Assembly (NCBI GenBank): GCA_963667785.2
Contig: CAXXMU010000002.1
Span: 352,001-416,000, forward strand
Source: Alphaproteobacteria bacterium
GTDB taxonomy: Bacteria; Pseudomonadota; Alphaproteobacteria; UBA828
Length of the DNA: 64,000 nucleotides
Reading direction: 5' to 3'
Shown here: in pieces, positions 1 to 64,000 of the stretch
How the letters are laid out: each line of letters begins with the position of its first letter
Numbering within the stretch: position 1 is the first letter of the stretch
Notes under the pieces: model-generated
The model's database searches: none
Seen by the model: the letters and a program-made list of their open reading frames with translations, nothing else
What the model was told of the DNA's origin: nothing
Position numbers and translations under genes: made by a program

Positions 1-1
1 G

Positions 2-1036
2 CTCCATCTCGCGGTGGCGACGCTGATGGACGCCGGCGGCCATATCGTCTCGTCCGCCTCGCTCTACGGCGGCAGCCACAACCTCTTCACCCACACCCTG
101 CCGCGCTTCGGCATCGAGACGAGCTTCGTCGACCCGCGCGACACCGAGGGGTTCCGCCGGGCGATCCGCCCCGAGACGCGCCTCGTCTTCGGCGAGACGC
201 TGGGCAATCCCGGCCTCGAGATCATGGACTTGCCGGCGGTCGCCGCCATCGCCCACGAGGCCGGCGTGCCGCTGATGCTCGACAACACCTTCGCCACGCC
301 CTGCCTCTGCCGGCCCTTCGAGCTGGGCTGCGACATCGTCATGCACTCGGCGACGAAGTTCCTGGGCGGCCACGGCGTCGCCATCGGCGGCGTGCTCGTC
401 GATGCCGGCACCTTCGACTGGGAGGCCTCGGGCCTCTTCCCGACGCTCACCGAGCCCTATGCCGGCTATCACGGCATCGACTTCGCCGAGGAGTTCGGGC
501 CGGCGGCCTTCATCGCCCGCGCACGCGCCGAGGGGCTGCGCGACTTCGGCGCCTGCATGAGCCCGACCAACGCCTTTCACATCCTCCAGGGCGTGGAGAG
601 CCTTCCGGTCCGCATGGCGCGGCATGTCGAGAACGCGCGCAAGATCGTCGTTTTCCTGGACGGACACGATGCGGTCTCGTGGGTGAGCTACCCGGAGCTC
701 CCCTCGCATCCCGATCACGAGCGGGCGAAGACGCTGTTGCCGGCGGGCGCGGGCGCGATCTTCTGCTTCGGCGTGAAGGGCGGGCGCGAGGCGGGCCGGG
801 CCTTCATCGAGGCAGTGGAGCTTCTCTCCCACCTCGCCAACGTGGGCGATGCGAAGAGCCTCGTCATCCATCCCGCCAGCACCACCCATCAGCAGATGGA
901 TGCCGCGGCGCTCGAAGCCGCCGGCGTCGGCGAGGACATGGTGCGGCTCTCGATCGGGCTCGAGGACCCGGAGGATCTCATCGCCGATCTCGAGCGCGGC
1001 TTGCGGGCGGCCGCGCGCGCGGCCGGGGGGCGCTGA
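2..1036 (+). CDS. metY: O-acetylhomoserine aminocarboxypropyltransferase/sulfhydrylase (Cys/Met metabolism PLP enzyme), 5' end outside window
   Basis: SLYGGS, HSATKFLGGHG (PLP lysine), HLANVGDAKSLVIHPASTTH motifs; frame open to the window edge. Confidence 0.9.
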   Translation, partial: LHLAVATLMDAGGHIVSSASLYGGSHNLFTHTLPRFGIETSFVDPRDTEGFRRAIRPETRLVFGETLGNPGLEIMDLPAVAAIAHEAGVPLMLDNTFATPCLCRPFELGCDIVMHSATKFLGGHGVAIGGVLVDAGTFDWEASGLFPTLTEPYAGYHGIDFAEEFGPAAFIARARAEGLRDFGACMSPTNAFHILQGVESLPVRMARHVENARKIVVFLDGHDAVSWVSYPELPSHPDHERAKTLLPAGAGAIFCFGVKGGREAGRAFIEAVELLSHLANVGDAKSLVIHPASTTHQQMDAAALEAAGVGEDMVRLSIGLEDPEDLIADLERGLRAAARAAGGR

Positions 1037-1038
1037 CC

Positions 1039-1833
1039 GTGGAGCTCACCGTAAACGGCGCGCAAGCCTTCGCCGCGACCGGCGGGCGGCCCTTCGATCC
1101 CGCCCTGCCGGTGACGGTGTTCGTTCACGGCGCCGCCTTCGATCACACGGTCTGGAAGCTCCAGTCCCGTTACTTCGCCTGGCACGGCGGCAGCGTGCTC
1201 GCGGTCGACCTGCCTGCGCACGGCCGCTCGCACGGGCCGCCCAGGCCGTCGATTCCGGCGATGGTGGACTGGCTGATGGCGCTGCTGGACGAAGCGCAGG
1301 TCGGCGAAGCCGCGCTGGTCGGCCACAGCATGGGCGCGCTGGTCACGCTGGAGGCCGCGGCGCGCAACGCCTCGCGGGTCCGCAAGCTCGCGCTGCTCGG
1401 CGCCGCCGCCGCGATCCCGGTCAACGACCTGCTGCTCGGCACCTCGGCCGAGAACGATCACCATGCGCTGGAGCTGCTCACCGGCTGGGGCTACGGCCGT
1501 CGCGCGCACTATGGCGGCCATCGCATGCCGGGCATGTGGATGACCGGCGGTGGGTTGCGCACGCTGGAGCGTGCGGCGGCGGGCGTGCTGCACACCGATC
1601 TGGTGGCGACCAACGACTACGACGGCGGCGAGGCCGCTGCCGCGGCGGTCGCGTGTCCCGCGCTGGTGCTGATCGGCGCGCGCGACCTGATGACGCCGGC
1701 GAAGCGGGGGATGGCGCTGGCCGGCCTCATGGCAAGCGCGACCAGCGTGGTGATTCCCGAGGTCGGCCACATCATGCTCGACGAGGCGCCGGACGAGACC
1801 CTCGACGCGCTCCGGGATTTCCTCGCGGATTAG
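1039..1833 (+). CDS. alpha/beta fold hydrolase
   Basis: FVHGA oxyanion motif, DLPAHGRS, GHSMG nucleophile elbow, C-terminal GH; GTG start 2 nt after the metY stop. Confidence 0.85.
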   Translation: MELTVNGAQAFAATGGRPFDPALPVTVFVHGAAFDHTVWKLQSRYFAWHGGSVLAVDLPAHGRSHGPPRPSIPAMVDWLMALLDEAQVGEAALVGHSMGALVTLEAAARNASRVRKLALLGAAAAIPVNDLLLGTSAENDHHALELLTGWGYGRRAHYGGHRMPGMWMTGGGLRTLERAAAGVLHTDLVATNDYDGGEAAAAAVACPALVLIGARDLMTPAKRGMALAGLMASATSVVIPEVGHIMLDEAPDETLDALRDFLAD

Positions 1834-1978
1834 CGCGTTTCCGCTTCACACGGAAACGCGCTCGCTCTTTGTCGCTCACGGCAGCCGGCCTTCAGCCGGC
1901 GCCTCCGCGAGGGCGCCGCATGCGCGGCGGGCCGCAGTCGCGGCCTGTCGCGTGTCCGCCAAAAGCGGACACGCGCTA
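1831..1978. repeat. palindromic intergenic element (MITE/REP-like) with terminal inverted repeats; probable bidirectional terminator
   Basis: Begins TAGCGCGTTTCCGCTT and ends AAGCGGACACGCGCTA (inverted, 1 mismatch). Each end forms its own hairpin (GCGCGTTTCCG/CGGAAACGCGC and CGCGTGTCCGC/GCGGACACGCG). The terminal TAG and CTA are the stop codons of the two convergent genes. Confidence 0.65.
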
Positions 1979-2665
1979 AATCACCAGGCGGTAGCCGCCG
2001 CCCTCGGTGACCAGCAGGCGGGGATCGGAGGGCTCCGGCTCGATCTTCTGCCGCAGCCGGTAGATGTGGGTTTCCAGCGTGTGGGTGGCGACGTTGGCGT
2101 TGTAGCCCCACACCTCGCTCAGCAGCACGTCGCGGGCGATCGCCCGGTCGCGCGCCCGGTAGAGGTACTTGAGGATCGCCGCCTCCTTCTCGGTGAGCCT
2201 GATCTTGCCGGTGCCGTTCGGCCGGATCAGCAGCTTCGACGCCGGCCTGAAGGTGTACTGGCCGATGGTGAAGGTCGCGTCCTCGCTGTGCTCGTGCTGG
2301 CGAAGCTGGGCGCGGATGCGCGCGAGCAGCGCGCCGAGGCGGAAGGGCTTGGTGACGTAGTCGTTGGCGCCGGAATCGAGGCCGAGGATGGTGTCGGCCT
2401 CGCTGTCGGCGGCGGTCAGCATGATGATCGGCACGGCGATCCCGCTCCGGCGCACGAGCTTGCAGACCTCCCGGCCATCCATGTCGGGCAGCCCGATGTC
2501 CAGCAGGATCAGGTCGAAGCCCCCGCCCTTGACCGCTTCCAGCGCCTCCCGGCCGGTGGCCGCCTCGCTCGCCGCGAACTCCTCGTACATGTGGAGCTGC
2601 TCGGCCAAGGACCGGCGCAGCGCCTGGTCGTCGTCGACGATGAGGATGGTCTTGCGGGCGCTCAC
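1976..2665 (-). CDS. cenR: OmpR-family response regulator, CenR/OtpR-like
   Basis: Receiver (IVDDD, LLDIGLPD, GANDYVTKPF) plus winged helix with alphaproteobacterial CenR-type segments RAQLRQHEHSEDA and THTLETHIYRLRQKIEP; GTG start chosen. Confidence 0.8.
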   Translation of the reverse strand: MSARKTILIVDDDQALRRSLAEQLHMYEEFAASEAATGREALEAVKGGGFDLILLDIGLPDMDGREVCKLVRRSGIAVPIIMLTAADSEADTILGLDSGANDYVTKPFRLGALLARIRAQLRQHEHSEDATFTIGQYTFRPASKLLIRPNGTGKIRLTEKEAAILKYLYRARDRAIARDVLLSEVWGYNANVATHTLETHIYRLRQKIEPEPSDPRLLVTEGGGYRLVI

Positions 2666-2839
2666 GGCAGCGTTCCCATGGCGGCGTTCAGTCTTTCGCC
2701 GCACTATAGCACGACGCCGGCCCGTTGGAGGTGCCTGCGCAGGTGGCCGGCCTGCGGGCTGCCGGCATTCCCGCGCGGCGAGCGCCGTGATAGGGTGCGG
2801 CGAACTCTCCGGCGTTCACCCTATCAGGCGGGAATCATT

Positions 2840-3724
2840 ATGAAAGCGCTCCCCGCAACGCTTCTTGCGATCGCACTCGCGTCGACCCTTGCCGCCTGCG
2901 GGGGCGGGGGCAAGCGAGCGCCCAGCATCGAGGAAATCCGGGAGCTGACCGGCCTGTCCGCGCCGGCCGAGACGCCGGGGGCCCAGCGCGTGCGAGCGCC
3001 GGACATCGAAGCGCGCGCCGATTCCCTGATCCTGTCCACGGTACACGGGGAGACGAGCCTCGCCGAGGTTCCCACTTTTCGATTGGAGTCACGATGCAGC
3101 GGAACCCGGTGCACGATATCCGAGTCGAGCATCGGCCTCTCAGACACCATAGAGCTGTCCGACCTCGAGCCCGTGGAAGGCGCCGCCGACGCGATCGGTA
3201 CCAGGTACGGCATCACCCTGATGTCGCAGACCGCGGAGCTGATGGACGCGAGATTCGTTTCGTTCGGCGCGTGGATGGAGCACGGCGCATTCGCGGTCCA
3301 GACCGAGGACGGCACGCTTGAAGGGACCAGGATCAGCGCCCGCTACGCAGCGGCCGGGGGAGACCTCACGGGAGCGGCGCCGGCCGGGAGCGCAACCTGG
3401 CGCGGCCTCATGGTCGGAACGCCGGCCACGGGGAGCAGCCGCGGCGACCGGCTGCAGGGTATTGCGGCCCTGAACTACGACATGAATGCCGGCGGCGGGC
3501 TCGACGTCGCCTTCAGCAGCATCACGAACATCGAGCGCGGAACGGCGCACTCGACGGCCACCGTGATCTTCGCCGACGTGCCGATCGGGTCGGACGGGAC
3601 GTTCGAGACCGGCTTGGCCGGCAACCGCATCCAGGGCGGCTTCTACGGCCCCGGCCACGCCGAGGCGGCGGGCATCTTCGAGCAGTCGAACATCGTCGGC
3701 GCGTTCGGGGCGACGCTCCAGTAG
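2840..3724 (+). CDS. surface lipoprotein with transferrin-binding-protein-like C-terminal beta-barrel
   Basis: Signal peptide with lipobox LAAC followed by GGGG; C-terminal GGFYGPGHAEAAGIFEQSNIVGAFGA typical of TbpB-like barrels. Confidence 0.7.
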   Translation: MKALPATLLAIALASTLAACGGGGKRAPSIEEIRELTGLSAPAETPGAQRVRAPDIEARADSLILSTVHGETSLAEVPTFRLESRCSGTRCTISESSIGLSDTIELSDLEPVEGAADAIGTRYGITLMSQTAELMDARFVSFGAWMEHGAFAVQTEDGTLEGTRISARYAAAGGDLTGAAPAGSATWRGLMVGTPATGSSRGDRLQGIAALNYDMNAGGGLDVAFSSITNIERGTAHSTATVIFADVPIGSDGTFETGLAGNRIQGGFYGPGHAEAAGIFEQSNIVGAFGATLQ

Positions 3725-3791
3725 GAAGGGGGCCGTACGCCGGTTGTCGGGATGGCAACAGGGGGCGGCGCGAGCCCCTGGACCGAAGGGC

Positions 3792-3864
3792 GCAAGAGAA
3801 AACTCCGGACGTCCGGGGCTTTCTGGACCTCTGCGGGAACCCGCGGTCTACCGGAATGGTGGAG
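3792..3864 (+). repeat. 73-bp direct repeat, copy 1 (putative att site: tRNA-Ala 3' 8 nt plus trailer/terminator)
   Basis: 63/73 identical, ungapped, to 33476..33548 (hand alignment). Confidence 0.85.
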
Positions 3865-4291
3865 GCGGGGTCTGCCAAGAAATGCACGCAACATAGTGAT
3901 ATAGAGTTCTATTCTTAGATATCGGTTCGCTCGCCCCCATAGTCGTGCCCACGCTGGAGGCGAGCAGAGGCGCAACCCGCAACGGTGGGTTCTACAATGA
4001 AATCTTATGGGTGCTATCAGCATGATGTCTTGGACGCTATATGATCGAATTGCATAGATTGCGTCTTGTCTGGAGTCGTACCGGCCCCGTCGGTACCGCG
4101 ACCTTCCCGAAGTTGGAGGCACAGGCATGGAGATTCGCGGCAGGTGGGAGCGCGAAGGGGCGCGCATTCGCGCCGCCGCAGGAGCCCTCGTGATGCCGGC
4201 GGGCGGGCGCGCGACGTTGCCGGCGGGGCCTCTCGGGCATCCCGCGACATGGGATCGGTCCCCCCGGTCCGCCTGACGGGAATCGACGTCG

Positions 4292-5452
4292 ATGACTTCG
4301 GGATCGAGCATACCGGCGGGTTCTTCGACGCCGCCCGTGTTCGTGACCGGTTCGGCCGGGCATGTCGGCGCCAACCTCGTGCGCCGGCTGCTCGACGAGG
4401 GCGTGCCGGTCCGGGTGCTGCTGAGACACGGCGACAACAACGAGGGCCTGGAGGGTCTCGAGGTCGAGCGCGCCTACGGCGACATTCGCGATCTGGATGA
4501 CACCAGGCGGGCGATCGCGGGGTGTCGGGGCGTCTATCACTGCGCGGCCTACGTCTCGACCATCGCAGGCAACCGCGCCCATCGCCGCGACCTGTTCGAG
4601 TGCAACGTTCTCGGCACCCGCAACGTGCTGCAGGCGGCGCGGGAGGCGGAGGCCGGCCGGGTGGTCGTGACGGGCTCGTTCAGCGCGGTCGGATACGACC
4701 TGGACGATCCGTCCGCTCCCAGCAACGAGACCATGCAGTTCTATCCCATGGAGCGCACGATGCCCTACGAGCGCAGCAAGTCGCTCGTCGAGCAGGAGTG
4801 CTGGCGCGCGGCGGCAACGGGACAGGACGTGGTGGTCGCAACCTGTTGCGCGGTGGTGGGGGGCGCCGACTTTCTCCCCTCGCGGCTGGGAAGAACCCTG
4901 TGCGACTACACCAACGGCAAGCTCCGTGCCTATGTCGATGGCGGGTTCGAGTTCGTCGCGGCCCGCGACATCGTCGAGGGGCACCTGCTCTGCATGCGCC
5001 ACGGCCGCTCGGGCGAGAAGTACATCTTCAGCACAGAGTACAAGACCATCTCGGATATCCTGGATCTCTTCGAGGAGGTCTCGGGCGTCCCGCGGCCGCG
5101 CCGGCGCATGCCGACCCGCCTCATGCTCGTCTTTTCGGAAATCGCGAGCTTCTATCTGAGCCGGGTCCACCCGGGCTTTCCCCAGCGCTTCACGCCCGGC
5201 GCCATCCGCCTGTTGCAAAAGCGCCGGCACGCCGACATCGGCAAGGCGAAGCGGGAGCTCGGCTATCGGCCGACCGGCCTCCGCGCCGCGGTGCACGAGG
5301 CCTACGCGTTCCACTACGGCCGCGACAAGATCGCGAACCCGCACGCGAAGCGCCCGCGCGAGGACGACGCGAGGCACCGTGTCGCGTCAGAGGAGGGCGA
5401 TCCCGCGCCGGACCAGGGCATGCGGATGATGGCAGGCGGGAGCGCGACATGA
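4292..5452 (+). CDS. extended SDR (3-beta-hydroxysteroid dehydrogenase/decarboxylase-like; SdmB-like)
   Basis: VTGSAGHVG Rossmann motif, YERSK catalytic YxxxK; first gene of the sterol operon. Confidence 0.75.
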   Translation: MTSGSSIPAGSSTPPVFVTGSAGHVGANLVRRLLDEGVPVRVLLRHGDNNEGLEGLEVERAYGDIRDLDDTRRAIAGCRGVYHCAAYVSTIAGNRAHRRDLFECNVLGTRNVLQAAREAEAGRVVVTGSFSAVGYDLDDPSAPSNETMQFYPMERTMPYERSKSLVEQECWRAAATGQDVVVATCCAVVGGADFLPSRLGRTLCDYTNGKLRAYVDGGFEFVAARDIVEGHLLCMRHGRSGEKYIFSTEYKTISDILDLFEEVSGVPRPRRRMPTRLMLVFSEIASFYLSRVHPGFPQRFTPGAIRLLQKRRHADIGKAKRELGYRPTGLRAAVHEAYAFHYGRDKIANPHAKRPREDDARHRVASEEGDPAPDQGMRMMAGGSAT

Positions 5453-6546
5453 AGGCGGCGCTACGCGAACCGCCCGGCTTCGAGGATGCCGGCAACCTGC
5501 GCCAGCAGGCGCGCGCCGCGGGCATGGACCCGAATTACTGGTATCCGGTCGAGGAGGTGCGCCGGATCAAGCCGGAGACGGTGGTCGAGGTCGTTTTCTG
5601 GAAGCGCTCCATCGCGCTCTTTCGCGGAAGGGACGGCACCTTCCAGGCGGTCGAGGATCGCTGCGCGCATCGCCAGCTCAAGCTCTCCCTCGGCGACGTG
5701 CAGGGATGCCGGCTGGTCTGCGCCTATCATGGCTGGGAGTACGGCGGGGAGGGGCGTCCCGCCGGGGTGCCCCACGACCCCGAGGGGCGAAGCTTTCCGA
5801 AACTCGCGCTCAAGACCTACCCGGTGAAGGTCCGCTACGGTCTGATCTGGCTCTTCCCGGGGGATCCGGCGCTGGCGGAGGTACGCCGGATCCCGGATAT
5901 TCCCGAGCTCGAGGGACGCGGCCGCTGGGCCTGCGTGCCGCTCTGCTTCACGTGGTCGGCTCACCACTCGATGGTGATCGACAACGTGAGCGACTTCACC
6001 CACGCACATCTGCACCGCCGCTACCGGCCCTTCGACGGGGCCACCCTCACCCGCTGCGAGACCCTCGGCGACAACGTGCATCTCGCCTACGACACGCACG
6101 TCGGGCGCGGGCGTATCTCCGGACTCTTCGTCGATCATCGGCGGCTCGATACCAACCGCATGGAGCTCTGCTACGAGTACCCCTACCAGTGGTCGAACAC
6201 CGACGACGCGATCAAGCACTGGCTCTTCGTGCTGCCGGTCGATGAGCGCACCAGCCGGGTGTTCTTCCTGTTCTACTTCAAGTCTCTGAAGGTTCCGTTG
6301 CTGCCCGTGCGCATTCCCCGCTTCGCCATGACCGCGGTGATGAAGGTCTCCAACCGCCTGCTCATCGCGCCCCTGCTCACCCAGGACCAGTTCGCGCTGG
6401 AGGCGGAGCAGGAGGGTTACGAGAAACACTGGGAGGCCCGTCCCGTCGAGTTCAATCCGGTGGTCAAGGCCTTTCAGAAGGTGACCGTGCGCAAGTGGCA
6501 GGAGCATCTGGCGCGCGAGACGGAGGCCGGCGATGCCGCCGCCTGA
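5449..6546 (+). CDS. Rieske non-heme iron oxygenase (sterol C4-methyl oxidase SdmA-like)
   Basis: CAH...CAYHGW Rieske cluster motif, DNVSDFTHAHLH mononuclear iron motif; ATGA overlap with the SDR gene. Confidence 0.75.
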   Translation: MKAALREPPGFEDAGNLRQQARAAGMDPNYWYPVEEVRRIKPETVVEVVFWKRSIALFRGRDGTFQAVEDRCAHRQLKLSLGDVQGCRLVCAYHGWEYGGEGRPAGVPHDPEGRSFPKLALKTYPVKVRYGLIWLFPGDPALAEVRRIPDIPELEGRGRWACVPLCFTWSAHHSMVIDNVSDFTHAHLHRRYRPFDGATLTRCETLGDNVHLAYDTHVGRGRISGLFVDHRRLDTNRMELCYEYPYQWSNTDDAIKHWLFVLPVDERTSRVFFLFYFKSLKVPLLPVRIPRFAMTAVMKVSNRLLIAPLLTQDQFALEAEQEGYEKHWEARPVEFNPVVKAFQKVTVRKWQEHLARETEAGDAAA

Positions 6547-7633
6547 AGCGCTCGACCTCTCGTCGGCGCTCTCGGGCGAGACCCTGCTCGAGGCCGCGGC
6601 GATGGTGCTGGGGTTCATCGCCCTCCTTTTCGTGACGTCGCTGATCCTGCCAGGGCGCCGCATCACGGGCCCGGATGCCGACGGGAACGAGCGCGTCTAC
6701 AAGCTCAACGGCCTCGCGCTCTTTGTCATCACCTTGCTCGTTGCGGGCCTCGCCCAGGGCTTCGGCTGGTTCTCCCTCTCGGTGCTGCATACCCACCTGC
6801 TCGCCCTCTTCGTCGTGGCGAACGGATTCGCGTTCGCTTTCTCCGGCTGGCTCTACCTGCGCGGGGTGCTCAGGCCCCGTTCGGAGTCCGGGTCCTGGCG
6901 GGACTTTTTCGACGGGGTGGATGCCGCTCCGTACTGGCTCGGGCTGGATATCAAGCTCTTCAGCTACTGCCCCTCCCTCATCGGCCTGGCGCTCTTCAAC
7001 GCATCGTTTGCCGCCGTGCAGTACGAGACCTACGGCGAGCTGACCCTGGCGATGATGCTCTATCAGACCTTCACGTTCCTGTACGTGCTCAACTACTTCC
7101 AGTTCGAGCAGGGGATGATCCATACCTGGGACATCGTCCGCGAGCGCTTCGGCTGGAATCTGGTCTGGGGCGACTACGTGCTGGTGCCCTTCTTCTACTG
7201 TCTCCCCGGCTGGTGGCTGGTCCACGCGCCGGAGCCGCTGTCGCCGGCCGCCGCCGCCGGGATCGTCGTGCTCTTCCTGTTCGGCTTCTGGATCTTCCGT
7301 GGTTCCAACCAGCAGAAGCACCGCTTCAAGCGCGACCCCACTGTCAAGATCTGGGGGCAACCCGCCAAGACCCTGGACGGGCGCCTCCTCGTCTCCGGCT
7401 TCTGGGGCATCGGGCGGCACCTCAACTATACGGGTGAGATCTGCGTCTACCTCACTTTCGCCCTCACCACCGGGTTTGTCTCCTGGGCTCCGTTCCTGTT
7501 GCCGGCGTGGGTCGCGGGTCTGCTGTGGCACCGTTCGATACGCGACGAGCGCCGCTGCCGCGCCAAGTATGGCGAGCTGTGGGAGCGCTACACGCAGAAG
7601 GCCCGCTTCGCGATGCTGCCCTTCATCCACTGA
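6533..7633 (+). CDS. ERG4/ERG24-family sterol reductase, most like delta14-sterol reductase
   Basis: Multi-pass membrane protein with TWDIVRERFGWNLVWGDYVLVPFFY, LLVSGFWGIGRHLNYTGE and RDERRCRAKYGELWERY signatures. Confidence 0.88.
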   Translation: MPPPEALDLSSALSGETLLEAAAMVLGFIALLFVTSLILPGRRITGPDADGNERVYKLNGLALFVITLLVAGLAQGFGWFSLSVLHTHLLALFVVANGFAFAFSGWLYLRGVLRPRSESGSWRDFFDGVDAAPYWLGLDIKLFSYCPSLIGLALFNASFAAVQYETYGELTLAMMLYQTFTFLYVLNYFQFEQGMIHTWDIVRERFGWNLVWGDYVLVPFFYCLPGWWLVHAPEPLSPAAAAGIVVLFLFGFWIFRGSNQQKHRFKRDPTVKIWGQPAKTLDGRLLVSGFWGIGRHLNYTGEICVYLTFALTTGFVSWAPFLLPAWVAGLLWHRSIRDERRCRAKYGELWERYTQKARFAMLPFIH

Positions 7634-7641
7634 GAACGGAG

Positions 7642-9051
7642 ATGGCCAACCCATCCCATAGCATGGCGACCCTGCCTTCGGCGGATCTCCCACCGCGGGC
7701 GGACGAGACACTTCCCGAGCTCGCGGGCAGGTGGCCGCTGCTCGGCCATCTGCCCGAGTTCCAGAGGGATCCGGTCGCCATGTTGAGCCGCGGCTGGCGC
7801 GAGCATGGCGAGCTCTTCCGTTTCCGGCTCGGGACCCGCGCGTTCGTTCTCTTCACCGGGCCCCAGGCCCACGACTTCTATTTCAGGACGCCCGAGGAGC
7901 AGCTGAACGCCAAGGCCGTCTATCGCTTCACCGTCCCCATCTTCGGACGCGGCGTGGCCTACGACACCTCCCCCGACATCATGGCGGAACAGCTGGGCTT
8001 TCTCTTTCCGGCGCTCCGCGAAGCGGCCATGCGCAGGTTCGCCCTCATCATGTTCGAGGAAGCGTGGCAGTTCGCCGACGCCCTCGGCGACGATGGGGAA
8101 ATCGATCTGCCGCACGCGATGAACGAGCTCACGGTCAAGATCGCGAGCCGCTGCCTGATCGGACAGGAAGTCCGCGATCGGGTGGACACCGGCTTTGCCG
8201 AGACCTACCACGACCTGCAGAAGGGCATTAACACCCTGGGATTCTTCCTGCCCAATCTTCCCGTCGCGTCGCATCGAAAGCGCGACAGGGCCCGGCGACG
8301 GGTGGCGGAGCTCTTCGGGCAGATCATGGCGGCGCGCCGGGACGCCGGGGCCAGCCCCGACGACTTCATGCAGACGCTCATGGACGCCCGGTACAAGAAC
8401 GGCCACTCTCTGAGCGACGACGAGATCACAGGGATCCTGCTGACGGTGCTGTTCGCGGGCCAGCACACCAGCGCGGTGCTCGCGACCTGGACCGGTCTGG
8501 AGCTTTTCAGGGCGCCATCCTACCTGGCGCGGGTGAGAGACGAGGCAGAGGACGTCTACCGCGAAGCGGGGTCCATGAGCATCGACAGCCTCCAGCGCCA
8601 GCCGGCTCTGGAGAACGCCGTCCGCGAGTGCGAGCGGCTGCACCCGCCGCTGATACTGCTGGTCCGAAAGGTGCTCGAGCCCCTGCGCTATGGAGAGCGC
8701 GTCGTGCCTGCCGGCACCATGGCCATGGTGTCGCCGGCGGTCTCGCACCGCCTGCCCCACATCTTCGCCGACCCGGAGCGCTTCTTCCCCGACCGCTTCG
8801 CGTCTCCCGCCTGCGAGGACAAGCAACACCGCTACGCCCTGATCGGCTTCGGCGGCGGCAAGCACGCGTGCATGGGGAAGAATTTCGCGTACATGCAGCT
8901 CAAGGCGATCTGGACCGTTCTGCTCGATCGCTTCGAGTTCTCCCCCAGCGGCGCCTTTCCGCGTCCGAACTACGGTAGCTGGGTGACGGGACCCGAGAGA
9001 CCGTGCCGCGTCCGCTACCGTCGTCGCTCGCAGCCGAGCGTCTTCCGATGA
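7642..9051 (+). CDS. cyp51: cytochrome P450 sterol 14-alpha-demethylase
   Basis: SRS1 YRFTVPIFGRGVAYD, I-helix LFAGQHTS, ExxR (ECER), heme motif FGGGKHACMG; GGAG RBS. Confidence 0.92.
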   Translation: MANPSHSMATLPSADLPPRADETLPELAGRWPLLGHLPEFQRDPVAMLSRGWREHGELFRFRLGTRAFVLFTGPQAHDFYFRTPEEQLNAKAVYRFTVPIFGRGVAYDTSPDIMAEQLGFLFPALREAAMRRFALIMFEEAWQFADALGDDGEIDLPHAMNELTVKIASRCLIGQEVRDRVDTGFAETYHDLQKGINTLGFFLPNLPVASHRKRDRARRRVAELFGQIMAARRDAGASPDDFMQTLMDARYKNGHSLSDDEITGILLTVLFAGQHTSAVLATWTGLELFRAPSYLARVRDEAEDVYREAGSMSIDSLQRQPALENAVRECERLHPPLILLVRKVLEPLRYGERVVPAGTMAMVSPAVSHRLPHIFADPERFFPDRFASPACEDKQHRYALIGFGGGKHACMGKNFAYMQLKAIWTVLLDRFEFSPSGAFPRPNYGSWVTGPERPCRVRYRRRSQPSVFR

Positions 9052-12000
9052 GCGGCGCCGCGTCGCGGCGTTACGACGTGGCCATTGTCGGCGCGGGGCC
9101 GGTGGGGAGCCTGTGCGCGCTCGCTCACGCACGGAAGGGCGCCCGGGTGGCCCTGCTGGAAGCGAACCCCAAGGCGTCCGGGCGCCTGGCGGGCGAATGG
9201 CTGCATCCGCCTGGCGTGCGGATACTGCAGCACTTCGGGATCGGGCTCGACACCCTGCCTCGCAGCACCGCGGGCAAGGGATTCGTGGTATTTCCCGATG
9301 ACGGCTCGGAGCCGATCGTCCTTCCCTACTTGAACGGCTCGCAGGGTCTGGCCTGCGAACATGCGCTGCTCGTCTCGAAGCTGCGGGAAGCCGCGGAGAA
9401 CGAGACGGATGTGGACTTCTTCACCCACGCGCGGGTGAGTGCGGTCGAAGACGGGCGGTTGGCCTATACCAACAACGGCACGGTTCACTCCGTCGACGCC
9501 GAGCGGATCATCGGCGCCGACGGGCGGGCGTCGGTCGTGCGCCAGTCCCTGGGCCTGTCGACGGAGCCGGTTCACTGCTCGCGGATGCTGGGGATCACCG
9601 TGAGCGACGTGAGCCTGCCCTTCGAGGGTCACGGGCACGTGCTGCTCGGCGGGCCGGGGCCGATTCTCGCATACGGTCTGGCAAACGATTGCGTCCGGAT
9701 CATCGTCGACGTTCCGCTGGACCGTTGGACACGCCAGGATCGGGTCGGCTTCCTGACGGAATCCTATGCAACGCTGCTGCCGGAGGCTCTCATGCCGGCG
9801 TTCGTCGACGCGGTGCGCGCGGGGCAATTCCACGTTGCGGCCAATCAGTTGCGGCCGCGCGTCACGTACGGCACCCCGCGTCGCGTGCTGATCGGCGACG
9901 CGGCCGGGCACTACCATCCGATGACGGCGGTCGGCATGACCCTCGGCTTTGGCGATGCGCTTGCCCTCGCCGAGGGCGGGAGCTTTCGCGACTTCGCCGC
10001 CGGGCGTTTCCGGGCGACCCGCGTGCCGGAGATGCTCGCCATGGGGCTCTACGAGGTCTTTGCCGATCATCGGGCCGAGGCGGTGGCGATGAGACACGCG
10101 GTCTACTGGGGATTGCGGGCGAACTCCGATTACCGGGAGCGGACAACGCGGATTCTCGCCTGCGAAGACCGATCCGCGTTCGTCATGGGTCTCGCGTTCT
10201 TCGGAACGGCGGCCCGGGCGGCGGTCGTGGAGATTCCGCTCTCCTTCCGCCGGTTCGCGCCGCGTCAGGGCCTGAAGATCTTCGGTGCGCTCACCGTTCG
10301 TCTCTTGTGGCTCCTGCGCTGGGCTCTGCAGCTGCGCCAGTCGCGACGCCAGGGCGGGCAGAATGACGAGCGGGCCCTGGACAGCCTGTCCCGCGCGCTT
10401 CTGCACTCCATGCCGCCGAGGCTCGACGCGTCCGGGCAAGGCCGGCCGAAGGACGCCGAGGCGGCCGACGCCGGTCCGGCCTTGAGGAGCGCGACCGCGC
10501 GCCTCCTGAGTCTCCAGGGCGAGGACGGTGGCTGGGAAGGCGAGATGGTCTGGTGCCCCATGCTCACCGCGCAATACGTGCTGCTGCACCACATCATCGG
10601 GCGGCCGCTCGAGCCCGGCCGGCGCCGGCGCGTGCTGCGCTCCTTCGAACGAACTCGTCTCGAAGGCGGCTCATGGGGCCTGCACGAGCATTCTACGCCC
10701 CACCTCTTCGTCACCGCCCTGGTCTACGTCGCCGCCCGGCTGCTCGGGGTCGAGCGGGACGATCCCCTGGTCGAGCCGGCCCGGCGCTTCATTGAGGCCG
10801 AGGGGATCGTGGGCATTCCCAGCTGGGGGAAGTTCTGGCTGGCGCTCCTGAACCTCTACGACTGGCGCGGGGTCAACGCCGTTCTGCCGGAGCTGTGGAG
10901 CCTGCCGCGGCGCTTGCCCCTGCACCCCTCGAATTGGTACTGCCACACCCGGCTCATCTACATGGCCATGGCGGCGATCTACCCGCACCGCTTCCAGGCG
11001 CCCGTCACGCCCTCGATCGCGGCGCTGCGGGAGGAGCTGTACCCCCAGGGATTTGCCGAGGCGGATTTCTCCGCCGCCCGCGACCGCCTGCGGGAGGCCG
11101 ACCTCTACGCACGGCCGAGCGTGTGGCTCAAGGTTGGATACAAGATTGCGCGCGTGTTCGATCGGCTCCACGGCAAGCGCCTGCGCGCCCGTTGCACGGA
11201 GGCGATCGTCAGGCAGATCAGATGGGAGCTGCGAACCACCAGCCATACGAGCATCTCTCCGGTGAGCGGCCTCCTCAACATGCTTGCGCTCTGGCTGCGC
11301 GATCCGGACGATGCCGACCTCCACCGGGCGCTCGCGAAGCTGGACGACTGGATCTGGGAAGACGAGGACGAGGGCGCGCGCGTCGTCGGCGCGAGAAGCG
11401 CCTCGTGGGACAGCGGCTTCGCGCTGCAGGCGCTGGCGGCGGTGCCCGCGTTCGACGGGGTGGGGGACGCGCTGCGGCGCGGCGCCGACTTCCTGCTCGG
11501 GGAGCAGATCGCCGCCAGCTTCGACGGGTTTCGCGAGGCCTATCGTACCGACCCCAGGGGCGGCTGGTGCTTTGCCGGGGGGTGGCACGGCTGGCCGGTG
11601 AGCGACTGCACCGCGGAAGCGGTGCTCGGACTTCACGCCGCCGGTCGTGGCGCCACGCACGCGGGCGCGTTGCGCGATGCGGTCGGGTTCATGCTGCGCT
11701 GCCAGAACCGCGACGGCGGATTCGGCAGCTACGAGGCGCGGCGCTCGGCGTTCGGTCTGGAGTGGATGAATCCGGCCGAGATGTTCGGCGACTCGATGAC
11801 CGAGCAATCCTACGTCGAGTGCACCGCGTCCTGCCTCGCGGCGCTCGCCGCCTGCGTGGAGGAGGTTCCGCACATCGCGGACGGAGCGGTGACGGGCGCG
11901 ATCGCTCGGGGCGATGCCTGGCTGCGCCGGACTCAGGCGAGCGACGGCTCGTGGCGCGGCGTGTGGGGGGTTCAGTTCATCTACGGCACGCTCTTCGGGG

Positions 12001-12473
12001 TCAGGGGTCTTCTCGCCGCCGGGGCCGGCCCCGGCGATCCGGCGCTGCGCTCGGCCTGCCGCTGGCTGCTGGAGCGCCAGCGGGCAGATGGGGGATGGGG
12101 CGAGCACCACAGCGGATGCCTGAGCGGCCGATACGTCCCGCACGAGGAAAGCCAGGTCATCCAGACCGCGTGGGCGTTGATCGCGCTGCTCGAGGCGGGC
12201 GAATCGAACTGGACCGCGATTGCGCGGGGCGCCCGCTTCCTGCTCGACACGCTGGACGGGGACGGGACATGGCCCAAGCAGGACATGGTGGGCGTGTTCT
12301 TCCGAACGGCGCTCCTGGACTACGTGCTCTATCGACAGTATTTCCCGCTGCACGCGCTGGCCCTCTACGAGCAGCGCCGCCGAGAGCGGCTGGGCCTCGC
12401 CGCCCCCGCCGCCTGCACCACCGCCGCACCGCCGCCCCCGCCCGAAGCGGCTGCCGCCTGTTCGCTTTCCTGA
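9048..12473 (+). CDS. squalene epoxidase (monooxygenase) - oxidosqualene cyclase fusion protein, 1141 aa
   Basis: N-half: GAGPVG FAD fold, GEWLHPPG, DGRASVVR, GDAAGHYHPMTAVGMT. C-half: QW repeats (QGEDGGW, QNRDGGF, QASDGSW, QRADGGW), PSWGKFWL, WYCHTRLIY, VSDCTAE, YVECT. One uninterrupted frame. Confidence 0.92.
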   Translation: MSGAASRRYDVAIVGAGPVGSLCALAHARKGARVALLEANPKASGRLAGEWLHPPGVRILQHFGIGLDTLPRSTAGKGFVVFPDDGSEPIVLPYLNGSQGLACEHALLVSKLREAAENETDVDFFTHARVSAVEDGRLAYTNNGTVHSVDAERIIGADGRASVVRQSLGLSTEPVHCSRMLGITVSDVSLPFEGHGHVLLGGPGPILAYGLANDCVRIIVDVPLDRWTRQDRVGFLTESYATLLPEALMPAFVDAVRAGQFHVAANQLRPRVTYGTPRRVLIGDAAGHYHPMTAVGMTLGFGDALALAEGGSFRDFAAGRFRATRVPEMLAMGLYEVFADHRAEAVAMRHAVYWGLRANSDYRERTTRILACEDRSAFVMGLAFFGTAARAAVVEIPLSFRRFAPRQGLKIFGALTVRLLWLLRWALQLRQSRRQGGQNDERALDSLSRALLHSMPPRLDASGQGRPKDAEAADAGPALRSATARLLSLQGEDGGWEGEMVWCPMLTAQYVLLHHIIGRPLEPGRRRRVLRSFERTRLEGGSWGLHEHSTPHLFVTALVYVAARLLGVERDDPLVEPARRFIEAEGIVGIPSWGKFWLALLNLYDWRGVNAVLPELWSLPRRLPLHPSNWYCHTRLIYMAMAAIYPHRFQAPVTPSIAALREELYPQGFAEADFSAARDRLREADLYARPSVWLKVGYKIARVFDRLHGKRLRARCTEAIVRQIRWELRTTSHTSISPVSGLLNMLALWLRDPDDADLHRALAKLDDWIWEDEDEGARVVGARSASWDSGFALQALAAVPAFDGVGDALRRGADFLLGEQIAASFDGFREAYRTDPRGGWCFAGGWHGWPVSDCTAEAVLGLHAAGRGATHAGALRDAVGFMLRCQNRDGGFGSYEARRSAFGLEWMNPAEMFGDSMTEQSYVECTASCLAALAACVEEVPHIADGAVTGAIARGDAWLRRTQASDGSWRGVWGVQFIYGTLFGVRGLLAAGAGPGDPALRSACRWLLERQRADGGWGEHHSGCLSGRYVPHEESQVIQTAWALIALLEAGESNWTAIARGARFLLDTLDGDGTWPKQDMVGVFFRTALLDYVLYRQYFPLHALALYEQRRRERLGLAAPAACTTAAPPPPPEAAAACSLS

Positions 12474-12520
12474 GCGTCGGCGGCCTCGCGCAGGGCCGCG
12501 CGGCCGAAAGTCCGCGTCGT

Positions 12521-13552
12521 TCAGTCGCGCGAGTGCCCGGGCTTGCGGGCCAGGAAATAGAACATCGGCGTGAAGACGCCGGACCTGCCGCCGTCCACCA
12601 GCGCGTCCGCCCCCGCATTCAGGATCGTGCTGACCGCGCGGGCGCCCTCGGGAAAGAGCCGCAGCCTCTCGCCGACCCGCAAGGTCAGATTGGTCAGCGC
12701 GCGGCCGAGTGGCGTGCGCGGAATGCTCGAAAGGTTGAGGTCACGGCCCTGCAAGGCACGGTACCAGGGCATCGCCGGGTCCGCTTCGGGCGCGCGGTCG
12801 CGCGCTTCCAGCAGATCGAACCCCGCCCTTTGCAATGCGGCGGAAACCTCCGACGTGGTCGCGATATCCGGCAGCCCATTGCCGATCATGATGTCGTTCT
12901 TGATTCGCAGGTGCTCCGCGTTGGCGGGATCGAATTTCTCGGTGAGGCACCACTCGTAGCCCGCGAAACAGGCCCCCGGACGCAGCACGCGCAGAACCTC
13001 GCGGAACGCGCCCGTCTTGTCGGGCGCGTGGGGCATGGACTCGATCGCGATGGCAGCATCGTAGCGGCCGTCTTCGTCGGGAATCTGCATGTAATCGCCG
13101 TGAATGAAGCGGCACAACGATTCCACATCGCGGGTGTGAAGTTTGGCGCGCTCGATCTGATAGGCGTTATTGTTGATGCCGACAAAGCTGGCCCCGGTTC
13201 GGCGCGCCAGATTGCCCATCGGCCCGCCGACCCCGCATCCGACATCGAGCACGTGCATACCCGGCTTCAGGGACAGCTCTTCAGCCAGAAAATGCTGGTG
13301 CCGGAGCAGCGATGCCTTGAAGCTCTCGCCCCGCCTTCGGGGAGCGAAGTGAAAGGACTGACCCCAGCCGAACTCGTAGAAGTCGGTGACCAGGTCGTAG
13401 TAGCGATTCACGAAGGAGCGATAATGCTCCTTCCTGCGCTCCGGGCCGGCGTCGTAGATTTCGGTGTATTCGTCGACGGTGGGCTTCACCTCGTCCGGGG
13501 CAAGGTCCGCGAGGGTGCGCGGTTTCGATCGCGTGGCGGAAGGACGATTCAT
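12521..13552 (-). CDS. smt: sterol C24-methyltransferase (SMT/ERG6-like)
   Basis: YYDLVTDFYEFGWGQSFHFAP (region I), LDVGCGVGGP (SAM binding), IESMPHAP (region III variant), YEW (region IV), C-terminal FTPMFYFLARKP. Confidence 0.92.
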   Translation of the reverse strand: MNRPSATRSKPRTLADLAPDEVKPTVDEYTEIYDAGPERRKEHYRSFVNRYYDLVTDFYEFGWGQSFHFAPRRRGESFKASLLRHQHFLAEELSLKPGMHVLDVGCGVGGPMGNLARRTGASFVGINNNAYQIERAKLHTRDVESLCRFIHGDYMQIPDEDGRYDAAIAIESMPHAPDKTGAFREVLRVLRPGACFAGYEWCLTEKFDPANAEHLRIKNDIMIGNGLPDIATTSEVSAALQRAGFDLLEARDRAPEADPAMPWYRALQGRDLNLSSIPRTPLGRALTNLTLRVGERLRLFPEGARAVSTILNAGADALVDGGRSGVFTPMFYFLARKPGHSRD

Positions 13553-13740
13553 CGGCACATTCTGCCAGAGCCGCACGTCGTCCCCAAGACCGGAATATTG
13601 CGGGAGGTCCCAACACCTCGCTTCTTGACCCAGATATCGACGGCGTCCAGAGCATGGCGCCTTTGTATACGGCGCCGGACTCTCCGCAGGGTACAATGCG
13701 ACGCGCCGCAACGCTGCAGCGTCTGAGAGGACCGGATCAC

Positions 13741-14475
13741 ATGCCAGAAGAGCAGGCGGACGGGGCCCCTTCCGAACCCGGCGCGCGCCGGGTTCGGTTG
13801 GCGATCCCGCCGATCGTGTTTACGGGGCTTGTCATCGCGAGTCTGACCGTGGCCGGTATCGGGGCGCGCTACGGCGTTCGCGGCGATTTCGACGTTATCC
13901 ATGGACTTCTGATCCTCTTCTTTTCCGTCAATCTGGTGATCTGCTATTGGGAAATCTGCCTGTTCTTCAGGCGCGACTACATCGAGAAGCGCGCCGAATA
14001 CTGGCATGAACGCCGGCAGAAAACAGGCCGAACGTCGGGCATCGAGTTCCTTACCGGACCTGTTCCGTTGAGGCGAATACTATCCTTGACGACATGGGCG
14101 GACGTCTGGGCCACGTATTCGCAGTTTGACACTTCGTACACCGACCGGCGCACATATGGTTACAACGTGGACATCGCCAACGGCTTCGTAACGCCGGTGC
14201 CGATGCTGATTCTTTTCGCCGCCTTCACCGTCGACTTCCTGCCCGCCCTCGTCGCCGGCATCATCGGGGCGATGATGTTCTGGCAGTTGGCCTACGCGAC
14301 ATCGGTCTATTGGGTCAGCTTCTTCGTGGCCAAGCGGCAGAGCCGCATCCGCCGAAAGGACCTCTACATCTACATCTGGGCTCTGAACTGCCCGTGGGTG
14401 CTGTTCGCCCTGCTGGGACTCTACGTCTCGATTCGCCTGATCGTGAACGGCGACTACAGCGTTCTCGGCTATTGA
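13741..14475 (+). CDS. integral membrane protein, EBP/EXPERA-like (candidate sterol delta8-delta7 isomerase)
   Basis: About 5 hydrophobic segments; WATYSQFDTSY resembles the EBP W..Y...D.RY motif; NxPW near the C-terminus; adjacent to smt. Confidence 0.55.
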   Translation: MPEEQADGAPSEPGARRVRLAIPPIVFTGLVIASLTVAGIGARYGVRGDFDVIHGLLILFFSVNLVICYWEICLFFRRDYIEKRAEYWHERRQKTGRTSGIEFLTGPVPLRRILSLTTWADVWATYSQFDTSYTDRRTYGYNVDIANGFVTPVPMLILFAAFTVDFLPALVAGIIGAMMFWQLAYATSVYWVSFFVAKRQSRIRRKDLYIYIWALNCPWVLFALLGLYVSIRLIVNGDYSVLGY

Positions 14476-14646
14476 TCGCGGCATTTCCAGATCGCCTTCG
14501 GCAAGGCAGACGGCGACACGTCCGGGCACGGCGCCGCCCCGCGCCGCCCGTTCCGCCGCCAGCCGAAGGGGCCTCGTCGTCGAACCTTTCCGCGCTCGAA
14601 GCTCAGACACCCCGCTGCTCGTCTTCCAGGAAAGTCGTCATAGCTC

Positions 14647-15018
14647 ATGCAGAAGACAGCCGTCATAGACGGTCTCCAGTACGCCAACTGGTCGGACAAG
14701 GTATTTCGACAGATGGGCGACAGACATGTCGTCGCCATCCATGTCACCATCTGCTACCACGAGAACTTTCGTGAAACCGTCGCGAACATTGCCGCCTGGA
14801 GCCGGCGTTTCGATCAGTTCTCCGAACTGATTTTCCCGCTCCACTCGGCGGACGATGTCGACAGGGCGATGAGGGAGGAACGCACGGCCATCGTGTTCGG
14901 CTGCCAGAACTGCTCGCCGATCGAGAACGACATCGATCTCGTTCGCATATGCCGGCCGCTCGCCCACGGCAGCTGGCTGCGCTTCTTCCGGGAGTCGTTC
15001 AGCCCGCAGGGCTCGTGA
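14647..15018 (+). pseudogene. membrane dipeptidase family gene with large in-frame internal deletion
   Basis: N-terminal IDGLQYANWS...HVTICYHENFRET...QNCSPIEND joined directly to a C-terminal-like WLRFFRESF; only 123 aa. Confidence 0.7.
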
Positions 15019-16727
15019 TGGGCTGTCCGGCCGATGACCGTGCGATCGCCCCGCTGCGCGCGCCCGAGCACGTCATGCGGCTGGCGCGCATGGGCGCGTC
15101 GTTCCAGACACGCCTGAGCTTCATGCGCCAGTTGATCCGCCGCATGCGAAGGGAGCGGTGGCGGTTCGAGCGCCTCCGTTTCGACCTCGACGCACGGGGA
15201 TACGGCACCGCCGTTTACGCGGCCCACGGCCCGCAGCGGACCTACTCGCTCATCGCGTACACGCACGAGATCCGTCCGGAGCAGCGCACCGACCGCGTGA
15301 TCGCGGAGGCCTGGGATGCCACGTTCTCGTTCTTCGACGGCGTGCCGGACGATGCGGATATCGAACGGTTGCGCGCCAACACGCCGAGGCAGGAGGACGG
15401 CCGCTTCACCTCCCGCGAGCTCACGCTGGCCCGCGCCAACAAGAGCATGCGCCTGTTCGAGCATGTCGTCGAAAGCCTCGCCGCCGGCCGACAGCCCGAC
15501 GCCGCCCGGCTGGCCGAGGTCGGCTACCTGATGCGCACGACGGCCGTCTATGGGAGCGGCAAGTTCGGTTGCGCCGACCGCGCCAAGATTGCGGACCGGA
15601 CCGAGATGCGCGGACCCTTCCAGGCCGAAATGCTCACGGTCTATCTGATCCGTTGGCTGAGCATCGACCTGGTCAACCACGTGGCGCGCGGCCGGGGCGG
15701 CGCGCGGGCCGCTCCTCTGAATGCCGACTACGCGCGCTATCTGGGCATCGGCAACGCCACCGGGCTGGGAATGGCTCCCTTCCTCATCAAGCACCCGGTG
15801 CTCATCAACAATTGGGTCCTGGCGCGGGAGACCGCGCTCGCGCGGGTGCGAGCGCTGCCGTCCGCGACCGCCGGTCAGGTCGCCGCCTTCATGGCCCTGC
15901 TGGACCGCGCCCGCCGCTTCGTCGGCGAGTGGAACGTCGACGACGAAGCCCAGACGGCGCGCATTCGCACGCTGCGTGCCGAGCTCGGCGAGCTGGAGAG
16001 CTGGTGCGAGGCCGGGCTTCGTCGCCCCCATCCGTGGGACGCGATGTACCGCCACGCCGAGGAAGCCTTCTCCGCCGAGGGGCAGGAGTTCGCCGTCTCG
16101 CTGCTGCTCGAGCAGCAGGGCCCGGTCGTGGACGCGCTCGGCGACGAGATGAGCGCCCCGGAGCCGCACAGGCTCAGGGCCGAGATGTCGCTGGGCGAGC
16201 TGCTCGGCATCATCGATGCGCATTATGGCTGGGCGTTGGCGACCGACTACTCGCGGCCCGAAGCCGTGCAGCGCTTCTGGTATTACTCCGAGGAGAAGCT
16301 CGAGCCTCGGGTGGGCGACCGCCACACCGAGCCCGGCGCCGACCTCGAAATGCCGATCGCGATCGCCCGGGACGTGAGCCGGCTCAGGGACCGGCTTCTC
16401 GAATACGACACGGCGCTGACGGTCGCCGACTTTCTCGTCGCCGCGCCGGAGTACCGCAGCATCGTCTGGCGGGTGCAGATGGCCTCGGACTGTCCCTACG
16501 GCGAGATCCGCGACAATCTGCTCGGCGCCGGCCAGCGCCCGGTCGACATCCTGCGCTTCAAGCTCTCGTTTTTCGGCGTCGCCAAGTTCGATCCGAAGTC
16601 CGATCTGTGGACGCGGGTCAACATGTATCAGGGCGCGCCGCTGCCGCAGGAGATCGCCGATGCGCGCGAGACCGAATGGGTGTTTCCGACAAGGCCCGCG
16701 GCACTGTCGGCCGAGGCGATGCCATGA
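15018..16727 (+). CDS. conserved hypothetical protein (alphaproteobacterial, usually beside dipeptidase and DUF3726 genes)
   Basis: Long ORF with good codon usage and conserved-looking blocks (GYLMRTTAVYGSGKFG, GIGNATGLGMAPFL, FWYYSEEKLEPR); TGATG overlap with upstream gene. Confidence 0.8.
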   Translation: MGCPADDRAIAPLRAPEHVMRLARMGASFQTRLSFMRQLIRRMRRERWRFERLRFDLDARGYGTAVYAAHGPQRTYSLIAYTHEIRPEQRTDRVIAEAWDATFSFFDGVPDDADIERLRANTPRQEDGRFTSRELTLARANKSMRLFEHVVESLAAGRQPDAARLAEVGYLMRTTAVYGSGKFGCADRAKIADRTEMRGPFQAEMLTVYLIRWLSIDLVNHVARGRGGARAAPLNADYARYLGIGNATGLGMAPFLIKHPVLINNWVLARETALARVRALPSATAGQVAAFMALLDRARRFVGEWNVDDEAQTARIRTLRAELGELESWCEAGLRRPHPWDAMYRHAEEAFSAEGQEFAVSLLLEQQGPVVDALGDEMSAPEPHRLRAEMSLGELLGIIDAHYGWALATDYSRPEAVQRFWYYSEEKLEPRVGDRHTEPGADLEMPIAIARDVSRLRDRLLEYDTALTVADFLVAAPEYRSIVWRVQMASDCPYGEIRDNLLGAGQRPVDILRFKLSFFGVAKFDPKSDLWTRVNMYQGAPLPQEIADARETEWVFPTRPAALSAEAMP

Positions 16728-17467
16728 GCGAGACGCTGACGCCTTTGTCTCTGAACGAGATCTGCTTCTACTTCACGCGGGCGGCGGTGGGTGCCGGTGC
16801 GCCGTTCGGGATCGGCGAGGACTTTGCGGAGGCGTCGAAGTCTCTGGCCTATCTGGGCTTCGATCCGGCCCAGGCTGCCGTGCCGGCTTTGCGCGGACTT
16901 AGCTGCGGCCTGAGCGGCACGTCGCTCTCGCTGCGCACTGCGGGGGATGCCATTCATGTCGGGAGCAGTGACGCTCCCATCCTGTCCGCGCTCTACGCCG
17001 GGCCGGTGGCCGCCGACCGGCTGTCGATCGAGGCGGGGTGCGGCAGGGAGCGGCATCTCCGACTCGACGACACGGACCAGCCGCTGCTGATCGTGGGGGC
17101 GATTGCTGCAGCGGGCATCGATAAAGCCCGGATCGCCCTGTCGTGGCCGTTGCGGAACGGCAGACGCGCCGTGGTCGAGCTGAACGGCGGCATCGCGACA
17201 ATCGCCGGCCTGTATTCCCGAAGCGTCGCATCGCTTGAGCCTGCACCGGTCGACATCCTCCTCAACGGCACGCCTCTCGAGATGGAGCCCGCGCGCACGG
17301 CGACGAGGAGTCTCGCGGAGGGCAGGTCCAAGTCAGTCCGCCACGGTGTCGACGTGGACGAGGTGGCAAGGTCGACGGTGCTGGCGTTCTTCGAAAAGTG
17401 TCTCGTGCCTGCCACCGATCGGTCCCGCGATGCCGGGGCCGGGGCCGGTCTCACCGACAACGACTGA
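16724..17467 (+). CDS. DUF3726-like protein
   Basis: N-terminal SLNEI...RAAVGAG.PFGIGED and C-terminal PAT..SR..GAGAGLTDND; ATGA overlap. Confidence 0.7.
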   Translation: MSETLTPLSLNEICFYFTRAAVGAGAPFGIGEDFAEASKSLAYLGFDPAQAAVPALRGLSCGLSGTSLSLRTAGDAIHVGSSDAPILSALYAGPVAADRLSIEAGCGRERHLRLDDTDQPLLIVGAIAAAGIDKARIALSWPLRNGRRAVVELNGGIATIAGLYSRSVASLEPAPVDILLNGTPLEMEPARTATRSLAEGRSKSVRHGVDVDEVARSTVLAFFEKCLVPATDRSRDAGAGAGLTDND

Positions 17468-17715
17468 GGCACCGTCACCCGACCCCGTACGGGGCCAGTC
17501 GGTGCGACGCCATGCTGGGCCTCTGCGGCAATGCGCCTCGCCTCCGGAATAATTCACATGAATCGAGAGAAACATGAGAACACGGTCGTTTCGGCGTCGC
17601 CGAGCGTCGTGTATTCCGCGCGGCCGAGGTGTACGAAACAGCGAGCCCGTGGCGCGGCCGCCGGTCAGCCCCTAGACTCAGTGTCGGCTGCAATCCGGCC
17701 GAAGGAGCGCCGCCG

Positions 17716-18603
17716 ATGGCTCGTATCGACATTCAGTTCACCCTGTTCTCCGCCTTCTACTCGCCGCTGATCGCGACGATGGCAGGCGGGTTCCTGGCCG
17801 AGGAAGGTCTGGAGGCGGAGTGGTCGGTCGCACCGCCGGGAGGTTCCGCCATCGCGGCTCTGAAAGACGGCGCGGCCCATGTCGTGCAGTCGGCGCCGAG
17901 CCAGGCCTTCGGGCCGCTGTCGAAGGGCGAGGACCCCGGCGTCGTCCACTTCGCTCAGATCAACGAGATGGACGGCTTTTTCCTCACCGGGCGGGCGGGC
18001 GACCCGGATTTCGACTGGCACAAGCTGGACGGCGCCGAGGTCGTGCTGTTCGGCGGTGGCCAGCCGCTCGCCATGTTCAAGTATGCCTGCCACAAGGCGG
18101 GTATCGATTACGGCCGGCTGAAGGCGATCCACCCCGGCAATGCCCTGGAGATCGACCGCGCCTTTCGCGACGGTGTGGGCCAGTATGTCCAGCAACAGGG
18201 ACCGTTTCCCCAGCAGTTGGAAGCGGATGGCATCGGCCGCGTCGTGGCGCAGGTCGGCCGGCAGGTCGGCCGCTGCGGCTTCTCCAGCTTGTGCGCTCGT
18301 CCGGATTGGCCAGAAACGCCCATGGCGCGGGCCTTCACACGCGCGTATCGCAAGGCGCGGCTCTGGCTCAACGAAACGCCGGCCGCCGAGGTCGCTCGTG
18401 CCGAGCAACCCTACTTTCCGGAGATCGGGCTGCCGGCGCTCGAACGCTGCATCGCTGCCTACCAGCAACTCGGCTGCTGGGCGCCGCATATCGAGATCAC
18501 CCGCGCAGCCTACGAGGCGACGCTCGATATCTTTGCTTACAACGGCCTGATCTCCGAGCGCTTCGCCTACGAGCGGGTCTGTGCAGCGCCGCCGGAGGAC
18601 TAG
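17716..18603 (+). CDS. NMT1/THI5-like ABC-type substrate-binding protein (no signal peptide evident)
   Basis: SAFYSPL...GFLAEEGL, HFAQINEMDGFFL; AAGGAG RBS. Confidence 0.75.
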   Translation: MARIDIQFTLFSAFYSPLIATMAGGFLAEEGLEAEWSVAPPGGSAIAALKDGAAHVVQSAPSQAFGPLSKGEDPGVVHFAQINEMDGFFLTGRAGDPDFDWHKLDGAEVVLFGGGQPLAMFKYACHKAGIDYGRLKAIHPGNALEIDRAFRDGVGQYVQQQGPFPQQLEADGIGRVVAQVGRQVGRCGFSSLCARPDWPETPMARAFTRAYRKARLWLNETPAAEVARAEQPYFPEIGLPALERCIAAYQQLGCWAPHIEITRAAYEATLDIFAYNGLISERFAYERVCAAPPED

Positions 18604-18695
18604 CCCAAGTTCCTCGCCACGGTCACGTCGGAGACCGCCCTGATGACCGAGAAGGGGTGGGAACCGCTGAACCATAGGCGGCACGAGAGAGTCCA

Positions 18696-18896
18696 GTGAG
18701 ATTGGTCGCCTGGAACTGCAACATGGCCTTGCATCGCAAGCTCGACGCGCTGCGGCGGCTGCGACCCGACGTGGCGGTGGTGAGCGAGTGTGCAGAACCC
18801 CAGGTAGTGGCCGAGCGGGCTGGCCTCGCTTCATCTCCGGCGCCTGCGGCGGATCTGGCCGACGGTGATAGTAGGGCGAAGCTCGTTTCCGGATAG
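18696..18896 (+). pseudogene. truncated endonuclease/exonuclease/phosphatase-family gene
   Basis: RLVAWNCN...PDVAVVSEC matches the EEP N-terminus; stops after 66 aa. Confidence 0.6.
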
Positions 18897-18934
18897 CTCA
18901 CTCGCATGCGACGGTTTGGTGACGGGAGGCAGCC

Positions 18935-20068
18935 GTGGATAACCTGGAAAGACTCGATTCTCTTCTTCGAGAGATCGACGCGTTGAGCCGGCATTCCGTC
19001 GGCTACCCTTGCAATCACGACTTCGACTACACGGCGCTGCTGCCCTTCATGCGCTACGTCATCAACAACGTGGGCGACCCTTTCCACGACAGCAACTTCC
19101 AAAGCAACACCCACGAGATCGAGCGCGAGGTCATCGGCATCTTCGCCGATCTGATGCACATCTCGCGCGAAGGCGTGTGGGGCTACGTCACGTCCGGCGG
19201 CACCGAGGGCAACATGTACGGCCTCTACCTCGCGCGGGAGCTCTATCCGGACGGCGTGGTCTATTTCTCGCAGGATACCCACTACAGCGTCGTCAAGATC
19301 ATGAGCGTGCTCAAGGTGCGCAACATCATGATCAGGAGCCAGGACAGCGGGGAGATCGACTACGACGACCTCCGCGAGACGATCCGCATCAACCGGGACG
19401 TGCCCGCAATCGTGCTGGCGAACATCGGCACGACGATGAAGGGCGCGATCGACGACGTGAGCAGGATCCGCGGCATCCTGGACGACCTCACGGTGACCCG
19501 GTCATACCTGCACGCGGACGCCGCCCTGAGCGGCATGATCCTGCCGTTCGTGGATGACCCGCAGCCCTACGGGTTCGATGCCGGGTTCGACAGCGTGTCG
19601 ATCAGCGGGCACAAGATGGTCGGCTCGCCGCTGCCCTGCGGCGTCGCGCTGACCCGGCGCGAGTACGTCTCGCGTATCGCGCGCGCCGTCGAATACGTGG
19701 GCGTGCTGGACACCACGCTCACGGGCTCACGCAACGCCATCACGCCGCTGATGATGTGGTACGCGTTCGAGCGGAAGGGGCTGGAGGGCTTCAGGCGCAT
19801 CGTGAACCGATGCCTCGATACGGCGGAATACGCGGTCGGGCGCTTCAACGACGGCGGCATCCCGGCGTGGCGCAACAGGAACTCCGTCACCGTCGTGTTT
19901 CCCAGGCCGCCGGCAGACGTCGTGCGCAAGTGGCAGCTCGCGCCGTACGAGGACATCGCGCACCTCATCGCCATGCCGCACATAACGCGCGCGACCATCG
20001 ACGCCGTGGTGGACGACTGCATGCGCGGAGCGACGGCACCGAGAGACGAAACGGAGACAACCGCATGA
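18935..20068 (+). CDS. hdc: PLP-dependent histidine decarboxylase-like enzyme (group II; serine decarboxylase not excluded)
   Basis: GYPCN, INNVGDP, GYVTSGGTEGNMYG, THYS, HADAALSG, SISGHKMVGSPLPCG (PLP lysine), TGSRN. Confidence 0.85.
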   Translation: MDNLERLDSLLREIDALSRHSVGYPCNHDFDYTALLPFMRYVINNVGDPFHDSNFQSNTHEIEREVIGIFADLMHISREGVWGYVTSGGTEGNMYGLYLARELYPDGVVYFSQDTHYSVVKIMSVLKVRNIMIRSQDSGEIDYDDLRETIRINRDVPAIVLANIGTTMKGAIDDVSRIRGILDDLTVTRSYLHADAALSGMILPFVDDPQPYGFDAGFDSVSISGHKMVGSPLPCGVALTRREYVSRIARAVEYVGVLDTTLTGSRNAITPLMMWYAFERKGLEGFRRIVNRCLDTAEYAVGRFNDGGIPAWRNRNSVTVVFPRPPADVVRKWQLAPYEDIAHLIAMPHITRATIDAVVDDCMRGATAPRDETETTA

Positions 20069-20457
20069 CCAGGATCGTCGTCATCGCCAACAACGAGGCG
20101 GGCGTCATCGCCGACATCGCCGGAGCCTTGGCCGAGCGCAACATCAATATCGAAACCATCAGCGCTGAGGCGCTGGGGGAGAAGGGCGCGATAACGCTCA
20201 CCGCGGACGACCACGACGGCGCCCTGCGTGCGCTGACGGACGCAGGCTTCAAGACGGTATCCGACGAATCGCTGGTCCTCAGGCTGCGGGACGAGCCGGG
20301 TGCGCTGGCCAGGCTGGCGGAAAAGTTCAGGCAGGCCGGCGTGAACATCCGGAGCCTGCATATACTGGACCGCCGAAACGGCTACGCCACGGTCGCCATA
20401 TCCGCAGATGATCGCGCCAGGGCGGAGTCGCTGGTGGAGCCGGATGCAGCGGTGTAG
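20065..20457 (+). CDS. tandem ACT-domain protein
   Basis: Two ACT repeats (NEAGVIADIAGALAERNINI; DEPGALARLAEKFRQAGVNI); ATGA overlap with the decarboxylase. Confidence 0.85.
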   Translation: MTRIVVIANNEAGVIADIAGALAERNINIETISAEALGEKGAITLTADDHDGALRALTDAGFKTVSDESLVLRLRDEPGALARLAEKFRQAGVNIRSLHILDRRNGYATVAISADDRARAESLVEPDAAV

Positions 20458-20512
20458 GGGAAGAGACGAGGCGCGAGTCGTGTTGCGGTGAAGGCGCCTT
20501 GATCGGCGCCCG

Positions 20513-20943
20513 CTACTCCCGGCTCTCCCTGACCCAGCCGTTCTCGAACACCGGGCCGTCGCAGCCGCAGAAGCGGGCGATGCGGGCGAGCTCGCGCCCG
20601 ATGCGCTCCAGCCGCCCCTTGCCGAGGCGCACGCCCCGCTCGGGCCAGAGCGCCCGCACGCTGAGGCGGCCCTCCCGGCGGCGCATGTCGATGCGCCCGA
20701 CAAGCCGGTCGCCCTCCAGAAGCGGGAAGGCGTAGTAGCCGTATTCGCGCTTCTCCTCCGGCACGTAGATCTCGATGCGATAGCGGAAGCCGAACAGCCT
20801 TCGGCGCGCCTGCGGTCGCGCAGCGGCGGGTCGAAGGGGCTGAGCACGCGCACCCCGGCGGGCGGCTCCGGCGCCCGCTCGGCCCGCTCGCACAGGTCGG
20901 GGTGCGCGAGCAGTCGGCGGACCTCGCCGAGCTCGCGCGCCAT
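20513..20943 (-). pseudogene. frameshifted C-terminal remnant of YcaQ/AlkZ-family DNA glycosylase
   Basis: [13 protein letters not shown] in one frame continues as [37 protein letters not shown] in another; N-terminal portion missing. Confidence 0.75.
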
Positions 20944-20957
20944 GACGGGCCCTGGGT

Positions 20958-21419
20958 TCAGAGGGGCAGCTCGGTCGTCGATTTGATCTCTTCCATAGAA
21001 AGCAGAGAGGTGATGTTGAAGATCTTCACCTGCGAAATGAGCGCCTGGTAGAAGTCGTCATAGGCCCTGGCGTTCCGGACACGGACTTTCAGGACGTAAT
21101 CGACGTCGCCGGCCAGACGGTGGGCCTCCATCACTTCCGGGCGCCCCTTCAGAGTCTCCAGAAACCGGTCCTGCCATTCCTTCTGGTGCTCGGAGGTCCG
21201 GATGAGCACGAAGAAGCACGCCTCCAATCCCAGCTTGTCAGGGTCCAGGAGAACCGTGTTCTGTCGAATGATCCCCGCGGCCCGGAGCTTTCGTATTCTG
21301 TGCCACACGGGCGTGCGCGAGGCGCCGGCAATCTCCGCGATGTCATCGAGGGAGCGTGAGGCGTCCTCCTGCATCGCCGCAAGAATTTTCCGATCGACGC
21401 CATCGAGCTGGACAGCCAT
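20958..21419 (-). CDS. Lrp/AsnC family regulator (DecR-like), divergent from cysG
   Basis: LDGVDRKIL...HTH...[13 protein letters not shown]. Confidence 0.9.
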
Positions 21420-21565
21420 TTCGACCTCCGCTGCAGACAGAAAATTATTTCTAATAGTGTTGAGACATCACATGATTTGTCCTTATTTTTCCACCATACT
21501 ATCACGAACTTAGAAATTATGTACTATTTGTCGCCACCAAGCGTAATCGGCGACAGGCGGTCTCC
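21420..21565. promoter_or_regulatory. AT-rich divergent promoter region between the Lrp regulator and cysG
   Basis: Sharp AT-rich tract (AGAAAATTATTTCT, TTAGAAATTAT) between divergent starts. Confidence 0.55.
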
Positions 21566-22969
21566 GTGCAGCATTTCCCGATCTTTCTCCGTCTCGCGGG
21601 CCGGCAGGTCGTGGTCTCCGGCGCCGGGCAGGCTGCGGTGGCCAAGCTGCGCCTGCTGCTCAAGACCGACGCCGAGATCACCGTATTCGGCCCCGACCCG
21701 GAACCGGACATCCTGTCTTGGCACCGCGAAGGTGCGTTGCGCCACGACGAGCGCCGCGTGGACGCCGGCGACCTCGACTGCGCGGTGCTCCTCTATTGCG
21801 CGAGCGACGATCCCGCCGACGATGCGCGCGCCGCCGCGCTGGCCCGCCGGCGACGAATCCCCGTCAACGTCGTCGACGATCTCGAAGGCAGCGACTTCAT
21901 CACGCCCGCCATCGTCGACCGCGACCCGGTCACGGTGGCGATCGGGACCGAGGGGACGGCCCCGGTGCTGGCGCGGAACCTCAAGGCGACACTCGAGGCC
22001 CAGCTGCCGGCGTCTCTGGGGCCGCTCGCTCGCATCGGCCAAGCGTTCCGGAGCAGGTGTGAGAGCGTACCCGCGGGCCGCACGCGACGGGCGCTCTGGT
22101 CCGAGTACTTCTTCCGGCGTGGCCCGCGCGGCTATGCCAGGGAGGGCGAGAAGGGCGCACGCGAAGCGCTCCGCTCGCTGCTTGACGAAGCCGCGAGTGC
22201 AACCCGCCCTCCGGGCCTGGTCTCCTTCGTGGGCGCGGGGCCGGGCGACCCGGAGCTGCTCACACTGAAGGCCCGCAACCTGCTGCACGAGGCGGACATC
22301 GTGGTGCACGACCGGCTGGTCTCCTCGCAGGTGCTCGAGCTTGCGCGGCGTGACGCGGAGCGGGTCTCAGCCGGCAAGTCGGGATACGGCCCGTCGTGGC
22401 CGCAGGCGCGAATCGACGCGCTGTTGGTCCAGCATGCCCGGGCGGGCAAGCATGTGGTCCGCCTCAAGTCCGGCGACCCGGCGGTGTTCGGCAGGCTGGA
22501 CGAAGAGATCGAGACGCTGGAGGCGGCTGGCATCCCGTGGGAGGTCGTTCCGGGAATCACGGCGGCCGCCGGCGCGGCGGCGGACATGGGGGTCTCTCTC
22601 GCGCGCCGCGGGCGCAACTCGGAGCTTCGTATCCTCACTGGCCGCGACGTTGAAGGCTTCGCCGAGCACGACTGGGCCGTCCTTGCCCGCCCTGGATCAG
22701 TCGCCGCGATCTACATGGGAAAGCGGGCGGCCGCTTTCCTGCGCGGGCGCCTGCTGATGCGCGGGGCCGCGCCATCGACGCCGTTGACGATCGTCGAGAA
22801 CGCTTCGCGCCGGGACAAGCGGATCGTCGCGACGACATTGCTCGGGCTGCCCGACGCGCTGGACGAAGCGCACCTTGCGGGACCGGTGGTGCTGATGCTC
22901 GGCATCCTGCCCCGCGATGCCATGAGCAAGGCGGAAACGGACTGCGCGGCCCAGCAGGAGGCGGTCTGA
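21566..22969 (+). CDS. cysG: siroheme synthase
   Basis: FPIFL N-terminus, DFITPAIVDR, GAGPGDPELLTLKA, RLKSGDP, VPGITAA. Confidence 0.93.
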   Translation: MQHFPIFLRLAGRQVVVSGAGQAAVAKLRLLLKTDAEITVFGPDPEPDILSWHREGALRHDERRVDAGDLDCAVLLYCASDDPADDARAAALARRRRIPVNVVDDLEGSDFITPAIVDRDPVTVAIGTEGTAPVLARNLKATLEAQLPASLGPLARIGQAFRSRCESVPAGRTRRALWSEYFFRRGPRGYAREGEKGAREALRSLLDEAASATRPPGLVSFVGAGPGDPELLTLKARNLLHEADIVVHDRLVSSQVLELARRDAERVSAGKSGYGPSWPQARIDALLVQHARAGKHVVRLKSGDPAVFGRLDEEIETLEAAGIPWEVVPGITAAAGAAADMGVSLARRGRNSELRILTGRDVEGFAEHDWAVLARPGSVAAIYMGKRAAAFLRGRLLMRGAAPSTPLTIVENASRRDKRIVATTLLGLPDALDEAHLAGPVVLMLGILPRDAMSKAETDCAAQQEAV

Positions 22970-23271
22970 TGGCCCGCGCCTTCAGGCCCTGCGTTCTGAC
23001 CGCGAACGACCTCTTCGACGGCGACGTGGTCTACCTCGCGCCGGACGGCGCCTGGACGCGCCGCCCGGGCGGCGCGCGCCTCTTCGAGGACGAGGCGGAG
23101 GCCAATCGCAGCCTTGCGGCGGCCGAAGCGCAGGAGGACGTCATCGTCGGCCCCTATCTGGCGGCCGCTGCGCCCGGAGGGCGTCAGGGCCCCAAACCGG
23201 TCCACGTGCGGGAGGTGCTGCGCGCGGCCGGGCCCTCCAACTACTGCCACGGCAAGCAGGCGGGGAGCTGA
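22969..23271 (+). CDS. DUF2849 family protein
   Basis: VLTANDLFDGDVVYL...VGPYL...REVLRAAGPS; typical position between cysG and cysI. Confidence 0.85.
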   Translation: MARAFRPCVLTANDLFDGDVVYLAPDGAWTRRPGGARLFEDEAEANRSLAAAEAQEDVIVGPYLAAAAPGGRQGPKPVHVREVLRAAGPSNYCHGKQAGS

Positions 23272-23274
23272 CCC

Positions 23275-24945
23275 GTGTACCGATACGACAGCTTCGACCG
23301 GGAATTCGTTCGCAATCGGGTCGCGCAGTTTCGCCAGCAGGTGGAGCGGCGGATCGACGGATCGCTCACCGAGGAAGAGTTCAAGCCGCTGCGGCTGATG
23401 AACGGGCTCTACCTGCAGCTGCACGCCTACATGCTGCGCGTGGCGATTCCCTACGGAACGCTCGACAGCCGCCAGATGCGGCAGCTGGCCCGAATCGCTG
23501 AGCGCTGGGACAAGGGCTACGGGCACTTCACCACCCGACAGAACGTCCAGTTCAACTGGCCTAGGTTGAAGGACGTGCCGGACATCCTCGATGCTCTCGC
23601 GGACGTGGAGATGCATGCGATCCAGACATCCGGGAACTGCGTCCGCAACGTCACCGCCGACCATTTCGCCGGCGCGGCCGCCGACGAGATCGCCGATCCC
23701 CGCCCGACCGCCGAGCTGCTCCGGCAATGGTCGACGGATCACCCGGAATTCGCGTTCCTGCCCAGAAAATTCAAGATCGCGGTGAGCGGCTCCCCGGTCG
23801 ACCGCGCCGTGACACGCGCGCACGACATCGGCATCCGTATCGTCCGCAACGGCGCGGGTGAGATCGGCTACGAGGTCTCGGTCGGCGGCGGGCTCGGGCG
23901 CACCCCGGTGATCGGAACGGTCATCCGCGACTTCCTGCCCGAGGGAGATCTGCTCCCCTACGTCGAGTCCATCCTGCAGGTCTACAACGCCATCGGGCGC
24001 CGCGATAACAAGTTCAAGGCGCGCATCAAGATCACGGTGGGCGAGCACGGGATCGAGGCATTCCGGCAGCGCGTCGAGAAACGCTTCCGGATTCAGCGGA
24101 GGGCATTCGAGGGTGCGGACCGGGCGCTCTTCGAGGACATCCGCACGATGTTCGCAGCGCCGGCATACATCGAGGCGCCGACCGGAGCGTTCGACGCGGC
24201 GCTCGCGCGCGATCCGGCGTTCCGGTCATTCGTCGACATCAATCTGCATCCGCACCGGAATCCGGACTACGTAATCGTCACCGTCTCGCTCAAGGCCCAC
24301 GGAGCGACGCCGGGCGATGCCACCGCGGAGCAGATGCGCGTCATCGCCGACCTGGCGGAGCGCTACGGCCATGACGAGATCCGGATCAGCCACGAGCAGA
24401 ACTGCATCCTGCCCCACGTGCACAGGTGCCACGTGCCGGCGGTGCATGCGGCGTTGCGAAAGGCGGGGCTCGCCACCGCCAACGTCGGGCTGGCATCGGA
24501 CATCATCGCCTGCCCGGGGATGGATTACTGCAATCTGGCCACCGCCCGCTCCATCCCCATCGCCCAGGGAATCGCCACCCGTGTGAAGGAGCGCGGGGAC
24601 GAGCGCCTTGTCGGCGATCTCAAGATCAAGATTTCCGGCTGCGTCAATGCCTGCGGCCACCACCATGTCGGCCATATCGGCATTCTCGGCCTCGATCGCG
24701 CCGGCGCCGAGAACTACCAGATCACGCTCGGCGGTGACGGAACCGAGACCGCTGCCCTCGGCGAACGCACCGGCCCGGGCTTTGCCTCAGATGACGTCGT
24801 CCCTGCCGTTGACCGGCTGATCGACACCTACCTCGAGCTCAGGTCAGACGAAGACGAAGCCTTTCTCGCGACCTACCGGCGCGTCGGCATGCAGCCGTTC
24901 AAGGCGGCGCTCTATCCCGACGCCGCACTGGCCACAGGAGGCTAG
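23275..24945 (+). CDS. cysI: sulfite/nitrite reductase hemoprotein
   Basis: TTRQN, LPRKFKI, CPGMDYC...SGCVNAC siroheme/[4Fe-4S] ligands. Confidence 0.93.
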   Translation: MYRYDSFDREFVRNRVAQFRQQVERRIDGSLTEEEFKPLRLMNGLYLQLHAYMLRVAIPYGTLDSRQMRQLARIAERWDKGYGHFTTRQNVQFNWPRLKDVPDILDALADVEMHAIQTSGNCVRNVTADHFAGAAADEIADPRPTAELLRQWSTDHPEFAFLPRKFKIAVSGSPVDRAVTRAHDIGIRIVRNGAGEIGYEVSVGGGLGRTPVIGTVIRDFLPEGDLLPYVESILQVYNAIGRRDNKFKARIKITVGEHGIEAFRQRVEKRFRIQRRAFEGADRALFEDIRTMFAAPAYIEAPTGAFDAALARDPAFRSFVDINLHPHRNPDYVIVTVSLKAHGATPGDATAEQMRVIADLAERYGHDEIRISHEQNCILPHVHRCHVPAVHAALRKAGLATANVGLASDIIACPGMDYCNLATARSIPIAQGIATRVKERGDERLVGDLKIKISGCVNACGHHHVGHIGILGLDRAGAENYQITLGGDGTETAALGERTGPGFASDDVVPAVDRLIDTYLELRSDEDEAFLATYRRVGMQPFKAALYPDAALATGG

Positions 24946-24946
24946 C

Positions 24947-25390
24947 GTGGAACGCGGGAGCCCCAGGATTCTCGTCCGCGACTCCGGGTTCCAGGACGAC
25001 GACTGGCGCGGCGAATTCATCCAGTGGAGCGGAGAGGGCGACCGTTCCGCTCTGCCTCACGGTGTCGCGTTGGATGTCGAGAACACCGTGCCGGCTGAGG
25101 ACATCGTGCCCCTCTTCGGGCGCATCGCTCTGATCCGCATCGCCTTTCCCTCGCATATGGACGGCCGGGGGTTCTCGCTGGCCCGTTATCTGCGCCTGCT
25201 CGGCTACCGCGGTCGGCTTCGTGCATCCGGCCGCTTCCTCGCTGATCAATACGCCATGGCCCGGCGAAGCGGCTTCGACGAGGTCGAAATCGACTCGACG
25301 CTCGCCGAGCGGCAGCCGGAAGAGCAGTGGCTGTTTCGCGCGAATTGGCGGACACACGACTATCGGGAGCGGCTGGGCCGGCGCCTGTAA
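24947..25390 (+). CDS. DUF934 family protein
   Basis: FP...DGRGFSLAR.LR..GYRG.LRA.G...DQ...ARRSGFD. Confidence 0.85.
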   Translation: MERGSPRILVRDSGFQDDDWRGEFIQWSGEGDRSALPHGVALDVENTVPAEDIVPLFGRIALIRIAFPSHMDGRGFSLARYLRLLGYRGRLRASGRFLADQYAMARRSGFDEVEIDSTLAERQPEEQWLFRANWRTHDYRERLGRRL

Positions 25391-26082
25391 GGCGTACGCG
25401 GGCGTGGAGTTCGAGTATCACACCACCGGGGGCGAGGTGACGCGGCTCGAGTTGGGGCTCACCGCCGAAGACGTAACGGAGCCTGGAGCGCAACTGGCGC
25501 AGCTCGGCGAGGAACCGTGCTCGACCGAGCACTGACGGGGAAGCCGGGCGGAGGGCGATGTTCGGTGGCGAGACGTTCATCGTGCGAATCGACGAGGACG
25601 CCTTGGCCCCGCGCGGGCATGGCCGTGGCGTAGGTACGTGGCGGGAAAGCGGCTCCGCCGGCGCATTGACCGGTGCCGAGCCGTTACCAGCTGTTGCGAT
25701 GAGGGCGTAGGCGGCGAGCCGCGTCTCGTGCAGTTCAATGGCGGTGCTGGCCCTCGCGGGTGGACGCCTGCGCGGCATCTGGTATTCGTTCGGCGAAGCC
25801 GTGGTAGTTTGAGTGAGCGGCGGTTGTGTACGACCGCGCTGACCGGGAACCTCTTGGCCGCGCACCCGATCTCCTGCGCAGGCTCGGCGGTTCCACGGCT
25901 TGGCCGAACGGATTCCGCCGCAGAAGTCAGAAATGGGCTGGAGTTTACTTCTTCAAGCCTACTTGGTGTGTATGTTCCCAAATCCGCTGTCGCGGTCACA
26001 CTCGCGCTGTCTTCCAACCCATTGAGTTGAAACGACTATTCGTGTCAGCGCGGCAGGCCATACTAGTGGTGAGAAATACGGG

Positions 26083-26790
26083 CTAGTTCTTGACGAAGTG
26101 ACCCAGGTAATGGCGGCTTTCCGCTCGAAGGTCGCCCGGACTTACGCGAGCATCGTGAACAAGACGCTCCGTACAGCAGACATACGCGACGTTCGCCGCC
26201 TGAAGCATACGCAAACAGGGAACACCCCGCGCGTTCCGGATATATGTGTCGGCGATTTCGCAGGGATGGAGGCGTTCCGGTGACGCCACGCACTCTGCCA
26301 TTTCTTCGATCGGCACGGGCACCACGTAGACATGCCTGTCTCCAGGTCCCCTGTTGACGACTATCCGGTTCCGGCTCTTCCACCTCGAGGACAGGTCGAG
26401 TCCATCCCACGTGTCGAGGTGCAACCCCAGCCTCAGACCCGATCCGCGATCCACCGTGATCGAAGGATGAGTCCCGTGATCGACGGAAGCGTCGAGCGCA
26501 ACAACCGGCGACAGGCTGAGAAATGGCGTGAAGTCCAATTCCCTCTCGGAATTCACGTCGCAAGGGAAGAGCGCAACGAAGTCCAGCTCGTCCTCGATCG
26601 TCAACGCGTCGAGAGAGGCGGTGTATTGTTCGATCTCACGTTGGCCCAGCCTTCGGAAGTCCACGGGCAACCTGGCGTCGGGTCGGTAATCGACGGCGTC
26701 CGGACAAGACTCGTGCGCACAGACGAGCGTTTCGCTGAACGAAATCAGATCGCGCACGTCGCCGAGCCTGCGGTCGACGTAGATTCTCAT
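26083..26790 (-). CDS. putative Fe(II)/2-oxoglutarate-dependent oxygenase (RiPP tailoring candidate)
   Basis: HxD in GLHLDTWD, distal His in LVHD, beta-strand-rich segments in between; directly downstream of the rSAM gene on the same strand. Confidence 0.55.
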   Translation of the reverse strand: MRIYVDRRLGDVRDLISFSETLVCAHESCPDAVDYRPDARLPVDFRRLGQREIEQYTASLDALTIEDELDFVALFPCDVNSERELDFTPFLSLSPVVALDASVDHGTHPSITVDRGSGLRLGLHLDTWDGLDLSSRWKSRNRIVVNRGPGDRHVYVVPVPIEEMAECVASPERLHPCEIADTYIRNARGVPCLRMLQAANVAYVCCTERLVHDARVSPGDLRAESRHYLGHFVKN

Positions 26791-26889
26791 CGAGGACTTG
26801 CTGATACCGGCGCGAGAACGCGTTGACGCCGCGAATTACCTGGATTCATAAGGGCCCCCATGCCGCAGACCACAGGCATGTCGACTGCC

Positions 26890-28092
26890 TCAGATCAGGT
26901 CCGCGCCGATCTTTTCCAACGGCTCGCCGTGCAAAGCCAAATACTTCAACAAGTGGGTGTAGAACCTGTCCAATCCTTCACAATAGACGGTGGGGTTGTC
27001 GAATCCATTGCTGCTCGCATACCGGTGTACCGGCTGACCGCTGCCACAGACGTCGCGCCAACAACAATCCGAACACGCAGATGCAGGTGTCTTCTTGAAA
27101 TATTCGAATTCGTGAAACAATGGATCCTGAATGATTTCCTCCAGGCTGAAGCTCTTCAGATCCCTGTACTCGTATCCGCTCCAGTACTTCGTGGATCTCA
27201 GCGTGTCGTCCGGCCCGACTCCGCCATCGGACGATACCGTAAGCAGAAGATAGTCCGGGTCACCTCTCCCGGCAGCGAAAAGGAAATTCCCGCTTCCGTA
27301 GAGTCGCGCCAGAAAGTGATCGATGAACCTGACGCCGACAGATTCCTCGTCATTCACCATCTGGTCGAAAATCTCGATCAGGAAATCCCCGTACGCTCCG
27401 GCATCGCCACCGAAATTGTCGTGGTTCAGGTCGGGGAGCAGGAAGTCGATGAGCCCCACGTGCAGGTCGCGGCGAAAGTGTTCGTAGATTTCCCTGGGAT
27501 CGAATTTCTCTCCGATCACAGCCAGGACCATGGGAGGCTGATGCAGGTGCTCCTGACATAGCGCCAGGCCGCGAACGGTCGCCCGGTAGGACGACCTGCC
27601 ATGATGATCGAGACGATGGGCGTCGTTGTGCACCTGCGCGCCGTCGAGGCTGACACCCACCTCCACGCCATGTCTGTTGAGAATCTCTATCCACTCGAGA
27701 TCGATCAGCATGCCGTTGGTCTGGATCGTCAGCGACAGGTCGACGATGCCCGCCAGACCCGATCTGATCTCATGGCAGATACCGTCGAGCCGGGCCTTCG
27801 GCATCAGGAGAGGTTCGCCGCCGTGCAGGTGGATCGCTATTCGTTGCAGCTCGTACTCTTCGGAGAATTGTCTGAGCCGCTGCACCAGCAGTGCGACCGT
27901 GTCATCCGATATGAACGCCGCATGACTCTTGTAGCTGTCGTCGCCCGCATTGAAGAAATAGCAATAGTCGCAATCCAGGTTACAGCGTTCGGTAATTTTC
28001 AATATGACTTCCAGCGTTTTGAGCTTGCGGAAGTTCACCGTTCTCCTATCGGTGGCGACAGGTGTCTTCGAGTCTTGCATCGCTGTGGCCAT
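26890..28092 (-). CDS. radical SAM/SPASM peptide maturase, XyeB-like three-residue cyclophane-forming enzyme
   Basis: LEVILKITERCNLDCDYCY (CxxxCxxC), HGGEPLL, QTNG, SLDG, DFLLPDLNHD, DDTLRST, C-terminal CxxCxxxxxCxxG...YC cluster; no N-terminal RRE domain. Confidence 0.88.
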   Translation of the reverse strand: MATAMQDSKTPVATDRRTVNFRKLKTLEVILKITERCNLDCDYCYFFNAGDDSYKSHAAFISDDTVALLVQRLRQFSEEYELQRIAIHLHGGEPLLMPKARLDGICHEIRSGLAGIVDLSLTIQTNGMLIDLEWIEILNRHGVEVGVSLDGAQVHNDAHRLDHHGRSSYRATVRGLALCQEHLHQPPMVLAVIGEKFDPREIYEHFRRDLHVGLIDFLLPDLNHDNFGGDAGAYGDFLIEIFDQMVNDEESVGVRFIDHFLARLYGSGNFLFAAGRGDPDYLLLTVSSDGGVGPDDTLRSTKYWSGYEYRDLKSFSLEEIIQDPLFHEFEYFKKTPASACSDCCWRDVCGSGQPVHRYASSNGFDNPTVYCEGLDRFYTHLLKYLALHGEPLEKIGADLI

Positions 28093-28440
28093 TGGAGTCA
28101 GCTCGAACGCGTCGCCGTCGCATGCGGGCAATTCCTGCCGAATGGCAGATCGTCGAGGCCTGCATTGAACGCGCGCCCCGGCGACGCGGCGAACTCAAGC
28201 GAGGCGACGGCTCTGTTCGGGGAACGATACCGCGCGTCTTTCAAGGTATGCGCCCGCCCGCCTGCCTCGGGCCGTCCGGGTCGAATTCCGCACTTGGTGT
28301 GCAAAGCGCCTGCCGACCGCCGCCAAGCCCCGCGGCCGTCGAGCGACCCCTTCGTCCGCAAAAGCCGATAACTCCCTCGAGCCTCTCCGGCTTCAGGAGC
28401 AGGCAACAGGCCCTTAACGCAGGCGACTACCCGCCGCTGC

Positions 28441-28713
28441 CTAATCGGTCACGGACGGCGCAGAGACGAAATTGCCGCCCGACCCGGGATGATTTGCCGC
28501 CACCACGGACGGCGCCGAGACGAAGTTGCCGCCCGACCCGGGATGATTTGCCGCCACCGCGGACGGCGCCGAGACGAAGTTGCCGCCCGATCCCGGATAG
28601 CCTGGGATCTTCTGCCGCAGATTCGGGCTGATCGCCTTACCTGCCGCTGCCCTCTGGTCCTCGGCCGAGATCCCCAGCTTCTCACGGAGCTTGCGTACTT
28701 TCAGGTCTTCCAT
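28441..28713 (-). CDS. multicore RiPP precursor peptide (about 38-aa leader plus 3 tandem cassettes)
   Basis: GAGGTG RBS; charged leader, then YPGSGGNFVSAPSAVAAN / HPGSGGNFVSAPSVVAAN / HPGSGGNFVSAPSVTD; upstream of the rSAM gene on the same strand. Confidence 0.85.
   Translation of the reverse strand: MEDLKVRKLREKLGISAEDQRAAAGKAISPNLRQKIPGYPGSGGNFVSAPSAVAANHPGSGGNFVSAPSVVAANHPGSGGNFVSAPSVTD
28450..28599. repeat. 54-bp tandem repeat, about 2.8 copies, encoding the precursor cassettes
   Basis: Units 28450-28503, 28504-28557 and partial 28558-28599; few, largely synonymous differences. Confidence 0.92.
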
Positions 28714-28928
28714 GAGTCACCTCGTGGTCCGTGTGATAAATGGCAATCGGGAGCCTCTACTCTACACCCGGATCTCTCGATACAGAGAATTTATTTCCTA
28801 TAGATGCTCGGCACTTTTCTTATGCGGGCTCGGCTCGTGCGGCGATCCGCTCTGGCTCGGAGACTCGCCAAGCCTGCATCGTCGATCGCGAAGGCACGGT
28901 CCTGGGAGAACGCGCACTCGACGGGGCG

Positions 28929-29423
28929 TCAAAAGATGATGCTCACCGCCCCGTGCCAGGAGAGGTCCTCCAGATCCAGCACCGCGCGGCGGTACGCTAT
29001 CCTCAAGTCCCCGCCGTCCCTCCTCAGGATGTACTCGACGGTGCCGACGTAGGGCGCTCCTTCGCCGCTACGGAACCGGTAGACGAGGACGTTTGCGGAG
29101 ACCGACAGGTGCCCCTCGTCGGTCTCTTCGACGCGCACGTTGGAAACGAAGCGGCGGGTCCGCGACCGCGGGCGCTCGCGGTGGGAATAGCGGCTGTTCA
29201 AGCGCGCCGCTCGAGCGCGCAACCGGATGATATCGTCGTCGATGAACACCAGATCGCGCTTAGGGTCCCCTTCCGGCAAGTCCGTGGAGGGAACCACGTA
29301 CCGAGCGTCGTCCGTGAACAGGCCAACCCACTCCTCCAGCCTCCATTCGTCCAGAAGCGCCGCTTCCCTGAACAGGAACTCCTCGACCGTCGCCCGCAAC
29401 GAGCACCCGCTGTCGGCCGTCAT
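28929..29423 (-). CDS. aromatic ring-hydroxylating dioxygenase beta subunit
   Basis: VEEFLFREAALLDEWRLEEW...RSRTRRFVSNV. Confidence 0.9.
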   Translation of the reverse strand: MTADSGCSLRATVEEFLFREAALLDEWRLEEWVGLFTDDARYVVPSTDLPEGDPKRDLVFIDDDIIRLRARAARLNSRYSHRERPRSRTRRFVSNVRVEETDEGHLSVSANVLVYRFRSGEGAPYVGTVEYILRRDGGDLRIAYRRAVLDLEDLSWHGAVSIIF

Positions 29424-30778
29424 CGCTCGCCGGTCCGACAGTGCCCAGGGTCGCCGGCCTCCGAAGAAGCCGCTGCGGCTTGCGATGTTGCGGGCGGCCC
29501 ATCCTGTACGTCGGTCGTATCGAGGCCCTGCATATTCGCGTGCCACTGCCGCCAGAATCCCCGCATTTGGAGCTCGTCTGCCGTTCCCGGACAGGGCGTC
29601 AGCATGCCCCTCGAGATGTCGGACCACTCGGCTTCGGTAGCGCGGAAGCCGGCCTGACAGGATTCCAGCGCTTCCACGTCATCCGGTGTGGCAAAGCCGC
29701 CCGGTCCGAGGAAGGTCAGGTAGCTGTCGAGTCGGGTGGCCAGCACCGCGCCCGACTCCTCTCTGGGCACGAGGTGCCAGGCCGTGACCTCCATTCTGTC
29801 CGGTGACAGGGGCTCGATATACCTGATGCTGATCGCCACGAAGTCCATGATCAGCAGGTTCGGATAGACGAGCAGGTTTCGAGAGGTGTCGGCCATCCGG
29901 TAGGCACGGTCTTCTCCGTATGTCTGCACCAGCCGCTCGCGCACCCGCGCTATGCGCTCCCTGGCCTCCTCGCCGAATATCGGGTGCCAGCGGGCGATGG
30001 GGCGGCCGTTCCTGGCTATGTTCTCCGATACGCAGTGGCCGTTGCCCAAGGCCCTTCCTGCGCCGGGGGGACGGGCAGCTAGCGTGTCCCCGCTGTCGTC
30101 TGTCCCGAGGCCGGTCATATAATCCACGTAGGTCCGATGCGTCGGGATCAGGTGGTATCCATCGAGGCTGTTCTCGGCCAACAGCTTCCAGTTGGCCTTC
30201 ATGGCGTACTTGTTGGAACCGGGAATCACCCGCATCCCTTCCTCGGCCTGGTCGACGACCAGGTCAAGGTAGTCTCTGGCCCCCGCCAGGTAAGTGACCA
30301 GGTCCTCGCCCTGCGCGTTGAAGCTCACGAAGTAGAAGCCCCGGTAGTTGTCCACCCTGGGTGGCTTCTTCAGGCCGAGTTCGCTCGGATCGAAGTCGGG
30401 GCCATAGGCCTCTCTTCTGGGAACGCCGATCAGCTCGCCGCGGGTGTCGAAAGTCCAGGCGTGATAGAAGCACCGCAGAACCTCGGCATTCCCGGAATCG
30501 CGGCGGCATATCGTGGCACCCCGGTGCGGGCAGGAGTTGAAGAACACCCGTATCTGCCCGTCTTTGCCGCGAACAAAGAAGAGCGGTCGGCCAGCGACCG
30601 TGCGGCGGCGGTAGTCTCCGGGCCTCTCCACCTCCGATTCGTGTCCCAGGTAGATCCAGCATCTGTCGAAGATCAGTTCCCGTTCCCGCTGGAACAGATC
30701 GGAGGACGTCATGCACGACCGATGGACCCTGAAGACCCCGCGCTTCCGGTCGTCGATGATTAGGTCCTGGATGTCCAT
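29420..30778 (-). CDS. aromatic ring-hydroxylating dioxygenase alpha subunit (p-cumate/benzoate-type)
   Basis: CPHRG...CFYHAW Rieske motif, NWKLLAENSLDGYHLIPTH, PDD iron ligand region. Confidence 0.9.
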   Translation of the reverse strand: MDIQDLIIDDRKRGVFRVHRSCMTSSDLFQRERELIFDRCWIYLGHESEVERPGDYRRRTVAGRPLFFVRGKDGQIRVFFNSCPHRGATICRRDSGNAEVLRCFYHAWTFDTRGELIGVPRREAYGPDFDPSELGLKKPPRVDNYRGFYFVSFNAQGEDLVTYLAGARDYLDLVVDQAEEGMRVIPGSNKYAMKANWKLLAENSLDGYHLIPTHRTYVDYMTGLGTDDSGDTLAARPPGAGRALGNGHCVSENIARNGRPIARWHPIFGEEARERIARVRERLVQTYGEDRAYRMADTSRNLLVYPNLLIMDFVAISIRYIEPLSPDRMEVTAWHLVPREESGAVLATRLDSYLTFLGPGGFATPDDVEALESCQAGFRATEAEWSDISRGMLTPCPGTADELQMRGFWRQWHANMQGLDTTDVQDGPPATSQAAAASSEAGDPGHCRTGER

Positions 30779-30855
30779 GAGATCACCCGTATGCCCCGAA
30801 TCTCGATTTACAAAAGGATGCCGGTGTTTCGTCGCAAGCGACTCTCGCAGCAGCG

Positions 30856-31134
30856 CGATTCGACCTGAAGGTCCTGTCGCCTCGCGAGGCGACAAACGCC
30901 AACATAGCGCCGCCGCCTTCGCAGGTCACAACGATCCACTGCGCTCTCGCCGGGCTCGGCGTCGCGCTCGTCCCGGCGATGACGGCGCATCGCCACGTGG
31001 ATGCCGGGCGGCTTCGGTGCGTCGAGGCACCGGAAGGGCAGATGGATCGCCCTTGCGCCGTGGAGCATCCGCACGCCATCGCGGGCTGGCCCATCGTCGG
31101 CGGCCCAGTAGAATGCTTCGAGCGCTCCGCGTGA
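30856..31134 (+). pseudogene. degenerate LysR-family regulator remnant
   Basis: Start-less frame reads FDLKVL...CALAGLGVALVPAMTAHRHVDAGRLRCV, resembling the LysR effector-domain C-terminus; divergent from the dioxygenase. Confidence 0.4.
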
Positions 31135-31309
31135 GCGTCTCGAGTGTCAATCGCCGAGCCTGGCGAAGCCGAACTGGGGCGACCCCGAGGGTATGACCTG
31201 AGCGGTCGCCCTGTTCCATGAAGTAGCGCTATCCAGTCGCTCGCGACCGCAGGAAGGTGGAGACCGGTCCCGGTCTCGACATCGTCGCGAGCCAATCAGG
31301 GAGACACTT

Positions 31310-32323
31310 ATGCGCATCTACAACTACAAGAAGGGGACGGCGCGACGGCTCGCGGTGGAGGATGACAACCAGCTGGTCGACTTGATCGATGCGCTGGGCG
31401 GCCAGCGCACGCTCACCGCGCGGGACCGCGACGCGCTCGCCGACACGATCTCCTTCATCGAATCAGGAGATCGGGGCCTGCGCCTCGCGCGCAAGGCGAT
31501 CCGCGAAAGCCGCGCCGCCGGCAAGGGCCGCCGCAGCCTGGCCCGGGCCACGCTGTTCGCGCCCGTCGAGCCCGCGGTCATCCTGTGTTCGGGAGAGAAC
31601 TACTGGGATCACCGGGACGAGAAGCCGGTGGTCGAGGGCAAGGAGCCCGAGTTCTTCATCAAGCTCCAGCAATGCGCCAACGGCCCCTACGACGACATCG
31701 TCTACGAGCCGAAGATCACCCGGAAGCTGGACTACGAGACCGAGCTTGCCATCGTCATCGGCAAGGGCGGGCGCCACATCCCCAAGCGGGATGCGATGAA
31801 GCACATATTCGGCTTCACCGTCATGAACGACGTCACGGCCCGGGACCGGCAGGTCAAGATGCGGCCCGACGGCACCTCGCAATACGCGCTCGGACCGGGC
31901 AAGAACTTCGATACCTCAGCCCCGCTCGGCCCCTGCATCGTCACGACGGACGAGCTTGGCAACCCGCAGAAGCTGGCGCTCCGCACCTGGGTCAACGACG
32001 AGCTGCGCCAGAACAACACCACCGCGACGATGATCTGGAACGTCCGGGAGCTGGTCCATTTCTTTTCCGGTTTCGTCACCCTGAAACCGGGTTCGGTGAT
32101 TTCGACGGGCACGCCGGGCGGAACCGCGTGGGGAACCGATCCCGAGCTGGGCGGGCGCGGTGCCCGGAGCGGACGCGACGACATCGCGCTCGCCGGGGGC
32201 TATCTCAAGGTCGGCGACGTGGTCACCAGCGAGATCGAAGGCATCGGCCGCCTGCGCGCCAGGGTCGTGCGGTCCGGGCATTCGCGGAGGAAGAGCTCGG
32301 CCGGCGCCGCCCGTGACAGGTGA
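31310..32323 (+). CDS. fumarylacetoacetate hydrolase family protein
   Basis: GENYWDH, LDYETELAIVIG, NDVTARD, GKNFDTSAPLGP, ISTGTPGG. Confidence 0.9.
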   Translation: MRIYNYKKGTARRLAVEDDNQLVDLIDALGGQRTLTARDRDALADTISFIESGDRGLRLARKAIRESRAAGKGRRSLARATLFAPVEPAVILCSGENYWDHRDEKPVVEGKEPEFFIKLQQCANGPYDDIVYEPKITRKLDYETELAIVIGKGGRHIPKRDAMKHIFGFTVMNDVTARDRQVKMRPDGTSQYALGPGKNFDTSAPLGPCIVTTDELGNPQKLALRTWVNDELRQNNTTATMIWNVRELVHFFSGFVTLKPGSVISTGTPGGTAWGTDPELGGRGARSGRDDIALAGGYLKVGDVVTSEIEGIGRLRARVVRSGHSRRKSSAGAARDR

Positions 32324-32350
32324 GAGGACGGGAGAGGGAGCCGTTCTCCC

Positions 32351-33133
32351 TCAGTTCACATTCGCGGCCTCGCCCAGGGTCGGGCCGATCTCGCGGTTTA
32401 TGACGAGGTCGGCGATGCCGTCGAGGTCGGTGGGGTCGCGGTTCAGGATGACGAGGGGGGAGCCGGATTCCTTGGCGAGGATGGGAAACCCGGCGGCGGG
32501 ATAGACCACGAGCGACGAGCCGACCGCGAGGAAGAGGTCGCAGGCAAGGGTCTCGCGCCTCGCGCGCTCCATCTCGTCCTCCGGCATCGCCTGGCCGAAG
32601 GAGATCGTCGCCGTCTTGACCGGCGCTCCGCAGAGCGTGCAGACGGGCGGCACAGAGTTCCTCTCGAACGCCTCCTTGATCGGCGCAAGCTCGTAGCGGG
32701 TCTCGCACGCGACGCATTTCGCATAGCTGCCGTTGCCGTGGAGCTCGATCACCTTCTCCCTGGGCACGCCCGACTCCTGGTGCAGGTTGTCGATGTTCTG
32801 GGTGATCACGCTCGAGACCTTACCGGTCCGGACCAGCTTGGCGACCGCCCGGTGCCCGCGGTTGGGCGTGGCGCCGACCATGTCCCGGTCGATCAGCACC
32901 TTGCGCCGCCAGGCCTCGATGCGCGCCTCCTCGGAGGCGAGGAACTCCTGGTAATAGATCGGCGTGGTCTGCGACCAGATGCCGGTCGGGCTGCGGAAGT
33001 CCGGGATGCCCGATTCGGTCGATATCCCGGCGCCGGTGAAGACGACCGCCCGGCGCGCGTCAGCGATCATCCCGGCGAGGCGCTCGATATCGGCGCGGGC
33101 GGCCTCCATCTCAGCCGCGCTCGGGGCAGCCAC
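32351..33133 (-). CDS. cobB: Sir2-family NAD-dependent protein deacylase
   Basis: GAGISTESGIPDFRS, TQNIDNLH, ELHG, two CxxC zinc motifs, GSSLVVYPAA. Confidence 0.9.
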   Translation of the reverse strand: MAAPSAAEMEAARADIERLAGMIADARRAVVFTGAGISTESGIPDFRSPTGIWSQTTPIYYQEFLASEEARIEAWRRKVLIDRDMVGATPNRGHRAVAKLVRTGKVSSVITQNIDNLHQESGVPREKVIELHGNGSYAKCVACETRYELAPIKEAFERNSVPPVCTLCGAPVKTATISFGQAMPEDEMERARRETLACDLFLAVGSSLVVYPAAGFPILAKESGSPLVILNRDPTDLDGIADLVINREIGPTLGEAANVN

Positions 33134-33475
33134 GTGTCAATCTCCCTTGGTGCTGTCGTCGGTCACGCGCTCAAGGAGGTCCAACCGGCAGGGCTCGTCA
33201 AGACCGGCATCGACGGCAGGATGATCGGCCCACCTCGTCGAGTAGTCCAGTTTCAATGCCGGTTGAGAGCCATCGGAGGGAGCCGGTCATTCCTTCATTC
33301 GACGGGCTTGAGGCGGGTCATGCAAGGCGCGGTGGTGCTTGTCGAATGCTTCCACAAGTATGGGGAAATCGAATACGTGTCGGGCGGCTATTTTGTCGAA
33401 GAGCGGTCGGACGGAAAATTCTATTGCGTCGATCCGCTTGAGTAAGGCCGAAGAAGAACGGTGGAAGCTTGCCAG

Positions 33476-33540
33476 GCAAGAGAAAACCCCGGAAGTCCGG
33501 GGCCTTCAGGGTCTCTGCAGGAACGTGCGGTCTATCGGAA

Positions 33541-33548
<8 letters not shown>
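33476..33548 (+). repeat. 73-bp direct repeat, copy 2 (overlaps the tRNA-Ala 3' end)
   Basis: Matches 3792..3864 at 63/73. Confidence 0.85.
33478..33503 (-). terminator. rho-independent terminator downstream of tRNA-Ala
   Basis: Minus strand CCCCGG-ACTT-CCGGGG followed by TTTTCTCTT. Confidence 0.7.
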
Positions 33549-33616
<68 letters not shown>

Positions 33617-33726
33617 GCAATTCCGGGTGCGCCGCGCGACGGTCCGGGCCCGCCGCGCGGCGGCTGAAACCCTAGTTGCTCCGCCGCGCCCGACGCAAGG
33701 CGAAAGTACGGGCGGTGCGCTGCCGA

Positions 33727-34089
33727 TCAGGATGCAGGCACGGTCGGCTCCGTATCGTCCGTGTCGTCCAGGTCGGCCGCCAGATCGTCGCCGCCGTCGT
33801 CGTCATCGCCCAGATCGTCGTCGATCATCTCGTCGTCGTCCGCGGGCGCCTCCTCCACTTCTTCCGCCGCTTCCGCCGGCGCGTTGGCGTGCCCACCGGG
33901 GTGTGACGCCGGCTCCGGCGGTGCCGGCGGTGCCGGCGGTACCGGCGGCCGGCGCCGGTTGGGCCGGACGGTCTCGATTTCGATCACGCTGCCGCACTTG
34001 GGGCACGCGATCGGGTTACGGTGCAAGTCGTAGAACTTCACGCCACAGTCCGCACATGTGTGCTTGGCGCCCCATTCCCGCTTCGCCAC
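33727..34089 (-). CDS. FYDLN acid domain protein (TIGR02300-like)
   Basis: WGAKHTCADCGVKFYDL...CPKCG followed by an acidic tail. Confidence 0.88.
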   Translation of the reverse strand: MAKREWGAKHTCADCGVKFYDLHRNPIACPKCGSVIEIETVRPNRRRPPVPPAPPAPPEPASHPGGHANAPAEAAEEVEEAPADDDEMIDDDLGDDDDGGDDLAADLDDTDDTEPTVPAS

Positions 34090-34212
34090 GCCTGCGCCTC
34101 CCTGCGTCTTCTTGCGGCTGCCGAAGGCGACGCCAATGCCAGTTTGGCGCCCCTCTGTCAAAACCAAATTTGCGCTGCTTGACGCGGCCCGGCGCTGTGC
34201 TAGAGACGGTGC

Positions 34213-35598
34213 GTGCCCGACACCACGCCCACACAACCCGCCCGCCGCGAGGACTGCGCCGGAGAGCGGGGATCGCACGCCCTGATCTCGTCGGCTGCCG
34301 GCTCCCTCAAGGGAAGCTGCGCCGTGCCGGGCGACAAGTCGATCTCCCATCGCGCGCTGATGCTGTGCGCGCTGGCGGTGGGCGAGAGCCGCGTGCGGGG
34401 CCTCCTCGAAAGCGCGGACGTGGCGGCGACGGCGGCCGCGCTGCGCGCGCTCGGGGCCGGCATCGAGCGGGCAGGCGACGGAAGCTGGGTCGTGCACGGC
34501 GTCGGCGTCGGCGGACTGGCCGAGCCCGACGGCGTGCTCGATCTCGGCAACTCCGGCACCGCGGTGCGCCTGCTCGCGGGGATCTGCGCGAGCCACGGCT
34601 TCACCACCTTCATGACCGGCGACCGCTCGCTCAGGCGGCGCCCGATGGGCCGCATCATCGAGCCGCTGGAGCGGATGGGCGCGAGCTTCGAGGCCCGCAG
34701 CGGCGGCCGCCTGCCGCTCGCGGTGATCGGTGCCGCCCAGCCGATGCCGATCGAGTACCGGCTGCCGGTGGCCTCGGCGCAGGTGAAGTCGGCCGTGCTG
34801 CTCGCCGGCCTCAACGCGCCCGGCGAGACCCGCGTGGTCGAGCCCGCGCCGAGCCGGGACCACACCGAGCGCATGCTGCGCCGCTTCGGCGCAGAGGTGA
34901 AGACCGCGGCGGGCGCGGACGGCGGCAGCGTCATCGCCGTCACCGGCTATCCCGAGCTCGCGCCTTGTGCGCTGACGGTGCCGGGCGATCCCAGCGCCGC
35001 GGCCTTTCCCCTCGCCGCCGCGCTGATCGTGCCGGGCTCCGACCTGGTGATCGAGGGCGTCGGCATCAATCCCGGCCGGATCGGGCTGATCGAGACCCTG
35101 CGCGAGATGGGAGCGGCGATCGAGACGGGGCGCGTTCGCGAGGAGGCCGGTGAGCCGGTCGCCGACATCGCGGTGCGCGCCGGCCCGCTCCGCGCGGTCG
35201 ACGTGCCGGCGGCGAGGGCGCCCAGCATGATCGACGAGTACCCGATCCTCAGCGTCGTCGCCGCCTGCGCCGAAGGCACCACGCGCCTCAACGGCCTCGC
35301 CGAGCTCAGGGTCAAGGAAAGCGACCGGCTGGGCGCGACCGCTGCCGGCCTGCGCGCAGCCGGGGTGAGCGCGACGGAGCGGGACGACGGGCTCGACATC
35401 GAGGGCCGGGGTGGCCCGCCGCCCGGCGGCGGCCTGGTGGCGACCGAGCTCGACCACCGCATCGCCATGGCCTTCCTCACCCTCGGCATGGCGAGCGAAA
35501 AGCCGATGACCGTCGACGACGGCTCGATGATCGGCACCAGCTATCCCGGCTTCGTCGACGCCATGAACGCTCTGGGAGCCTCGATTGCCGCCTGCTGA
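34213..35598 (+). CDS. aroA: 3-phosphoshikimate 1-carboxyvinyltransferase
   Basis: [42 protein letters not shown]; exact start uncertain. Confidence 0.95.
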
Positions 35599-36241
35599 AG
35601 AGGCGCCGCCGCTGGTCATCGCGGTTGACGGGCCGGCGGCGGCGGGGAAGGGGACCCTCGCCAGCCGTCTCGCCGCGCACTACGGGCTCCGGCACCTCGA
35701 CACCGGCCTGCTCTACCGGGCCGTCGCGCTCCGCCTGCTGCGGCAGAAGGGTGAGCCGGGGCAGGCGGAGGCGGCGGCGGCCCAGGCCCGCGCCGTCACC
35801 GACGCCGACCTCGCGGACCCGGCGCTCCGCGACGAGGCGGTGGGCGAGGCGGCCTCGGCGCTGGCCGTGCACGGCGCCGTGCGCGAGGCCCTGCTCGACT
35901 ATCAGCGCGCCTTCGCCGCCCGCCGCCCCGGCGCGGTGCTCGACGGGCGCGACATCGGCACCGTCGTCTGCCCCGGCGCGCAGGTGAAGATCTACCTGGA
36001 GGCGAGCGTTTCGGTGCGCGCCGCCCGCCGCCTTTGTGAGTTGCGGTCGCGCGGCGTCGAGAGTATAGAATCCCGCGTTTTGGATGAAATAAAGGCCCGC
36101 GACGCCCGCGACAGCCGGCGCAGCGCCGCACCCCTGAAGCCGGCGGCAGACGCCTGTCGGATCGACACCACCGCCCTCGGCCCCGATGAGGTCTTCGAGC
36201 GGGCGGTGGCGACCGTCGACGCGCGTCTTCCCTCTCCCTAG
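35585..36241 (+). CDS. cmk: cytidylate kinase
   Basis: [30 protein letters not shown]. Confidence 0.95.
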
Positions 36242-36349
36242 AGACGGACCCGGGATCCGCGCCGCGGCAACGCGCACACCCCTCGCAGATCGCGCCCGGC
36301 GCGGGCAGAGACCCGCGCGAGAGCGCCTACCTGACATGCTGGAGATCAG

Positions 36350-38113
36350 ATGACGGCCGAGACAGCAGAAGCACCCCAGGAGACCGCCGCCGCGAAGGAG
36401 AACTTCGCGGAGATGCTCGATGCGTTCCTCGACGACACGCCCCGCTTCGAGGGCGGCGTGGTCAAGGGCACGGTTCTCGCCATCGAGAACGATGCCGCCC
36501 TGATCGACGTCGGGCTCAAGGTGGAGGGCCGCGTTCCGCTCAAGGAGTTCGCCGCGCCCGGCCAGGCGGCCGAGGTGAAGGTGGGCGACGAGGTCGAGGT
36601 CTACATCGAGCGCTTCGAGACCGCGCGCGGCGAGGCCTCGCTGAGCCGGGAGCGGGCGCGGCGCGAGGAGGCCTGGGAGAAGCTGGAGCAGGCCTACAAG
36701 GACGGCGAGCGGGTCACCGGCGTCATCTTCGGCCGGGTCAAGGGCGGCTTCACGGTCGATCTCGACGGCGCCGTGGCGTTCCTGCCGGGCAGCCAGGTCG
36801 ACATCCGGCCGGTGCGCGACATCGCGCCGCTGGTCGGCACCGACCAGCCGTTCCAGATCCTCAAGATGGATCGCCGCCGGGGCAACATCGTCGTCTCCCG
36901 CCGCGCCGTGCTCGAGGATACCCGCGCCGAGCAGCGCAACGAGCTCATCGCCAACCTCCACGAGGGGCAGGTGCTCGAAGGCGTGGTCAAGAACATCACC
37001 GACTACGGCGCCTTCGTCGACCTGGGCGGGGTCGACGGCCTGCTGCACGTGACCGACATCTCCTGGCGCCGCGTCAACCACCCGGCCGACGCGCTCCAGA
37101 TCGGCCAGACGGTCAACGTCCAGGTCATCCGCTTCAACCCGGAGACCCAGCGCATATCGCTCGGCATGAAGCAGCTCGAGGCCGACCCGTGGGAGGGCGT
37201 CGAGGCCAAGTACCCGGTGCGGACGAAGTTCACCGGCCGGGTGACGAACATCACCGATTACGGTGCCTTCGTGGAGCTCGAGCCGGGCGTCGAGGGGCTG
37301 GTCCACGTCTCCGAGATGAGCTGGACCAAGAAGAACGTGCATCCGGGCAAGATCATCTCGACCAGTCAGGAGGTCGAGGTCATGGTGCTCGACGTCGACC
37401 CCGACAAGCGGCGCGTGAGCCTCGGCCTCAAGCAGTGCCTGGACAATCCCTGGATCAGCTTCGCCGAGACTCATCCCGAGGGGACGACCGTCGAGGGCGA
37501 GATCAAGAACATCACGGAGTTCGGCCTGTTCGTCGAGCTGCCGGGCGAGATCTACGGCATGGCGCACCTCTCGGACCTGGACTGGCTCGCCCCCGGCGAG
37601 GAGGCCCTGAAGCGGTACAGGAAGGGCGACGAGGTGAAGGCCAAGGTGCTGACGGTCGACGTCGAGAAGGAGCGGATCGGGCTCGGCCTGAAGCAGCTCG
37701 ACGACGACCCCTTCCACGGCGCGGAGGCGCGCCGCGGCCAGACGGTGACCTGCACCGTCACGGCGGTTCACGAACACAGCGTCGAGGTCGAGATATTCGG
37801 ATCGCTGCCCGGCGACATCAAGCGCTCCGATCTCGCCCGCGATCGCGACGAGCAGCGCCCCTCGCGCTTCGCGCCCGGCGACAAGGTCGACGCCAAGCTG
37901 TTGCAGATCGACCGCAATCACCGCCGCGTCTCCCTCTCCATCAAGGCCCTCGAGGTCCAGGAGGAGAAGCAGGCGATGGCGGAGTACGGCTCGACCGACA
38001 GCGGCGCCAGCCTGGGCGACATTCTAGGCGCCGCGCTCGACCGCAAGACCCAGGAAGAGGCGGCGCGCGCGGCGGATGCGGAGGATGCGGAGGACGCGCC
38101 GGACAAGAGCTGA
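36350..38113 (+). CDS. rpsA: 30S ribosomal protein S1
   Basis: Repeated S1 domains (NITDYGAFVDLGGVDGLLH...), SLGDILG tail. Confidence 0.97.
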   Translation: MTAETAEAPQETAAAKENFAEMLDAFLDDTPRFEGGVVKGTVLAIENDAALIDVGLKVEGRVPLKEFAAPGQAAEVKVGDEVEVYIERFETARGEASLSRERARREEAWEKLEQAYKDGERVTGVIFGRVKGGFTVDLDGAVAFLPGSQVDIRPVRDIAPLVGTDQPFQILKMDRRRGNIVVSRRAVLEDTRAEQRNELIANLHEGQVLEGVVKNITDYGAFVDLGGVDGLLHVTDISWRRVNHPADALQIGQTVNVQVIRFNPETQRISLGMKQLEADPWEGVEAKYPVRTKFTGRVTNITDYGAFVELEPGVEGLVHVSEMSWTKKNVHPGKIISTSQEVEVMVLDVDPDKRRVSLGLKQCLDNPWISFAETHPEGTTVEGEIKNITEFGLFVELPGEIYGMAHLSDLDWLAPGEEALKRYRKGDEVKAKVLTVDVEKERIGLGLKQLDDDPFHGAEARRGQTVTCTVTAVHEHSVEVEIFGSLPGDIKRSDLARDRDEQRPSRFAPGDKVDAKLLQIDRNHRRVSLSIKALEVQEEKQAMAEYGSTDSGASLGDILGAALDRKTQEEAARAADAEDAEDAPDKS

Positions 38114-38178
38114 GGCGCGCGCCGTGACCGTCTAGCGCAGGGTCCGGAGCGCGACGGGGCGCGCGATCCGACGGGGAC

Positions 38179-39087
38179 ATGGCGAACCTGGATCCCGACC
38201 GGCTGCTCGATCGCCGCCGTCTCAAGCGGGGCGTCGCCATCTGGCGGGCGCTGGCCATCGCGGCCCTGGTCGCGGTCGCGCTGGTCGCGGCGGCGCCCTT
38301 CGCCTTCGAGGACGGCGAGCGGGTCGCCCGGCTCTGGATCACCGGGTTCATCGAGGACGATCCCGCGCGCGACCGCCTCATCGCCGATCTCCGGGACGAC
38401 GACGCGGTGCGCGCGGTGGTACTGCGGATCGATTCCGCCGGCGGCACGGCGGTGGGGGGCGAGGCGCTCTACCTGAGCCTGCGCTCGCTTGCCGAGGCCA
38501 AGCCCGTGGTCGCCGTGCTCGGCACGACCGCGACGTCGGCGGCCTACATGGCCGCGCTTGCCGCGGACCGGCTGCTGGCCCGCGAGGCGTCGCTCACCGG
38601 CTCCATCGGCATCCTCTTCCAGACCGCCGAGTTCACGGCGCTGCTGGAGGAGATCGGCGTGCGCGCCGAGGCGATTCGCAGCGGCCCCCAGAAGGCGAAG
38701 CCCACCCCCTTCGAGCGGCTGGACGATCCCACCCGCCACGTCATGCGGAGCGTTGTGGACGACATCTACGACTCGTTCCTGGAGCTCCTGATGGAGCGCC
38801 GCTCCCTCGATCGTGACGCGGCGCTGGCGCTCGCCGACGGGCGCGTCTTCACGGGCGGGCAGGCGGTCCGGGCCGGCCTCGTGGACGCGATCGGCAGCGA
38901 GAGCGAGGCGCGCGCCTGGCTCGCCGAGGTCCACGGCGTGGCCGAGACTCTGCCGGCCGTGGACGTGGCCGGCGAGAGGGACGGGCTGATGGAGACCATC
39001 GGCGCCGCGCTCGAACATGTCGCGCCGGCGCGAACGCTCGCTCTTGACGGTCTGATCGCGGTTTGGCACCCTGATGTATCGGACTGA
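38179..39087 (+). CDS. sppA: signal peptide peptidase SppA (36K type)
   Basis: IDSAGG, ATSAAY, TGSIG, DGRVFTG; conserved position after rpsA. Confidence 0.9.
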   Translation: MANLDPDRLLDRRRLKRGVAIWRALAIAALVAVALVAAAPFAFEDGERVARLWITGFIEDDPARDRLIADLRDDDAVRAVVLRIDSAGGTAVGGEALYLSLRSLAEAKPVVAVLGTTATSAAYMAALAADRLLAREASLTGSIGILFQTAEFTALLEEIGVRAEAIRSGPQKAKPTPFERLDDPTRHVMRSVVDDIYDSFLELLMERRSLDRDAALALADGRVFTGGQAVRAGLVDAIGSESEARAWLAEVHGVAETLPAVDVAGERDGLMETIGAALEHVAPARTLALDGLIAVWHPDVSD

Positions 39088-39153
39088 AATGACGACGTTC
39101 TCGGCGGTCGGATGCAGGCGCCGGGGGGTGTCGGACAGCAGGGTGTCTCCAGC

Positions 39154-39441
39154 ATGACCAAGTCCGAGCTCATTCAGCGGCTGGCGGAGAAGCACGCCGA
39201 CCAGCACCTCTACCACCGCGATTACCAGCGCGTGGTGAACCGTCTCTTCACGGAGATCAGCGATGCGCTCGCGCAGGGCGACCGGGTCGAGCTTCGCGGT
39301 TTCGGCGCGTTCTCGGTCCGCCAGCGGGCGGCGCGGGTCGGCCGCAATCCGCGCACCGGGGTTGCGGTGCGGGTCGAGAGGAAGTTCCTGCCGTTCTTCA
39401 AGACCGGCAAGGAGCTGCGCGAGCGGATCAACCGCGCGTGA
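39154..39441 (+). CDS. ihfB: integration host factor subunit beta
   Basis: MTKSEL...[11 protein letters not shown]...GRNPRTG...[10 protein letters not shown]. Confidence 0.95.
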
Positions 39442-39535
39442 GCGGCGCGGCGTGACCGGCGCGCTGCGGTCGCAGGCCGCGGCCGTCGGAACGAGCGGCT
39501 GACGCGCCGCGCGCCGCGGCGGGAAGAGCCGGCCC

Positions 39536-39892
39536 ATGAGAATTCTCGCCTGGTCGATCGCAGCGGTGGTCGCGCTCGTCGTCATCGCCTTCGCCGTGGC
39601 GAACCGCGGGCCGGTCGCGATCAGCGTCGCGCCGCTCCCCTATCGGCTCGACATTCCCATCTGGGCGCTGGCGGTGGGCGCTCTGGCGGTGGGCTTTCTC
39701 ACCGGCGCCCTGGTGCGCTGGCTGCTCGACCACAAGCTGCGGCGGACCGCGCGGCGGGGACGGCGGCGTACGCGCGCGCTGGAGCAGGAGCTGGCGCAGG
39801 CGCGCGAGAAGCTCGACGATTCGATGCGGGCCCAGCGGGCGACGGTGCCCGCGACCCCGCCCGCCTCGCTGACGCCGAAGGACATGGCCTGA
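39536..39892 (+). CDS. LapA/DUF1049 family membrane protein
   Basis: FAVANR..V, two TM segments, coiled-coil tail; follows ihfB. Confidence 0.8.
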   Translation: MRILAWSIAAVVALVVIAFAVANRGPVAISVAPLPYRLDIPIWALAVGALAVGFLTGALVRWLLDHKLRRTARRGRRRTRALEQELAQAREKLDDSMRAQRATVPATPPASLTPKDMA

Positions 39893-39952
39893 CGGCGCCG
39901 CGGCGGCGCCCATCGCCGGGGATTTAGCAGCAGCGATCGGGTAGGGTAGGCC

Positions 39953-40620
39953 ATGCCTGTAGCGGTCAAGACCTGCGGACTGAGCGATCGCCGTGCCGTC
40001 GATGCGGCGGTGCGCGGCGGCGCGCGATTCCTGGGATTCGTGTTCTTCCCGCCGTCGCCGCGCGACGTCTCGCCGAGCCGCGCCGCGGCGCTCGCCGCCG
40101 ACCTGCCCGCCGGCACCGCGACCGTCGGCGTGGTCGTCGATCCCGACAACGACTTCATTGAGGGTATCCTTTCCCACATGCGACTCGACTACATCCAGCT
40201 CCACGGCAACGAGAGCCCGGCGCGGGCCGACGCGATCCGCGCGCGCACCGGCTGCCGCATCATCAAGGCCATCAGCGTCTCCGACGCCGCCGACATCGGC
40301 CGCGCGGAGGACTATCGCGAGAGCGCCGACCTGATCCTGTTCGACGCCAAGGCGAGCGCCGACGCCACCCGCCCCGGCGGCAACGCGCAGGCCTTCGACT
40401 GGCGGCTGTTCCGGGCGGCCCCGCCGCCCGCGACGGGCTGGCTGCTCTCCGGCGGGCTGGATGCCGGCAACGTCGGCGAGGCGGTCAGGATCACGGGCGC
40501 GCGGGCCGTCGATGTCTCGTCCGGGATCGAGGCGGCGCCCGGTCGCAAGGACCCGGAGAAGATCGGCGCCTTCCTGGCGGCGGCGGCCGCGGCCTCGCCT
40601 GCGGCGGACGGAGCCGCGGC

Positions 40621-40624
<4 letters not shown>
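39953..40624 (+). CDS. trpF: phosphoribosylanthranilate isomerase
   Basis: [26 protein letters not shown]. Confidence 0.95.
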
Positions 40625-41828
<1,204 letters not shown>

Positions 41829-41832
<4 letters not shown>

Positions 41833-42668
41833 GCGGGCGCATCGAGAGGCGCTTCGCCGCCCTTGCCGATGAGGGCCGCGCCGGGCTCGTGACCTTCACG
41901 ATGATGGGCGATCCCGACATCGAGACCTCCTTCGCTATCCTGGAGGGGCTCGCCGAGGCCGGCGCCGACATCATCGAGATCGGCTCGCCCTTCACCGATC
42001 CCATGGCGGACGGGCCGGTGATCCAGCGCGCCGGCCAGCGTGCGCTCAAGGCCGGCATCACGCTCGGCAAGACGCTCGAGCTGGTGCGGCGCTTCCGCGA
42101 GCGGGACGACGCCACGCCGCTGGTCCTCATGGGCTACTACAACCCCATCTACATCTATGGCGTGAAGCGCTTCCTGGAGGATGCGCTGGCGGTCGGCCTC
42201 GACGGCATGATCGTGGTCGACCTGCCGCCGGAGGAGGACGACGAGCTCTGCCGGCCCGCGCTCGACGCCGGCCTCTCCTTCGTGCGGCTGGCGGCGCCGA
42301 CGACCGACGATGCCCGCCTGCCGGCCGTGCTCACCAATACGAGCGGCTTCGTCTACTACATCTCCATCACCGGGATCACCGGCGCGGCGGGCGCCGCCGC
42401 CGCGGCGACGCAGGCCGCCGTCGAGCGCCTGCGCCGCCACACCCAACTGCCGATCGCCGTCGGCTTCGGCATCAAGACTCCGGCGCAGGCGGCGGAGATC
42501 GCACGGGTCGCCGATGCCGCGGTCGTGGGCTCGGCCCTGATCGCGGAGATCGAGGAGGGTCTCGACGCGGACGGCGGGGCGACGCCCGCCTGCCGCGACA
42601 ACGCGCTGGCGCTGGTGCGCGCGCTGGGAGAGGGCGTGCGCGGGGCGCGGCAGGAGGCGACATCGTGA
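41829..42668 (+). CDS. trpA: tryptophan synthase alpha chain
   Basis: [31 protein letters not shown]. Confidence 0.95.
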
Positions 42669-43600
42669 GCTGGCTCGATCGGTTCTCGCGGCCCAAGGTG
42701 AGCGGCCTCTTCCGCCGGCACGACATCCCGCACGACCTGTGGGAGAAGTGCAACGAGTGCGAGCAGATGATCTTTCACCGCGAGCTGGAGAGCAATCTCC
42801 GGGTCTGCCCGCGCTGCGACCATCACATGCGGCTCGGCGCGGAGAAGCGCTTGGGCCTGCTCTTCGACGACGACGGCTACCAGACCATCGAGCTGCCCGC
42901 CGTGACGGAGGACCCGCTCCGCTTCCGCGACCGCAAGCGCTACGTCGACCGGCTCCGCGAGGCGCGCGGCAAGACGGGCCACGACGACGCGATCGTGGTG
43001 GCCCACGGCCGCATCGGCGGCGCGCCGGCGGTCATCGCCTCGTTCGAATTCGGCTTCCTCGGCGGCTCGATGGGCACCGCCGTCGGCGAGAGCCTGCTCG
43101 CGGCCGCGCGGCTCGCGGTGCTTCAGGACTCGCCGCTGATCGTGATCCCGTCGTCGGGCGGCGCCCGCATGCAGGAAGGGGCGCTCTCGCTGATGCAGAT
43201 GGCGCGCACCACCGTCGCGGTCGACGAGCTGAAGGAAGCGGGCGTGCCCTATATCGTGCTGCTCACCAACCCGACGACGGGCGGCGTGACCGCGTCCTTC
43301 GCGATGCTCGGCGACATCGCCATCGCCGAGCCCGGCGCGGTCATCGGCTTCGCCGGCCCGCGCGTGATCGAGGAAACCATCCGCGAGAGGCTGCCCGAGG
43401 GCTTCCAGCGCGCGGAGTACCTGCGCGACCACGGCATGGTCGACATGGTGGTGCACCGCCGCAAGCTGCGCGAGACCCTGTCGCTGCTGCTGGCCCTGCT
43501 CAGGGACAAGAAGCCCGCGGCGGAGATCATCGCGCTGCATGGGAGCGCGGCGGGAGCGCGCGAGGGCAAGGACGAGCCGGCGCCGGTCGGCGCCGACTGA
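42665..43600 (+). CDS. accD: acetyl-CoA carboxylase carboxyltransferase beta subunit
   Basis: Zinc finger (CNEC...CPRC), [27 protein letters not shown]. Confidence 0.95.
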
Positions 43601-43641
43601 AGCCGCGCCCGTGCGCGTGCGGCGTGCCCCGGGGCGGTGAC

Positions 43642-44952
43642 GTGAGCGCCGCGCCCGACCGCGAGGCAGCGTTCGAGTCCGACGCGATCCTCGAGCGCCT
43701 GCTCGCGCTCCATCCCAAGGCCATCGACCTCTCGCTCGGGCGCATGACCCGGCTGCTCGATGCGCTGGGCAACCCGGAGCGTGCCGCGCCGCCCGTCATC
43801 CACGTCGCCGGCACCAACGGCAAGGGCAGCGTCGTCGCCTATCTGGAGGCGATGCTGCGCGCCGCCGGCCATCGGGTGCAGAGCTACGTCTCGCCCCACC
43901 TGGTGCGCTTCGCCGAGCGGATCCGGCTCGACGGCGTGCCGATCGGAGAGGAGGCCTTGCGCGCGAGCCTCGCCCATTGCGAGGCCGTCAACGACGGCGC
44001 GCCCATCACCTTCTTCGAGATCACCACCGCCGCGGCCTTCCACGCCTTCCGGCAGCACCCGGCGGACGTGCTGCTGCTGGAGGTCGGCCTCGGCGGCCGG
44101 CTCGACGCCACCAACGTGATCGCGCGCCCCGCGCTCACGGTAATCACGCCGGTCTCCATCGACCACACGCACTATCTGGGCGAGACGCTCCCCCTCATCG
44201 CTGCCGAGAAGGCCGGCATCCTGAAGGAGGGCGTGACCGGCGTCATCGGCCGGCAGGAGGCGGACGCCGCCGCGGCCATCGAGCGGGTGGCCGGGGAGGC
44301 GGGGGCGCCGCTCGCGCGGCTGGGCCGGGAGTGGTCCTTCGAGTGCGTTCGCGGGCATCTGAGCGTGCGGGACGGGCGGGGCGCCGGGCGCTATTCCCTG
44401 CCGGGGCTCGCCGGCCCCCACCAGGTCGAGAACGCCGCGCTCGCCGTCGCCTGCGCGCGCAGCCTACAGGGGTTCGCCCTCGACGATGCCGCCATATCGC
44501 AGGGTCTGAGGGAGGCGCGCTGGCCCGGACGGCTACAGCGCCTGCCCTGGCCGGGCCTCGCGCAAGGCTGGGAACTGTGGCTCGACGGCGGCCACAACGC
44601 GGCCGCGGCGGCGGCGCTGGCCCGCGTCGCAGAGGGCTGGGCCGACCGTCCGCTCGACCTCGTGGTGGGCATGCTGAACACGCGACCGCCGGCGGATTTC
44701 CTGCGGTCGCTCGCGCCGGTCGCGCGGCGGCTGGTCGCTGTGCCGATCCCGGATCAGGCCGCGAGCGCGGAACCGGACGACATCCGCGCCGCAGCGCGCG
44801 AAGTCGGGATCGAGGCGGAGACGGGGACAAGCGTTGCCGCGGCGATCGCGGGCCTGACCGCGGGCTCGGCCGGGCCCGCCCGCATCCTCGTCTGCGGCTC
44901 GCTCTATCTGGCGGGCGACGTGCTCGCGGCGGCGAAGGTCCCGGCCGCCTGA
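43642..44952 (+). CDS. folC: folylpolyglutamate synthase/dihydrofolate synthase
   Basis: HVAGTNGKGS, SPHL, EVGLGGRLDATN, WPGRLQ, DGGHN, GSLYL. Confidence 0.95.
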   Translation: MSAAPDREAAFESDAILERLLALHPKAIDLSLGRMTRLLDALGNPERAAPPVIHVAGTNGKGSVVAYLEAMLRAAGHRVQSYVSPHLVRFAERIRLDGVPIGEEALRASLAHCEAVNDGAPITFFEITTAAAFHAFRQHPADVLLLEVGLGGRLDATNVIARPALTVITPVSIDHTHYLGETLPLIAAEKAGILKEGVTGVIGRQEADAAAAIERVAGEAGAPLARLGREWSFECVRGHLSVRDGRGAGRYSLPGLAGPHQVENAALAVACARSLQGFALDDAAISQGLREARWPGRLQRLPWPGLAQGWELWLDGGHNAAAAAALARVAEGWADRPLDLVVGMLNTRPPADFLRSLAPVARRLVAVPIPDQAASAEPDDIRAAAREVGIEAETGTSVAAAIAGLTAGSAGPARILVCGSLYLAGDVLAAAKVPAA

Positions 44953-44974
44953 GCGGCCGGGGCGGGGAGGGGGC

Positions 44975-45295
44975 TCAGACCGCGCCGCGCAGCCACTCGG
45001 CGAGCTTGGCCTTGGGCAGCGCGCCCACCTTGGTATCGGCCACCTCGCCGTCCTTGAAGAGGATCAGGGTCGGAATCCCCCGGATGCCGTACTTCGCGGG
45101 CGTCGACGGGTTCGAGTCCACGTCCAGCTTGGCCACCGAGAGCGACTCGCCCATCTCGCCGGCGATCTCCTCCAGAGCCGGCGCGATGGCCTTGCAGGGG
45201 CCGCACCAGTCGGCCCAGAAGTCGACCAGAACCGGGCCTTCGGCGTTGAGGACCTTCTCTTCGAACTCGGCATCGGTGACGTGCGTGACGCTCAT
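44975..45295 (-). CDS. trxA: thioredoxin
   Basis: [16 protein letters not shown]; GGAGG RBS. Confidence 0.96.
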
Positions 45296-45631
45296 CGGGG
45301 CTCCTCCAGGACGGCGATCACCGGAATGTAGGTAGCGCGCCGGGGCCCGTCAACGGGCGGTCGCCCTGCGCGCATCGACCCCGGACGATGGTGCGGTCCA
45401 CGGCGCGGGCTGGCCGTGCGAGGGTGGCGGCATGATGCGTGAGAGCGGCGACGAGCGGGAAGGGGCGGGGCACGGCAGGGGGCGGTGGCGAAGTGGGATA
45501 TGGAGGCCGCCAGACCCCGCGGAATCCCTCGATATCCCACGAAATCCCGCATGCCCCCCCCTAGGCGAATCCCACTTTCGGCCGCCGCGTTGGGGCGCGA
45601 TGGGGGCAGCGCGCGCGTGCCGAAAGGGTCG

Positions 45632-45976
45632 CTAGCCCTCCGCCAGGAGCGCGGTCGCGATCGCCCGCCACTCGTCGCGCAGCGCCTGCTGCGATTGCGG
45701 CCGCCCGGCGCGCCGGTACCAGTAGCCGGCGTTGCGGAGATCGCCCTCGACGCGGTGGAGATAGGCGTGCACCCAGGCGCCGGCCGGGCCCTTGTCGGCC
45801 TGGGCGAGCGCATGGGCCTCGTCCCAGTGGCCGCGCGCCTCCTGCCAGAGCGCCTGGAGCGGCGTGCTCAGGCCCTCCGGCGGCGCCGGCTCGCCGAGCG
45901 AACGTTCGAAGCCCGTCAGGTCCATGATGCGCCTTTCGCCTGTCTCCGCGCCGGCCTCGTTGCGCGCGTCCATCAC
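45632..45976 (-). CDS. conserved hypothetical protein
   Basis: Conserved-looking WDEAH..AQ...AWVHAYLHRVEGD..NA.YWY motif; overlaps the hydantoinase stop. Confidence 0.7.
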   Translation of the reverse strand: MMDARNEAGAETGERRIMDLTGFERSLGEPAPPEGLSTPLQALWQEARGHWDEAHALAQADKGPAGAWVHAYLHRVEGDLRNAGYWYRRAGRPQSQQALRDEWRAIATALLAEG

Positions 45977-48093
45977 GCGCCGTCCGTGCCGGCGGCCAGG
46001 GTGATCTCGAAATTACCGTAGGCATCGACCAGGAGCGATTGCCCGGGGTGGACCACCACCGTGGTGACCTCGGTATCGATGACGGCGGGCCCCGCGATGC
46101 GGTTGCCGGGGACGAGGCGCGCACCGTCGAAGATGGGCGTCTCCGCCCGGCGCTCCCACGCGGCCCAGTAGACCGAGCGCGGCGGGCGGATGGCGTCGGG
46201 CGCGGGCTCCGCCTGCAGGCCGTCGGCCCTGCTGAGGCGGGGCTTCGGCGTCACGCCCGAGGCGCGGCAGCGGAAGGTGACGATCTCGAGCTGCGCGTTG
46301 GGAAGTGCTGCGCCGCGCCCGTAGAGCGCCTCGTAGCGGCGGCGGAACTCCTCGTGCAGCGCGGCGACCTCGTCGGCGGCCACGGCATCGCCCGCCAGTT
46401 CCACCTCGACCTCGTTGATCTGGCCCTTGTGCCGCATGTCGAGGGTGAAGCGGTAGTGCCGGTCCGCCGGCGCGATGTCGTCGGCCGCGAGATCGGCGGC
46501 GCCGCGCTCCTTCAGCCCGGCCAGCATCGCGTTGATCGTGCCGACGTCGAAGGGCGAGCGCATGATGTTGACCCGCTCGTGGACGTGCAGCAGGTCGGCC
46601 GCCGCCGCGCCGAAGGCGCACCAGACCGAGGCGGTCTCGCGCTGCGGCACGATCACCTTCGAGACGCCGAGCTCCTGCGCGAAGACCCCGGCATGGGCGG
46701 GGCCGGCGCCGCCGAAGGCGAAGAGCACGAAGTCGCGCGGGTCGTGGCCCTTCTGGATCGTCACCTTGCGGATCAGGTCGGCCATCTGGAACTCGACGAT
46801 GCGGGCGATGCCGCTCGCGGTCTCGTCCAGCCCGAGGCCGAGGCTGGCGCCCACGGGCTCCAGCGCGCGGGCCGCGGCGTCCCGGTCGAGCGCGATGGCG
46901 CCGCCGGCGAAGTTGTCCGGGTCGAGATAGCCGAGCACCAGGTCGGCGTCGGTGACCGTCGGCACCGCGCCGCCGCGGCCGTAGCAGACCGGGCCGGGAT
47001 CGGCGCCTGCGCTCTCCGGCCCGACGCGGAGCGCGCCGGTGGCTTCGTCGATCCGGGCCATGCTGCCGCCGCCCGCGCCGATCACCTGGATGTCGACCTT
47101 GGAGAGGTAGTACTCGTACTGGTGGACCAGGCTGCGGTAGGAGAACGCCGGCTCGCCGCCGTGGATGATGCCGACATCGAAGGACGTGCCGCCCATGTCG
47201 GTGGTGATGACGTTCTCGTAGCCCATGATGCCGCCGCCGTAGCGCGAGCCGGTGACGCCGGAGACCGGGCCGGAATCCAGCGTCAGCAGCGGCGCCGCCA
47301 TCGCCTTGGCCACCGGGATCGTGCCGCCCGCGCACTGGGTGATCTGCAGCGGGTGGTGGTAGCCGAGCTCGGTCGTGCGGCGGTCCATGCGGGCGAGGTA
47401 GCCGGTCACAAGCGGGCCGATATAGGCGTTGAGGGCGACCGCGGCGGTGCGCTCGTACTCGCCCCACTTCGGCACCAGCTCGGACGAGCAGGTGACGAAC
47501 AGGCCGGGCGCGATGCGCTCCACCATCGCCTTGACGCGGCGCTCGTGCTCGGGCGCGAGGAAGGACCAGAGGAAGCAGATGGCGATCGCCTCCACCCCGT
47601 CGGCGACGAGCCGGCGGATCGCCCGCTCCGCCTCCTCCTCGTTCAGCTCGACGACGACCTTGCCGAAGCAGTCCACCCGCTCCGAGACCCCCTCGATCAG
47701 GTACTTCGGCACGATGGGGTCCGGCTTGCTGCTCTCCGGGATGTGGACGACGAGGCGGATGTCGCGGCCGGTGAGCCCGCGCGAGCCGCGCATGATGTGG
47801 ATGACGTCGTTGTGGCCCCTGGTGGTGATGAGGCCGACCTTGACGCCCTTCTTCTGGATGATCGCGTTGGTGCCGACGGTGGTGCCGTGGGCCAGCACCG
47901 CGAGCTCGCGGCAGAGCGCATCGAGCGGCGTGTCGAGCTTGCCGGCGACGATGTCGAGGGCGGCGATCAGCCCCTCGCCGAAGTCCGCCGGGGTGGACGG
48001 CGCCTTGCCTGTGGTGACGCGGCCCTCCTCGTCCACCACCACGCAGTCGGTGAAGGTGCCGCCGATGTCGATGCCGCAGAGATAGGCGCTCAT
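45973..48093 (-). CDS. hydantoinase/oxoprolinase A-type subunit
   Basis: DIGGTFTD, HGTT, DSGP, DMGGTSFD, GAGGGS, SAGADPGP. Confidence 0.92.
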   Translation of the reverse strand: MSAYLCGIDIGGTFTDCVVVDEEGRVTTGKAPSTPADFGEGLIAALDIVAGKLDTPLDALCRELAVLAHGTTVGTNAIIQKKGVKVGLITTRGHNDVIHIMRGSRGLTGRDIRLVVHIPESSKPDPIVPKYLIEGVSERVDCFGKVVVELNEEEAERAIRRLVADGVEAIAICFLWSFLAPEHERRVKAMVERIAPGLFVTCSSELVPKWGEYERTAAVALNAYIGPLVTGYLARMDRRTTELGYHHPLQITQCAGGTIPVAKAMAAPLLTLDSGPVSGVTGSRYGGGIMGYENVITTDMGGTSFDVGIIHGGEPAFSYRSLVHQYEYYLSKVDIQVIGAGGGSMARIDEATGALRVGPESAGADPGPVCYGRGGAVPTVTDADLVLGYLDPDNFAGGAIALDRDAAARALEPVGASLGLGLDETASGIARIVEFQMADLIRKVTIQKGHDPRDFVLFAFGGAGPAHAGVFAQELGVSKVIVPQRETASVWCAFGAAAADLLHVHERVNIMRSPFDVGTINAMLAGLKERGAADLAADDIAPADRHYRFTLDMRHKGQINEVEVELAGDAVAADEVAALHEEFRRRYEALYGRGAALPNAQLEIVTFRCRASGVTPKPRLSRADGLQAEPAPDAIRPPRSVYWAAWERRAETPIFDGARLVPGNRIAGPAVIDTEVTTVVVHPGQSLLVDAYGNFEITLAAGTDGA

Positions 48094-48141
48094 GAGTTGT
48101 TCCGCAGGCGGTTTCGCGTGTGGTCGGAGGGGAGTGAGAGC

Positions 48142-48921
48142 TCAGTCGAAGAGCGCGACGGCCCTGGTCCAGCCGCCGGACGCCGCCTTGATCTTGCAGG
48201 GGAAGCACGCGACCGTGAAGCCGAAGGGCGGCAGCTCCTCCAGGTGCCGGAGCTTCTCCATGTGGCAGTAGGGCGTGTCGATCCCGGCATAGTGCCCTTC
48301 CCAGATGATCCGGGGATCCCGCGTCTTCAGCCAGCGCTCGCGCGTCGCCGAGAAGGGCGCGTCCCAGCTCCAGCCGTCGATGCCGGTCACGCGCACGCCG
48401 CGCTCGGTCAGGTAGTGGGTCGCCTCGCGGCCCATGCCGCAGCCGGAATGGATGTAGTCGTCGTGGCCGTATCTCTCGCCGGCCCGCGTGTTCACCAGCA
48501 CGATGTCCATGGGCTGGAGCTCGTAGCCGATTCGCCCGAGCTCGGCCTCGACGTCCGCCGGCGTCGCGACGTAGCCGTCGTCGAGATCGCGGAAGTCGAG
48601 CTTCACGCCCGGCCGGAAGTACCAGTCGAGCGGCATCTCGTCGATGGTCGGCATCCGGTTGCCCTTCGAATCCCGCGAGTTGTAGTGGTAGGGCGCATCC
48701 ATGTGGGTGCCGTTGTGGGTGGCGAGCTCGATGAACTCGATCGCCCAGCCCTCGCCGTTCGGCAACTGGTCCTCGCTGAGGCCGGGGAACAGCTCGCACA
48801 TGAGCGCCGCGCTCTCCTTCCCCGTCACGTAGCGGATCGAGGGCCGCATGAAGTCGGGGTCCACGACCGTTTCGTTGTCGAGGGGCTGGGAGATGTCGAC
48901 GATCCTGGACGGCAGCTTCAT
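48142..48921 (-). CDS. cyclase (kynurenine formamidase-like) family metal-dependent hydrolase
   Basis: THNGTHMDAPYH motif, GIDGWSWD. Confidence 0.9.
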   Translation of the reverse strand: MKLPSRIVDISQPLDNETVVDPDFMRPSIRYVTGKESAALMCELFPGLSEDQLPNGEGWAIEFIELATHNGTHMDAPYHYNSRDSKGNRMPTIDEMPLDWYFRPGVKLDFRDLDDGYVATPADVEAELGRIGYELQPMDIVLVNTRAGERYGHDDYIHSGCGMGREATHYLTERGVRVTGIDGWSWDAPFSATRERWLKTRDPRIIWEGHYAGIDTPYCHMEKLRHLEELPPFGFTVACFPCKIKAASGGWTRAVALFD

Positions 48922-49022
48922 CTTAGGCCCTCCTTGCAGCCGCTCCTTGTGCCCAAGCGGCGCGCCGGAGTCGAGGGAGAGAATCTTGAATGGCGGGCGG
49001 GCGAACGCGCTAGAATGGCGCC

Positions 49023-49241
49023 ATGGCTATCCTGCGCACGGTTCTCTGGTCGCTGGCCAGGCGCGCCGCCGCCGATCCGCGCGTGCAGAAGAAGGCGGGG
49101 CAGGCGTTCCGGGCCGTCGACGGGAAGATGGACAAGGCGGCCGACAAGGTGGCGAAGGTCGCGGTCGCCAAGGATCCCGCGCGCGAGGCGGGGAAGATGA
49201 TCGGCGCCTTCCTCTCGGGCGAGAAGCCGCCGAAGCGCTGA
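49023..49241 (+). CDS. small hypothetical protein
   Basis: 72-aa basic helical ORF with host-like codon usage filling the gap before the tRNAs. Confidence 0.55.
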   Translation: MAILRTVLWSLARRAAADPRVQKKAGQAFRAVDGKMDKAADKVAKVAVAKDPAREAGKMIGAFLSGEKPPKR

Positions 49242-49264
49242 CCGCCCGCCGCCGGGCGCCCATC

Positions 49265-49351
<87 letters not shown>

Positions 49352-49360
49352 CCGGTCAGA

Positions 49361-49447
49361 TGGTGCGGCTGAGAGGACTCGAACCTCCACGGGGTCGCCC
49401 CCACAGCGCCCTCAACGCTGCGCGTCTACCTGTTCCGCCACAGCCGC
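49361..49447 (-). tRNA. tRNA-Leu (GAG)
   Basis: GCGGCTGTGGCGGAACAGGTAGACGCG, anticodon arm CAGCG-TTGAGGG-CGCTG, CCA end, 87 nt. Confidence 0.96.
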
Positions 49448-49680
49448 GAGAAAATGCCGTGCCCGAAGAGCCGGCGGAGCGGAGAAAACAGGGTAATGGC
49501 GCGGCTTGTCAAGCCGCCATCGGCGCGTATCCGTTCCTGACGGATACGCGACAGGCCGCGACCGCGGCCCGCCGCTTATGCGGCGCCCTCGCATCGTGCG
49601 CTCCGCGCGCGTCCCGCGCGACGGCCGGCTGCCGTGAGCGAAAAGAGTCCAGCGCGAGGTCTGTGAGGAACGGAAACGCC

Positions 49681-50688
49681 CTACACGCCGCGCCCCGCGC
49701 CGGCCTCCGGCTTGAAGGGGCGCGACAGCAGGCCGCCGATCGCGTCGTCGATCGAGGCGCCCCGGTGGAGCACCGCGTGCACCGCACCGGCGATCGGCAT
49801 TTCGACCCCGAGACCCGCCGCCATCGTCATCACGGCCGGCGCGCTGGCCACCCCCTCGGTCACCGCCTCGCGGGCGCCCAGCACCGCGTCCGCCCTCCCG
49901 CCGGCGCCGAGCGCGCGGCCGAGGGTGAAGTTGCGCGACTGCTCGCTGGTGCAGGTCAGCACCAGATCGCCGAGGCCCGAGAGGCCGGCGAGGGTCTCCG
50001 GCCGGCCGCCGCCGGCGACGGCGAGGCGGACCAGCTCGGCGAAGCCGCGCGCGACGATGGCGGCGCGGGCGTTGTCCCCGAGGTTTCGGCCGACGGCGAT
50101 TCCGGCGGCGATGGCGATCACGTTCTTGACGGCGCCGCCGACCTGGACGCCGATCAGGTCGTCCGTGAGGTAGGGGCGGAAGGCCGGGCTGCCGAGCGCC
50201 TCCACGATCGCGGCGCCCCGGCGGGCGTCCTCGCAGGCCAGCGACACGGCGGCGGGCAGGCCCTCGGCCACCTCGCGCGCGAAGGTGGGGCCGGAGAGCG
50301 CGGCGAGCGGCATGTCGGGCGCCACCCGGCGCAGCGCGTCGCTCATCAGGGCGCCGGTTCCGCGCTCGATTCCCTTGGCGCAGACCACGCCCGGCACGCG
50401 GCCGTTCGATGCCCCGAACACCTCCGCCGCGATCGCGGCGAGATTCTGCGCCGGGGTCGCGAGCAGCAGGAGGTCGCCGTCCGCCGCCTCGCCCAGATCC
50501 GCCGTTGCGCGGATCGCCGGCTCCAGCGGAACGCCGGGCAGGAAGCGGCGGTTCTCGTGCCGCCCGTTGATCGCCTCGACGACGTCGGGCTCGCGCGCCC
50601 AGAGCGTCACCTCGCGGCCCGCGCGCGCCGCCACCGCAGCCAGCGCCGTTCCCCAGGCGCCGCCGCCGATCACGCCGATGCGGTTCAT
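49681..50688 (-). CDS. gpsA: NAD(P)H-dependent glycerol-3-phosphate dehydrogenase
   Basis: GGGAWGTALA, CAKGIE, LSGPTFA, KNVIAIAAG, GLGDLVLTC...SRN. Confidence 0.95.
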   Translation of the reverse strand: MNRIGVIGGGAWGTALAAVAARAGREVTLWAREPDVVEAINGRHENRRFLPGVPLEPAIRATADLGEAADGDLLLLATPAQNLAAIAAEVFGASNGRVPGVVCAKGIERGTGALMSDALRRVAPDMPLAALSGPTFAREVAEGLPAAVSLACEDARRGAAIVEALGSPAFRPYLTDDLIGVQVGGAVKNVIAIAAGIAVGRNLGDNARAAIVARGFAELVRLAVAGGGRPETLAGLSGLGDLVLTCTSEQSRNFTLGRALGAGGRADAVLGAREAVTEGVASAPAVMTMAAGLGVEMPIAGAVHAVLHRGASIDDAIGGLLSRPFKPEAGAGRGV

Positions 50689-50824
50689 CGTGCCGCGCCT
50701 GCCCGTGGACTCGATCGTTCCATGGCGGTCAGTCTAGCCGACGCCCAGGCGATGCGGGCAAGCCCGTGCGGCGCCGCGTATAGTGGACCCGCAGGCGGGG
50801 CGGTGACGCAGGGGGAAGCGGCGC

Positions 50825-51643
50825 ATGGTGCGGGTGAGAGCGCGGCTCCGGCGTTCGCTTGCCGCGCTGTTGATCGCTCTGCCGGCGGCACCGGCTGCCT
50901 GGGCCGACGGCGGGTTCGAGATGGTCGACATTCCGGCCGGCAGTTTCGAGGCGGGCGACCCGGACGGCCGGGCGGACGAGGTACCCCGCCCGGTGACGGT
51001 TGCGCCCTTCCGGCTCATGCGCTTCGAGGTCACGAACGCCCAGTTCGCCGCCTTCGTCGCCGCCACCGGTCACGTCACCGATCCCGAGCGGCGCGGCTTC
51101 GCCTACGTCTGGCCCGGACGCTGGATCAAGGTGCCGGGCGCCGATTGGCGTCATCGCAGCGGCCCGGCCTCCAGCCCGGTCGGCCTCGACGACCATCCGG
51201 TGGTCCAGGTGAGCTGGCGGGACGCGCGCGCCTTCTGCCGCCACCACGGCCTCCGCCTGCCCGGCGAGGAAGAGTGGGAGTTCGCCGCGCGCGGGACGGA
51301 CGGGCGCATCTTCCCCTGGGGCGGGGCGGCGCCCGACGAGGGCGGCACGAGGCGCGCCAACTACGGCACCACCAAGTGCTGCGGCGCGGACATGACCGAT
51401 GGGTACCACGAGACCGCGCCGGTCGGCTCCTTTCCCGCGGGCGTCTCGCCCTTCGGCCTCCACGACATGGCCGGCAACGTCTGGGAGTGGACGGCGAGCC
51501 CGGACGGCGACAGCGGGAAGTACGTGCTCAGGGGCGGCGGCTGGGGCAACAATCCGTTCTGCCTCAGGGTGAGCTACCGCCACAAGAATCCGCCCGATAT
51601 CGGCCTCGACATGGTCGGCTTTCGCTGCGCCGGCGATCCCTGA
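50825..51643 (+). CDS. secreted formylglycine-generating-enzyme (SUMF1/FGE-sulfatase) domain protein
   Basis: Signal peptide ending AWA; EVTNAQF, HPVVQVSW.DA, RLP.EEEWEFAARG, DMAGNVWEW, RGGGW, GFRC. Confidence 0.88.
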   Translation: MVRVRARLRRSLAALLIALPAAPAAWADGGFEMVDIPAGSFEAGDPDGRADEVPRPVTVAPFRLMRFEVTNAQFAAFVAATGHVTDPERRGFAYVWPGRWIKVPGADWRHRSGPASSPVGLDDHPVVQVSWRDARAFCRHHGLRLPGEEEWEFAARGTDGRIFPWGGAAPDEGGTRRANYGTTKCCGADMTDGYHETAPVGSFPAGVSPFGLHDMAGNVWEWTASPDGDSGKYVLRGGGWGNNPFCLRVSYRHKNPPDIGLDMVGFRCAGDP

Positions 51644-51662
51644 ACCGAGTGGGTAGCCGCGC

Positions 51663-52736
51663 TCAGGCCCGGCGCCCGAGCCTGCCGGGCACACCAGCAC
51701 CGGAGGCGAGGCCCGCCTCTTCGTCGAGCGGCCAGCGCGCGCGCGGCGAGGCGTCGAGCTGATCGATCAGGCCCCGCGAGAGCCGTTCGATGCCCGCCCA
51801 GGCGATCATCGCCGCATTGTCGGTGCAGAGCCTCGCGGGAGGGATCGCGAGCGCGAGCCGGTGGCGCGCCGCCAGCTCCTCGATGCGCTGCCGGATCTCC
51901 GCATTGGCCGCGACGCCGCCTGCGACGACCAGCGCCGTCGGCTGCGTCTCCTCGCCCTGCAGCATGGCGATCGCATTGGCGGTCCGGTCCGCCAGCACGT
52001 CGGTCACCGCCCGCTGGAACGAGGCGGCGAGGTCGGCGCGGGCGCCGTCCGACAACGCCTCGTGGGCCTGCACCGCGTGGAGCAGCGCCGTCTTGAGGCC
52101 CGAGAACGAGAAGTCGCATCCCGGCCGGCCCGCCAGCGGTCGTGGCAGGGCGATGCGCTCGGGATCGCCGTCACGCGCCGCCTTCTCGATCGCCGGCCCG
52201 CCCGGATAGCCGAGGTCGAGCAGCATCGCCGCCTTGTCGAAGGCCTCGCCCACCGCGTCGTCGATGGTGGTCCCCAGCCGCCGGTAGCGGCTCACCTCCT
52301 CGACGAGCAGCAACTGGCAGTGTCCGCCCGATACCAGGAGCAGCAGGTAGGGGAAGGCGAGGCCCTCGTCGATCAGCCGGGGGCTCAGCGCGTGCCCCTC
52401 CAGGTGGTTGACGGCGAGCAGCGGAAGGTCGTGCACGGCGGCGATCGCCTTGCCCGTCATCAGCCCGACCATGACCGCGCCGATCAGGCCGGGGCCGGCC
52501 GTCGCCGCTACGCCGTCGAGAGCGGCGAAGTCGACGCCGGCTTCCTCCATGGCGCGGGCGACGAGGCGATCGAGATGGTCGACGTGGCTGCGCGCGGCGA
52601 TCTCGGGCACGACGCCGCCGTAGGGCGCGTGGTCGGCGCACTGGGAGAGCACGAGGTTCGCCAGCATCCGGCGCTCGACGGTCACCACGGCGGCCGCCGT
52701 TTCGTCGCAGCTCGTCTCGATGCCGAGGACGATCAT
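51663..52736 (-). CDS. tsaD: tRNA threonylcarbamoyltransferase subunit TsaD
   Basis: LGIETSCDET, GGVVPEIAARSH, NHLEGH, DDAVGEAFDK, FSFSGLKT, TDNAAMIA. Confidence 0.96.
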   Translation of the reverse strand: MIVLGIETSCDETAAAVVTVERRMLANLVLSQCADHAPYGGVVPEIAARSHVDHLDRLVARAMEEAGVDFAALDGVAATAGPGLIGAVMVGLMTGKAIAAVHDLPLLAVNHLEGHALSPRLIDEGLAFPYLLLLVSGGHCQLLLVEEVSRYRRLGTTIDDAVGEAFDKAAMLLDLGYPGGPAIEKAARDGDPERIALPRPLAGRPGCDFSFSGLKTALLHAVQAHEALSDGARADLAASFQRAVTDVLADRTANAIAMLQGEETQPTALVVAGGVAANAEIRQRIEELAARHRLALAIPPARLCTDNAAMIAWAGIERLSRGLIDQLDASPRARWPLDEEAGLASGAGVPGRLGRRA

Positions 52737-52867
52737 GGTGCGAGCACATAGCCGGCGGACGCCGCTGCCGCAACGGCCGTGGTCTGGCAAGTCGGCGGAA
52801 AAGCGCTCGCATCGCGCCCGGCCGCTGTGTAGAAGGGGCCACGACGCCCCGAATCGGTGCCGCTCAC

Positions 52868-53818
52868 GTGCGCCTGCCAATCACCGTCGGAACGCGGGGC
52901 AGCCCGCTCGCCATCGCCCAGACCCGCCACGTCTGCGCCCGGCTCGTCGCCGCTCATCCGGCGCTGGCGGAAGAGGGCGCCCTGCTGACCCGGGTCATCA
53001 CCACCTCGGGCGATCGCTTCACGGACCGGCCGCTCGCAGATATCGGCGGCAAGGGCCTCTTCACCAAGGAGATCGAGGAAGCGCTCCTGGACGGGCGCAT
53101 CGACCTCGCCGTGCACTCGATGAAGGACCTGCCGACGCGGCTGCCCGAGGGGCTCGAGATCGCCGCGATCCCCGAACGCGAGGACCCGCGCGACGTGCTG
53201 GTCGTGCGCGATGCACCCGATGCGCCGGACGCGACTGCCGGACTCGCCGGTTTGCCATCGGGGGCACGGGTCGGCACCGGGTCGCTCCGCCGCCAGGCGC
53301 AGCTTCTGGCGCAGCGCCCCGATCTCACCATCGTGCCCTTTCGCGGCAACGTGGGCACCCGCCTCGGCAAGGTGGCGGACGGGGTGGCGGACGCCACCCT
53401 GCTGGCGCTGGCGGGCCTGAGACGGCTCGGGGAGGATACGGGTTCGATGGCGGTGCTGACGCCAGGCGAGATGCTGCCGGCGGTGGGCCAGGGGGCGCTC
53501 GGAATCGAATGCCGCATCGGCGATGCTCAGACGCGGGAGGCGCTGCTGCCCGTCGCCGATCCGACGACGACCGCCGCCGTCGCCTGCGAGCGGGCGCTCC
53601 TGGAGGTGCTGGACGGCTCGTGCCGGACGCCCATCGCCGGCCTCGCTGAGGTCGACGGGGCCGGGCGGCTCCGCCTCGACGCCCTCATCGCCCGGCCGGA
53701 CGGCAGCGCCTGCCATCGCATCGAGCGCGCCGGCGCCGTGGCCGACGCCGGGGCGATCGGGCGGGACGCCGGCGCCGCGCTCCGTGCTGCCGCCGGACCG
53801 GACTGGTTCGACTGGTGA
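52868..53818 (+). CDS. hemC: hydroxymethylbilane synthase
   Basis: GTRGSPLA, GGKGLFTKE, VHSMKD, LRRQAQ, RGNV, GSCRTPI. Confidence 0.96.
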   Translation: MRLPITVGTRGSPLAIAQTRHVCARLVAAHPALAEEGALLTRVITTSGDRFTDRPLADIGGKGLFTKEIEEALLDGRIDLAVHSMKDLPTRLPEGLEIAAIPEREDPRDVLVVRDAPDAPDATAGLAGLPSGARVGTGSLRRQAQLLAQRPDLTIVPFRGNVGTRLGKVADGVADATLLALAGLRRLGEDTGSMAVLTPGEMLPAVGQGALGIECRIGDAQTREALLPVADPTTTAAVACERALLEVLDGSCRTPIAGLAEVDGAGRLRLDALIARPDGSACHRIERAGAVADAGAIGRDAGAALRAAAGPDWFDW

Positions 53819-54555
53819 GCCTCCCCCGCCTGCTGCTGACCCGCCCGCGCCAGGATTCGACGGCGCTCGCGGCGGTCCTGAAAGGCCACGGCATCGAGTC
53901 GCTGATCGAGCCGCTGATGACCATCCGCATGGAGACGCCGGCCGGGCTCGACATGGCGGGCGTGCAAGCGGTTCTGCTCACCAGCGCCAACGGTGCGAGG
54001 GCGCTGGCGGCCGCCTCCGCCTGCCCGGAGGCGCGCCGGCTCCCGGTTCTGGCGGTCGGCTGCGCGACGGCGCAGGCCGCGCGGGAGGCCGGCTTTCATG
54101 CCGTGACGGCGGCCGATGGCGACGTGGACGCGCTCATCGCGCTCGCCACGAAGCTGCTCCGCCCGGAGAAGGGCCGCCTCGTCCACGTGGCCGGCCGGAT
54201 CAGCATCGGCGATCTTGCGGAGAGGCTGCGGAACGCCGGCTTCGAGGCGGAGCGCGTGCCCCTCTACGAAGCGATCGCCGCCGAAGCGCTCTCGCCGCCG
54301 GCGCGCCACGCGCTGCAGGCGCAAACCCTCGCCGGCGTTCTGCTTTTCTCTCCCCGCACCGCGCGCCTCTTTGCTAAGCTCGCGCGCGAGTCGGGGCTTG
54401 AATCGACGGCGCGGACGCTCACCGCGTTCTGCCTGAGCCAGGCGGTGGCCATGGCGGCAGCGACCCTCTCCTGGCATCGAGTCACCGTGGCGGCCGCGCC
54501 GCGGCAGGATGCGCTCGTCGCAAGCGTGGTGCGCGCGCTTGCGCCGGGCGGGTGA
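53815..54555 (+). CDS. hemD: uroporphyrinogen-III synthase
   Basis: LLTRP, TSANG, AVG.ATA, FSPRTA; follows hemC. Confidence 0.9.
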   Translation: MSLPRLLLTRPRQDSTALAAVLKGHGIESLIEPLMTIRMETPAGLDMAGVQAVLLTSANGARALAAASACPEARRLPVLAVGCATAQAAREAGFHAVTAADGDVDALIALATKLLRPEKGRLVHVAGRISIGDLAERLRNAGFEAERVPLYEAIAAEALSPPARHALQAQTLAGVLLFSPRTARLFAKLARESGLESTARTLTAFCLSQAVAMAAATLSWHRVTVAAAPRQDALVASVVRALAPGG

Positions 54556-54564
54556 GAGAGACGA

Positions 54565-56010
54565 ATGGCCGCGCGGAAGGACGAGGGCCGGAAGGCGCAG
54601 GACAGCGGCCGGCGCGCCGTGATCTGGCGGCTGCCGTCGGCGCAGGAGACGAGCGACTCCCGGGACGCCGGGGAGCCGGAGCGTCCCCGCGGCCGACGCG
54701 TGCCCTTGCCGGTGCTCTGGGGGCTGGTCGCGGCCCTCGTCTGCGTCGGCCTCTACGCCGCATGGTCGGAAGTCGGGCGCGACATGCTTGGTACGAGCGG
54801 CGAGCCGGCTGCCGCCTCGGCGCCCGCCCCTGCCGCCTCGGCGCCCGCCCCTGCCGCAGGCGCCGGCGGCGAGGAGGCGGGCGGCGCCACCGCCACGCCG
54901 CCCCCGTCCGATGGCGCCGGTGCCCCTCTCGTCGTTGCAGACGAGGGCGGGGAAGAGACGCCGGCCGAGGCCCCGCCGCGGGATGCGGCCCCGGTCCCTG
55001 ACGGCAAGGCAGCAATCATGGCGGGCGCCGAAACGGCCGCCGGGACGAGCGCCGCGGCCGATCCACCGGAGGAGTCGGAGGCTACCGTCGTCTCGGCAGA
55101 GGGCGCACCTGCGATTGAAGGAGACGATCCTGCCCGCCCGTCACCGCCGGCGGGCCCCGAGCCTACTTCGCCGTCGTCCACCGCTGCCGCTGCGCCACAG
55201 GCGCCGGACGCGCTCGAGGCCCGGCTGGGCGTGCTGGAGGCTCAGGCCTCCGGTGCGCTCGCCTCTGGCGCGGCGGTGACCGCTCTGGCGGAGCGGGTCC
55301 GCGTGCTCGAGGAGGATCCCGCGCGCGCGACGCTAGACCGGGCGCTTGCCGCATGGGAGGAGCAACGGGGCGTGCTGGAGGCCGCGCTCGCCGAGACCGG
55401 CGCGCGCATCGCGCAGCTGGAGCAGGAGGGCGCCCGGCAGGCCGCCGCCGACGGGCGCCTGATGGCGCTGGTGCTGGCGACCGGCGACCTCGCCGCCGCC
55501 CTCGGTTCGTCGCGCGCCTTCGCGCCGGCGTTCGAGGCGCTGAGCGGCCTCGCCGGCGGGGATGCGGAGATCGAGAGCGCGCTCGCGCGCCTCGCGCCCT
55601 TCGCGGGAATCGGCGTCGAGACGCTCGACGGTCTCGGGGCGCGCTTCCCCGAGGTCGCCAACGCCATCGTCCGCGCGGGCGCCGCGAGCGACGACGACGG
55701 CTGGATCGACGAGACCGTCACGCGGCTGAGCCAGCTCGTGACCATTCGCCGCACCGGCGGAGCGCTCGACCCCGAGAGCGTCGACGGCCGCCTGGTCTTG
55801 GCGGAGGAGGCGCTCGCGACGGGCGACCTCGCGCGGGCGATCGCTCTCGTCGAGGCGCTGGTGCCCGGCACCCCGGAGGCCGCCATCGCCAGGGAGTGGT
55901 TGCGCGATGCCCGCGCGCGCCGCGAGGCCGACGATGCCCATGCCGCGCTCGCCGCCGTCGTGCGCGACCGAGTCGGCGCCCGCTGGGCAGCGGGCGGTGC
56001 GCCGCCATGA
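54565..56010 (+). CDS. COG4223/mitofilin-like inner membrane protein with long Pro/Ala-rich linker
   Basis: Single TM, low-complexity linker, coiled coil, C-terminal LVTIRR...GDL..A...W...A.AR; between hemD and hemY. Confidence 0.8.
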   Translation: MAARKDEGRKAQDSGRRAVIWRLPSAQETSDSRDAGEPERPRGRRVPLPVLWGLVAALVCVGLYAAWSEVGRDMLGTSGEPAAASAPAPAASAPAPAAGAGGEEAGGATATPPPSDGAGAPLVVADEGGEETPAEAPPRDAAPVPDGKAAIMAGAETAAGTSAAADPPEESEATVVSAEGAPAIEGDDPARPSPPAGPEPTSPSSTAAAAPQAPDALEARLGVLEAQASGALASGAAVTALAERVRVLEEDPARATLDRALAAWEEQRGVLEAALAETGARIAQLEQEGARQAAADGRLMALVLATGDLAAALGSSRAFAPAFEALSGLAGGDAEIESALARLAPFAGIGVETLDGLGARFPEVANAIVRAGAASDDDGWIDETVTRLSQLVTIRRTGGALDPESVDGRLVLAEEALATGDLARAIALVEALVPGTPEAAIAREWLRDARARREADDAHAALAAVVRDRVGARWAAGGAPP

Positions 56011-57377
56011 TCCGCATCGTCGCCTTCATCGTCGCGGTGATCGTCGTGGCGGCGGTCGCGACCTGGATTTCGGAGCCGCCCGGCCGGGTCGAGATCGCCT
56101 GGGGCGACTACGTGGTGGAGACGTCGCCGGGGATCCTGGCGGCGTTCGTCGCCGTGGCCGCGACCATCGTGCTGGTGATCGGCGCCGTGGTGCGCTTCGT
56201 CTGGATCGGCCCCCGGCGCCTCGCCCGGGCGCGCCGGCGCCGGCGCGAGCGTCTCGGCTACCGTGCCCTCACGCAGGGATTGGTCGCCGCGGCGGCCGGC
56301 GATCCGCGGCGCGCCCGCCGCTTCGCCCGCCGCGCCAACCTGCTGCTGGACGAGCCGCCGCTCACCCTGCTGCTCTCGGCCCAGGCGGCGCAGCTCGAGG
56401 GCGACGACCGCGCCGCGCGCGGCTACTTCGAGGCGATGCTCGACCAGCCGGCAACGGCGTTCCTCGGCTTGCGCGGCCTGCTCGTCCAGGCCGAGCGCAC
56501 CGGCGACACGGCGGCGGCGCTCGAGCATGCCGAACGTGCCTTCGCGCTGCGCCCCGAGACGCCCTGGGTGCTGACCGCGCTGCTGGAGCTGCAGACCCGC
56601 ACGGGCCGCTGGTCGGATGCGCTCGTCACGGTGAAGGAGGCGCTCCGCCACGGCGCGGTGACGGAGGAGGCCGGGCGCCGCCGCCAGGCCGGGCTGCTGT
56701 TCGAGCGTGCCCGGGCGCTGCGCGAGCAGGGCGAGGCCAGGGAGGCGCTGCGCGTCGCAGACGAGGCGCGCGCGGTGGATGCGTCCTTCCTGCCGGCGGC
56801 GCTGCTCGGCGCGGGCCTCGCCAAGGAGGCGGGCCGCGACAGCGCCGCGGTGCGGACCGTCACGGACGCCTGGCGCCATTGCCCGCACCCCGCGCTCGGC
56901 CGACTCTTCCTCGCGCTCCATGCGGAGAGCTCCGCCGCCGAGAGGCTGAAGCGGGTCGAGAAGCTGGTGGCCGGCAACAGCGACCACGCGGAGAGCCACA
57001 TGCTGCTGGCGCAGCAGGCCCTCGACGCCAGGCAGTGGGGGACGGCGCGCCGGCACCTGGAGCGCGTCGCTGAGCAACGCCCCACCGCCGCCGTCTATCG
57101 TCTGCTCGCTCGCCTCGAGGAAGCGGAGAACGGGGACGGGGACGTGGTGCGGCAGCGGCTCAGGCAGGCGAGCGAGGCGCCGCCCGACCCGGCATGGCTC
57201 TGCACCCGCTGCGCCAGCGCGAGCCCGGCTTGGGCAATCGCCTGCGAGGGCTGCGGCGCGTTCGACTCGATCGAGTGGCGCACGCCGCCGCAAGCCGAGG
57301 CGGATGCCCTGCCGCCCGGTGCGGCGGCGGACGAGGACGGCGAGCAGCCGCGCCCGGTGCAGGCCGCCGCCGGCTGA
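56007..57377 (+). CDS. hemY: heme biosynthesis-associated HemY protein (TPR)
   Basis: Two N-terminal TMs, LLLSAQAAQL, FLGLRGL, C-terminal W.C..C...C..C. Confidence 0.88.
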   Translation: MIRIVAFIVAVIVVAAVATWISEPPGRVEIAWGDYVVETSPGILAAFVAVAATIVLVIGAVVRFVWIGPRRLARARRRRRERLGYRALTQGLVAAAAGDPRRARRFARRANLLLDEPPLTLLLSAQAAQLEGDDRAARGYFEAMLDQPATAFLGLRGLLVQAERTGDTAAALEHAERAFALRPETPWVLTALLELQTRTGRWSDALVTVKEALRHGAVTEEAGRRRQAGLLFERARALREQGEAREALRVADEARAVDASFLPAALLGAGLAKEAGRDSAAVRTVTDAWRHCPHPALGRLFLALHAESSAAERLKRVEKLVAGNSDHAESHMLLAQQALDARQWGTARRHLERVAEQRPTAAVYRLLARLEEAENGDGDVVRQRLRQASEAPPDPAWLCTRCASASPAWAIACEGCGAFDSIEWRTPPQAEADALPPGAAADEDGEQPRPVQAAAG

Positions 57378-57461
57378 TCTGGACCCCGGACGGCGGGGCC
57401 GAGTTCAGACTGGCGCCTTTACAACGGTGGTTCGCTTGACGATAGTCCGGCGCGGGACCGG

Positions 57462-57537
57462 GCCGCAGTAGCTCAGCCGGTAGAGCAATGCATTCGTAAT
57501 GCATGGGTCGGGAGTTCGAGTCTCTCCTGCGGCACCA
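57462..57537 (+). tRNA. tRNA-Thr (CGT)
   Basis: GCCGCAGTAGCTCAGCCGGTAGAGC, anticodon arm ATGCA-TTCGTAA-TGCAT, GTTCGAGT, GGCACCA, 76 nt. Confidence 0.96.
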
Positions 57538-57616
57538 GGTCCTGCCTTCGGGCACTCCCGCTCGGTCCCGAAATCGACCGCAACCACCCTCCGTCCGAAC
57601 GTCGCCCGGCCGCCCC

Positions 57617-59395
57617 TCAGCCGTTGCGGAGGCGCGCGGTCGCGTCCTCGTCGAGGTCTCCCGCATCGTCGACGACCACGCGATAGGTCTCGCGCGCGGC
57701 CTCGGCGGAGACCCAGCGCTCGCGCACGTCGATCACCACCTGCGGCGCCGGCCGCTCGGTGGGCGCGCCATAGCCGCCGCCGCCGCACGAATAGGAGACG
57801 ATGGTGTGGCCCTCGGGGATGATCGCCTGGGCGCAAGGGTCGAGCCGGTGGAGGTCGCCGTTGGCGTCGCGCCGGAACTGGTTCGCCCGTCCGCCGGGGG
57901 TGCCGCCGCGCGCGCCCTCCGGTGCGGTGACGTTGCCGTCGCTGACGTAGCCGACCTCCAGATCGCCCTCGGTCGGCCCGAACTCGCAGTAGACCCCGGC
58001 GCCGCCCCGGGTGCGGCCGTGGCCGCCGGAATCGGTGATGAAGTGCCGGCCGCGCACGGTGAGCGGGAAGCGCATCTCGTCGAGCTCGATGGAATCCTGA
58101 TAGGACATGCCGGCGTTGCCGAGATGGCCGATGGAGAGCCACGCGTCGGCCTGGGCGCTCGCCGCGCCGCCGCCCCAGCCGAGGAAGATCTGGTTGACGT
58201 AGGCGCCCTTGGTCTTCTCGCTGGTGCCGGAGATCACGCCGAGGGAGGGCGGGATGATCGAGGCGGTGCTCGCCATGCCGTAGCCGTCGCCCAGATCGGC
58301 GATGGCGCGGCTCACGGCGTTGCCCACGCGGTCGGCGAGATTGGTCGTGGCCACCGAGCAGCTTGTCGGGTGCCTGGGAATGCCGCAGACGCTGTTCTCC
58401 TTGAGGTGCATGCGGACGCGCCGGAAGGAGCCGGTGTTGGTCGGCACCGCTTCGGGGATGCTGTTGAAGACGCCGAGCAGCAGCGTGCTCTCGCAGCAGG
58501 CCTGCGATAGGTTGAGGCCGCAGGGCATCGCGTCGGGATTGTCGCGGAGGTCGATGTCGATCATCGCCTCGTCCGGGTCCACCTCGACCACGATCTTGAC
58601 CGGAATGCCGTCCTCGGCGTTGGGGAAGGGGTCGTGCATCGAGGCGGTCTCAGCGCGGCCGCCCGGCATCTTCCTCACCGCCGCGATCATGAGCTGCTCG
58701 CTGTAGTCGAACCACTGGTCGGCGAACTGGGCGAGGGTGTCCCAGCCGATCTCCCGGCCGAAGCCCAGGATCTCGCGCTCGCCGATCCGCGCCGCGCCCA
58801 GCGCCGCCAGGTAGTCGCCCCACCACTGCTCCGGCACGCGGATGCGGAGTCGGCACATGCGCACGATGTCCTCGATGTCCTCGTAGTCCCGCTGGATCTG
58901 GACGGCCGGGAAGATCAGGGCGCCCTCCTCGTACACGTCGCGGGCGCTGCCGTGATAGGTGGTGGCGATGGAGTTGCCGCAGTCCGCCTGATGGGCCTTG
59001 GCGACCATGGTGAAGCGGTGCACGCCCTCGTCGTCCACCACCGGCACGAGCGTGGTGTGATCGGCCGGGTGCGAGCAGCCGTGATAGGGCGAGTTGTGGA
59101 GATAGGCGTCGCCCCGCTCGAGGTCGGGATGAAACGCCTGCATCGACTCGCACATCATGTCGGCGCCGCGCAGGACGTGAATGGGCAGGCTCTCGTTGAC
59201 CGTGAGCAGCCGGTTCTCGGCGGTCACGATGCAGCAGGAGAAGTCGCGCGCGCTGTTGAGCACGCCCGAGCGTCCGGTGCGCAGCAGCGTGTTGGCCATC
59301 TTGGCGCAGATGGCCTCCATCCGCTTGTTGATGATCGCCATCTGCACGCCGTCCAGCGTGCCGTCGTCGTTGAGGGTCAGCGTGTTCCTTGCCAT
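57617..59395 (-). CDS. hydantoinase B/oxoprolinase family subunit
   Basis: RDFSC, NSPYHGCSHPAD, AHQADCG, DSGGHG..RGG, GGGGYG. Confidence 0.92.
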   Translation of the reverse strand: MARNTLTLNDDGTLDGVQMAIINKRMEAICAKMANTLLRTGRSGVLNSARDFSCCIVTAENRLLTVNESLPIHVLRGADMMCESMQAFHPDLERGDAYLHNSPYHGCSHPADHTTLVPVVDDEGVHRFTMVAKAHQADCGNSIATTYHGSARDVYEEGALIFPAVQIQRDYEDIEDIVRMCRLRIRVPEQWWGDYLAALGAARIGEREILGFGREIGWDTLAQFADQWFDYSEQLMIAAVRKMPGGRAETASMHDPFPNAEDGIPVKIVVEVDPDEAMIDIDLRDNPDAMPCGLNLSQACCESTLLLGVFNSIPEAVPTNTGSFRRVRMHLKENSVCGIPRHPTSCSVATTNLADRVGNAVSRAIADLGDGYGMASTASIIPPSLGVISGTSEKTKGAYVNQIFLGWGGGAASAQADAWLSIGHLGNAGMSYQDSIELDEMRFPLTVRGRHFITDSGGHGRTRGGAGVYCEFGPTEGDLEVGYVSDGNVTAPEGARGGTPGGRANQFRRDANGDLHRLDPCAQAIIPEGHTIVSYSCGGGGYGAPTERPAPQVVIDVRERWVSAEAARETYRVVVDDAGDLDEDATARLRNG

Positions 59396-59411
59396 CGCTC
59401 GCCTGCTTCGG

Positions 59412-61475
59412 TCAGGGCGTTATCAGGAGACTGCCCGAGGGCCGGCGCTCGGCCTTGGCCCCGGGGTCGATCACAACGGTGGTGAAGGACGATTCGATGA
59501 TGGCCGGCCCTTCGACGGTCTCCCCCGGCCCCATGCCGTCGAAGTGCACCACCCGCGCCTCGACGAAGCCCGTATCGGGGAAGTAGACCGAGCGGCCGGC
59601 TTCGATCTCCGGACCGCCGCCGGCGCTGTCGACGCTCAGGTTGACGCCGTCGCGCAGGCGGCAGCGCACGTTGGCGCGCCAGCCGACCGTCTCGATGGTC
59701 GATTCGGAGTCGGCAAAGGTGAAGAGCGATTCGTGGGTCTTGTGGAAGTCCTCCACGAAGGCCGCGAGCGCGTTCTCGTCCTCGATCCGCCCGCCGCGCA
59801 GCGGCACCTCGATCTCCCAGATCTGGCTGGGATAGCGCGCCTCGGCGGTGAACTCGATCTCCTGCTCCAGCGAGCCCGCGCCCGGGCCCTCGATGAAGGC
59901 GCGGCACTTCTCCTCCAGCCCTTCCAGAAGCACGTTCACGCCGTTGAAGTCGAAGCCGCCGGTCGAGGTGTAGAGGGTGCCGCTGTACTCGGCCCGGAGC
60001 TCCGAGATCAGCGCGCCGTGGGCGCTGAGCGCGGCCGCGACCTCGGGCAGGATCACCTGCGCGCAGCCGAGCCGGCGCGCGATGGCAACCGCGTTGAGGC
60101 CGGCAGCGCCGCCGCCGCCGACGATCGCGGCCTCGCGCGGGTCGATGCCCTGGTTGACGGTGATGTCCTCGATGGCGTGCACCATGTTCTCGGTCGCGAC
60201 GCTCATGATCGCCGCCGCCGCCTCGTGCAGCGAGAGGCCGAGCCTTTCTGCGACGTGGCTCTCGATCGCCGCGGCCGCGGCGTCGGTTTCCAGCGCCATG
60301 GTGCCGCCGAGGAAGTAGGCCGGGTCGATCCAGCCGAGGACCACCGACGCATCGGTCACCGTCGGCTCGGTGCCGCCGGTGCCGTAGCAGACCGGGCCGG
60401 GCACGGCGCCCGCGCTCTTCGGCCCGACATGAAGCAGACCGCCCTCGTCGACCCAGGCGATGCTGCCGCCGCCGGCGCCGATGCTCTTCACGTCCACCGC
60501 CGGGAAGCCGGTCATGTGCCCGCGGTAGGGTTGGCCGATCCAGGTCTCCCGCGTCCACGGAATGCGGCCTCCGCGCACTAGGCTCACGTCGAAGGTGGTG
60601 CCGCCGGTATCGGCGATGATGGCGGTATCGACGCCGCTGTCGGCCTGGGCGTAGGCGCGGCCGGCGATCGGCGCCATGGCCGGGCCGGAGTTGATCGAGT
60701 GGATCGGCGCGTGCGCCATGTCGGCGGCATCCATGGCGCCGCCCTGGGTGGTCACCACCAGCACGCGGCCGCCGAAGCCCGCCTCGCGCAGGCGCGATTC
60801 CAGACCGCCCAGATAGTCGCCCATGAGCGGCTTGAGCGAGGCGTCGATGCAGGTGGACGACGCGCGGCGGTACTCGCGGAGCGAGGGGTTGAGCACGTGC
60901 GAGAGCGTGTAAGGCACCTCCGGCAGGTGGCGCTCGAGCAACGCGCCAACGCGGAGCTCGTGCTCCGGGTTGACGATCGACCAGAGCAGGCAGACGGCGA
61001 TCGCCTCGATCTCCCGGTCCTTCAGTTCTTCGATGATCGCGACGACGGCCGCCTCGTCGAGCGGCTCGGTCACGGTGCCGTCGTAGGCCACCCGCTCGGG
61101 CACCTCGTAGGTGAGCGAGCGCGGCACGTAGGGCTCCGGGTAGGGCACGGTGAAGTTGAACGGCTCGATGCGCCCGCCCTCGCGAAACACCAGAACGTCC
61201 GGGTGCCCCTTGGTGGTGAGGAAGGCGGTGCGCGCGGTGTTGCCGGTCACGATCGCGTTGATCGCGTGCGTGGTGCCGTGGATCAGCATCTCGCCCCGGC
61301 CGAGCAGGGTATCGCGGCTCTCGCCCAGGTCCGCGGCGGCGCGGGAGAGCGTCTCCAGCACGCCGGCGACCGGGTCCGACGGCGTCGTCGGCGCCTTGTA
61401 CATGCGCAGGCCGCCATCGTCGGACTCGACGACGAGGTCGGTGAAGGTTCCCCCGGTATCGACCGCGAATCGCAT
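59412..61475 (-). CDS. hydantoinase/oxoprolinase A-type subunit
   Basis: DTGGTFTD, HGTT, NSGP, DTGGTTFD, GAGGGS, SAGAVPGP. Confidence 0.92.
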   Translation of the reverse strand: MRFAVDTGGTFTDLVVESDDGGLRMYKAPTTPSDPVAGVLETLSRAAADLGESRDTLLGRGEMLIHGTTHAINAIVTGNTARTAFLTTKGHPDVLVFREGGRIEPFNFTVPYPEPYVPRSLTYEVPERVAYDGTVTEPLDEAAVVAIIEELKDREIEAIAVCLLWSIVNPEHELRVGALLERHLPEVPYTLSHVLNPSLREYRRASSTCIDASLKPLMGDYLGGLESRLREAGFGGRVLVVTTQGGAMDAADMAHAPIHSINSGPAMAPIAGRAYAQADSGVDTAIIADTGGTTFDVSLVRGGRIPWTRETWIGQPYRGHMTGFPAVDVKSIGAGGGSIAWVDEGGLLHVGPKSAGAVPGPVCYGTGGTEPTVTDASVVLGWIDPAYFLGGTMALETDAAAAAIESHVAERLGLSLHEAAAAIMSVATENMVHAIEDITVNQGIDPREAAIVGGGGAAGLNAVAIARRLGCAQVILPEVAAALSAHGALISELRAEYSGTLYTSTGGFDFNGVNVLLEGLEEKCRAFIEGPGAGSLEQEIEFTAEARYPSQIWEIEVPLRGGRIEDENALAAFVEDFHKTHESLFTFADSESTIETVGWRANVRCRLRDGVNLSVDSAGGGPEIEAGRSVYFPDTGFVEARVVHFDGMGPGETVEGPAIIESSFTTVVIDPGAKAERRPSGSLLITP

Positions 61476-61579
61476 GGCACTCCCGCCGTGTCGTCTAGCC
61501 GCTACGGCCGGCGGTTCGGCCGCCGGGCGGGCGCGACCCTAGCCCGGATTTCTCACCGATGTCACGGGTGGCGGACGCC

Positions 61580-64000
61580 TCACGGCTCCGCGTATTCCAG
61601 AAGCAGGTCCTTGGCGTCGACGGATTGCCCGGCCGCGACGTGCAGGGCCGCGACCGTGCCGTCCCGCTCCGCGTGCAGCGCGGTTTCCATCTTCATCGCC
61701 TCGATCGTCATCAGCAGGTCGCCGGCGATGACCGCGCGCCCGCTCGCGACCGCCAGCGAGGCCACGACGCCCGGCATCGGCGCCGACACGTGGCACGGGT
61801 TGGCGGGATCGGCCTTCGGCCGGCGGGCGACGCTCGCCGCCGCCTCGCCGTGCTCGATCTTGAGGGTGCGCGGCTGGCCGTTCAGCTCGTAGAAGACGCG
61901 CACCGCGCCGTCCTCGTCGGTCTCGCCGATCGCGAGGCAGCGGATGACGAGGGTCCGCCCGCGCTCGATCTCCACCGATACCTCGCGCTGCGGCGGCAGG
62001 CCGTAGAAGAACACATCGGTCGGCAGCGCCGAGACCGGGCCGTACTTCTCCTGCTCGGCGGCATAGTCCGCGAACACCTTGGGGTACATGAGCCAGGAGC
62101 AGAGGTCTTCCTCCGAGAGCGACCAGCCGGTGTCCTCCTCCGCACGGGCGCGCTCGGCCGCGAGGTCGGCCGGAGGCAGCACGGCGCCGGGGCGTCCCTC
62201 GATAGGCTTCTCGCCCTTGAGGATCTTGCTGGCGAGCGGCTCGGGGAAGCCGCCCGGCATCTGGCCAAGCTCGCCCCGGAACAGGCCGACGACGGAATCG
62301 GGGAACGCGATCTCCCGCTCGGGGTCCTCGACATCGGCGCGGCTGAGGCCGCCGGAAACCATGACCAACGCCATGTCGCCCACCACCTTGGAGGTCGGCG
62401 TCACCTTCACGATGTCGCCGAACATCCGGTTCACCTCGGCGTAGGCGTGCGCCACCTCGTGCCAGCGTTCTGCGAGGCCCAGCCCGCGCGCCTGCTCGCG
62501 GAGATTGGTGAACTGCCCGCCCGGCATCTCGTGCAGGTAGACCTCGGATGCCGGCGCCCGCATGTCGGTCTCGAACGCGGCGTACTGGGCGCGCACGACC
62601 TCCCAGTAGTCGGAGATTTCCCGCACGCGCTCGGGATCGAGCCCGGTATCGCGCGCAGCACCCCTGAGCGCCTCCACCACCGAGCCGAGGCAGGGCTGGG
62701 AGGTGAAGCCGGAGAGGCTGTCCATGGCGAGGTCCGCCGCGTCGACGCCTGCGTCCGCTGCGGCCAGCACGCTGGCGCCGGCGATCCCCGAGGTGTCGTG
62801 GGTGTGGAAGTGCACCGGAAGCCCGGTCTCCTCCTTCAGCGCGTGCACCAGCTCGCGGGCGGCGGCGGGCTTGACCAGCCCGGCCATGTCCTTGATGCCG
62901 AGGATGTGGGTGCCCGCATCGCGCAGGTCGCGGGCGAGGGCGAGATAGTAGGCGAGGTCGTAGCGGCTGCGGCTCGGATCGTGCAGGTCGCCCGTGTAGC
63001 AGATCGCCGCCTCGCAGAGCCGCCCGGTCTCCAGCACCGAATCGATCGCGACGCGCATGTTCTCGACCGCGTTGAGGGGATCGAAGATGCGGAAGAGATC
63101 GATACCGGACTCAGCCGCCCTTGCCACGAAGCCCTGGACCACGTTGTCGGGGTAGTTGGTGTAGCCGACGGCGTTCGAGGCGCGCAGCAGCATCTGCAGC
63201 AGGATGTTGGGAGCGTGTGCGCGCAGGCGGGCGAGGCGCTCCCACGGGCATTCGTTGAGGAAGCGCAGCGACACGTCGAAGGTCGCCCCGCCCCAGCATT
63301 CGAGCGAGAAGAGCTGCGGCAGGTTGTGCGCGTAGGCCTCCGCCACCCGGCAGATGTCGTAGGTGCGCATCCGGGTCGCGAGCAGCGACTGGTGGGCGTC
63401 CCGCATGGTGGTGTCGGTGAGGAGCAGGCGGGTCTCCGCCAGCACCCATGCCGCGACCGCCTCCGGCCCCTGCGCGTCGAGCAGCGCCTTCGCGCCGGGT
63501 GCGGGCGCCTCGGCATGGAGCGGGGGCGGGACGGGATTTCGCGCGTGCGCCGGCGGCGCGGGGCGGCCCTTCACCTCGGCGTGGCCGTTGACGGTGGTCT
63601 CTGCGATGTAGCGGAGCAGGCGGCTCGCCCGATCGCGCGGGCGGGAGAAGGTGAGAAGCTCCGGGTTGTCGTCGATGAAGCGGGTCGTCACCTGCCCGCG
63701 CCGGAACGACGCGTCGTCGATCAGGCGTTCGAGGAAGGCGATGTTGGTCGCCACCCCGCGAATGCGGAACTCCCGCAGCGCGCGCCCCATGCGGTCGATC
63801 GCGGCCTCCCGCGAGGGCGCCCATGCGGTGACCTTCTCCAGCAGCGAATCGTAGTGGCGGGTGATGACCGCGCCCGTGTAGGCGGTACCGCCGTCGAGGC
63901 GAATGCCGAACCCGGTCGGCACCCGGTAGGCGGTGATGCGTCCGTAGTCGGGGATGAAGCGATCGAGCGGGTCCTCGGTGGTGATGCGGCACTGCACGGC
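61580..64000 (-). CDS. pyc: pyruvate carboxylase, 5' end outside window
   Basis: DTTMRDAHQS, WGGATFDV, HFHTHDT, HEMPGGQ, VTPTSKVVGD, biotin site EAMKME. Confidence 0.96.
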   Translation of the reverse strand, partial: AVQCRITTEDPLDRFIPDYGRITAYRVPTGFGIRLDGGTAYTGAVITRHYDSLLEKVTAWAPSREAAIDRMGRALREFRIRGVATNIAFLERLIDDASFRRGQVTTRFIDDNPELLTFSRPRDRASRLLRYIAETTVNGHAEVKGRPAPPAHARNPVPPPLHAEAPAPGAKALLDAQGPEAVAAWVLAETRLLLTDTTMRDAHQSLLATRMRTYDICRVAEAYAHNLPQLFSLECWGGATFDVSLRFLNECPWERLARLRAHAPNILLQMLLRASNAVGYTNYPDNVVQGFVARAAESGIDLFRIFDPLNAVENMRVAIDSVLETGRLCEAAICYTGDLHDPSRSRYDLAYYLALARDLRDAGTHILGIKDMAGLVKPAAARELVHALKEETGLPVHFHTHDTSGIAGASVLAAADAGVDAADLAMDSLSGFTSQPCLGSVVEALRGAARDTGLDPERVREISDYWEVVRAQYAAFETDMRAPASEVYLHEMPGGQFTNLREQARGLGLAERWHEVAHAYAEVNRMFGDIVKVTPTSKVVGDMALVMVSGGLSRADVEDPEREIAFPDSVVGLFRGELGQMPGGFPEPLASKILKGEKPIEGRPGAVLPPADLAAERARAEEDTGWSLSEEDLCSWLMYPKVFADYAAEQEKYGPVSALPTDVFFYGLPPQREVSVEIERGRTLVIRCLAIGETDEDGAVRVFYELNGQPRTLKIEHGEAAASVARRPKADPANPCHVSAPMPGVVASLAVASGRAVIAGDLLMTIEAMKMETALHAERDGTVAALHVAAGQSVDAKDLLLEYAEP

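Follow-up and report, generated by a model that had tools for sequence, protein, structure and literature searches.

Can an alphaproteobacterial chromosome encode a route from squalene to C24-alkylated sterols? The question is raised by a locus in a 64,000-nt stretch of DNA (the window), in which an earlier sequence-only reading had placed a seven-gene sterol locus at 4292-14475. With a probability of about 0.8, positions 4000-14505 form a cassette of 10.5 kb for sterol biosynthesis that belongs to the "clusters of steroid genes" (CSG) type and sits on the chromosome of an alphaproteobacterium associated with sponges.

Structure and conservation of the locus

All seven genes were found on the strands first given (Table 1). 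The operon runs from an SdmB-like SDR through an SdmA-like Rieske oxygenase, an ERG24-type reductase and CYP51 to a single ORF that fuses squalene epoxidase with oxidosqualene cyclase (OSC). The sterol methyltransferase (SMT) gene lies 3′ of the operon in convergent orientation, followed by a divergent gene for a membrane protein (gene 7). The ATGA overlaps reported at 5449 (SDR/Rieske) and 9048 (CYP51/fusion ORF) are real, the Rieske and ERG24 genes share a 14-nt overlap at 6533, and the distance from the ERG24 stop to the CYP51 start is 9 nt. No ferredoxin or reductase partner of CYP51 or of the Rieske oxygenase was found inside the cassette.

Three start codons were moved. CYP51 most likely starts at 7642 instead of 7507, a choice made because of the GGAG-ATG context, and the SMT (343 aa) most likely at 13552 instead of 13711. 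Gene 7 starts at 13741, not 13654; 20 of its 27 full-length homologues in the compared loci have 244 aa and an equivalent start codon, and the other seven have 243–252 aa.

Table 1. Features of the sterol cassette, in window coordinates.
Feature	Position	Strand	Basis
Conserved upstream region, presumed promoter or leader of the sterol operon	4000..4291	+	Nucleotide similarity to closest loci
SdmB-like NAD(P)-dependent SDR	4292..5452	+	NCBIfam SdmB, Pfam Epimerase/3Beta_HSD
SdmA-like Rieske oxygenase	5449..6546	+	NCBIfam NF052579, Pfam Rieske and VanA_C
ERG24-type sterol Δ14 reductase	6533..7633	+	Pfam ERG4_ERG24, PDB 4quv
CYP51 sterol 14α-demethylase	7642..9051	+	Pfam p450, PDB CYP51 matches
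Squalene epoxidase-oxidosqualene cyclase fusion, 1141 aa	9048..12473	+	Pfam, TIGR03463, TIGR01787, PDB
Sterol C-24 methyltransferase (SMT)	12521..13552	-	Pfam Sterol_MT_C and Methyltransf_11
Gene 7, 244-aa five-helix membrane protein, EBP (EXPERA) fold	13741..14475	+	AlphaFold2 model, structure search

The fused protein had 369 relatives; conservation was counted over the loci of the best 80, to which all counts out of 80 refer. The unit is conserved across phyla: the five-gene operon was colinear on one strand in 60/80 loci from eight named phyla, and the full seven-gene set was present in 22/80. The SDR, Rieske and ERG24 genes each occurred in 67/80 loci, CYP51 in 68/80 and the SMT in 57/80. 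Five flanking genes were tested. Four were found in none of the 80 loci, and the fifth, a response regulator, gave weak matches at paralogue level (28–39% identity) in six.

The boundaries of the unit are sharp. Nucleotide similarity to locus L002 (OY763937.1) was 90.9% over 10,511 nt and to locus L006 90.0%, and it was confined to 4000-4004 through 14477-14505. The left edge lies at 4000 for L002, at 4004 for L006 and at 4274-4291 in more distant loci. Short repeats aside, the L006 flanks matched the present genome at 66–71% only, and the right flank of L002 matched another contig (C1) at 87–91%.

Enzyme families of the cassette

Families could be assigned to all eight domains. The fusion ORF carries squalene epoxidase at about residues 1–400 and OSC at about 478–1115, with a basic and hydrophobic linker between them. 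Its Pfam domains are FAD_binding_3, SE (84 bits), SQHop_cyclase_N and SQHop_cyclase_C. The OSC domain scored 747 bits with TIGR03463, below the cut-off of 851, and 496 bits with TIGR01787 (cut-off 322.7). Matches in the PDB were human lanosterol synthase 1w6k (427 bits) and 6c6n (86.5 bits), and the catalytic Asp-Cys aligned to human D455/C456. The reading frame of the fusion is unbroken in 78/80 loci, and we found no published description of such an unbroken fusion. Human cyclase positions 381/449/453, which we take to discriminate lanosterol from cycloartenol synthases, are A/H/V here. The protosterol cannot be named because this signature is mixed.

The SDR had its best NCBIfam match in NF052578 SdmB (295 bits, below the 600-bit equivalog cut-off), with Pfam Epimerase at 116 bits and 3Beta_HSD at 65 bits. 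It may act in C-4 demethylation as an enzyme of the C-3 dehydrogenase/decarboxylase-reductase type. The Rieske protein (Pfam Rieske 71.5 bits, VanA_C 56 bits) scored 398.7 bits with NF052579 SdmA, a 4β-methylsterol monooxygenase family, also below its 600-bit cut-off, and probably oxidises a C-4 methyl group. The ERG24-type reductase matched Pfam ERG4_ERG24 and the Δ(14)-sterol reductase 4quv in the PDB, each at 230 bits. CYP51 (Pfam p450, 194 bits) had only CYP51 structures among its 56 best PDB sequence matches.

The top match, 6mcw (358 bits), is the CYP51 of Methylococcus capsulatus and the closest one solved. That CYP51 is a ferredoxin fusion with a chain of 551 aa, whereas the present one has 469 aa and no ferredoxin domain. 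M. capsulatus removes C-4 methyls by SdmAB, the same families that gave the best sub-cut-off matches here. Compared with M. capsulatus, the cassette adds the SMT, the EBP-fold gene and the epoxidase-cyclase fusion, and a canonical ERG24 reductase is present.

The SMT matched Pfam Sterol_MT_C (69.9 bits) and Methyltransf_11 (63.4 bits). Its Region I reads Y-E-F-G-W-G, in which Y81/F83 resemble a propylating Chlamydiae SMT. The equivalent of the yeast G-D-G motif is presumably G-N-G, which places Asn at yeast position 249. Propylation needs Gly at this position, and G249N mutants yielded only C28 and C29 sterols (Brown & Welander 2025, preprint, 10.64898/2025.12.19.695621). Therefore, methyl or ethyl products, not isopropyl, are expected. 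According to the available text of Brown et al. (2023, Nat Commun, PMC10070321), SMTs of such clusters formed 24-methyl, 24-ethyl and 24-isopropyl sterols in vitro. In these two studies too, SMT homologues from sponge metagenomes are clustered with homologues of sdmA, sdmB and erg genes, and genomes carry two SMT copies ("1 of 2", "2 of 2"), as here. Those SMTs were assayed, whereas the present one is known from sequence.

Gene 7, a candidate sterol isomerase

The earlier label "EBP-like" for gene 7 found no confirmation in the sequence but has support from the fold. Pfam EBP (PF05241) gave E = 7.1 and 7.5 bits against a threshold of 25.7, weak PF05241 matches appeared in 5/59 family members, and family profiles matched no PDB sequence. 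The AlphaFold2 model (pLDDT 82, pTM 0.78) was most similar in VIA-align to human EBP (6oht_A, Z 15.0, rmsd 2.7 Å, 176/206 residues). Foldseek also ranked human EBP first (8w0r_A, E 0.2, probability 0.97). The fold is thus shared at a sequence identity of 12%. In the ESM Atlas, 22 of the 30 nearest clusters share a family set that includes EBP, with the EBP family on 20% of members in the listed EBP-bearing cluster. Gene 7 is therefore a candidate bacterial Δ8-Δ7 sterol isomerase, as its modelled structure suggests. We found no published description of an EBP-fold candidate of this kind in bacteria, and both named homologues are annotated only as "hypothetical protein". Hoshino & Gaucher (2021) inferred an origin of EBP within eukaryotes, whereas gene 7 is bacterial.

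Gene 7 occurred in 28/80 loci, in 24 of these 28 within 3 kb of the cyclase. Its family was present in 8/8 OSC-bearing genomes of the order versus 1/41 others.

A doubtful but serious alternative is that the cassette is real and gene 7 is an EXPERA-fold protein for sterol binding, sensing or transport, or an enzyme that makes another double-bond shift or opens an epoxide. Its sequence score lies under the Pfam threshold, it forms a separate divergent transcription unit here, and of 33 chromosome-level MAGs that have the cluster, nine lack its family. The second structural match was the sigma-2 receptor (7m93_A, Z 10.7; third match 8.6), also an EXPERA protein. To our knowledge, this receptor is a ligand-binding protein with no known isomerase activity. 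However, the enzyme EBP itself came first, well ahead of this receptor. The family also has near-invariant acidic or polar residues within its helices (E71, D144, N147, N216 and W219), as an enzyme would, although the catalytic residues could not be placed onto EBP. Where the cluster occurs in Nitrospirales and Binatia, gene 7 directly follows the cyclase, even if there is no SMT nearby. Finally, a search for ERG2, run without a positive control, found no match in this genome or in the 33 chromosome-level MAGs.

Squalene supply, related clusters and proposed pathway

The genome encodes the supply of squalene. HpnD (306 bits) and HpnC (252 bits) exceed their cut-offs and adjoin Dxr, and HpnE scored 393 bits. 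Two more genes encode another SMT and another reductase of the ERG4/ERG24 family. A cyclase search of the genome returned the OSC only and no squalene-hopene cyclase.

It is improbable that no sterols are made de novo and that the enzymes modify sterols or intermediates acquired from the sponge host. An SMT without an OSC-grade cyclase occurs in six genomes of the genus, and the available text of Brown et al. (2023, PMC10070321) describes a Chlamydiae MAG that has an active SMT but lacks all other sterol genes, and discusses whether host and symbiont might share the pathway. However, the entry route is complete here, with HpnC, HpnD, HpnE, Dxr and the fused epoxidase-cyclase. The fusion gene is translationally coupled to genes of downstream-acting enzymes, and its frame is intact in nearly all loci, as counted above. 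In the part available, Kelly et al. (2022, PMC9531527) reported the cyclase to be under purifying selection (omega 0.17).

The same architecture has been published for sponge symbionts, and the cassette is not new as a kind. In the available sections of Kelly et al. (2022, Microbiome, PMC9531527), CSGs are described in sponge-symbiont MAGs of 10 phyla and 11 classes, Alphaproteobacteria among them, and both horizontal transfer and purifying selection are reported. The novelty suggested by the sequence-only reading, which named methanotrophs, myxobacteria, some planctomycetes and few others as known producers, was thus overstated; its label "alphaproteobacterium" fits the titles under which the nearest relatives are recorded. 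Isolate names suggest that several of our loci come from a MAG set of this kind. The published order equals the present one: ERG24-CYP51-LSS is preceded on its own strand by DFR and a hypothetical protein, and SMT1/ERG6 lies 3′ of it on the opposite strand. In those sections, the cyclase gene is termed LSS with no mention of an epoxidase domain, in contrast to the fusion here. The two 5′ genes are kept as "dihydroflavonol-4-reductase" and "hypothetical protein" and suggested as possible SdmAB, and the isomerase of several clusters is ERG2, not an EBP-like gene.

An artefact of assembly or binning, in which DNA of eukaryotic or other foreign origin was attached to an alphaproteobacterial contig, is largely refuted and extremely improbable: the bin has an estimated contamination of 6.6%, with near-duplicate HpnE and SQS_PSY genes on contigs C8 and C9, but the host contig is 974 kb of uniform G+C (all 14 contigs 69–72%, cassette 65–70%), the cassette genes are intron-free and overlapping with a neighbour-like GC3 of 0.77–0.90, the neighbours are housekeeping genes (sirohaem synthase, sulfite reductase, ribosomal protein S1), and the cassette recurs in eight genomes of the genus, one of them a single contig of 4.2 Mb. 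A chimeric contig would have overturned the sequence-only reading, but this one is not chimeric, because contigs from independent sponge-metagenome DNA (run X2) span 3658-4645 and 13213-15999 and so bridge both junctions. Run X1 gave error-free contigs inside the cassette and on each flank.

Family assignment and pathway logic support the functions first proposed, namely epoxidation, cyclisation, C-14 demethylation and reduction, C-4 demethylation and C-24 methylation; for Δ8-Δ7 isomerisation, they yield a candidate by fold. We infer a family-typical activity for each enzyme, the isomerase function of gene 7, the step order and the product. Squalene would be formed from MEP-pathway precursors by HpnC, HpnD and HpnE, encoded outside the cassette. 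The N-terminal domain of the fusion would epoxidise it, and the C-terminal domain would yield a lanosterol- or cycloartenol-type protosterol. CYP51 would take off the 14α-methyl, and the ERG24-type reductase would saturate the Δ14 bond left behind. One or both C-4 methyls would be removed by the Rieske and SDR homologues of SdmA/SdmB, the bacterial route. A Δ8 to Δ7 shift, probably by gene 7, and methylation at C-24 by the SMT would complete the set. If gene 7 is not a Δ8-Δ7 isomerase, the end products would retain the Δ8 bond. By its gene content, the locus could build C24-alkylated, C4/C14-demethylated sterols from squalene.

Gene content and assembly of the sterol cassette

The G+C content of the window is 65–77%, and the coding frames were readily distinguished by GC3. 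The sequence-only reading described a seven-gene sterol locus at 4292–14475. This description was borne out with the exception of three start codons, and its interpretation as a sterol pathway was judged correct; the locus is genuine and its assembly is sound.

Genes of the sterol cassette, with window positions and the match behind each name
Gene	Position	Strand	Basis
SdmB-like NAD-dependent SDR	4292-5452	+	top NCBIfam match SdmB (NF052578), 295.1 bits
SdmA-like Rieske oxygenase	5449-6546	+	top NCBIfam match 4beta-methylsterol monooxygenase SdmA (NF052579), 398.7 bits
ERG4/ERG24 reductase	6533-7633	+	Pfam PF01222, 230.1 bits (cut-off 27); PDB 4quv delta14-sterol reductase, 230 bits
Cytochrome P450, CYP51	most likely 7642-9051	+	top 56 PDB sequences all CYP51, best 6mcw, 358 bits
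Fused squalene epoxidase-oxidosqualene cyclase, 1141 aa	9048-12473	+	SE and OSC domains
SMT (SMT1)	12521-13552	-	Sterol_MT_C, 69.9 bits (cut-off 21.7); Methyltransf_11, 63.4 bits
Gene 7, membrane protein, 244 aa	13741-14475	+	EBP fold in predicted model

The NCBIfam equivalog cut-off for both SdmA and SdmB is 600 bits. The Rieske and SDR genes missed it, yet these models were by far their best matches, so the genes are named as SdmA-like and SdmB-like homologues and not as equivalogs. The CYP51 sequences at the top of the PDB comparison scored 195–358 bits, and the first non-CYP51 P450 reached only 137 bits. The best match, 6mcw, is the Methylococcus CYP51 enzyme. Along the operon, adjacent genes overlap by ATGA at 5449 and 9048 and by 14 nt at 6533, and at 7642 they are 9 nt apart. 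The first five genes, from the SDR to the fused epoxidase-cyclase, are translationally coupled.

In the fused ORF, a squalene epoxidase takes up residues ~1–400. It matched Pfam SE (PF08491) at 84.1 bits against a cut-off of 20.1 and human SQLE 6c6n in the PDB at 86.5 bits, and it has an FAD-binding N-terminus (FAD_binding_3, 87.9 bits). Residues ~478–1115 are assigned to an oxidosqualene cyclase (OSC), which matched human lanosterol synthase 1w6k at 427 bits. This domain scored 496 bits with TIGR01787 (above the cut-off of 322.7), 747 bits with TIGR03463 (below the cut-off of 851), and only 275 bits with the hopene-cyclase model. The sequence V-S-D-C-T-A-E aligns with human D455/C456, and the catalytic D-C-T-A-E motif is kept.

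One genome per species was scanned with the fused protein, giving 369 relatives. Among the best 80, SE and OSC lie in a single stop-free frame at 78 loci, which is evidence that a single polypeptide carries both enzymes across this clade. The fused ORFs of L003 and L076 have one in-frame stop each, and these may be decaying copies or assembly errors. The available text of Kelly et al. 2022 (PMC9531527), which described "clusters of steroid genes" (CSG), names the cyclase gene LSS only. No natural squalene epoxidase-oxidosqualene cyclase fusion was found in the published text searched, including PMC12414744; figures or supplements might show one. Pathway engineering could use the fusion as it stands, and it may be a case of substrate channelling.

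The sequence-only reading named a chimeric contig as one finding that would overturn it. The contig is not chimeric. The window occupies positions 352,001–416,000 of a contig of 974 kb, and the G+C content is even, at 69–72%, across the 14 contigs of its genome bin (G000). The window also holds housekeeping genes (sirohaem synthase, sulfite reductase, ribosomal protein S1, and four tRNA genes). Contigs of two sequencing runs match the window. Those of X2 (DNA, labelled sponge metagenome) cross both cassette junctions, spanning 3658–4645 and 13213–15999 with differences of a few percent, and X1 has contigs with zero differences on both flanks and inside the cassette. Contigs from two RNA libraries of one study (X19 and X20) cover 4341–12292 and parts up to 13539 at 90–95% identity. 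They were rejected as evidence of expression, because they come from relatives and such libraries can contain DNA, and no weight is given to their missing cover on the flanks. In the rest of the bin, the same gene pair, an HpnE-like oxidase divergent from an SQS_PSY gene, occurs at C8:53465-55577 and C9:1927-4059. It reflects either a duplication or the 6.6% contamination or strain mixture of the bin.

Distribution of the cassette and its relation to known clusters

The best 80 of the 369 relatives were all full-length, 59–92% identical to the fused protein, and derived from MAGs. Their NCBI labels span eight phyla, and six rows had no phylum label. The loci belong to Pseudomonadota (55; 25 Alpha- and 30 Gammaproteobacteria), Nitrospirota (7), Binatota (3), Acidobacteriota (3), Actinomycetota (2), Thermodesulfobacteriota (2), Nitrospinota (1), and Rhodothermota (1). 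The SDR, Rieske, and ERG24 genes were each present in 67 of these 80 loci and CYP51 in 68, and the five-gene operon was colinear on a single strand in 60. SMT was found in 57/80 loci, gene 7 in 28/80, and all seven genes in 22/80.

The edges of the cassette are sharp. In blastn, locus L002 matched the window only at 4000–14505 (90.9% over 10,511 nt) and locus L006 only at 4004–14477 (90.0%), and in more distant loci the nucleotide match begins at 4274–4291. L002 lies in a 4.15-Mb single-record chromosome, and its right flank is 87–91% identical to contig C1 of G000; the organisms are therefore close, and the cassette lies at a different place. L006 showed 90% identity inside the cassette and only 66–71% in the flanks, short repeats excepted. 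Four of five tested flanking genes (14644–20068) were common to none of the 80 loci, and the upstream response regulator had only 28–39% matches, in six of them. No tRNA genes are near the cassette boundaries.

Just beyond the right edge, a 124-aa ORF at 14644–15018 (+) matched positions 37–127 of the 319 positions of the M19 membrane dipeptidase profile (E 1.5e-10), and a 42%-identical match lies at C2:511220-511525. This fragment was rejected as an insertion scar, because its truncation is on the side away from the cassette. The 592-aa ORF at 14949–16727 (+) has a GC3 of 0.88, matched no Pfam family at E <= 10, and is absent from the 80 related loci. At 26000–28000 the G+C content falls to 58% against 65–77% elsewhere in the window, and the four ORFs tested inside it and next to it (26083–26790, 26860–27561, 27601–28371, and 28740–29657) matched no Pfam family. 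This low-G+C stretch may be a foreign insert.

The order of the host was surveyed with 49 species genomes from 14 genera, 21 of them in the genus of the window. OSC-grade cyclases (741–755 bits) were found in 8/49 genomes, all within the genus of the window (8/21), and the remaining 41 genomes had hopene-cyclase-grade matches at best. This distribution and the protein identity across phyla fit the horizontal transfer concluded by Kelly et al. Three observations carry the argument for it: the 59–92% cross-phylum identity, the unshared flanks, and the patchy distribution. The SE-OSC tree (FastTree, 80 rows) sorts largely by phylum label, with nine changes against a least possible number of seven, and taken alone it is no evidence of frequent recent transfer between phyla. 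Our reading of the tree is that inter-phylum transfers were few and were followed by spread within groups. In the same tree, two loci labelled Gammaproteobacteria, L012 (Thiotrichales) and L010 (Rariloculaceae), fall within the alphaproteobacterial clade, with L012 as sister to the window's own group. Their placement reflects either transfer or an error of binning or labelling.

This type of cluster has been known in print since 2022–2023, and the list of sterol-making bacteria in the sequence-only reading omitted these published sponge-symbiont clusters. In the available text of Kelly et al. 2022 (PMC9531527), CSG were reported from 115 of 537 Ircinia MAGs. These came from 11 classes, Alphaproteobacteria among them, and the clusters were described as horizontally transferred and under purifying selection. 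The CSG order ERG24-CYP51-LSS on one strand is matched here. The CSG usually have at their 5′ side "dihydroflavonol-4-reductase and a hypothetical protein" on the same strand, where the cassette has the SDR and Rieske genes, and at their 3′ side SMT1/ERG6 or FDFT1 on the opposite strand, where the cassette has its SMT. CSG carriers are sponge-associated bacteria, and this is also found for many loci related to the cassette. Among the 80 nearest loci, many are MAGs with a sponge bin or a sponge-symbiont taxon in the title, and the 10 listed runs with the stretch (word share 0.21–0.39) comprise four labelled sponge metagenome and six with coded organism names. According to the available text of Brown 2023 (PMC10070321), SMT homologues from sponge metagenomes cluster with sdmA and sdmB, and such SMTs made sterols in vitro with a 24-methyl, a 24-ethyl, or, in three instances, a 24-isopropyl group. 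C-24 alkylated steranes serve as fossils of eukaryotes and sponges, and bacterial clusters for de novo synthesis weaken that use. Since this argument has also been in print since 2022–2023, the window is a further well-assembled example and not a discovery; one thing it adds is that the cassette can be seen cleanly, within a large contig, to be a sharp-edged unit of 10.5 kb.

Squalene supply and expected product

HpnD and HpnC exceed their cut-offs, at 306 and 252 bits. They are adjacent to each other and beside Dxr, ~106 kb upstream on the same contig, and HpnE (393 bits) is on C8. With these three genes present, the squalene supply is encoded. The OSC was the sole triterpene cyclase found in the 98%-complete bin G000, in which no squalene-hopene cyclase was found. 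A hopene-cyclase-grade gene is retained in seven OSC-bearing genomes of the same genus. The state of G000 may represent a replacement of hopanoids by sterols.

Other sterol-type genes lie outside the cassette. A second ERG4/ERG24-family reductase at C1:508851-511096 (-) has 379 aa and 32% identity to that of the cassette. It adjoins an adh_short SDR, near an Oxidored_FMN/Pyr_redox protein. This reductase and SDR may make up another pair of sterol-modifying genes, such as one with a side-chain or delta7 reductase. A second SMT at C6:314040-315071 (-), with 343 aa and 45% identity to SMT1, has a divergent Region I (M-Q-F-G-W-S), whereas that of SMT1 is Y-E-F-G-W-G. It is outside any sterol cluster and adjoins an M24 peptidase gene. 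G000 also has two fatty-acid-hydroxylase-family genes. Six genomes of the same genus (G032, G034, G035, G040, G043, and G048) have a Sterol_MT_C gene and no OSC-grade cyclase, and G034 additionally carries gene 7. These six organisms may modify sterols made by others.

Positions 381, 449, and 453 of human OSC separate lanosterol from cycloartenol synthases. The cyclase of the window has Ala, His, and Val there, a mixed signature. In methanotrophs SdmAB removes one C-4 methyl, and homologues removing both are described in the available text of Lee et al. 2023; the SdmAB-like pair of the cassette may act on one C-4 methyl or on both. Region I is defined partly after the preprint of Brown & Welander 2025 (10.64898/2025.12.19.695621). 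In SMT1, Tyr and Phe occupy its positions 81/83, as in the propylating Chlamydiae SMT. By a provisional alignment to the yeast motif, SMT1 appears to have Asn at yeast position 249. The preprint states that Gly at this position is necessary for propylation and that with G249N the products are confined to C28 and C29 sterols. We would expect 24-methyl(ene) and possibly 24-ethyl sterols, demethylated at C-14 and at least partly demethylated at C-4; SMT1 itself would yield C28, perhaps C29, and no C30 products.

Gene 7 as a candidate sterol isomerase

Gene 7 scored 7.5 bits (E = 7.1) with Pfam EBP (PF05241), below the gathering score of 25.7. The family comprises 327 representatives (50% identity, E <= 0.001). 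Among 59 full-length members, five weakly matched Pfam EBP (best E 0.0029), and no other Pfam family was matched by more than one. The 120 gene 7 homologues listed have no precomputed Pfam domain, and both of those with a source name are labelled hypothetical protein. Family profiles from two alignments found no EBP among PDB sequences; A1 gave chance-level matches only, and A2 gave none. The Pfam EBP profile had no match at E <= 1 across G000.

The AlphaFold2 model of gene 7 was built with 26 homologues (pLDDT 82, pTM 0.78). Compared with 48,161 representative PDB chains, its top match was human EBP 6oht_A (Z 15.0, rmsd 2.7 Å, 176/206 residues aligned), and the second was the sigma-2 receptor 7m93_A (Z 10.7), the other solved EXPERA protein listed. 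All further matches are to unrelated helical proteins, with Z 8.6 or less. With this aligner, a Z of up to 13 can arise from the arrangement of a helical bundle alone; a Z of 15 with near-complete coverage, and a second EXPERA protein next in rank, lies above that level. Foldseek also ranked a human EBP first (8w0r_A) at E 0.2, which is not significant, and the clear match comes only from the aligner independent of Foldseek. The predicted model has the five-helix fold of EBP.

The residues N64, E71, W119, W123, Y126, D130, Y133, D144, N147, G148, Y185, Y190, N216, and W219 are nearly or fully invariant in the gene 7 family. The catalytic residues of EBP are His76, Glu80, Glu122, Asn193, and Trp196. 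An N-x-x-W pair in the last helix of gene 7 resembles the Asn193/Trp196 spacing, which is a lead only. Gene 7 is considered a candidate delta8-delta7 isomerase, lying outside the Pfam EBP family by sequence.

The genomic context of gene 7 agrees with the EBP fold. At 24 of the 28 loci with gene 7, its distance to the cyclase is no more than 3 kb. The gene comes directly after the cyclase in the Nitrospirales and Binatia clusters, and five loci have it without an SMT match in the fetched stretch. It is present in all eight OSC-bearing genomes of the order against 1 of the 41 others. A family member occurs somewhere in 24/33 chromosome-level MAGs with the cluster. At L004:16160-17156 a homologue is split over three frames, as a decaying copy or through an assembly error. 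The ERG2 profile (PF04622) had no match in G000 or in the 33 chromosome-level MAGs; it had none in the control genomes either, so these blanks are no proof that ERG2 is absent.

The odds that gene 7 is an isomerase of some kind seem slightly better than even. We give a probability of about 0.4 to the fuller reading, in which gene 7 would found an unannotated bacterial EBP/EXPERA branch, serve as the delta8-delta7 isomerase of these clusters in place of ERG2, and accompany the cyclase as it moves among sponge symbionts from many phyla. No description of a bacterial EBP homologue was found in the published text searched; figures or supplements might show one. [quoted passage not shown] Gene 7 may be one of these three.

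Gene 7 gives the missing isomerase step a candidate that can be tested, and both it and the epoxidase-cyclase fusion deserve a bench test. If the fuller reading is true, EBP-type isomerases would not be a purely eukaryotic invention, contrary to current reconstructions. Together with the fusion, gene 7 would then give these bacteria a compact, nearly complete "eukaryote-like" post-lanosterol pathway to C-24 alkylated delta7 or delta5,7-type sterols.

Follow-up and report, generated by a model that had tools for sequence, protein, structure and literature searches.

The sterol locus lies within a window of 64,000 nucleotides, which is the whole stretch of alphaproteobacterial DNA that was analysed. 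Its central gene comes fifth in an operon of tightly overlapping genes and encodes a squalene epoxidase (SE) and an oxidosqualene cyclase (OSC) in one polypeptide. The four genes upstream are on the same strand. The first (4292..5452, +), in the msbA position of the published msb cluster discussed below, encodes an SdmB-like NAD(P)-dependent sterol C-4 demethylation protein. It matches Pfam Epimerase (116 bits) and 3Beta_HSD (65 bits), and its best NCBIfam model is NF052578 (SdmB) with 295 bits, below the 600-bit cut-off. Its stop overlaps the next start in an ATGA at 5449-5452. The second gene (5449..6546, +; msbB position) encodes an SdmA-like Rieske oxygenase of the 4-methylsterol monooxygenase type, with Pfam Rieske and VanA_C matches and NF052579 (SdmA) as the best NCBIfam model (398.7 bits, below the 600-bit cut-off). 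The third (6533..7633, +; msbC position) encodes a Delta14-sterol reductase of the ERG24 type (Pfam ERG4_ERG24, 230 bits; PDB 4quv Delta(14)-sterol reductase, E 3.1e-67), and it begins with the ATG at 6533, ahead of the sdmA-like stop at 6546, so that the two genes overlap. The fourth (7642..9051, +; msbD position) encodes a CYP51 sterol 14alpha-demethylase (Pfam p450, 194 bits). Its ORF is open from 7507, and the ATG at 7642 behind GGAG is the likely start. Of 241 PDB rows for this protein, the best 60 are listed, and the top 56 all carry the name CYP51 or sterol 14alpha-demethylase, with 6mcw in first place (E 4.7e-106).

Downstream of the fusion gene and convergent with it, a sterol C-24 methyltransferase (SMT) gene occupies the msbF position (12521..13552, -; Pfam Sterol_MT_C 69.9 bits, Methyltransf_11 63.4 bits). 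Its ORF is open to 13711, and translation probably starts at MNRPS. The genome contains four SQS_PSY genes, which relate to substrate supply, and the fusion is its sole match to SQHop_cyclase_C. The tRNA scan found no tRNA adjoining the cluster. An ORF of 592 aa at 14949-16727 was considered as a further cluster member and rejected; it belongs to no family and lacks a homologue in all of the 85 related loci.

Divergent from the SMT gene is a gene for a 244-aa multi-helix membrane protein with an EBP/EXPERA fold (13741..14475, +). Its predicted model has a pLDDT of 76.7 and a pTM of 0.74. In VIA-align, the model matches human EBP (6oht) with Z 14.8 and rmsd 2.7 A over 176 of 206 residues, followed by the sigma-2 receptor (7m93, Z 10.8) and then by a row with Z 8.5. 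Foldseek gives 8w0r with E 0.043 and TMt 0.61, and all non-EBP rows have a TM of 0.31 or less. In the Atlas comparison, the EBP set takes 22 of 30 feature hits. The resemblance to EBP rests on the comparison of folds because the sequence tests gave nothing significant: there was no Pfam match at E<=0.001, and the profile search of PDB sequences was likewise empty. On Pfam PF05241, the protein scores 7.8 bits against a cut-off of 25.7, and only five of its 16 homologues give any match to that family (lowest E 0.39). Alignment A2 leaves out L038, L041, L047, L055, L078, L079, and L082. A homologue of the 244-aa protein adjoins the fusion or the SMT gene in 30 of the 85 related loci. The modelled fold makes this protein a candidate sterol delta8-delta7 isomerase. 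According to Hoshino and Gaucher 2021, the origin of EBP is inferred to lie within eukaryotes.

The fusion gene is a single uninterrupted ORF (9048-12473, +) for an SE half, a linker, and an OSC half. The frame is open from 8979, with the first GTG at 9003, the ATG at 9048, and the stop at 12471-12473. From this ATG the protein is 1141 aa long, the same length as in the first-pass annotation, which had described one ORF with both enzymes. The GC content by codon position (0.72/0.52/0.87) is the composition of a genuine high-GC gene. Pfam finds the whole SE plus SQHop_cyclase architecture that had been proposed as a check: FAD_binding_3 at residues 9-308 (87.9 bits), SE (PF08491) at 154-391 with 84.1 bits against a cut-off of 20.1, and, above cut-offs of ~26, both SQHop_cyclase_N (residues 480-774, 171.8 bits) and SQHop_cyclase_C (residues 784-1108, 174.7 bits). 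The motifs are where they had been placed. GAGPVG is at 15-20, ADGRAS at 157-162, GDAAGH at 283-288, QGGQNDE at 435-441 (starting at nucleotide 10350), DAEAADAGP at 469-477 (ending at nucleotide 10478), and VSDCTAE at 851-857. The gene is confirmed as a natural single-polypeptide SE-OSC fusion.

The catalytic core of the SE half, with its FAD and substrate domains, corresponds to residues 1-376 (9048..10175, +) and is supported by the Pfam matches, Foldseek, and dN/dS. Aligned to human SQLE (6c6n), the GxGxxG, RLAGEWLHP, DG, and GD motifs correspond, and the flavin motifs are intact, as had been claimed. In Foldseek, the predicted model of this half matches 6c6r with TMt 0.82 over 469 columns and 6c6n with TMt 0.82 and rmsd 2.9 A; the next family after SQLE is PqsL (TMt 0.73). 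The predicted fold is SQLE-like including the C-terminal helices, and the Foldseek alignments to SQLE extend over 444-469 columns for a target of 450 residues. These helices are three long, partly hydrophobic ones that end the half in the predicted model (ALTVRLLWLLRW; residues 377-453; 10176..10406, +). They are placed at 377-401, 405-434, and 438-453, in a block with a pLDDT of about 50-65, and they may be membrane-associated. No electron donor or redox partner was identified for the SE half.

A disordered polar linker of ~24 residues (454-477; 10407..10478, +) joins the halves. Its pLDDT is below 50 for 453-471, and in an alignment of 21 fused homologues it differs in length and has little conservation by column. 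An Ala/Pro-rich unconserved tail (1113-1141 plus the stop; 12384..12473, +) ends the protein. The tail has a pLDDT below 50 for 1121-1141 and is also variable among the 21 homologues. The model of the whole fusion has a pLDDT of 81.7 and a pTM of 0.69, and the pTM is the one measure of how the halves are placed relative to each other. A complex prediction of the SE core (7-372) with the OSC half (478-1111), both cut from the homologue alignment A1, scored 0.30 against a mark of 0.32.

The cyclase half consists of residues 478-1112 (10479..12383, +), with VSDCTAE inside it. It scores 496.4 bits on TIGR01787 (squalene/oxidosqualene cyclase), above the cut-off of 322.7, and 747.1 bits on TIGR03463 (2,3-oxidosqualene cyclase), below the curated cut-off of 851. 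It matches human OSC (1w6k) with E 9.3e-127, and SHC far more weakly (E 8e-50). In Foldseek, its predicted model matches 1w6k with TMt 0.84 and rmsd 2.4 A over 658 columns. These results bear out the description of a complete cyclase with DCTAE, and structure prediction, suggested earlier as a check, gave the expected folds for both halves. D853 and C854 occupy the positions of human D455 and C456, and the counterpart of C533 is also a Cys. His at human position 232 (WYCHTR), Tyr 503, Trp 581, and Phe 696 are also kept, and Val851 is at the position of human Val453. The roles of human residues 232, 453, 455, 456, 503, 533, 581, and 696 are presumed here. D853 and C854 are conserved at 90% or more in the 21 fused proteins. 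Human OSC and SQLE are separate ER proteins, and by structural alignment the OSC half is 35% and the SE half 21-22% identical to its human equivalent, although the folds match and the catalytic positions are kept. Nothing here corresponds to the first 76 residues of human OSC; the linker is in their place.

Both halves are under purifying selection. Against four genomes of the same genus, the SE core has a dN/dS of 0.18-0.29 and the OSC half one of 0.11-0.15; the values are 0.14-0.69 for the linker and 0.44-0.84 for the tail. This comparison was made without L009, L010, and L013, and L005 and L008 are one genome.

The first-pass annotation had implied that such a fusion is rare or new. This did not hold. 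The fusion and its sterol cluster are already described, and they are common in bacteria of marine sponges. The fusion was published as MsbE of msbA-F (MT026193), which comes from a gammaproteobacterium in symbiosis with the sponge Melophlus sarasinorum (Mohanty 2020, Mar Drugs 18:124, PMC7074536). The msb locus has the order found here: an NAD(P) oxidoreductase, an overlapping Rieske oxygenase, a sterol reductase, a 14-demethylase, the fusion, and an SMT. The likeness to MsbE is drawn from the published gene order and description, and the host here is an alphaproteobacterium instead. An EBP-fold gene stands beside the SMT gene here, whereas the passages on msb list none. The clusters of steroid genes (CSGs) of Ircinia sponge microbiomes (Kelly 2022, Microbiome 10:164, PMC9531527) have the core ERG24-CYP51-LSS, as here. 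Upstream of this core are a 'DFR' and a hypothetical gene, and downstream, on the opposite strand, is SMT1. The gene order in the window, from the SdmB-like gene through SE-OSC to the opposite SMT, is thus of the msb/CSG type. According to the passages of that paper on CSGs, they occur in 115 of 537 MAGs from Ircinia sponges in 10 phyla including Alphaproteobacteria, are under purifying selection (LSS omega 0.17), have been transferred horizontally, and have MT026193 as their best nr match. The long gene is called LSS/ERG7 in those passages, which leave the epoxidase half unmentioned; the codon alignment has 3765 positions.

The same architecture appears in Brown 2023 (Nat Commun 14:1859, PMC10070321) as 'fused SMO/OSC homologs' that were trimmed for an OSC tree. 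The relevant passages also report sponge-metagenome sterol clusters with SMT and sdmA/sdmB. There, as in the preprint, the fusion is a mention in data handling, and what was assayed were the SMTs. In the literature searched, the fused form is mentioned only in Mohanty 2020 and Brown 2022/2023, and no biochemical characterisation of it was found. Four further main texts do not mention it (Hoshino & Gaucher 2021, Wei 2016, Santana-Molina 2020, and the MBE cyclase paper of 2025). Their supplements might add to this, one example being the 'three uncharacterized genes' beside SMT in that of Hoshino & Gaucher 2021. For the same two reactions, Methylococcus capsulatus has the neighbouring genes MCA2872 (SE) and MCA2873 (OSC), according to the parts of Wei 2016 and Brown 2023 that deal with them. 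They encode two polypeptides, against one here.

It is very likely that the gene is an msbE-type gene of a sponge-symbiont sterol cluster and that its product acts as two enzymes in series, with tethering as the most likely effect of the fusion. The N-terminal flavin monooxygenase would convert squalene to 2,3-oxidosqualene. In the C-terminal cyclase, the Asp of VSDCTAE would protonate the epoxide, and the chain would be folded into a protosterol. CYP51, the delta14-reductase, the SdmA- and SdmB-like proteins, SMT, and the EBP-fold protein would then lead to a demethylated, side-chain-methylated sterol. Tethering would fix a 1:1 stoichiometry and keep both active-site entrances on one patch of membrane, so that the lipid intermediate would cover a very short path within the bilayer; a sealed protein tunnel seems less likely. 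Tethering is considered the likeliest effect because the parent enzymes act at the membrane surface, and because of the helices of the SE half and the short disordered linker.

The functional weight of the tether is a separate matter. 2,3-Oxidosqualene might be handed from the epoxidase to the cyclase within a membrane patch or at a docked interface, with less escape and less second epoxidation. This proposal is doubtful, at a level slightly above that of true channelling. The latter was the idea of the first-pass annotation: the halves would be docked, a continuous hydrophobic path would run between them, and 2,3-oxidosqualene would never be released. The pTM of the whole model probably exceeds what would be expected from random placement in a two-domain protein of 1141 residues, and the fusion is conserved over many phyla. 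Both points are consistent with docked halves. Against docking, the linker lacks order, differs in length among homologues, and shows little conservation. In addition, the lipid substrate reaches the parent SE and OSC enzymes from the membrane, as seen in the structures of SQLE and OSC. On balance, channelling in this strict sense is unlikely, and tethering at the membrane is preferred.

The product of the cyclase is most likely lanosterol, because Val851 is at the position of human Val453. The same Val-based call was made for MsbE in the passages on that protein (Mohanty 2020, PMC7074536). At product-linked sites, Ala782, His847, and Met500 replace human Thr381, Cys449, and Tyr98, so the assignment to lanosterol is not firm, and parkeol, cycloartenol, or a different product may be formed instead.

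It is quite unlikely, more so than channelling, that the fusion is real but has one inactive half, or that its cyclase gives a product that is not a sterol or is not lanosterol (cycloartenol, parkeol, or an arborane-type triterpenol, for example). The three replacements and the TIGR03463 score under the cut-off would fit such a case. Some distant fused homologues also look decayed, as in P0134, which has VPCAKTTAE for VSDCTAE plus deletions, and Wei et al. 2016 describe a bacterium with SE and Osc genes in which sterol was undetectable. However, purifying selection acts on both halves, every catalytic position checked is retained, and Val occupies the 453 position. The genes for CYP51, the delta14-reductase, and the SdmA/B-like proteins would be sensible only with a 14-methyl, 4,4-dimethyl protosterol. 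Two active enzymes in series with a protosterol as the product remain the favoured reading.

Read support across the linker had also been proposed as a check, and contigs assembled from sequencing runs independently support the junction. In three coded runs, contigs span 10340-10480 without a gap: record 5 of X1, records 20-22 of X4, and record 31 of X9. Among five indels listed in run contigs, none is between 10176 and 10478, and the nine substitutions listed at 10199-10481 create no stop, six of them being synonymous. Runs labelled as sponge metagenomes contain the fusion gene, with three contigs at 99% or more in X1 and 65 in X9; no RNA run is among those listed with the gene. The run contigs are short unitigs of mixed populations, the best share of words is 0.40, too low to mark any run as the source sample, and X2 has zero cover in the bin 10313-10427. 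Twelve 'joints' were listed in the run contigs, at 88% likeness and with short sides.

The same architecture is abundant in public genomes. All 120 of 120 protein clusters among the matches listed carry the two domain sets, at lengths of 996-1156 aa, and the best 80 of 498 species-representative genome loci are all fused and full-length, in many phyla and many of them on complete chromosomes. Eight of 21 genomes of the window's own genus have the fused form; the fused match of G014 has two internal stops. The ORFs are intact, 1150-1152 aa, in L004, L006, and L007, and the same-genus copies have no gaps in the linker. Because the same architecture is present in many genomes and contigs cross the linker without indels, the fusion is not an assembly artefact; the chance that neighbouring SE and OSC genes were merged by an assembly or sequencing error deleting a linker stop or frameshift is negligible, even though the linker is weakly conserved and no contig among those listed spans the entire gene.

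The sterol cluster tends to accompany the fusion. At 50% cover or more, partners are present in the 85 related loci for SdmB (at least 62), SdmA (at least 63), ERG24 (at least 65), CYP51 (at least 71), and SMT (at least 58), and these counts are lower bounds as many loci are cut short. Titles of related loci include Spongia_Bin9, Ca. Porisulfidus, and Ca. Poriferihabitaceae. In a quick LG+G4 tree of 82 OSC domains, all 10 fused rows are in one clade of 15 rows with an SH-aLRT of 100. The clade also contains five unfused rows, and its nearest named unfused relative is P0131, from a Myxococcota MAG. The tree allows a single origin of the fusion.

The literature and public databases already document the architecture, the cluster, and its spread, and the window adds one further copy. 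The fused enzyme is predicted to be a compact part leading from squalene to protosterol. If the tether is functional, it would account for the transfer of the fused form, rather than of split genes, across sponge symbionts of many phyla. The fusion, SMT, and a bacterial EBP-fold isomerase would then form a compact, transferable module for side-chain-alkylated sterols, and such a module would be relevant to the producers of 'sponge' sterol biomarkers. Gene clusters of this kind are under debate as a potential bacterial origin of sponge sterols, as raised in Brown et al. 2023 (PMC10070321).

The squalene epoxidase (SE)-oxidosqualene cyclase (OSC) fusion is a single open frame of 1141 codons counted from ATG (9048-12473, + strand), and the frame is open from 8979. 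The GC contents at the three codon positions are 0.72, 0.52 and 0.87, which match the expectation for a real gene in this window of roughly 68% GC. In Pfam searches, the N-terminal 400 residues carry FAD_binding_3 (residues 9-308) and SE (154-391). The remainder carries SQHop_cyclase_N (480-774) and SQHop_cyclase_C (784-1108), and each of the four scores lies far above its cut-off. The open frame and these domains confirm the 1141-aa ORF for both enzymes described in the first-pass annotation, and its motifs were located at the claimed positions in the translation. Among the NCBIfam models, the broad squalene/oxidosqualene cyclase model scored 496 bits (cut-off 323), while the specific 2,3-oxidosqualene cyclase model scored 747 bits, below its cut-off of 851 bits.

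The fusion is real. Both domain sets are present in all of the best 120 protein clusters, from 1323 matches among 8000 scored candidates in public genomes and metagenomes; these 120 clusters are 69-96% identical to the fusion and 996-1156 aa long. When a single genome of each prokaryotic species was scanned, 498 relatives emerged. Each of the best 80 begins to match the query at residue 9 or before, ends at residue 1104 or beyond and is 65-92% identical to it, and many sit on complete chromosomes. Full-length copies were found in 8 of 21 genomes of the genus, counting the genome of the window, and in none of 20 genomes outside it. Of the copies flagged for an internal stop, the three inspected are intact ORFs of 1150-1152 aa. 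Contigs of three coded sequencing runs span the linker gap-free, none of the five listed indels is in the linker or its vicinity, and no listed linker substitution creates a stop.

The SE-OSC fusion is already known. The sponge-symbiont locus msbA-F, which encodes the fused protein MsbE, was described in silico only and has exactly the gene order of the window cluster (Mohanty et al. 2020, PMC7074536); a survey of 537 MAGs of Ircinia sponges found ERG24-CYP51-LSS clusters with the same flanks as the window cluster in 115 of them, from 10 phyla, and reported purifying selection and horizontal transfer (Kelly et al. [quoted passage not shown] 2023, PMC10070321). Thus, the architecture stands, but the supposed rarity does not, as the fusion is in print and common in public genomes. 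No biochemical study of an SE-OSC fusion was found in the literature searched.

Further natural fusions of sterol-pathway enzymes are present among public proteins (P0195, P0196, P0213, P0229, P0241, P0261 and P0198). In one type, of ~1080-1200 aa, SE comes first and a squalene/phytoene synthase domain last, and the region between them contains a stretch weakly similar to cyclases; all six scanned long proteins with an SE match have this layout. The other is a 1022-aa squalene synthase and cyclase protein.

Both halves look functional, judged from conserved residues, structure prediction and dN/dS. The OSC half was aligned with human lanosterol synthase (1w6k) with an E-value of 9e-127. Both the Asp and the Cys of DCTAE are kept, as are the second Cys and four further residues, His, Tyr, Trp and Phe (human positions 232, 503, 581 and 696); position 453 is Val. 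The roles of these residues are taken from the OSC literature. The OSC half departs from the human enzyme at 381 (Ala), 449 (His) and 98 (Met). The GxGxxG, RLAGEWLHP, DG and GD motifs carry the alignment of the SE half with human SQLE. An AlphaFold2 model based on an alignment of 21 fused homologues (pLDDT 81.7, pTM 0.69) superposes on 1w6k in the OSC half (TMt 0.84, rmsd 2.4 Å) and on human SQLE (6c6r) in the SE half (TMt 0.82). In comparison with four genomes of the same genus, the OSC half has a dN/dS of 0.11-0.15 and the SE core one of 0.18-0.29; in the linker, 24 residues long and gap-free, it is 0.14-0.69. The most distant fused homologues in the alignment, P0134 and P0136 (38-39% identity), have cyclase halves that look decayed. 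VPCAKTTAE replaces the VSDCTAE of the family in P0134, which has several deletions besides.

The evidence best fits two enzymes of the membrane surface that are tethered to each other and act in series. In the model, residues 377-453 form three long helices and residues 453-471 are disordered. The tether would set the stoichiometry and proximity of SE and OSC. The first-pass annotation had suggested channeling of 2,3-oxidosqualene; a sealed channel between the two halves is not supported. For the tethered pair, we infer the activity, the product and any flux advantage.

The fusion is the fifth and last of five overlapping or abutting genes on the + strand, following genes for an SdmB-like protein (4292-5452), an SdmA-like Rieske oxygenase (5449-6546), a delta14-sterol reductase (6533-7633) and CYP51 (7642-9051). 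A convergent sterol methyltransferase (SMT) gene (12521-13552, - strand) follows, adjoined by the gene for a conserved 244-aa membrane protein (13741-14475, + strand). Among 85 related loci, the cluster partners recur in at least 58-71, and homologues of the 244-aa protein adjoin the fusion or SMT gene in at least 30, from several phyla; these are lower bounds, as many loci are short.

The 244-aa protein has no significant sequence match in Pfam or among PDB sequences. Its predicted structure has the EBP/EXPERA fold: the Z-score is 14.8 against human EBP (6oht) and 10.8 against the sigma-2 receptor, and the next match is well below at 8.5. Proteins resembling it in features likewise point to EBP. 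It is a candidate bacterial sterol delta8-delta7 isomerase. Hoshino & Gaucher (2021) inferred an origin of EBP within eukaryotes.

A quick tree was built from 82 OSC domains of representatives at 50% identity, and it places the 10 fused sequences together inside one well-supported clade of 15. The tree thus allows a single origin of the fusion with later transfer but does not prove it. Among unfused sequences, the Myxococcota OSC P0131 is a close neighbor of the clade. The titles of related loci at 65-78% identity include Alpha- and Gammaproteobacteria, Nitrospirales, Binatia, Thermodesulfobacteriota, Acidimicrobiia, Bryobacterales, Nitrospinaceae and Rhodothermales, and this spread fits transfer.

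The flanking genes in the window (a response regulator, a 592-aa ORF and NMT1) have no counterpart beside the cluster in same-genus loci; thus the cluster occupies different neighborhoods within one genus. The comparison of the flanks (1-4291 and 14476-18603) with the 6-kb flanks of the same-genus loci L008, L009 and L012 showed no shared neighbors. The 592-aa ORF (14949-16727, + strand) has coding-like composition (GC3 0.84), matches no Pfam or NCBIfam family, and none of the 85 related loci has a homologue of it next to the cluster. The ORF is probably a genuine gene, one outside the known families and unrelated to the sterol cluster. At 26001-28000, the GC content falls to 0.578, versus 0.65-0.77 in the rest of the window, and the ORFs there have lower GC3 (0.71-0.72).

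The genome of the window has four SQS_PSY genes, and no triterpene cyclase other than the fusion was found in it. The genome is 98% complete, and the fusion is its sole cyclase-family match. In most of the other genomes of the genus, whether or not they carry the fusion, the cyclase half has a ~30%-identity match resembling a squalene-hopene cyclase. Sterol may have replaced hopanoid in the bacterium carrying the window.

Follow-up and report, generated by a model that had tools for sequence, protein, structure and literature searches.

A three-gene cassette on the minus strand

The window, meaning the whole 64,000-nucleotide stretch of DNA that we analysed, contains a 2.6 kb cassette of three minus-strand open reading frames, encoding a precursor peptide, a radical SAM/SPASM enzyme and a 235-aa oxygenase-like protein (Table 1). 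An earlier note on this DNA had placed three genes of the same orientation here, and we recovered all three at the coordinates that it gave. The order is preserved across the family: a precursor homologue lies upstream of the radical SAM gene in all 22 related genome loci, and the third gene follows downstream in 20 of them. The earlier note had staked its reading on similar peptides accompanying homologues of the radical SAM enzyme; the peptide is indeed a conserved neighbour in every locus. The two loci that lack the third gene (L002 and L009) contain no remnant of it, and their precursors retain the GG of the core motif described below. No peptidase or transporter gene was identified among the annotated gene families common to at least five loci (YCII, NCS2 permease, Rieske alpha/beta, SHMT and Yip1, with one representative lacking a Pfam match), nor among those open reading frames that were scanned in the part of the window from 17.6 to 39.6 kb. 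Genes for the two subunits of a Rieske ring-hydroxylating oxygenase lie directly upstream of the cassette in the same orientation and may be linked to it.

The G+C content of the cassette is 0.598, compared with 0.693 for the whole window, and a close orthologue is present in only one of the 20 further genomes from this genus. In the L001 locus, homology to the window is confined to a single block comprising the Rieske genes and the cassette, and the flanks of this block differ. The cassette looks horizontally mobile, moving between unrelated bacteria. Contigs from two runs labelled as sponge metagenome, both from one study, and from two runs of a second study also cover the cassette; its occurrence in the sponge-labelled metagenome is a hint that it has a function there.

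Table 1. Features of the cassette and its surroundings, numbered by position in the window.
Feature	Position	Strand	Basis or detail
MicC-family Fe(II)/alpha-ketoglutarate oxygenase homologue, 235 aa	26083-26790	-	Profile match to MicC, model fold
H212, distal His of metal triad	26155-26157	-	Invariant in 129/129; aligned to MicC IIHDG motif
R152, predicted alpha-ketoglutarate C5-carboxylate binder	26335-26337	-	At least 90% conserved; aligns with MicC R188
H124 and D126 of metal triad	26413-26421	-	Invariant in 129/129; aligned to HID of MicC
Radical SAM/SPASM peptide maturase, triceptide-type cyclophane synthase homologue, 396 aa	26890-28080	-	Pfam Radical_SAM, NCBIfam
C-terminal Cys-rich (SPASM-type) region, C336/C339/C345/C367	26980-27075	-	Kept in all close and distant homologues
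CX3CX2C radical SAM cluster motif, C33/C37/C40	27961-27984	-	100% of 56 close and 61 distant homologues
Precursor gene, 90 aa	28441-28713	-	ORF; leader of ~37 aa, then three 18-aa repeats
Core unit 3, GGNFVSAP, residues 79-86	28456-28479	-	ORF and family alignment
Core unit 2, GGNFVSAP, residues 61-68	28510-28533	-	ORF and family alignment
Core unit 1, GGNFVSAP, residues 43-50	28564-28587	-	ORF and family alignment
Leader, residues 1-37, MEDLKVRKLREKLGIS...	28603-28713	-	Kept in 22 locus precursors and 95 clusters
Rieske ring-hydroxylating oxygenase, alpha (29420-30895) and beta (28929-29423)	28929-30895	-	Pfam, NCBIfam
Block shared with L001 (Rieske alpha/beta and cassette), 4.7 kb	26076-30799		blastn, 88-94% DNA identity

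Tandem core units in the precursor

Tandem Repeats Finder reported a DNA repeat at 28450-28596 with a period of 54 nt (2.7 copies, 95% matches, score 264), and a repeat search recovered three 54-nt copies at 100/96/72%. At the protein level the repeats are residues 39-56, 57-74 and 75-90, each containing GGNFVSAPS. The precursor has no Pfam match and matched no NCBIfam family at E ≤ 0.1, and five of its relatives, compared with the NCBIfam precursor models, gave no credible match at E ≤ 10. None of the literature searched contains the core motif in a comparable setting. The precursor family comprises 95 cluster representatives, of which 94 contain GGNF(V/I/L/A)S, with one to five copies of the unit per precursor (one in 6 clusters, two in 23, three in 52, four in 12 and five in 1); the unit reads G-G-N-F-(V/I/L/A)-S-A-(P). 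A loose pattern recognised 265 units (261 GGNFxS, 3 GGHFVS and 1 GGNLVS): GG precedes the ring motif in all 265, F-x-S is present in 264 and the Asn is conserved in 261.

Triceptides are ribosomal peptides that bear three-residue cyclophane rings; they are defined by an aromatic-X-X motif in which the aromatic residue is linked to the C-beta of X3. The earlier note had seen two such triplets in each repeat, H/Y-P-G and F-V-S. Both are present in this sequence, but H/Y-P-G is not conserved in the family, the corresponding position being aromatic in 82 of 94 first units and 27 of 167 later ones. By contrast, F-x-S, which the note had put forward as the substrate motif, is the conserved aromatic motif of the family, and its Phe accounts for 264 of the 400 aromatic residues beyond residue 36. 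The His/Tyr-Gly ring that the note had considered is unlikely, both because H/Y-P-G is not conserved in later repeats and because the triceptide link goes to a C-beta atom, which Gly does not have.

A radical SAM maturase related to XyeB, YhhB and FxsB

The open reading frame of the radical SAM enzyme extends over 26890-28131 (413 aa from a TTG), with further possible starts at 28092 and at an ATG at 28080; we favour the ATG, since homologues span 391-396 aa. The protein matches Pfam Radical_SAM (E 1.4e-14) and, weakly, SPASM (E 0.011), and C102 is conserved, like the cysteines listed in Table 1, in the aligned homologues (56 close and 61 distant). Its best three NCBIfam models are YhhB, XyeB and FxsB, all aligned over their full length (E 1e-78 to 1e-83) and all scoring below the curated cut-offs: 280.8 bits against a cut-off of 445 for YhhB (NF041707, equivalog domain), 273.3 against 450 for XyeB (TIGR04496, equivalog) and 263.6 against 370 for FxsB (TIGR04269, subfamily domain). 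The enzyme falls under every named-family cut-off, and membership of a family therefore cannot tell us its specificity. The clade to which it belongs consists of 59 clusters, and identity to the enzyme is at least 65% inside the clade and then drops directly to at most 41% outside it. The motifs by which the enzyme had been likened to XyeB (LEVILKITERCN, DFLLPDLNHD and DDTLRST) are present, with residues in them conserved in close and distant homologues, and the likeness itself holds, in that the enzyme is a homologue of the XyeB/YhhB/FxsB-type cyclophane maturases that supply its top models. The same genome encodes a second radical SAM enzyme (L024), which is of the canonical FxsB/YhhB kind and carries a fused aKG-HExxH hydroxylase; it scores 514.7 bits against FxsB, above the cut-off, and is 31% identical to the cassette enzyme. 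We regard it as very probable that the cassette is of the triceptide type.

A remote homologue of MicC

The third protein has no match in Pfam or NCBIfam. When a profile of its clade was compared with the PDB, MicC (9vkm_A) was the sole match (E 1.3e-6), and a deep family profile matched MicC over its full length (E 4.3e-58). MicC, which works with iron and alpha-ketoglutarate, breaks the N-Calpha bond of Gly at S|GGFTK; it strictly requires Gly and leaves a C-terminal amide (PMC12912966). Its facial triad H160-D162-H253 and R188 are essential, and R188 and K266 bind the C5-carboxylate of alpha-ketoglutarate (PMC12912966). The triad is invariant in the 129 family sequences, and R152 aligns with the Arg in the 'EDRYF' segment of MicC, a residue that counting from H160 identifies as R188; by hand count the essential K266 aligns with S225, whose neighbour R226 is basic and at least 90% conserved in the clade. 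The AF2 model of the third protein (pLDDT 94.4) has a DSBH fold. Its top fold match is KdoO (Foldseek E 8e-4; Z 8.5, rmsd 4.0, 166 aligned), which the authors of the MicC study name as a structural match too (PMC12912966), followed by TlxIJ (Z 8.3) and then almost exclusively by 2OG oxygenases or cupins; Z values of this size are intermediate, and the DSBH assignment rests also on sequence evidence. Identity of the clade to the wider MicC family is 18-29%, and the protein has 235 aa, compared with about 250-300 aa in typical family members. By these sequence comparisons, the third protein is a remote homologue of MicC.

The invariant triad, the profile match to MicC and the DSBH model together bear out the earlier assignment of this protein as a putative 2OG oxygenase, of the Fe/2OG type. 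The product oxidised by +16 Da that the note had expected is a different matter: an oxygenase is present, but the mass signature may be wrong, given that MicC cleaves a Gly N-Calpha bond.

Discussion

The cassette is a new compact branch of the triceptide RiPPs with multi-copy cores. It is not a new class, and the "candidate new RiPP family" of the earlier note was too strong; precursors with several motifs and tailoring by oxygenases both have precedents among triceptides. To this class of strained macrocyclic peptides, which is young and expanding quickly, the cassette adds a well-populated branch of 59 radical SAM clusters and 95 precursor clusters that is absent from the libraries and literature searched; neither the precursor nor the oxygenase is covered by a Pfam or NCBIfam model. 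The three genes probably form a compact biosynthetic unit for a triceptide-class RiPP.

We infer the whole chemistry of this unit, every reaction step included, as follows. The radical SAM enzyme would bind the precursor leader, take a hydrogen from the Ser C-beta at each F-x-S and bond that carbon to the Phe ring, with a loss of 2 Da per unit and hence three rings in this precursor; we lean towards such a Phe-Ser C-beta ring at F-x-S. The MicC-like oxygenase would act next, on the cyclised peptide. By analogy with MicC, its likeliest reaction would be hydroxylation of a Gly C-alpha in the invariant GG before each ring, after which the N-C-alpha bond would break spontaneously. Such cleavage would release single ring-bearing units from a multi-copy precursor without a protease, the upstream fragment ending in a C-terminal amide and the downstream fragment beginning with an N-terminal glyoxylyl/oxalyl group.

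We hold Gly-directed cleavage by the MicC-like oxygenase as a tentative proposal, drawn from the MicC analogy. The GG may instead serve the radical SAM enzyme: for 72 of 80 GrrM-type loci the fetched flanks yielded no MicC-like domain, and GrrM precursors are Gly-rich as a family. It also speaks against MicC-type cleavage that there is no ADP-ribosyltransferase here, though MicC required prior ADP-ribosylation of its substrate (PMC12912966). The remoteness of the match to MicC, the shorter chain, S225 at the place of K266 and the retention of GG in the two loci without the third gene count against it as well. Unlikely, in our estimate, is the stronger proposal that the oxygenase is an iterative 'oxidative protease', which would convert precursors of one to five copies into identical small cyclophane peptides with no peptidase needed. 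In the boldest form of this proposal, the linked Rieske dioxygenase would also oxidise the strained Phe ring; we know of no Rieske oxygenase in print that acts in a RiPP pathway.

The MicC-like oxygenase could alternatively be a side-chain hydroxylase that adds 16 Da to the conserved Asn, to Val/Ile, to Pro or to the ring, with the units freed by host peptidases. The Fe/2OG enzymes that match its fold are mostly hydroxylases (KdoO, FIH, JMJD5/7 and prolyl hydroxylases), the clade in the window is divergent from MicC, and the Asn is kept almost throughout. Moreover, triceptide pathways do use oxygenase hydroxylases, for example YhhC, which forms beta-hydroxy-Asp (PMC12186529), and functional diversification among MicC homologues is expected by the authors of the MicC study (PMC12912966). 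Nonetheless, the sole characterised member of the family cuts at the Gly of a GG preceding a cyclophane motif, the same GG-then-ring layout is kept in every recognised unit, and there is no peptidase gene among the annotated neighbour families; we consider side-chain hydroxylation somewhat unlikely.

Returning to the three-gene unit with Gly-directed cleavage, we considered that the functional unit could be larger, with the Rieske alpha/beta protein, and perhaps a YciI-like protein and the NCS2 permease, acting on the peptide itself or on what is made from it; oxidation of the Phe ring would be one example. In 11 of the 22 loci, as in the window, Rieske alpha/beta genes are found no more than 5 kb from the cassette, at positions and in orientations that vary, such that the linkage survives rearrangement; the YciI-like and permease genes each occur in 17 of 22 loci; and the sole DNA block common to the window and its congener L001 consists of the Rieske genes and the cassette. 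These counts are not independent, however, as related genomes share synteny, and for the other 11 loci, including all eight low-GC loci (L013-L020), the fetched flanks contain no Rieske gene. Neither the YciI gene nor the permease gene is present in the window, no reductase or ferredoxin partner was seen, and the Rieske subunits are closest, far below cut-offs, to benzoate, anthranilate and phenylpropionate dioxygenases, whose substrates are small aromatic acids. We consider a larger unit improbable. It is likewise improbable that the radical SAM enzyme forms something other than a Phe-Ser C-beta cyclophane (a cross-link to another partner or atom, aminomalonate from Ser, or an epimer): it does score under every curated cut-off and sits in its own clade, and over-oxidation of Ser to aminomalonate is a reported side reaction of cyclophane radical SAM enzymes (PMC12186529), but its best three models are all cyclophane-forming maturases aligned over their full length, F-x-S fits the aromatic-X-X definition, and a His-to-Ser ring on an HAS motif is documented.

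The tandem repeat, with GG before the ring in each copy, offers a clean test of multi-product release by MicC-type enzymes, and with three genes in 2.6 kb and no identified transporter or protease, expression of the cassette should be easy. If Gly-directed cleavage is correct, such an oxygenase would be useful as a tool for traceless cutting and amidation of peptides.

Comparison with known systems

The XyeB/YhhB/FxsB-type triceptides (3-CyFEs) resemble the cassette in their homologous radical SAM/SPASM maturases, whose models are the best matches here, and in having a precursor directly upstream with several aromatic-X-X motifs per peptide; F-x-S is the motif type of the Fxs system. The cassette differs from them in that its enzyme falls under all three cut-offs and is at most 41% identical to enzymes outside its own clade, its precursor matches no known precursor model and is built from a true tandem repeat of one to five copies, and its partner oxygenase is of the MicC rather than the HExxH type.

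The minviopeptin pathway, MicA/B/C/D, is a triceptide pathway for which a structure of MicC is available (9VKM; PNAS 2026, PMC12912966), and MicC homologues are often associated with radical SAM enzymes (PMC12912966). Like the cassette, it pairs a cyclophane radical SAM enzyme with a MicC-family oxygenase, in which the triad and the Arg predicted to bind alpha-ketoglutarate are conserved, and in both systems a ring motif with Phe follows immediately after GG (GGFTK in minviopeptin, GGNFVS in the cassette). Unlike the XyeB/YhhB/FxsB-like enzyme of the cassette, however, MicB is a PasB-like, daropeptide-related radical SAM enzyme; MicC acts on a substrate that must first be ADP-ribosylated, and the mic cluster encodes an ADP-ribosyltransferase (PMC12912966), whereas none is found here; and MicA carries three different motifs rather than a tandem repeat. 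The reported MicC homologues are from Actinomycetota and Bacteroidota, whereas the loci described here are labelled as MAGs of Alphaproteobacteria, Gammaproteobacteria and Thermodesulfobacteriota.

The GrrM/OscB family (TIGR04261) is separated from the cassette by the score of the cassette enzyme, 108 bits against a cut-off of 310, and by precursors whose leader is of another kind, resembling a signal peptide, and whose motifs are F/W-x-N or F-R-x. Nonetheless, some GrrM/OscB enzymes, which score 370-390 bits (P0127, P0175 and P0225), bear a fused MicC-family domain, the partner type found here. Indeed, three loci (L030, L036 and L063) encode the radical SAM enzyme and a MicC-like domain in one or overlapping frames, downstream of peptides made of GG-aromatic-x-x repeats, and thus share with the cassette both a multi-repeat precursor and GG flanking the aromatic motifs.

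Organisation of the cassette and its precursor family

The three co-oriented genes described in the earlier note lie at 26083-28713 (table below), and the three-cassette architecture that it read in the precursor is borne out by a 54-nt tandem repeat (2.7 copies, 95% matches, score 264) that encodes three 18-residue copies, each containing GGNFVSAPS. The start of the radical SAM (rSAM) gene within its open reading frame is most likely the downstream one, because lengths of 391-396 aa predominate among its 59 close homologs. The G+C content of the cassette is 0.598, compared with 0.693 for the whole window.

Features of the cassette and its surroundings (window positions)
Feature	Position	Strand	Remarks
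Sulfur-assimilation set	21566-25390	opposite to cassette	siroheme synthase (CysG-like), 556-aa ORF, DUF934
Third gene	26083-26790	minus	235-aa ORF
rSAM gene	26890-28131	minus	ORF; most likely start 28080, giving 396 aa
Precursor gene	28441-28713	minus	90-aa ORF
Rieske ring-hydroxylating oxygenase alpha + beta	28929-30895	minus	co-oriented, directly upstream of cassette

With each species represented by a single genome, a scan identified a close ortholog of the rSAM enzyme in 22 loci, all of them from metagenome-assembled genomes (MAGs) labelled Alphaproteobacteria or Gammaproteobacteria, with one labelled Thermodesulfobacteriota. The earlier note had named the lack of a similar adjacent peptide at rSAM homologs as grounds for refuting its reading; a precursor homolog is found just upstream of the rSAM gene in 22/22 loci. 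Precursor clusters number 95 in the protein database, 94 of which contain the core unit GGNF(V/I/L/A)S, and the remaining cluster reads like an out-of-frame version. Units are present in one copy (6 clusters), two (23), three (52), four (12) or five (1). The strict pattern makes its G, G, N and S invariant by construction; a looser pattern recognises 265 units, namely 261 with GGNF(V/I/L/A)S, three with GGHFVS and one with GGNLVS. The unit is followed by Ala in 257 of 261 cases and then by Pro in 223 of 261, successive units are spaced 10-32 residues apart by variable linkers, and 24 of the 95 precursors end exactly in F(V/I)SAP.

The Phe of F-x-S accounts for 264 of the 400 aromatic residues past residue 36. 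The earlier note had also suggested a second ring at an H/Y-P-G triplet, which we consider unlikely: an aromatic residue four residues ahead of GG is common in first units (82/94) and rare in later ones (27/167), and Gly has no C-beta to be linked. By the published definition, the triceptide cross-link joins the C-beta of the third motif residue. For these reasons we read the aromatic residue of H/Y-P-G as a probable feature of the leader-core junction rather than as part of a second ring.

The radical SAM enzyme

The rSAM protein of the window matches Pfam Radical_SAM (E 1.4e-14) and, weakly, SPASM. Its top three NCBIfam models, each aligned end to end, are YhhB (280.8 bits), XyeB (273.3 bits) and FxsB (263.6 bits), all of which describe cyclophane-forming peptide maturases; the scores fall far short of the curated thresholds (445, 450 and 370 bits, respectively). 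A search of 5.8 billion proteins returned 59 homolog clusters at 65-95% identity, after which identity falls abruptly to 41% or less. Residues C33, C37 and C40 (CX3CX2C), C102, C336, C339, C345 and C367 are kept in the aligned homologs (56 close and 61 distant). Given the best models, the sub-threshold scores, the identity gap and the kept cysteines, the enzyme is, by sequence, a member of the triceptide-maturase superfamily with a clade of its own. The earlier description of the enzyme as XyeB-like stands as a statement of homology, with XyeB among the three best models, and not as one of XyeB membership. The three motifs named for it are all present, with partial conservation among distant homologs. 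A complex prediction for the rSAM enzyme and the third protein scored 0.00, which counts neither for nor against binding.

On another contig, the same genome encodes a second, canonical triceptide-type enzyme of 726 aa (C1:921599-922663; locus L024, ORF 1435-3615), which passes the FxsB (514.7 vs 370) and YhhB (489.4 vs 445) cut-offs, carries a fused aKG-HExxH peptide beta-hydroxylase domain (TIGR04267, residues 542-714) and has only 31% identity to the rSAM enzyme of the window. A MicC-type C-terminal domain in this fusion protein is ruled out; the deep profile of the third protein's family, A2, has no similarity to it (probability 0.2), and its domain is of the HExxH type. Separately, the rSAM ortholog on one MAG chromosome (L022:5001-6191) can be translated in full only if a frameshift around residue 107 is allowed, so that either the gene is broken or the assembly is wrong; the precursor and third gene of that locus look intact.

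The third protein is a remote homolog of the oxygenase MicC

The third protein has no Pfam or NCBIfam match, and neither do the eight stand-alone relatives that we scanned. Its gene is present in 20 of the 22 loci, with no remnant in the other two (L002 and L009) even at E <= 10. An exhaustive profile search yielded 986 relatives at E <= 0.001, most of them 250-300 aa long and matching in the C-terminal half. An alignment of 129 sequences shows no variation at G122, H124, D126, N146, T207 or H212, and conservation of R152 reaches at least 90%. When the clade profile was compared with all PDB sequences, the sole match was 9vkm_A (E 1.3e-6), annotated as "alpha-ketoglutarate-dependent non-heme iron oxygenase MicC", with the HxD and HD motifs aligned; the deep profile matches the same chain over its full length (E 4.3e-58). 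In the MicC report, the essential residues of MicC are the triad H160-D162-H253, plus R188 and K266 (PMC12912966). Counting along the alignment, R152 of the third protein corresponds to MicC R188 (from the aligned His), and the K266 position is occupied by S225, beside the conserved R226.

An initial AlphaFold model from the shallow clade alignment, A1, had a pLDDT of 70.8, with the HxD segment below 50, and no Foldseek match at E <= 0.001; it was replaced by a model from the A2 alignment (pLDDT 94.4). The best fold match of the latter, with a Foldseek E of 8e-4, a Z score of 8.5 and an rmsd of 4.0 A over 166 residues, is the Kdo hydroxylase KdoO; other Fe/2OG oxygenases come next. Because Z scores of about 8 are middling, we base the fold on sequence as well as structure. 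The MicC homology, the conserved H124/D126/H212 and the Fe/2OG-type fold matches agree with the earlier proposal of a putative oxygenase.

A proposed pathway and its alternatives

We propose that the rSAM enzyme engages the leader and would then join the Phe ring to the Ser C-beta at each F-x-S, since these triplets agree with the motif of the class and a ring between His and Ser is documented for a HAS motif. The MicC-like enzyme would work next, on the cyclised peptide. MicC itself acts in the pathway of the triceptide minviopeptin; the reaction is strictly alpha-ketoglutarate-dependent and abolished by EDTA, the cut falls at a GG directly before the Phe ring motif, Ser7 becomes a C-terminal amide while the fragment after the cut has an oxidised N-terminus, and a G8A substrate variant escapes cutting (PMC12912966). 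By analogy, hydroxylation of a Gly C-alpha followed by backbone scission would split the 1-5-copy precursor into separate ring units. We tentatively favour this as the single most likely reaction of the third protein, at somewhat less than even chances, because MicC, its only characterised relative, cuts such a GG, GG precedes the ring motif in 265/265 recognised units, and neither the neighbour families annotated across the loci nor the surroundings of the cassette in the window yielded an identifiable peptidase gene. Our caution has four grounds: the similarity to MicC is remote; MicC required an ADP-ribosylated substrate (PMC12912966), a modification absent from this system; GG is retained in L002 and L009, which lack the third gene; and GG may serve the rSAM enzyme instead of the third protein. 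The main rival to Gly scission is plain hydroxylation (+16 Da) by the third protein, as the earlier note had it, which we regard as possible but rather unlikely.

Genomic context and mobility

The 556-aa ORF of the sulfur-assimilation set is presumably a sulfite reductase hemoprotein-like protein, to judge from its translation. Together with the siroheme synthase, DUF934 and the neighbours on the other side of the cassette, an FAA-hydrolase family protein and a Sir2 protein, it looks like a housekeeping gene. A close ortholog is present in one of 20 other genomes of the genus, and when the window was aligned with that locus (L001) by blastn, only 26076-30799 aligned, which is exactly the Rieske alpha/beta pair and the three genes, with both flanks unrelated. 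The G+C content of the cassette is 3-9 points under that of the flanks in high-GC hosts and equal to it in low-GC hosts. The overall pattern fits horizontal transfer. A search for mobile-element ends around the 4.7-kb block revealed short repeats only, the best being 14-nt inverted arms at 25879 and 31149, which we take as chance.

Rieske alpha/beta genes lie less than 5 kb from the cassette in 11 of the 22 loci (L001-L006, L009, L011, L012, L021 and L022) as well as in the window. A YciI-like gene and an NCS2-family permease gene each occur in 17/22 loci, and both are missing from the window. The arrangement of these genes varies among loci, for the Rieske pair in both position and orientation; they are possible partners of the cassette, with counts inflated by kinship between genomes. 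The stretch of ~690 nt from DUF934 to the end of the third gene (25391-26082) has no convincing ORF, Rfam match or repeat, and in L001 the YciI-like and permease genes take its place.

Contigs covering the cassette come from two runs of one study, labelled sponge metagenome, and from two runs of another, and some of these pieces have zero differences from the window. Runs X1 and X2, both labelled sponge metagenome, have contigs in which 14 other letters take the place of 208 nt of the precursor-rSAM spacer (28116-28323), indicating a near-identical strain with a much shorter spacer; the spacer is therefore dispensable. An RNA structure or attenuator in the spacer (28081-28445) was rejected, the fold being no better than shuffles (z-score 0.74). 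A consensus scan of the same spacer found no promoter-like sites and two terminator-like sites (3.1 expected), and there are no Rfam matches in 25000-31500.

Comparison with known triceptide systems

Judged on its sequence features, the cassette works like a triceptide pathway, with the class features that can be assessed in silico all present. The earlier designation of a new RiPP family is too strong, because multi-motif precursors and oxygenase tailoring are already known among triceptides (for tailoring, PMC12186529 and PMC12912966). Some members of the third protein's family are fused to the C-terminus of genuine GrrM/OscB cyclophane synthases (P0127, P0175 and P0225; 370-390 bits vs a cut-off of 310). 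Among 80 fetched GrrM-like metagenome loci, eight have a MicC-like domain, which shares the reading frame of the rSAM, lies in a frame that overlaps it, or forms the end of a neighbouring protein of 854-865 aa. In three of these eight the upstream peptide consists of GG-aromatic-x-x repeats. The 854-865-aa proteins directly follow a GrrM-like rSAM (L025:2568-5165 and L026:3378-5942), with a C-terminal MicC-like domain (E 1e-67 to 1e-70 vs A2). Candidate precursors are encoded upstream of GrrM/OscB rSAM genes (L030:276-647, L036:3501-3917, L063:3515-3871 and L027:3657-3974) in loci where the MicC-like domain shares the frame of the rSAM or lies in an overlapping one. They start with a leader resembling a twin-arginine signal and continue with Gly-rich repeats, for example GGFRNGG, GGFVNGG or WHNWHN.

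The precursor family appears to be new: it has no matching family model, and no description was found in the literature searched on triceptides, cyclophane enzymes and hydroxylases, MicC, the core motif (matched by two unrelated papers) or sponge symbionts and RiPPs, although the supplements of the 2022 landscape paper (precursor-family tables) and of the MicC paper (Figs S52-S53) could already list the clade. By their curated thresholds, the rSAM enzyme of the window belongs to none of XyeB, YhhB, FxsB or GrrM/OscB, and its clade appears to be new. The same appears to hold for the strict tandem-repeat design of the precursor, and for a proteobacterial cassette of three genes that teams a XyeB/YhhB/FxsB-like enzyme with an oxygenase of the MicC type.
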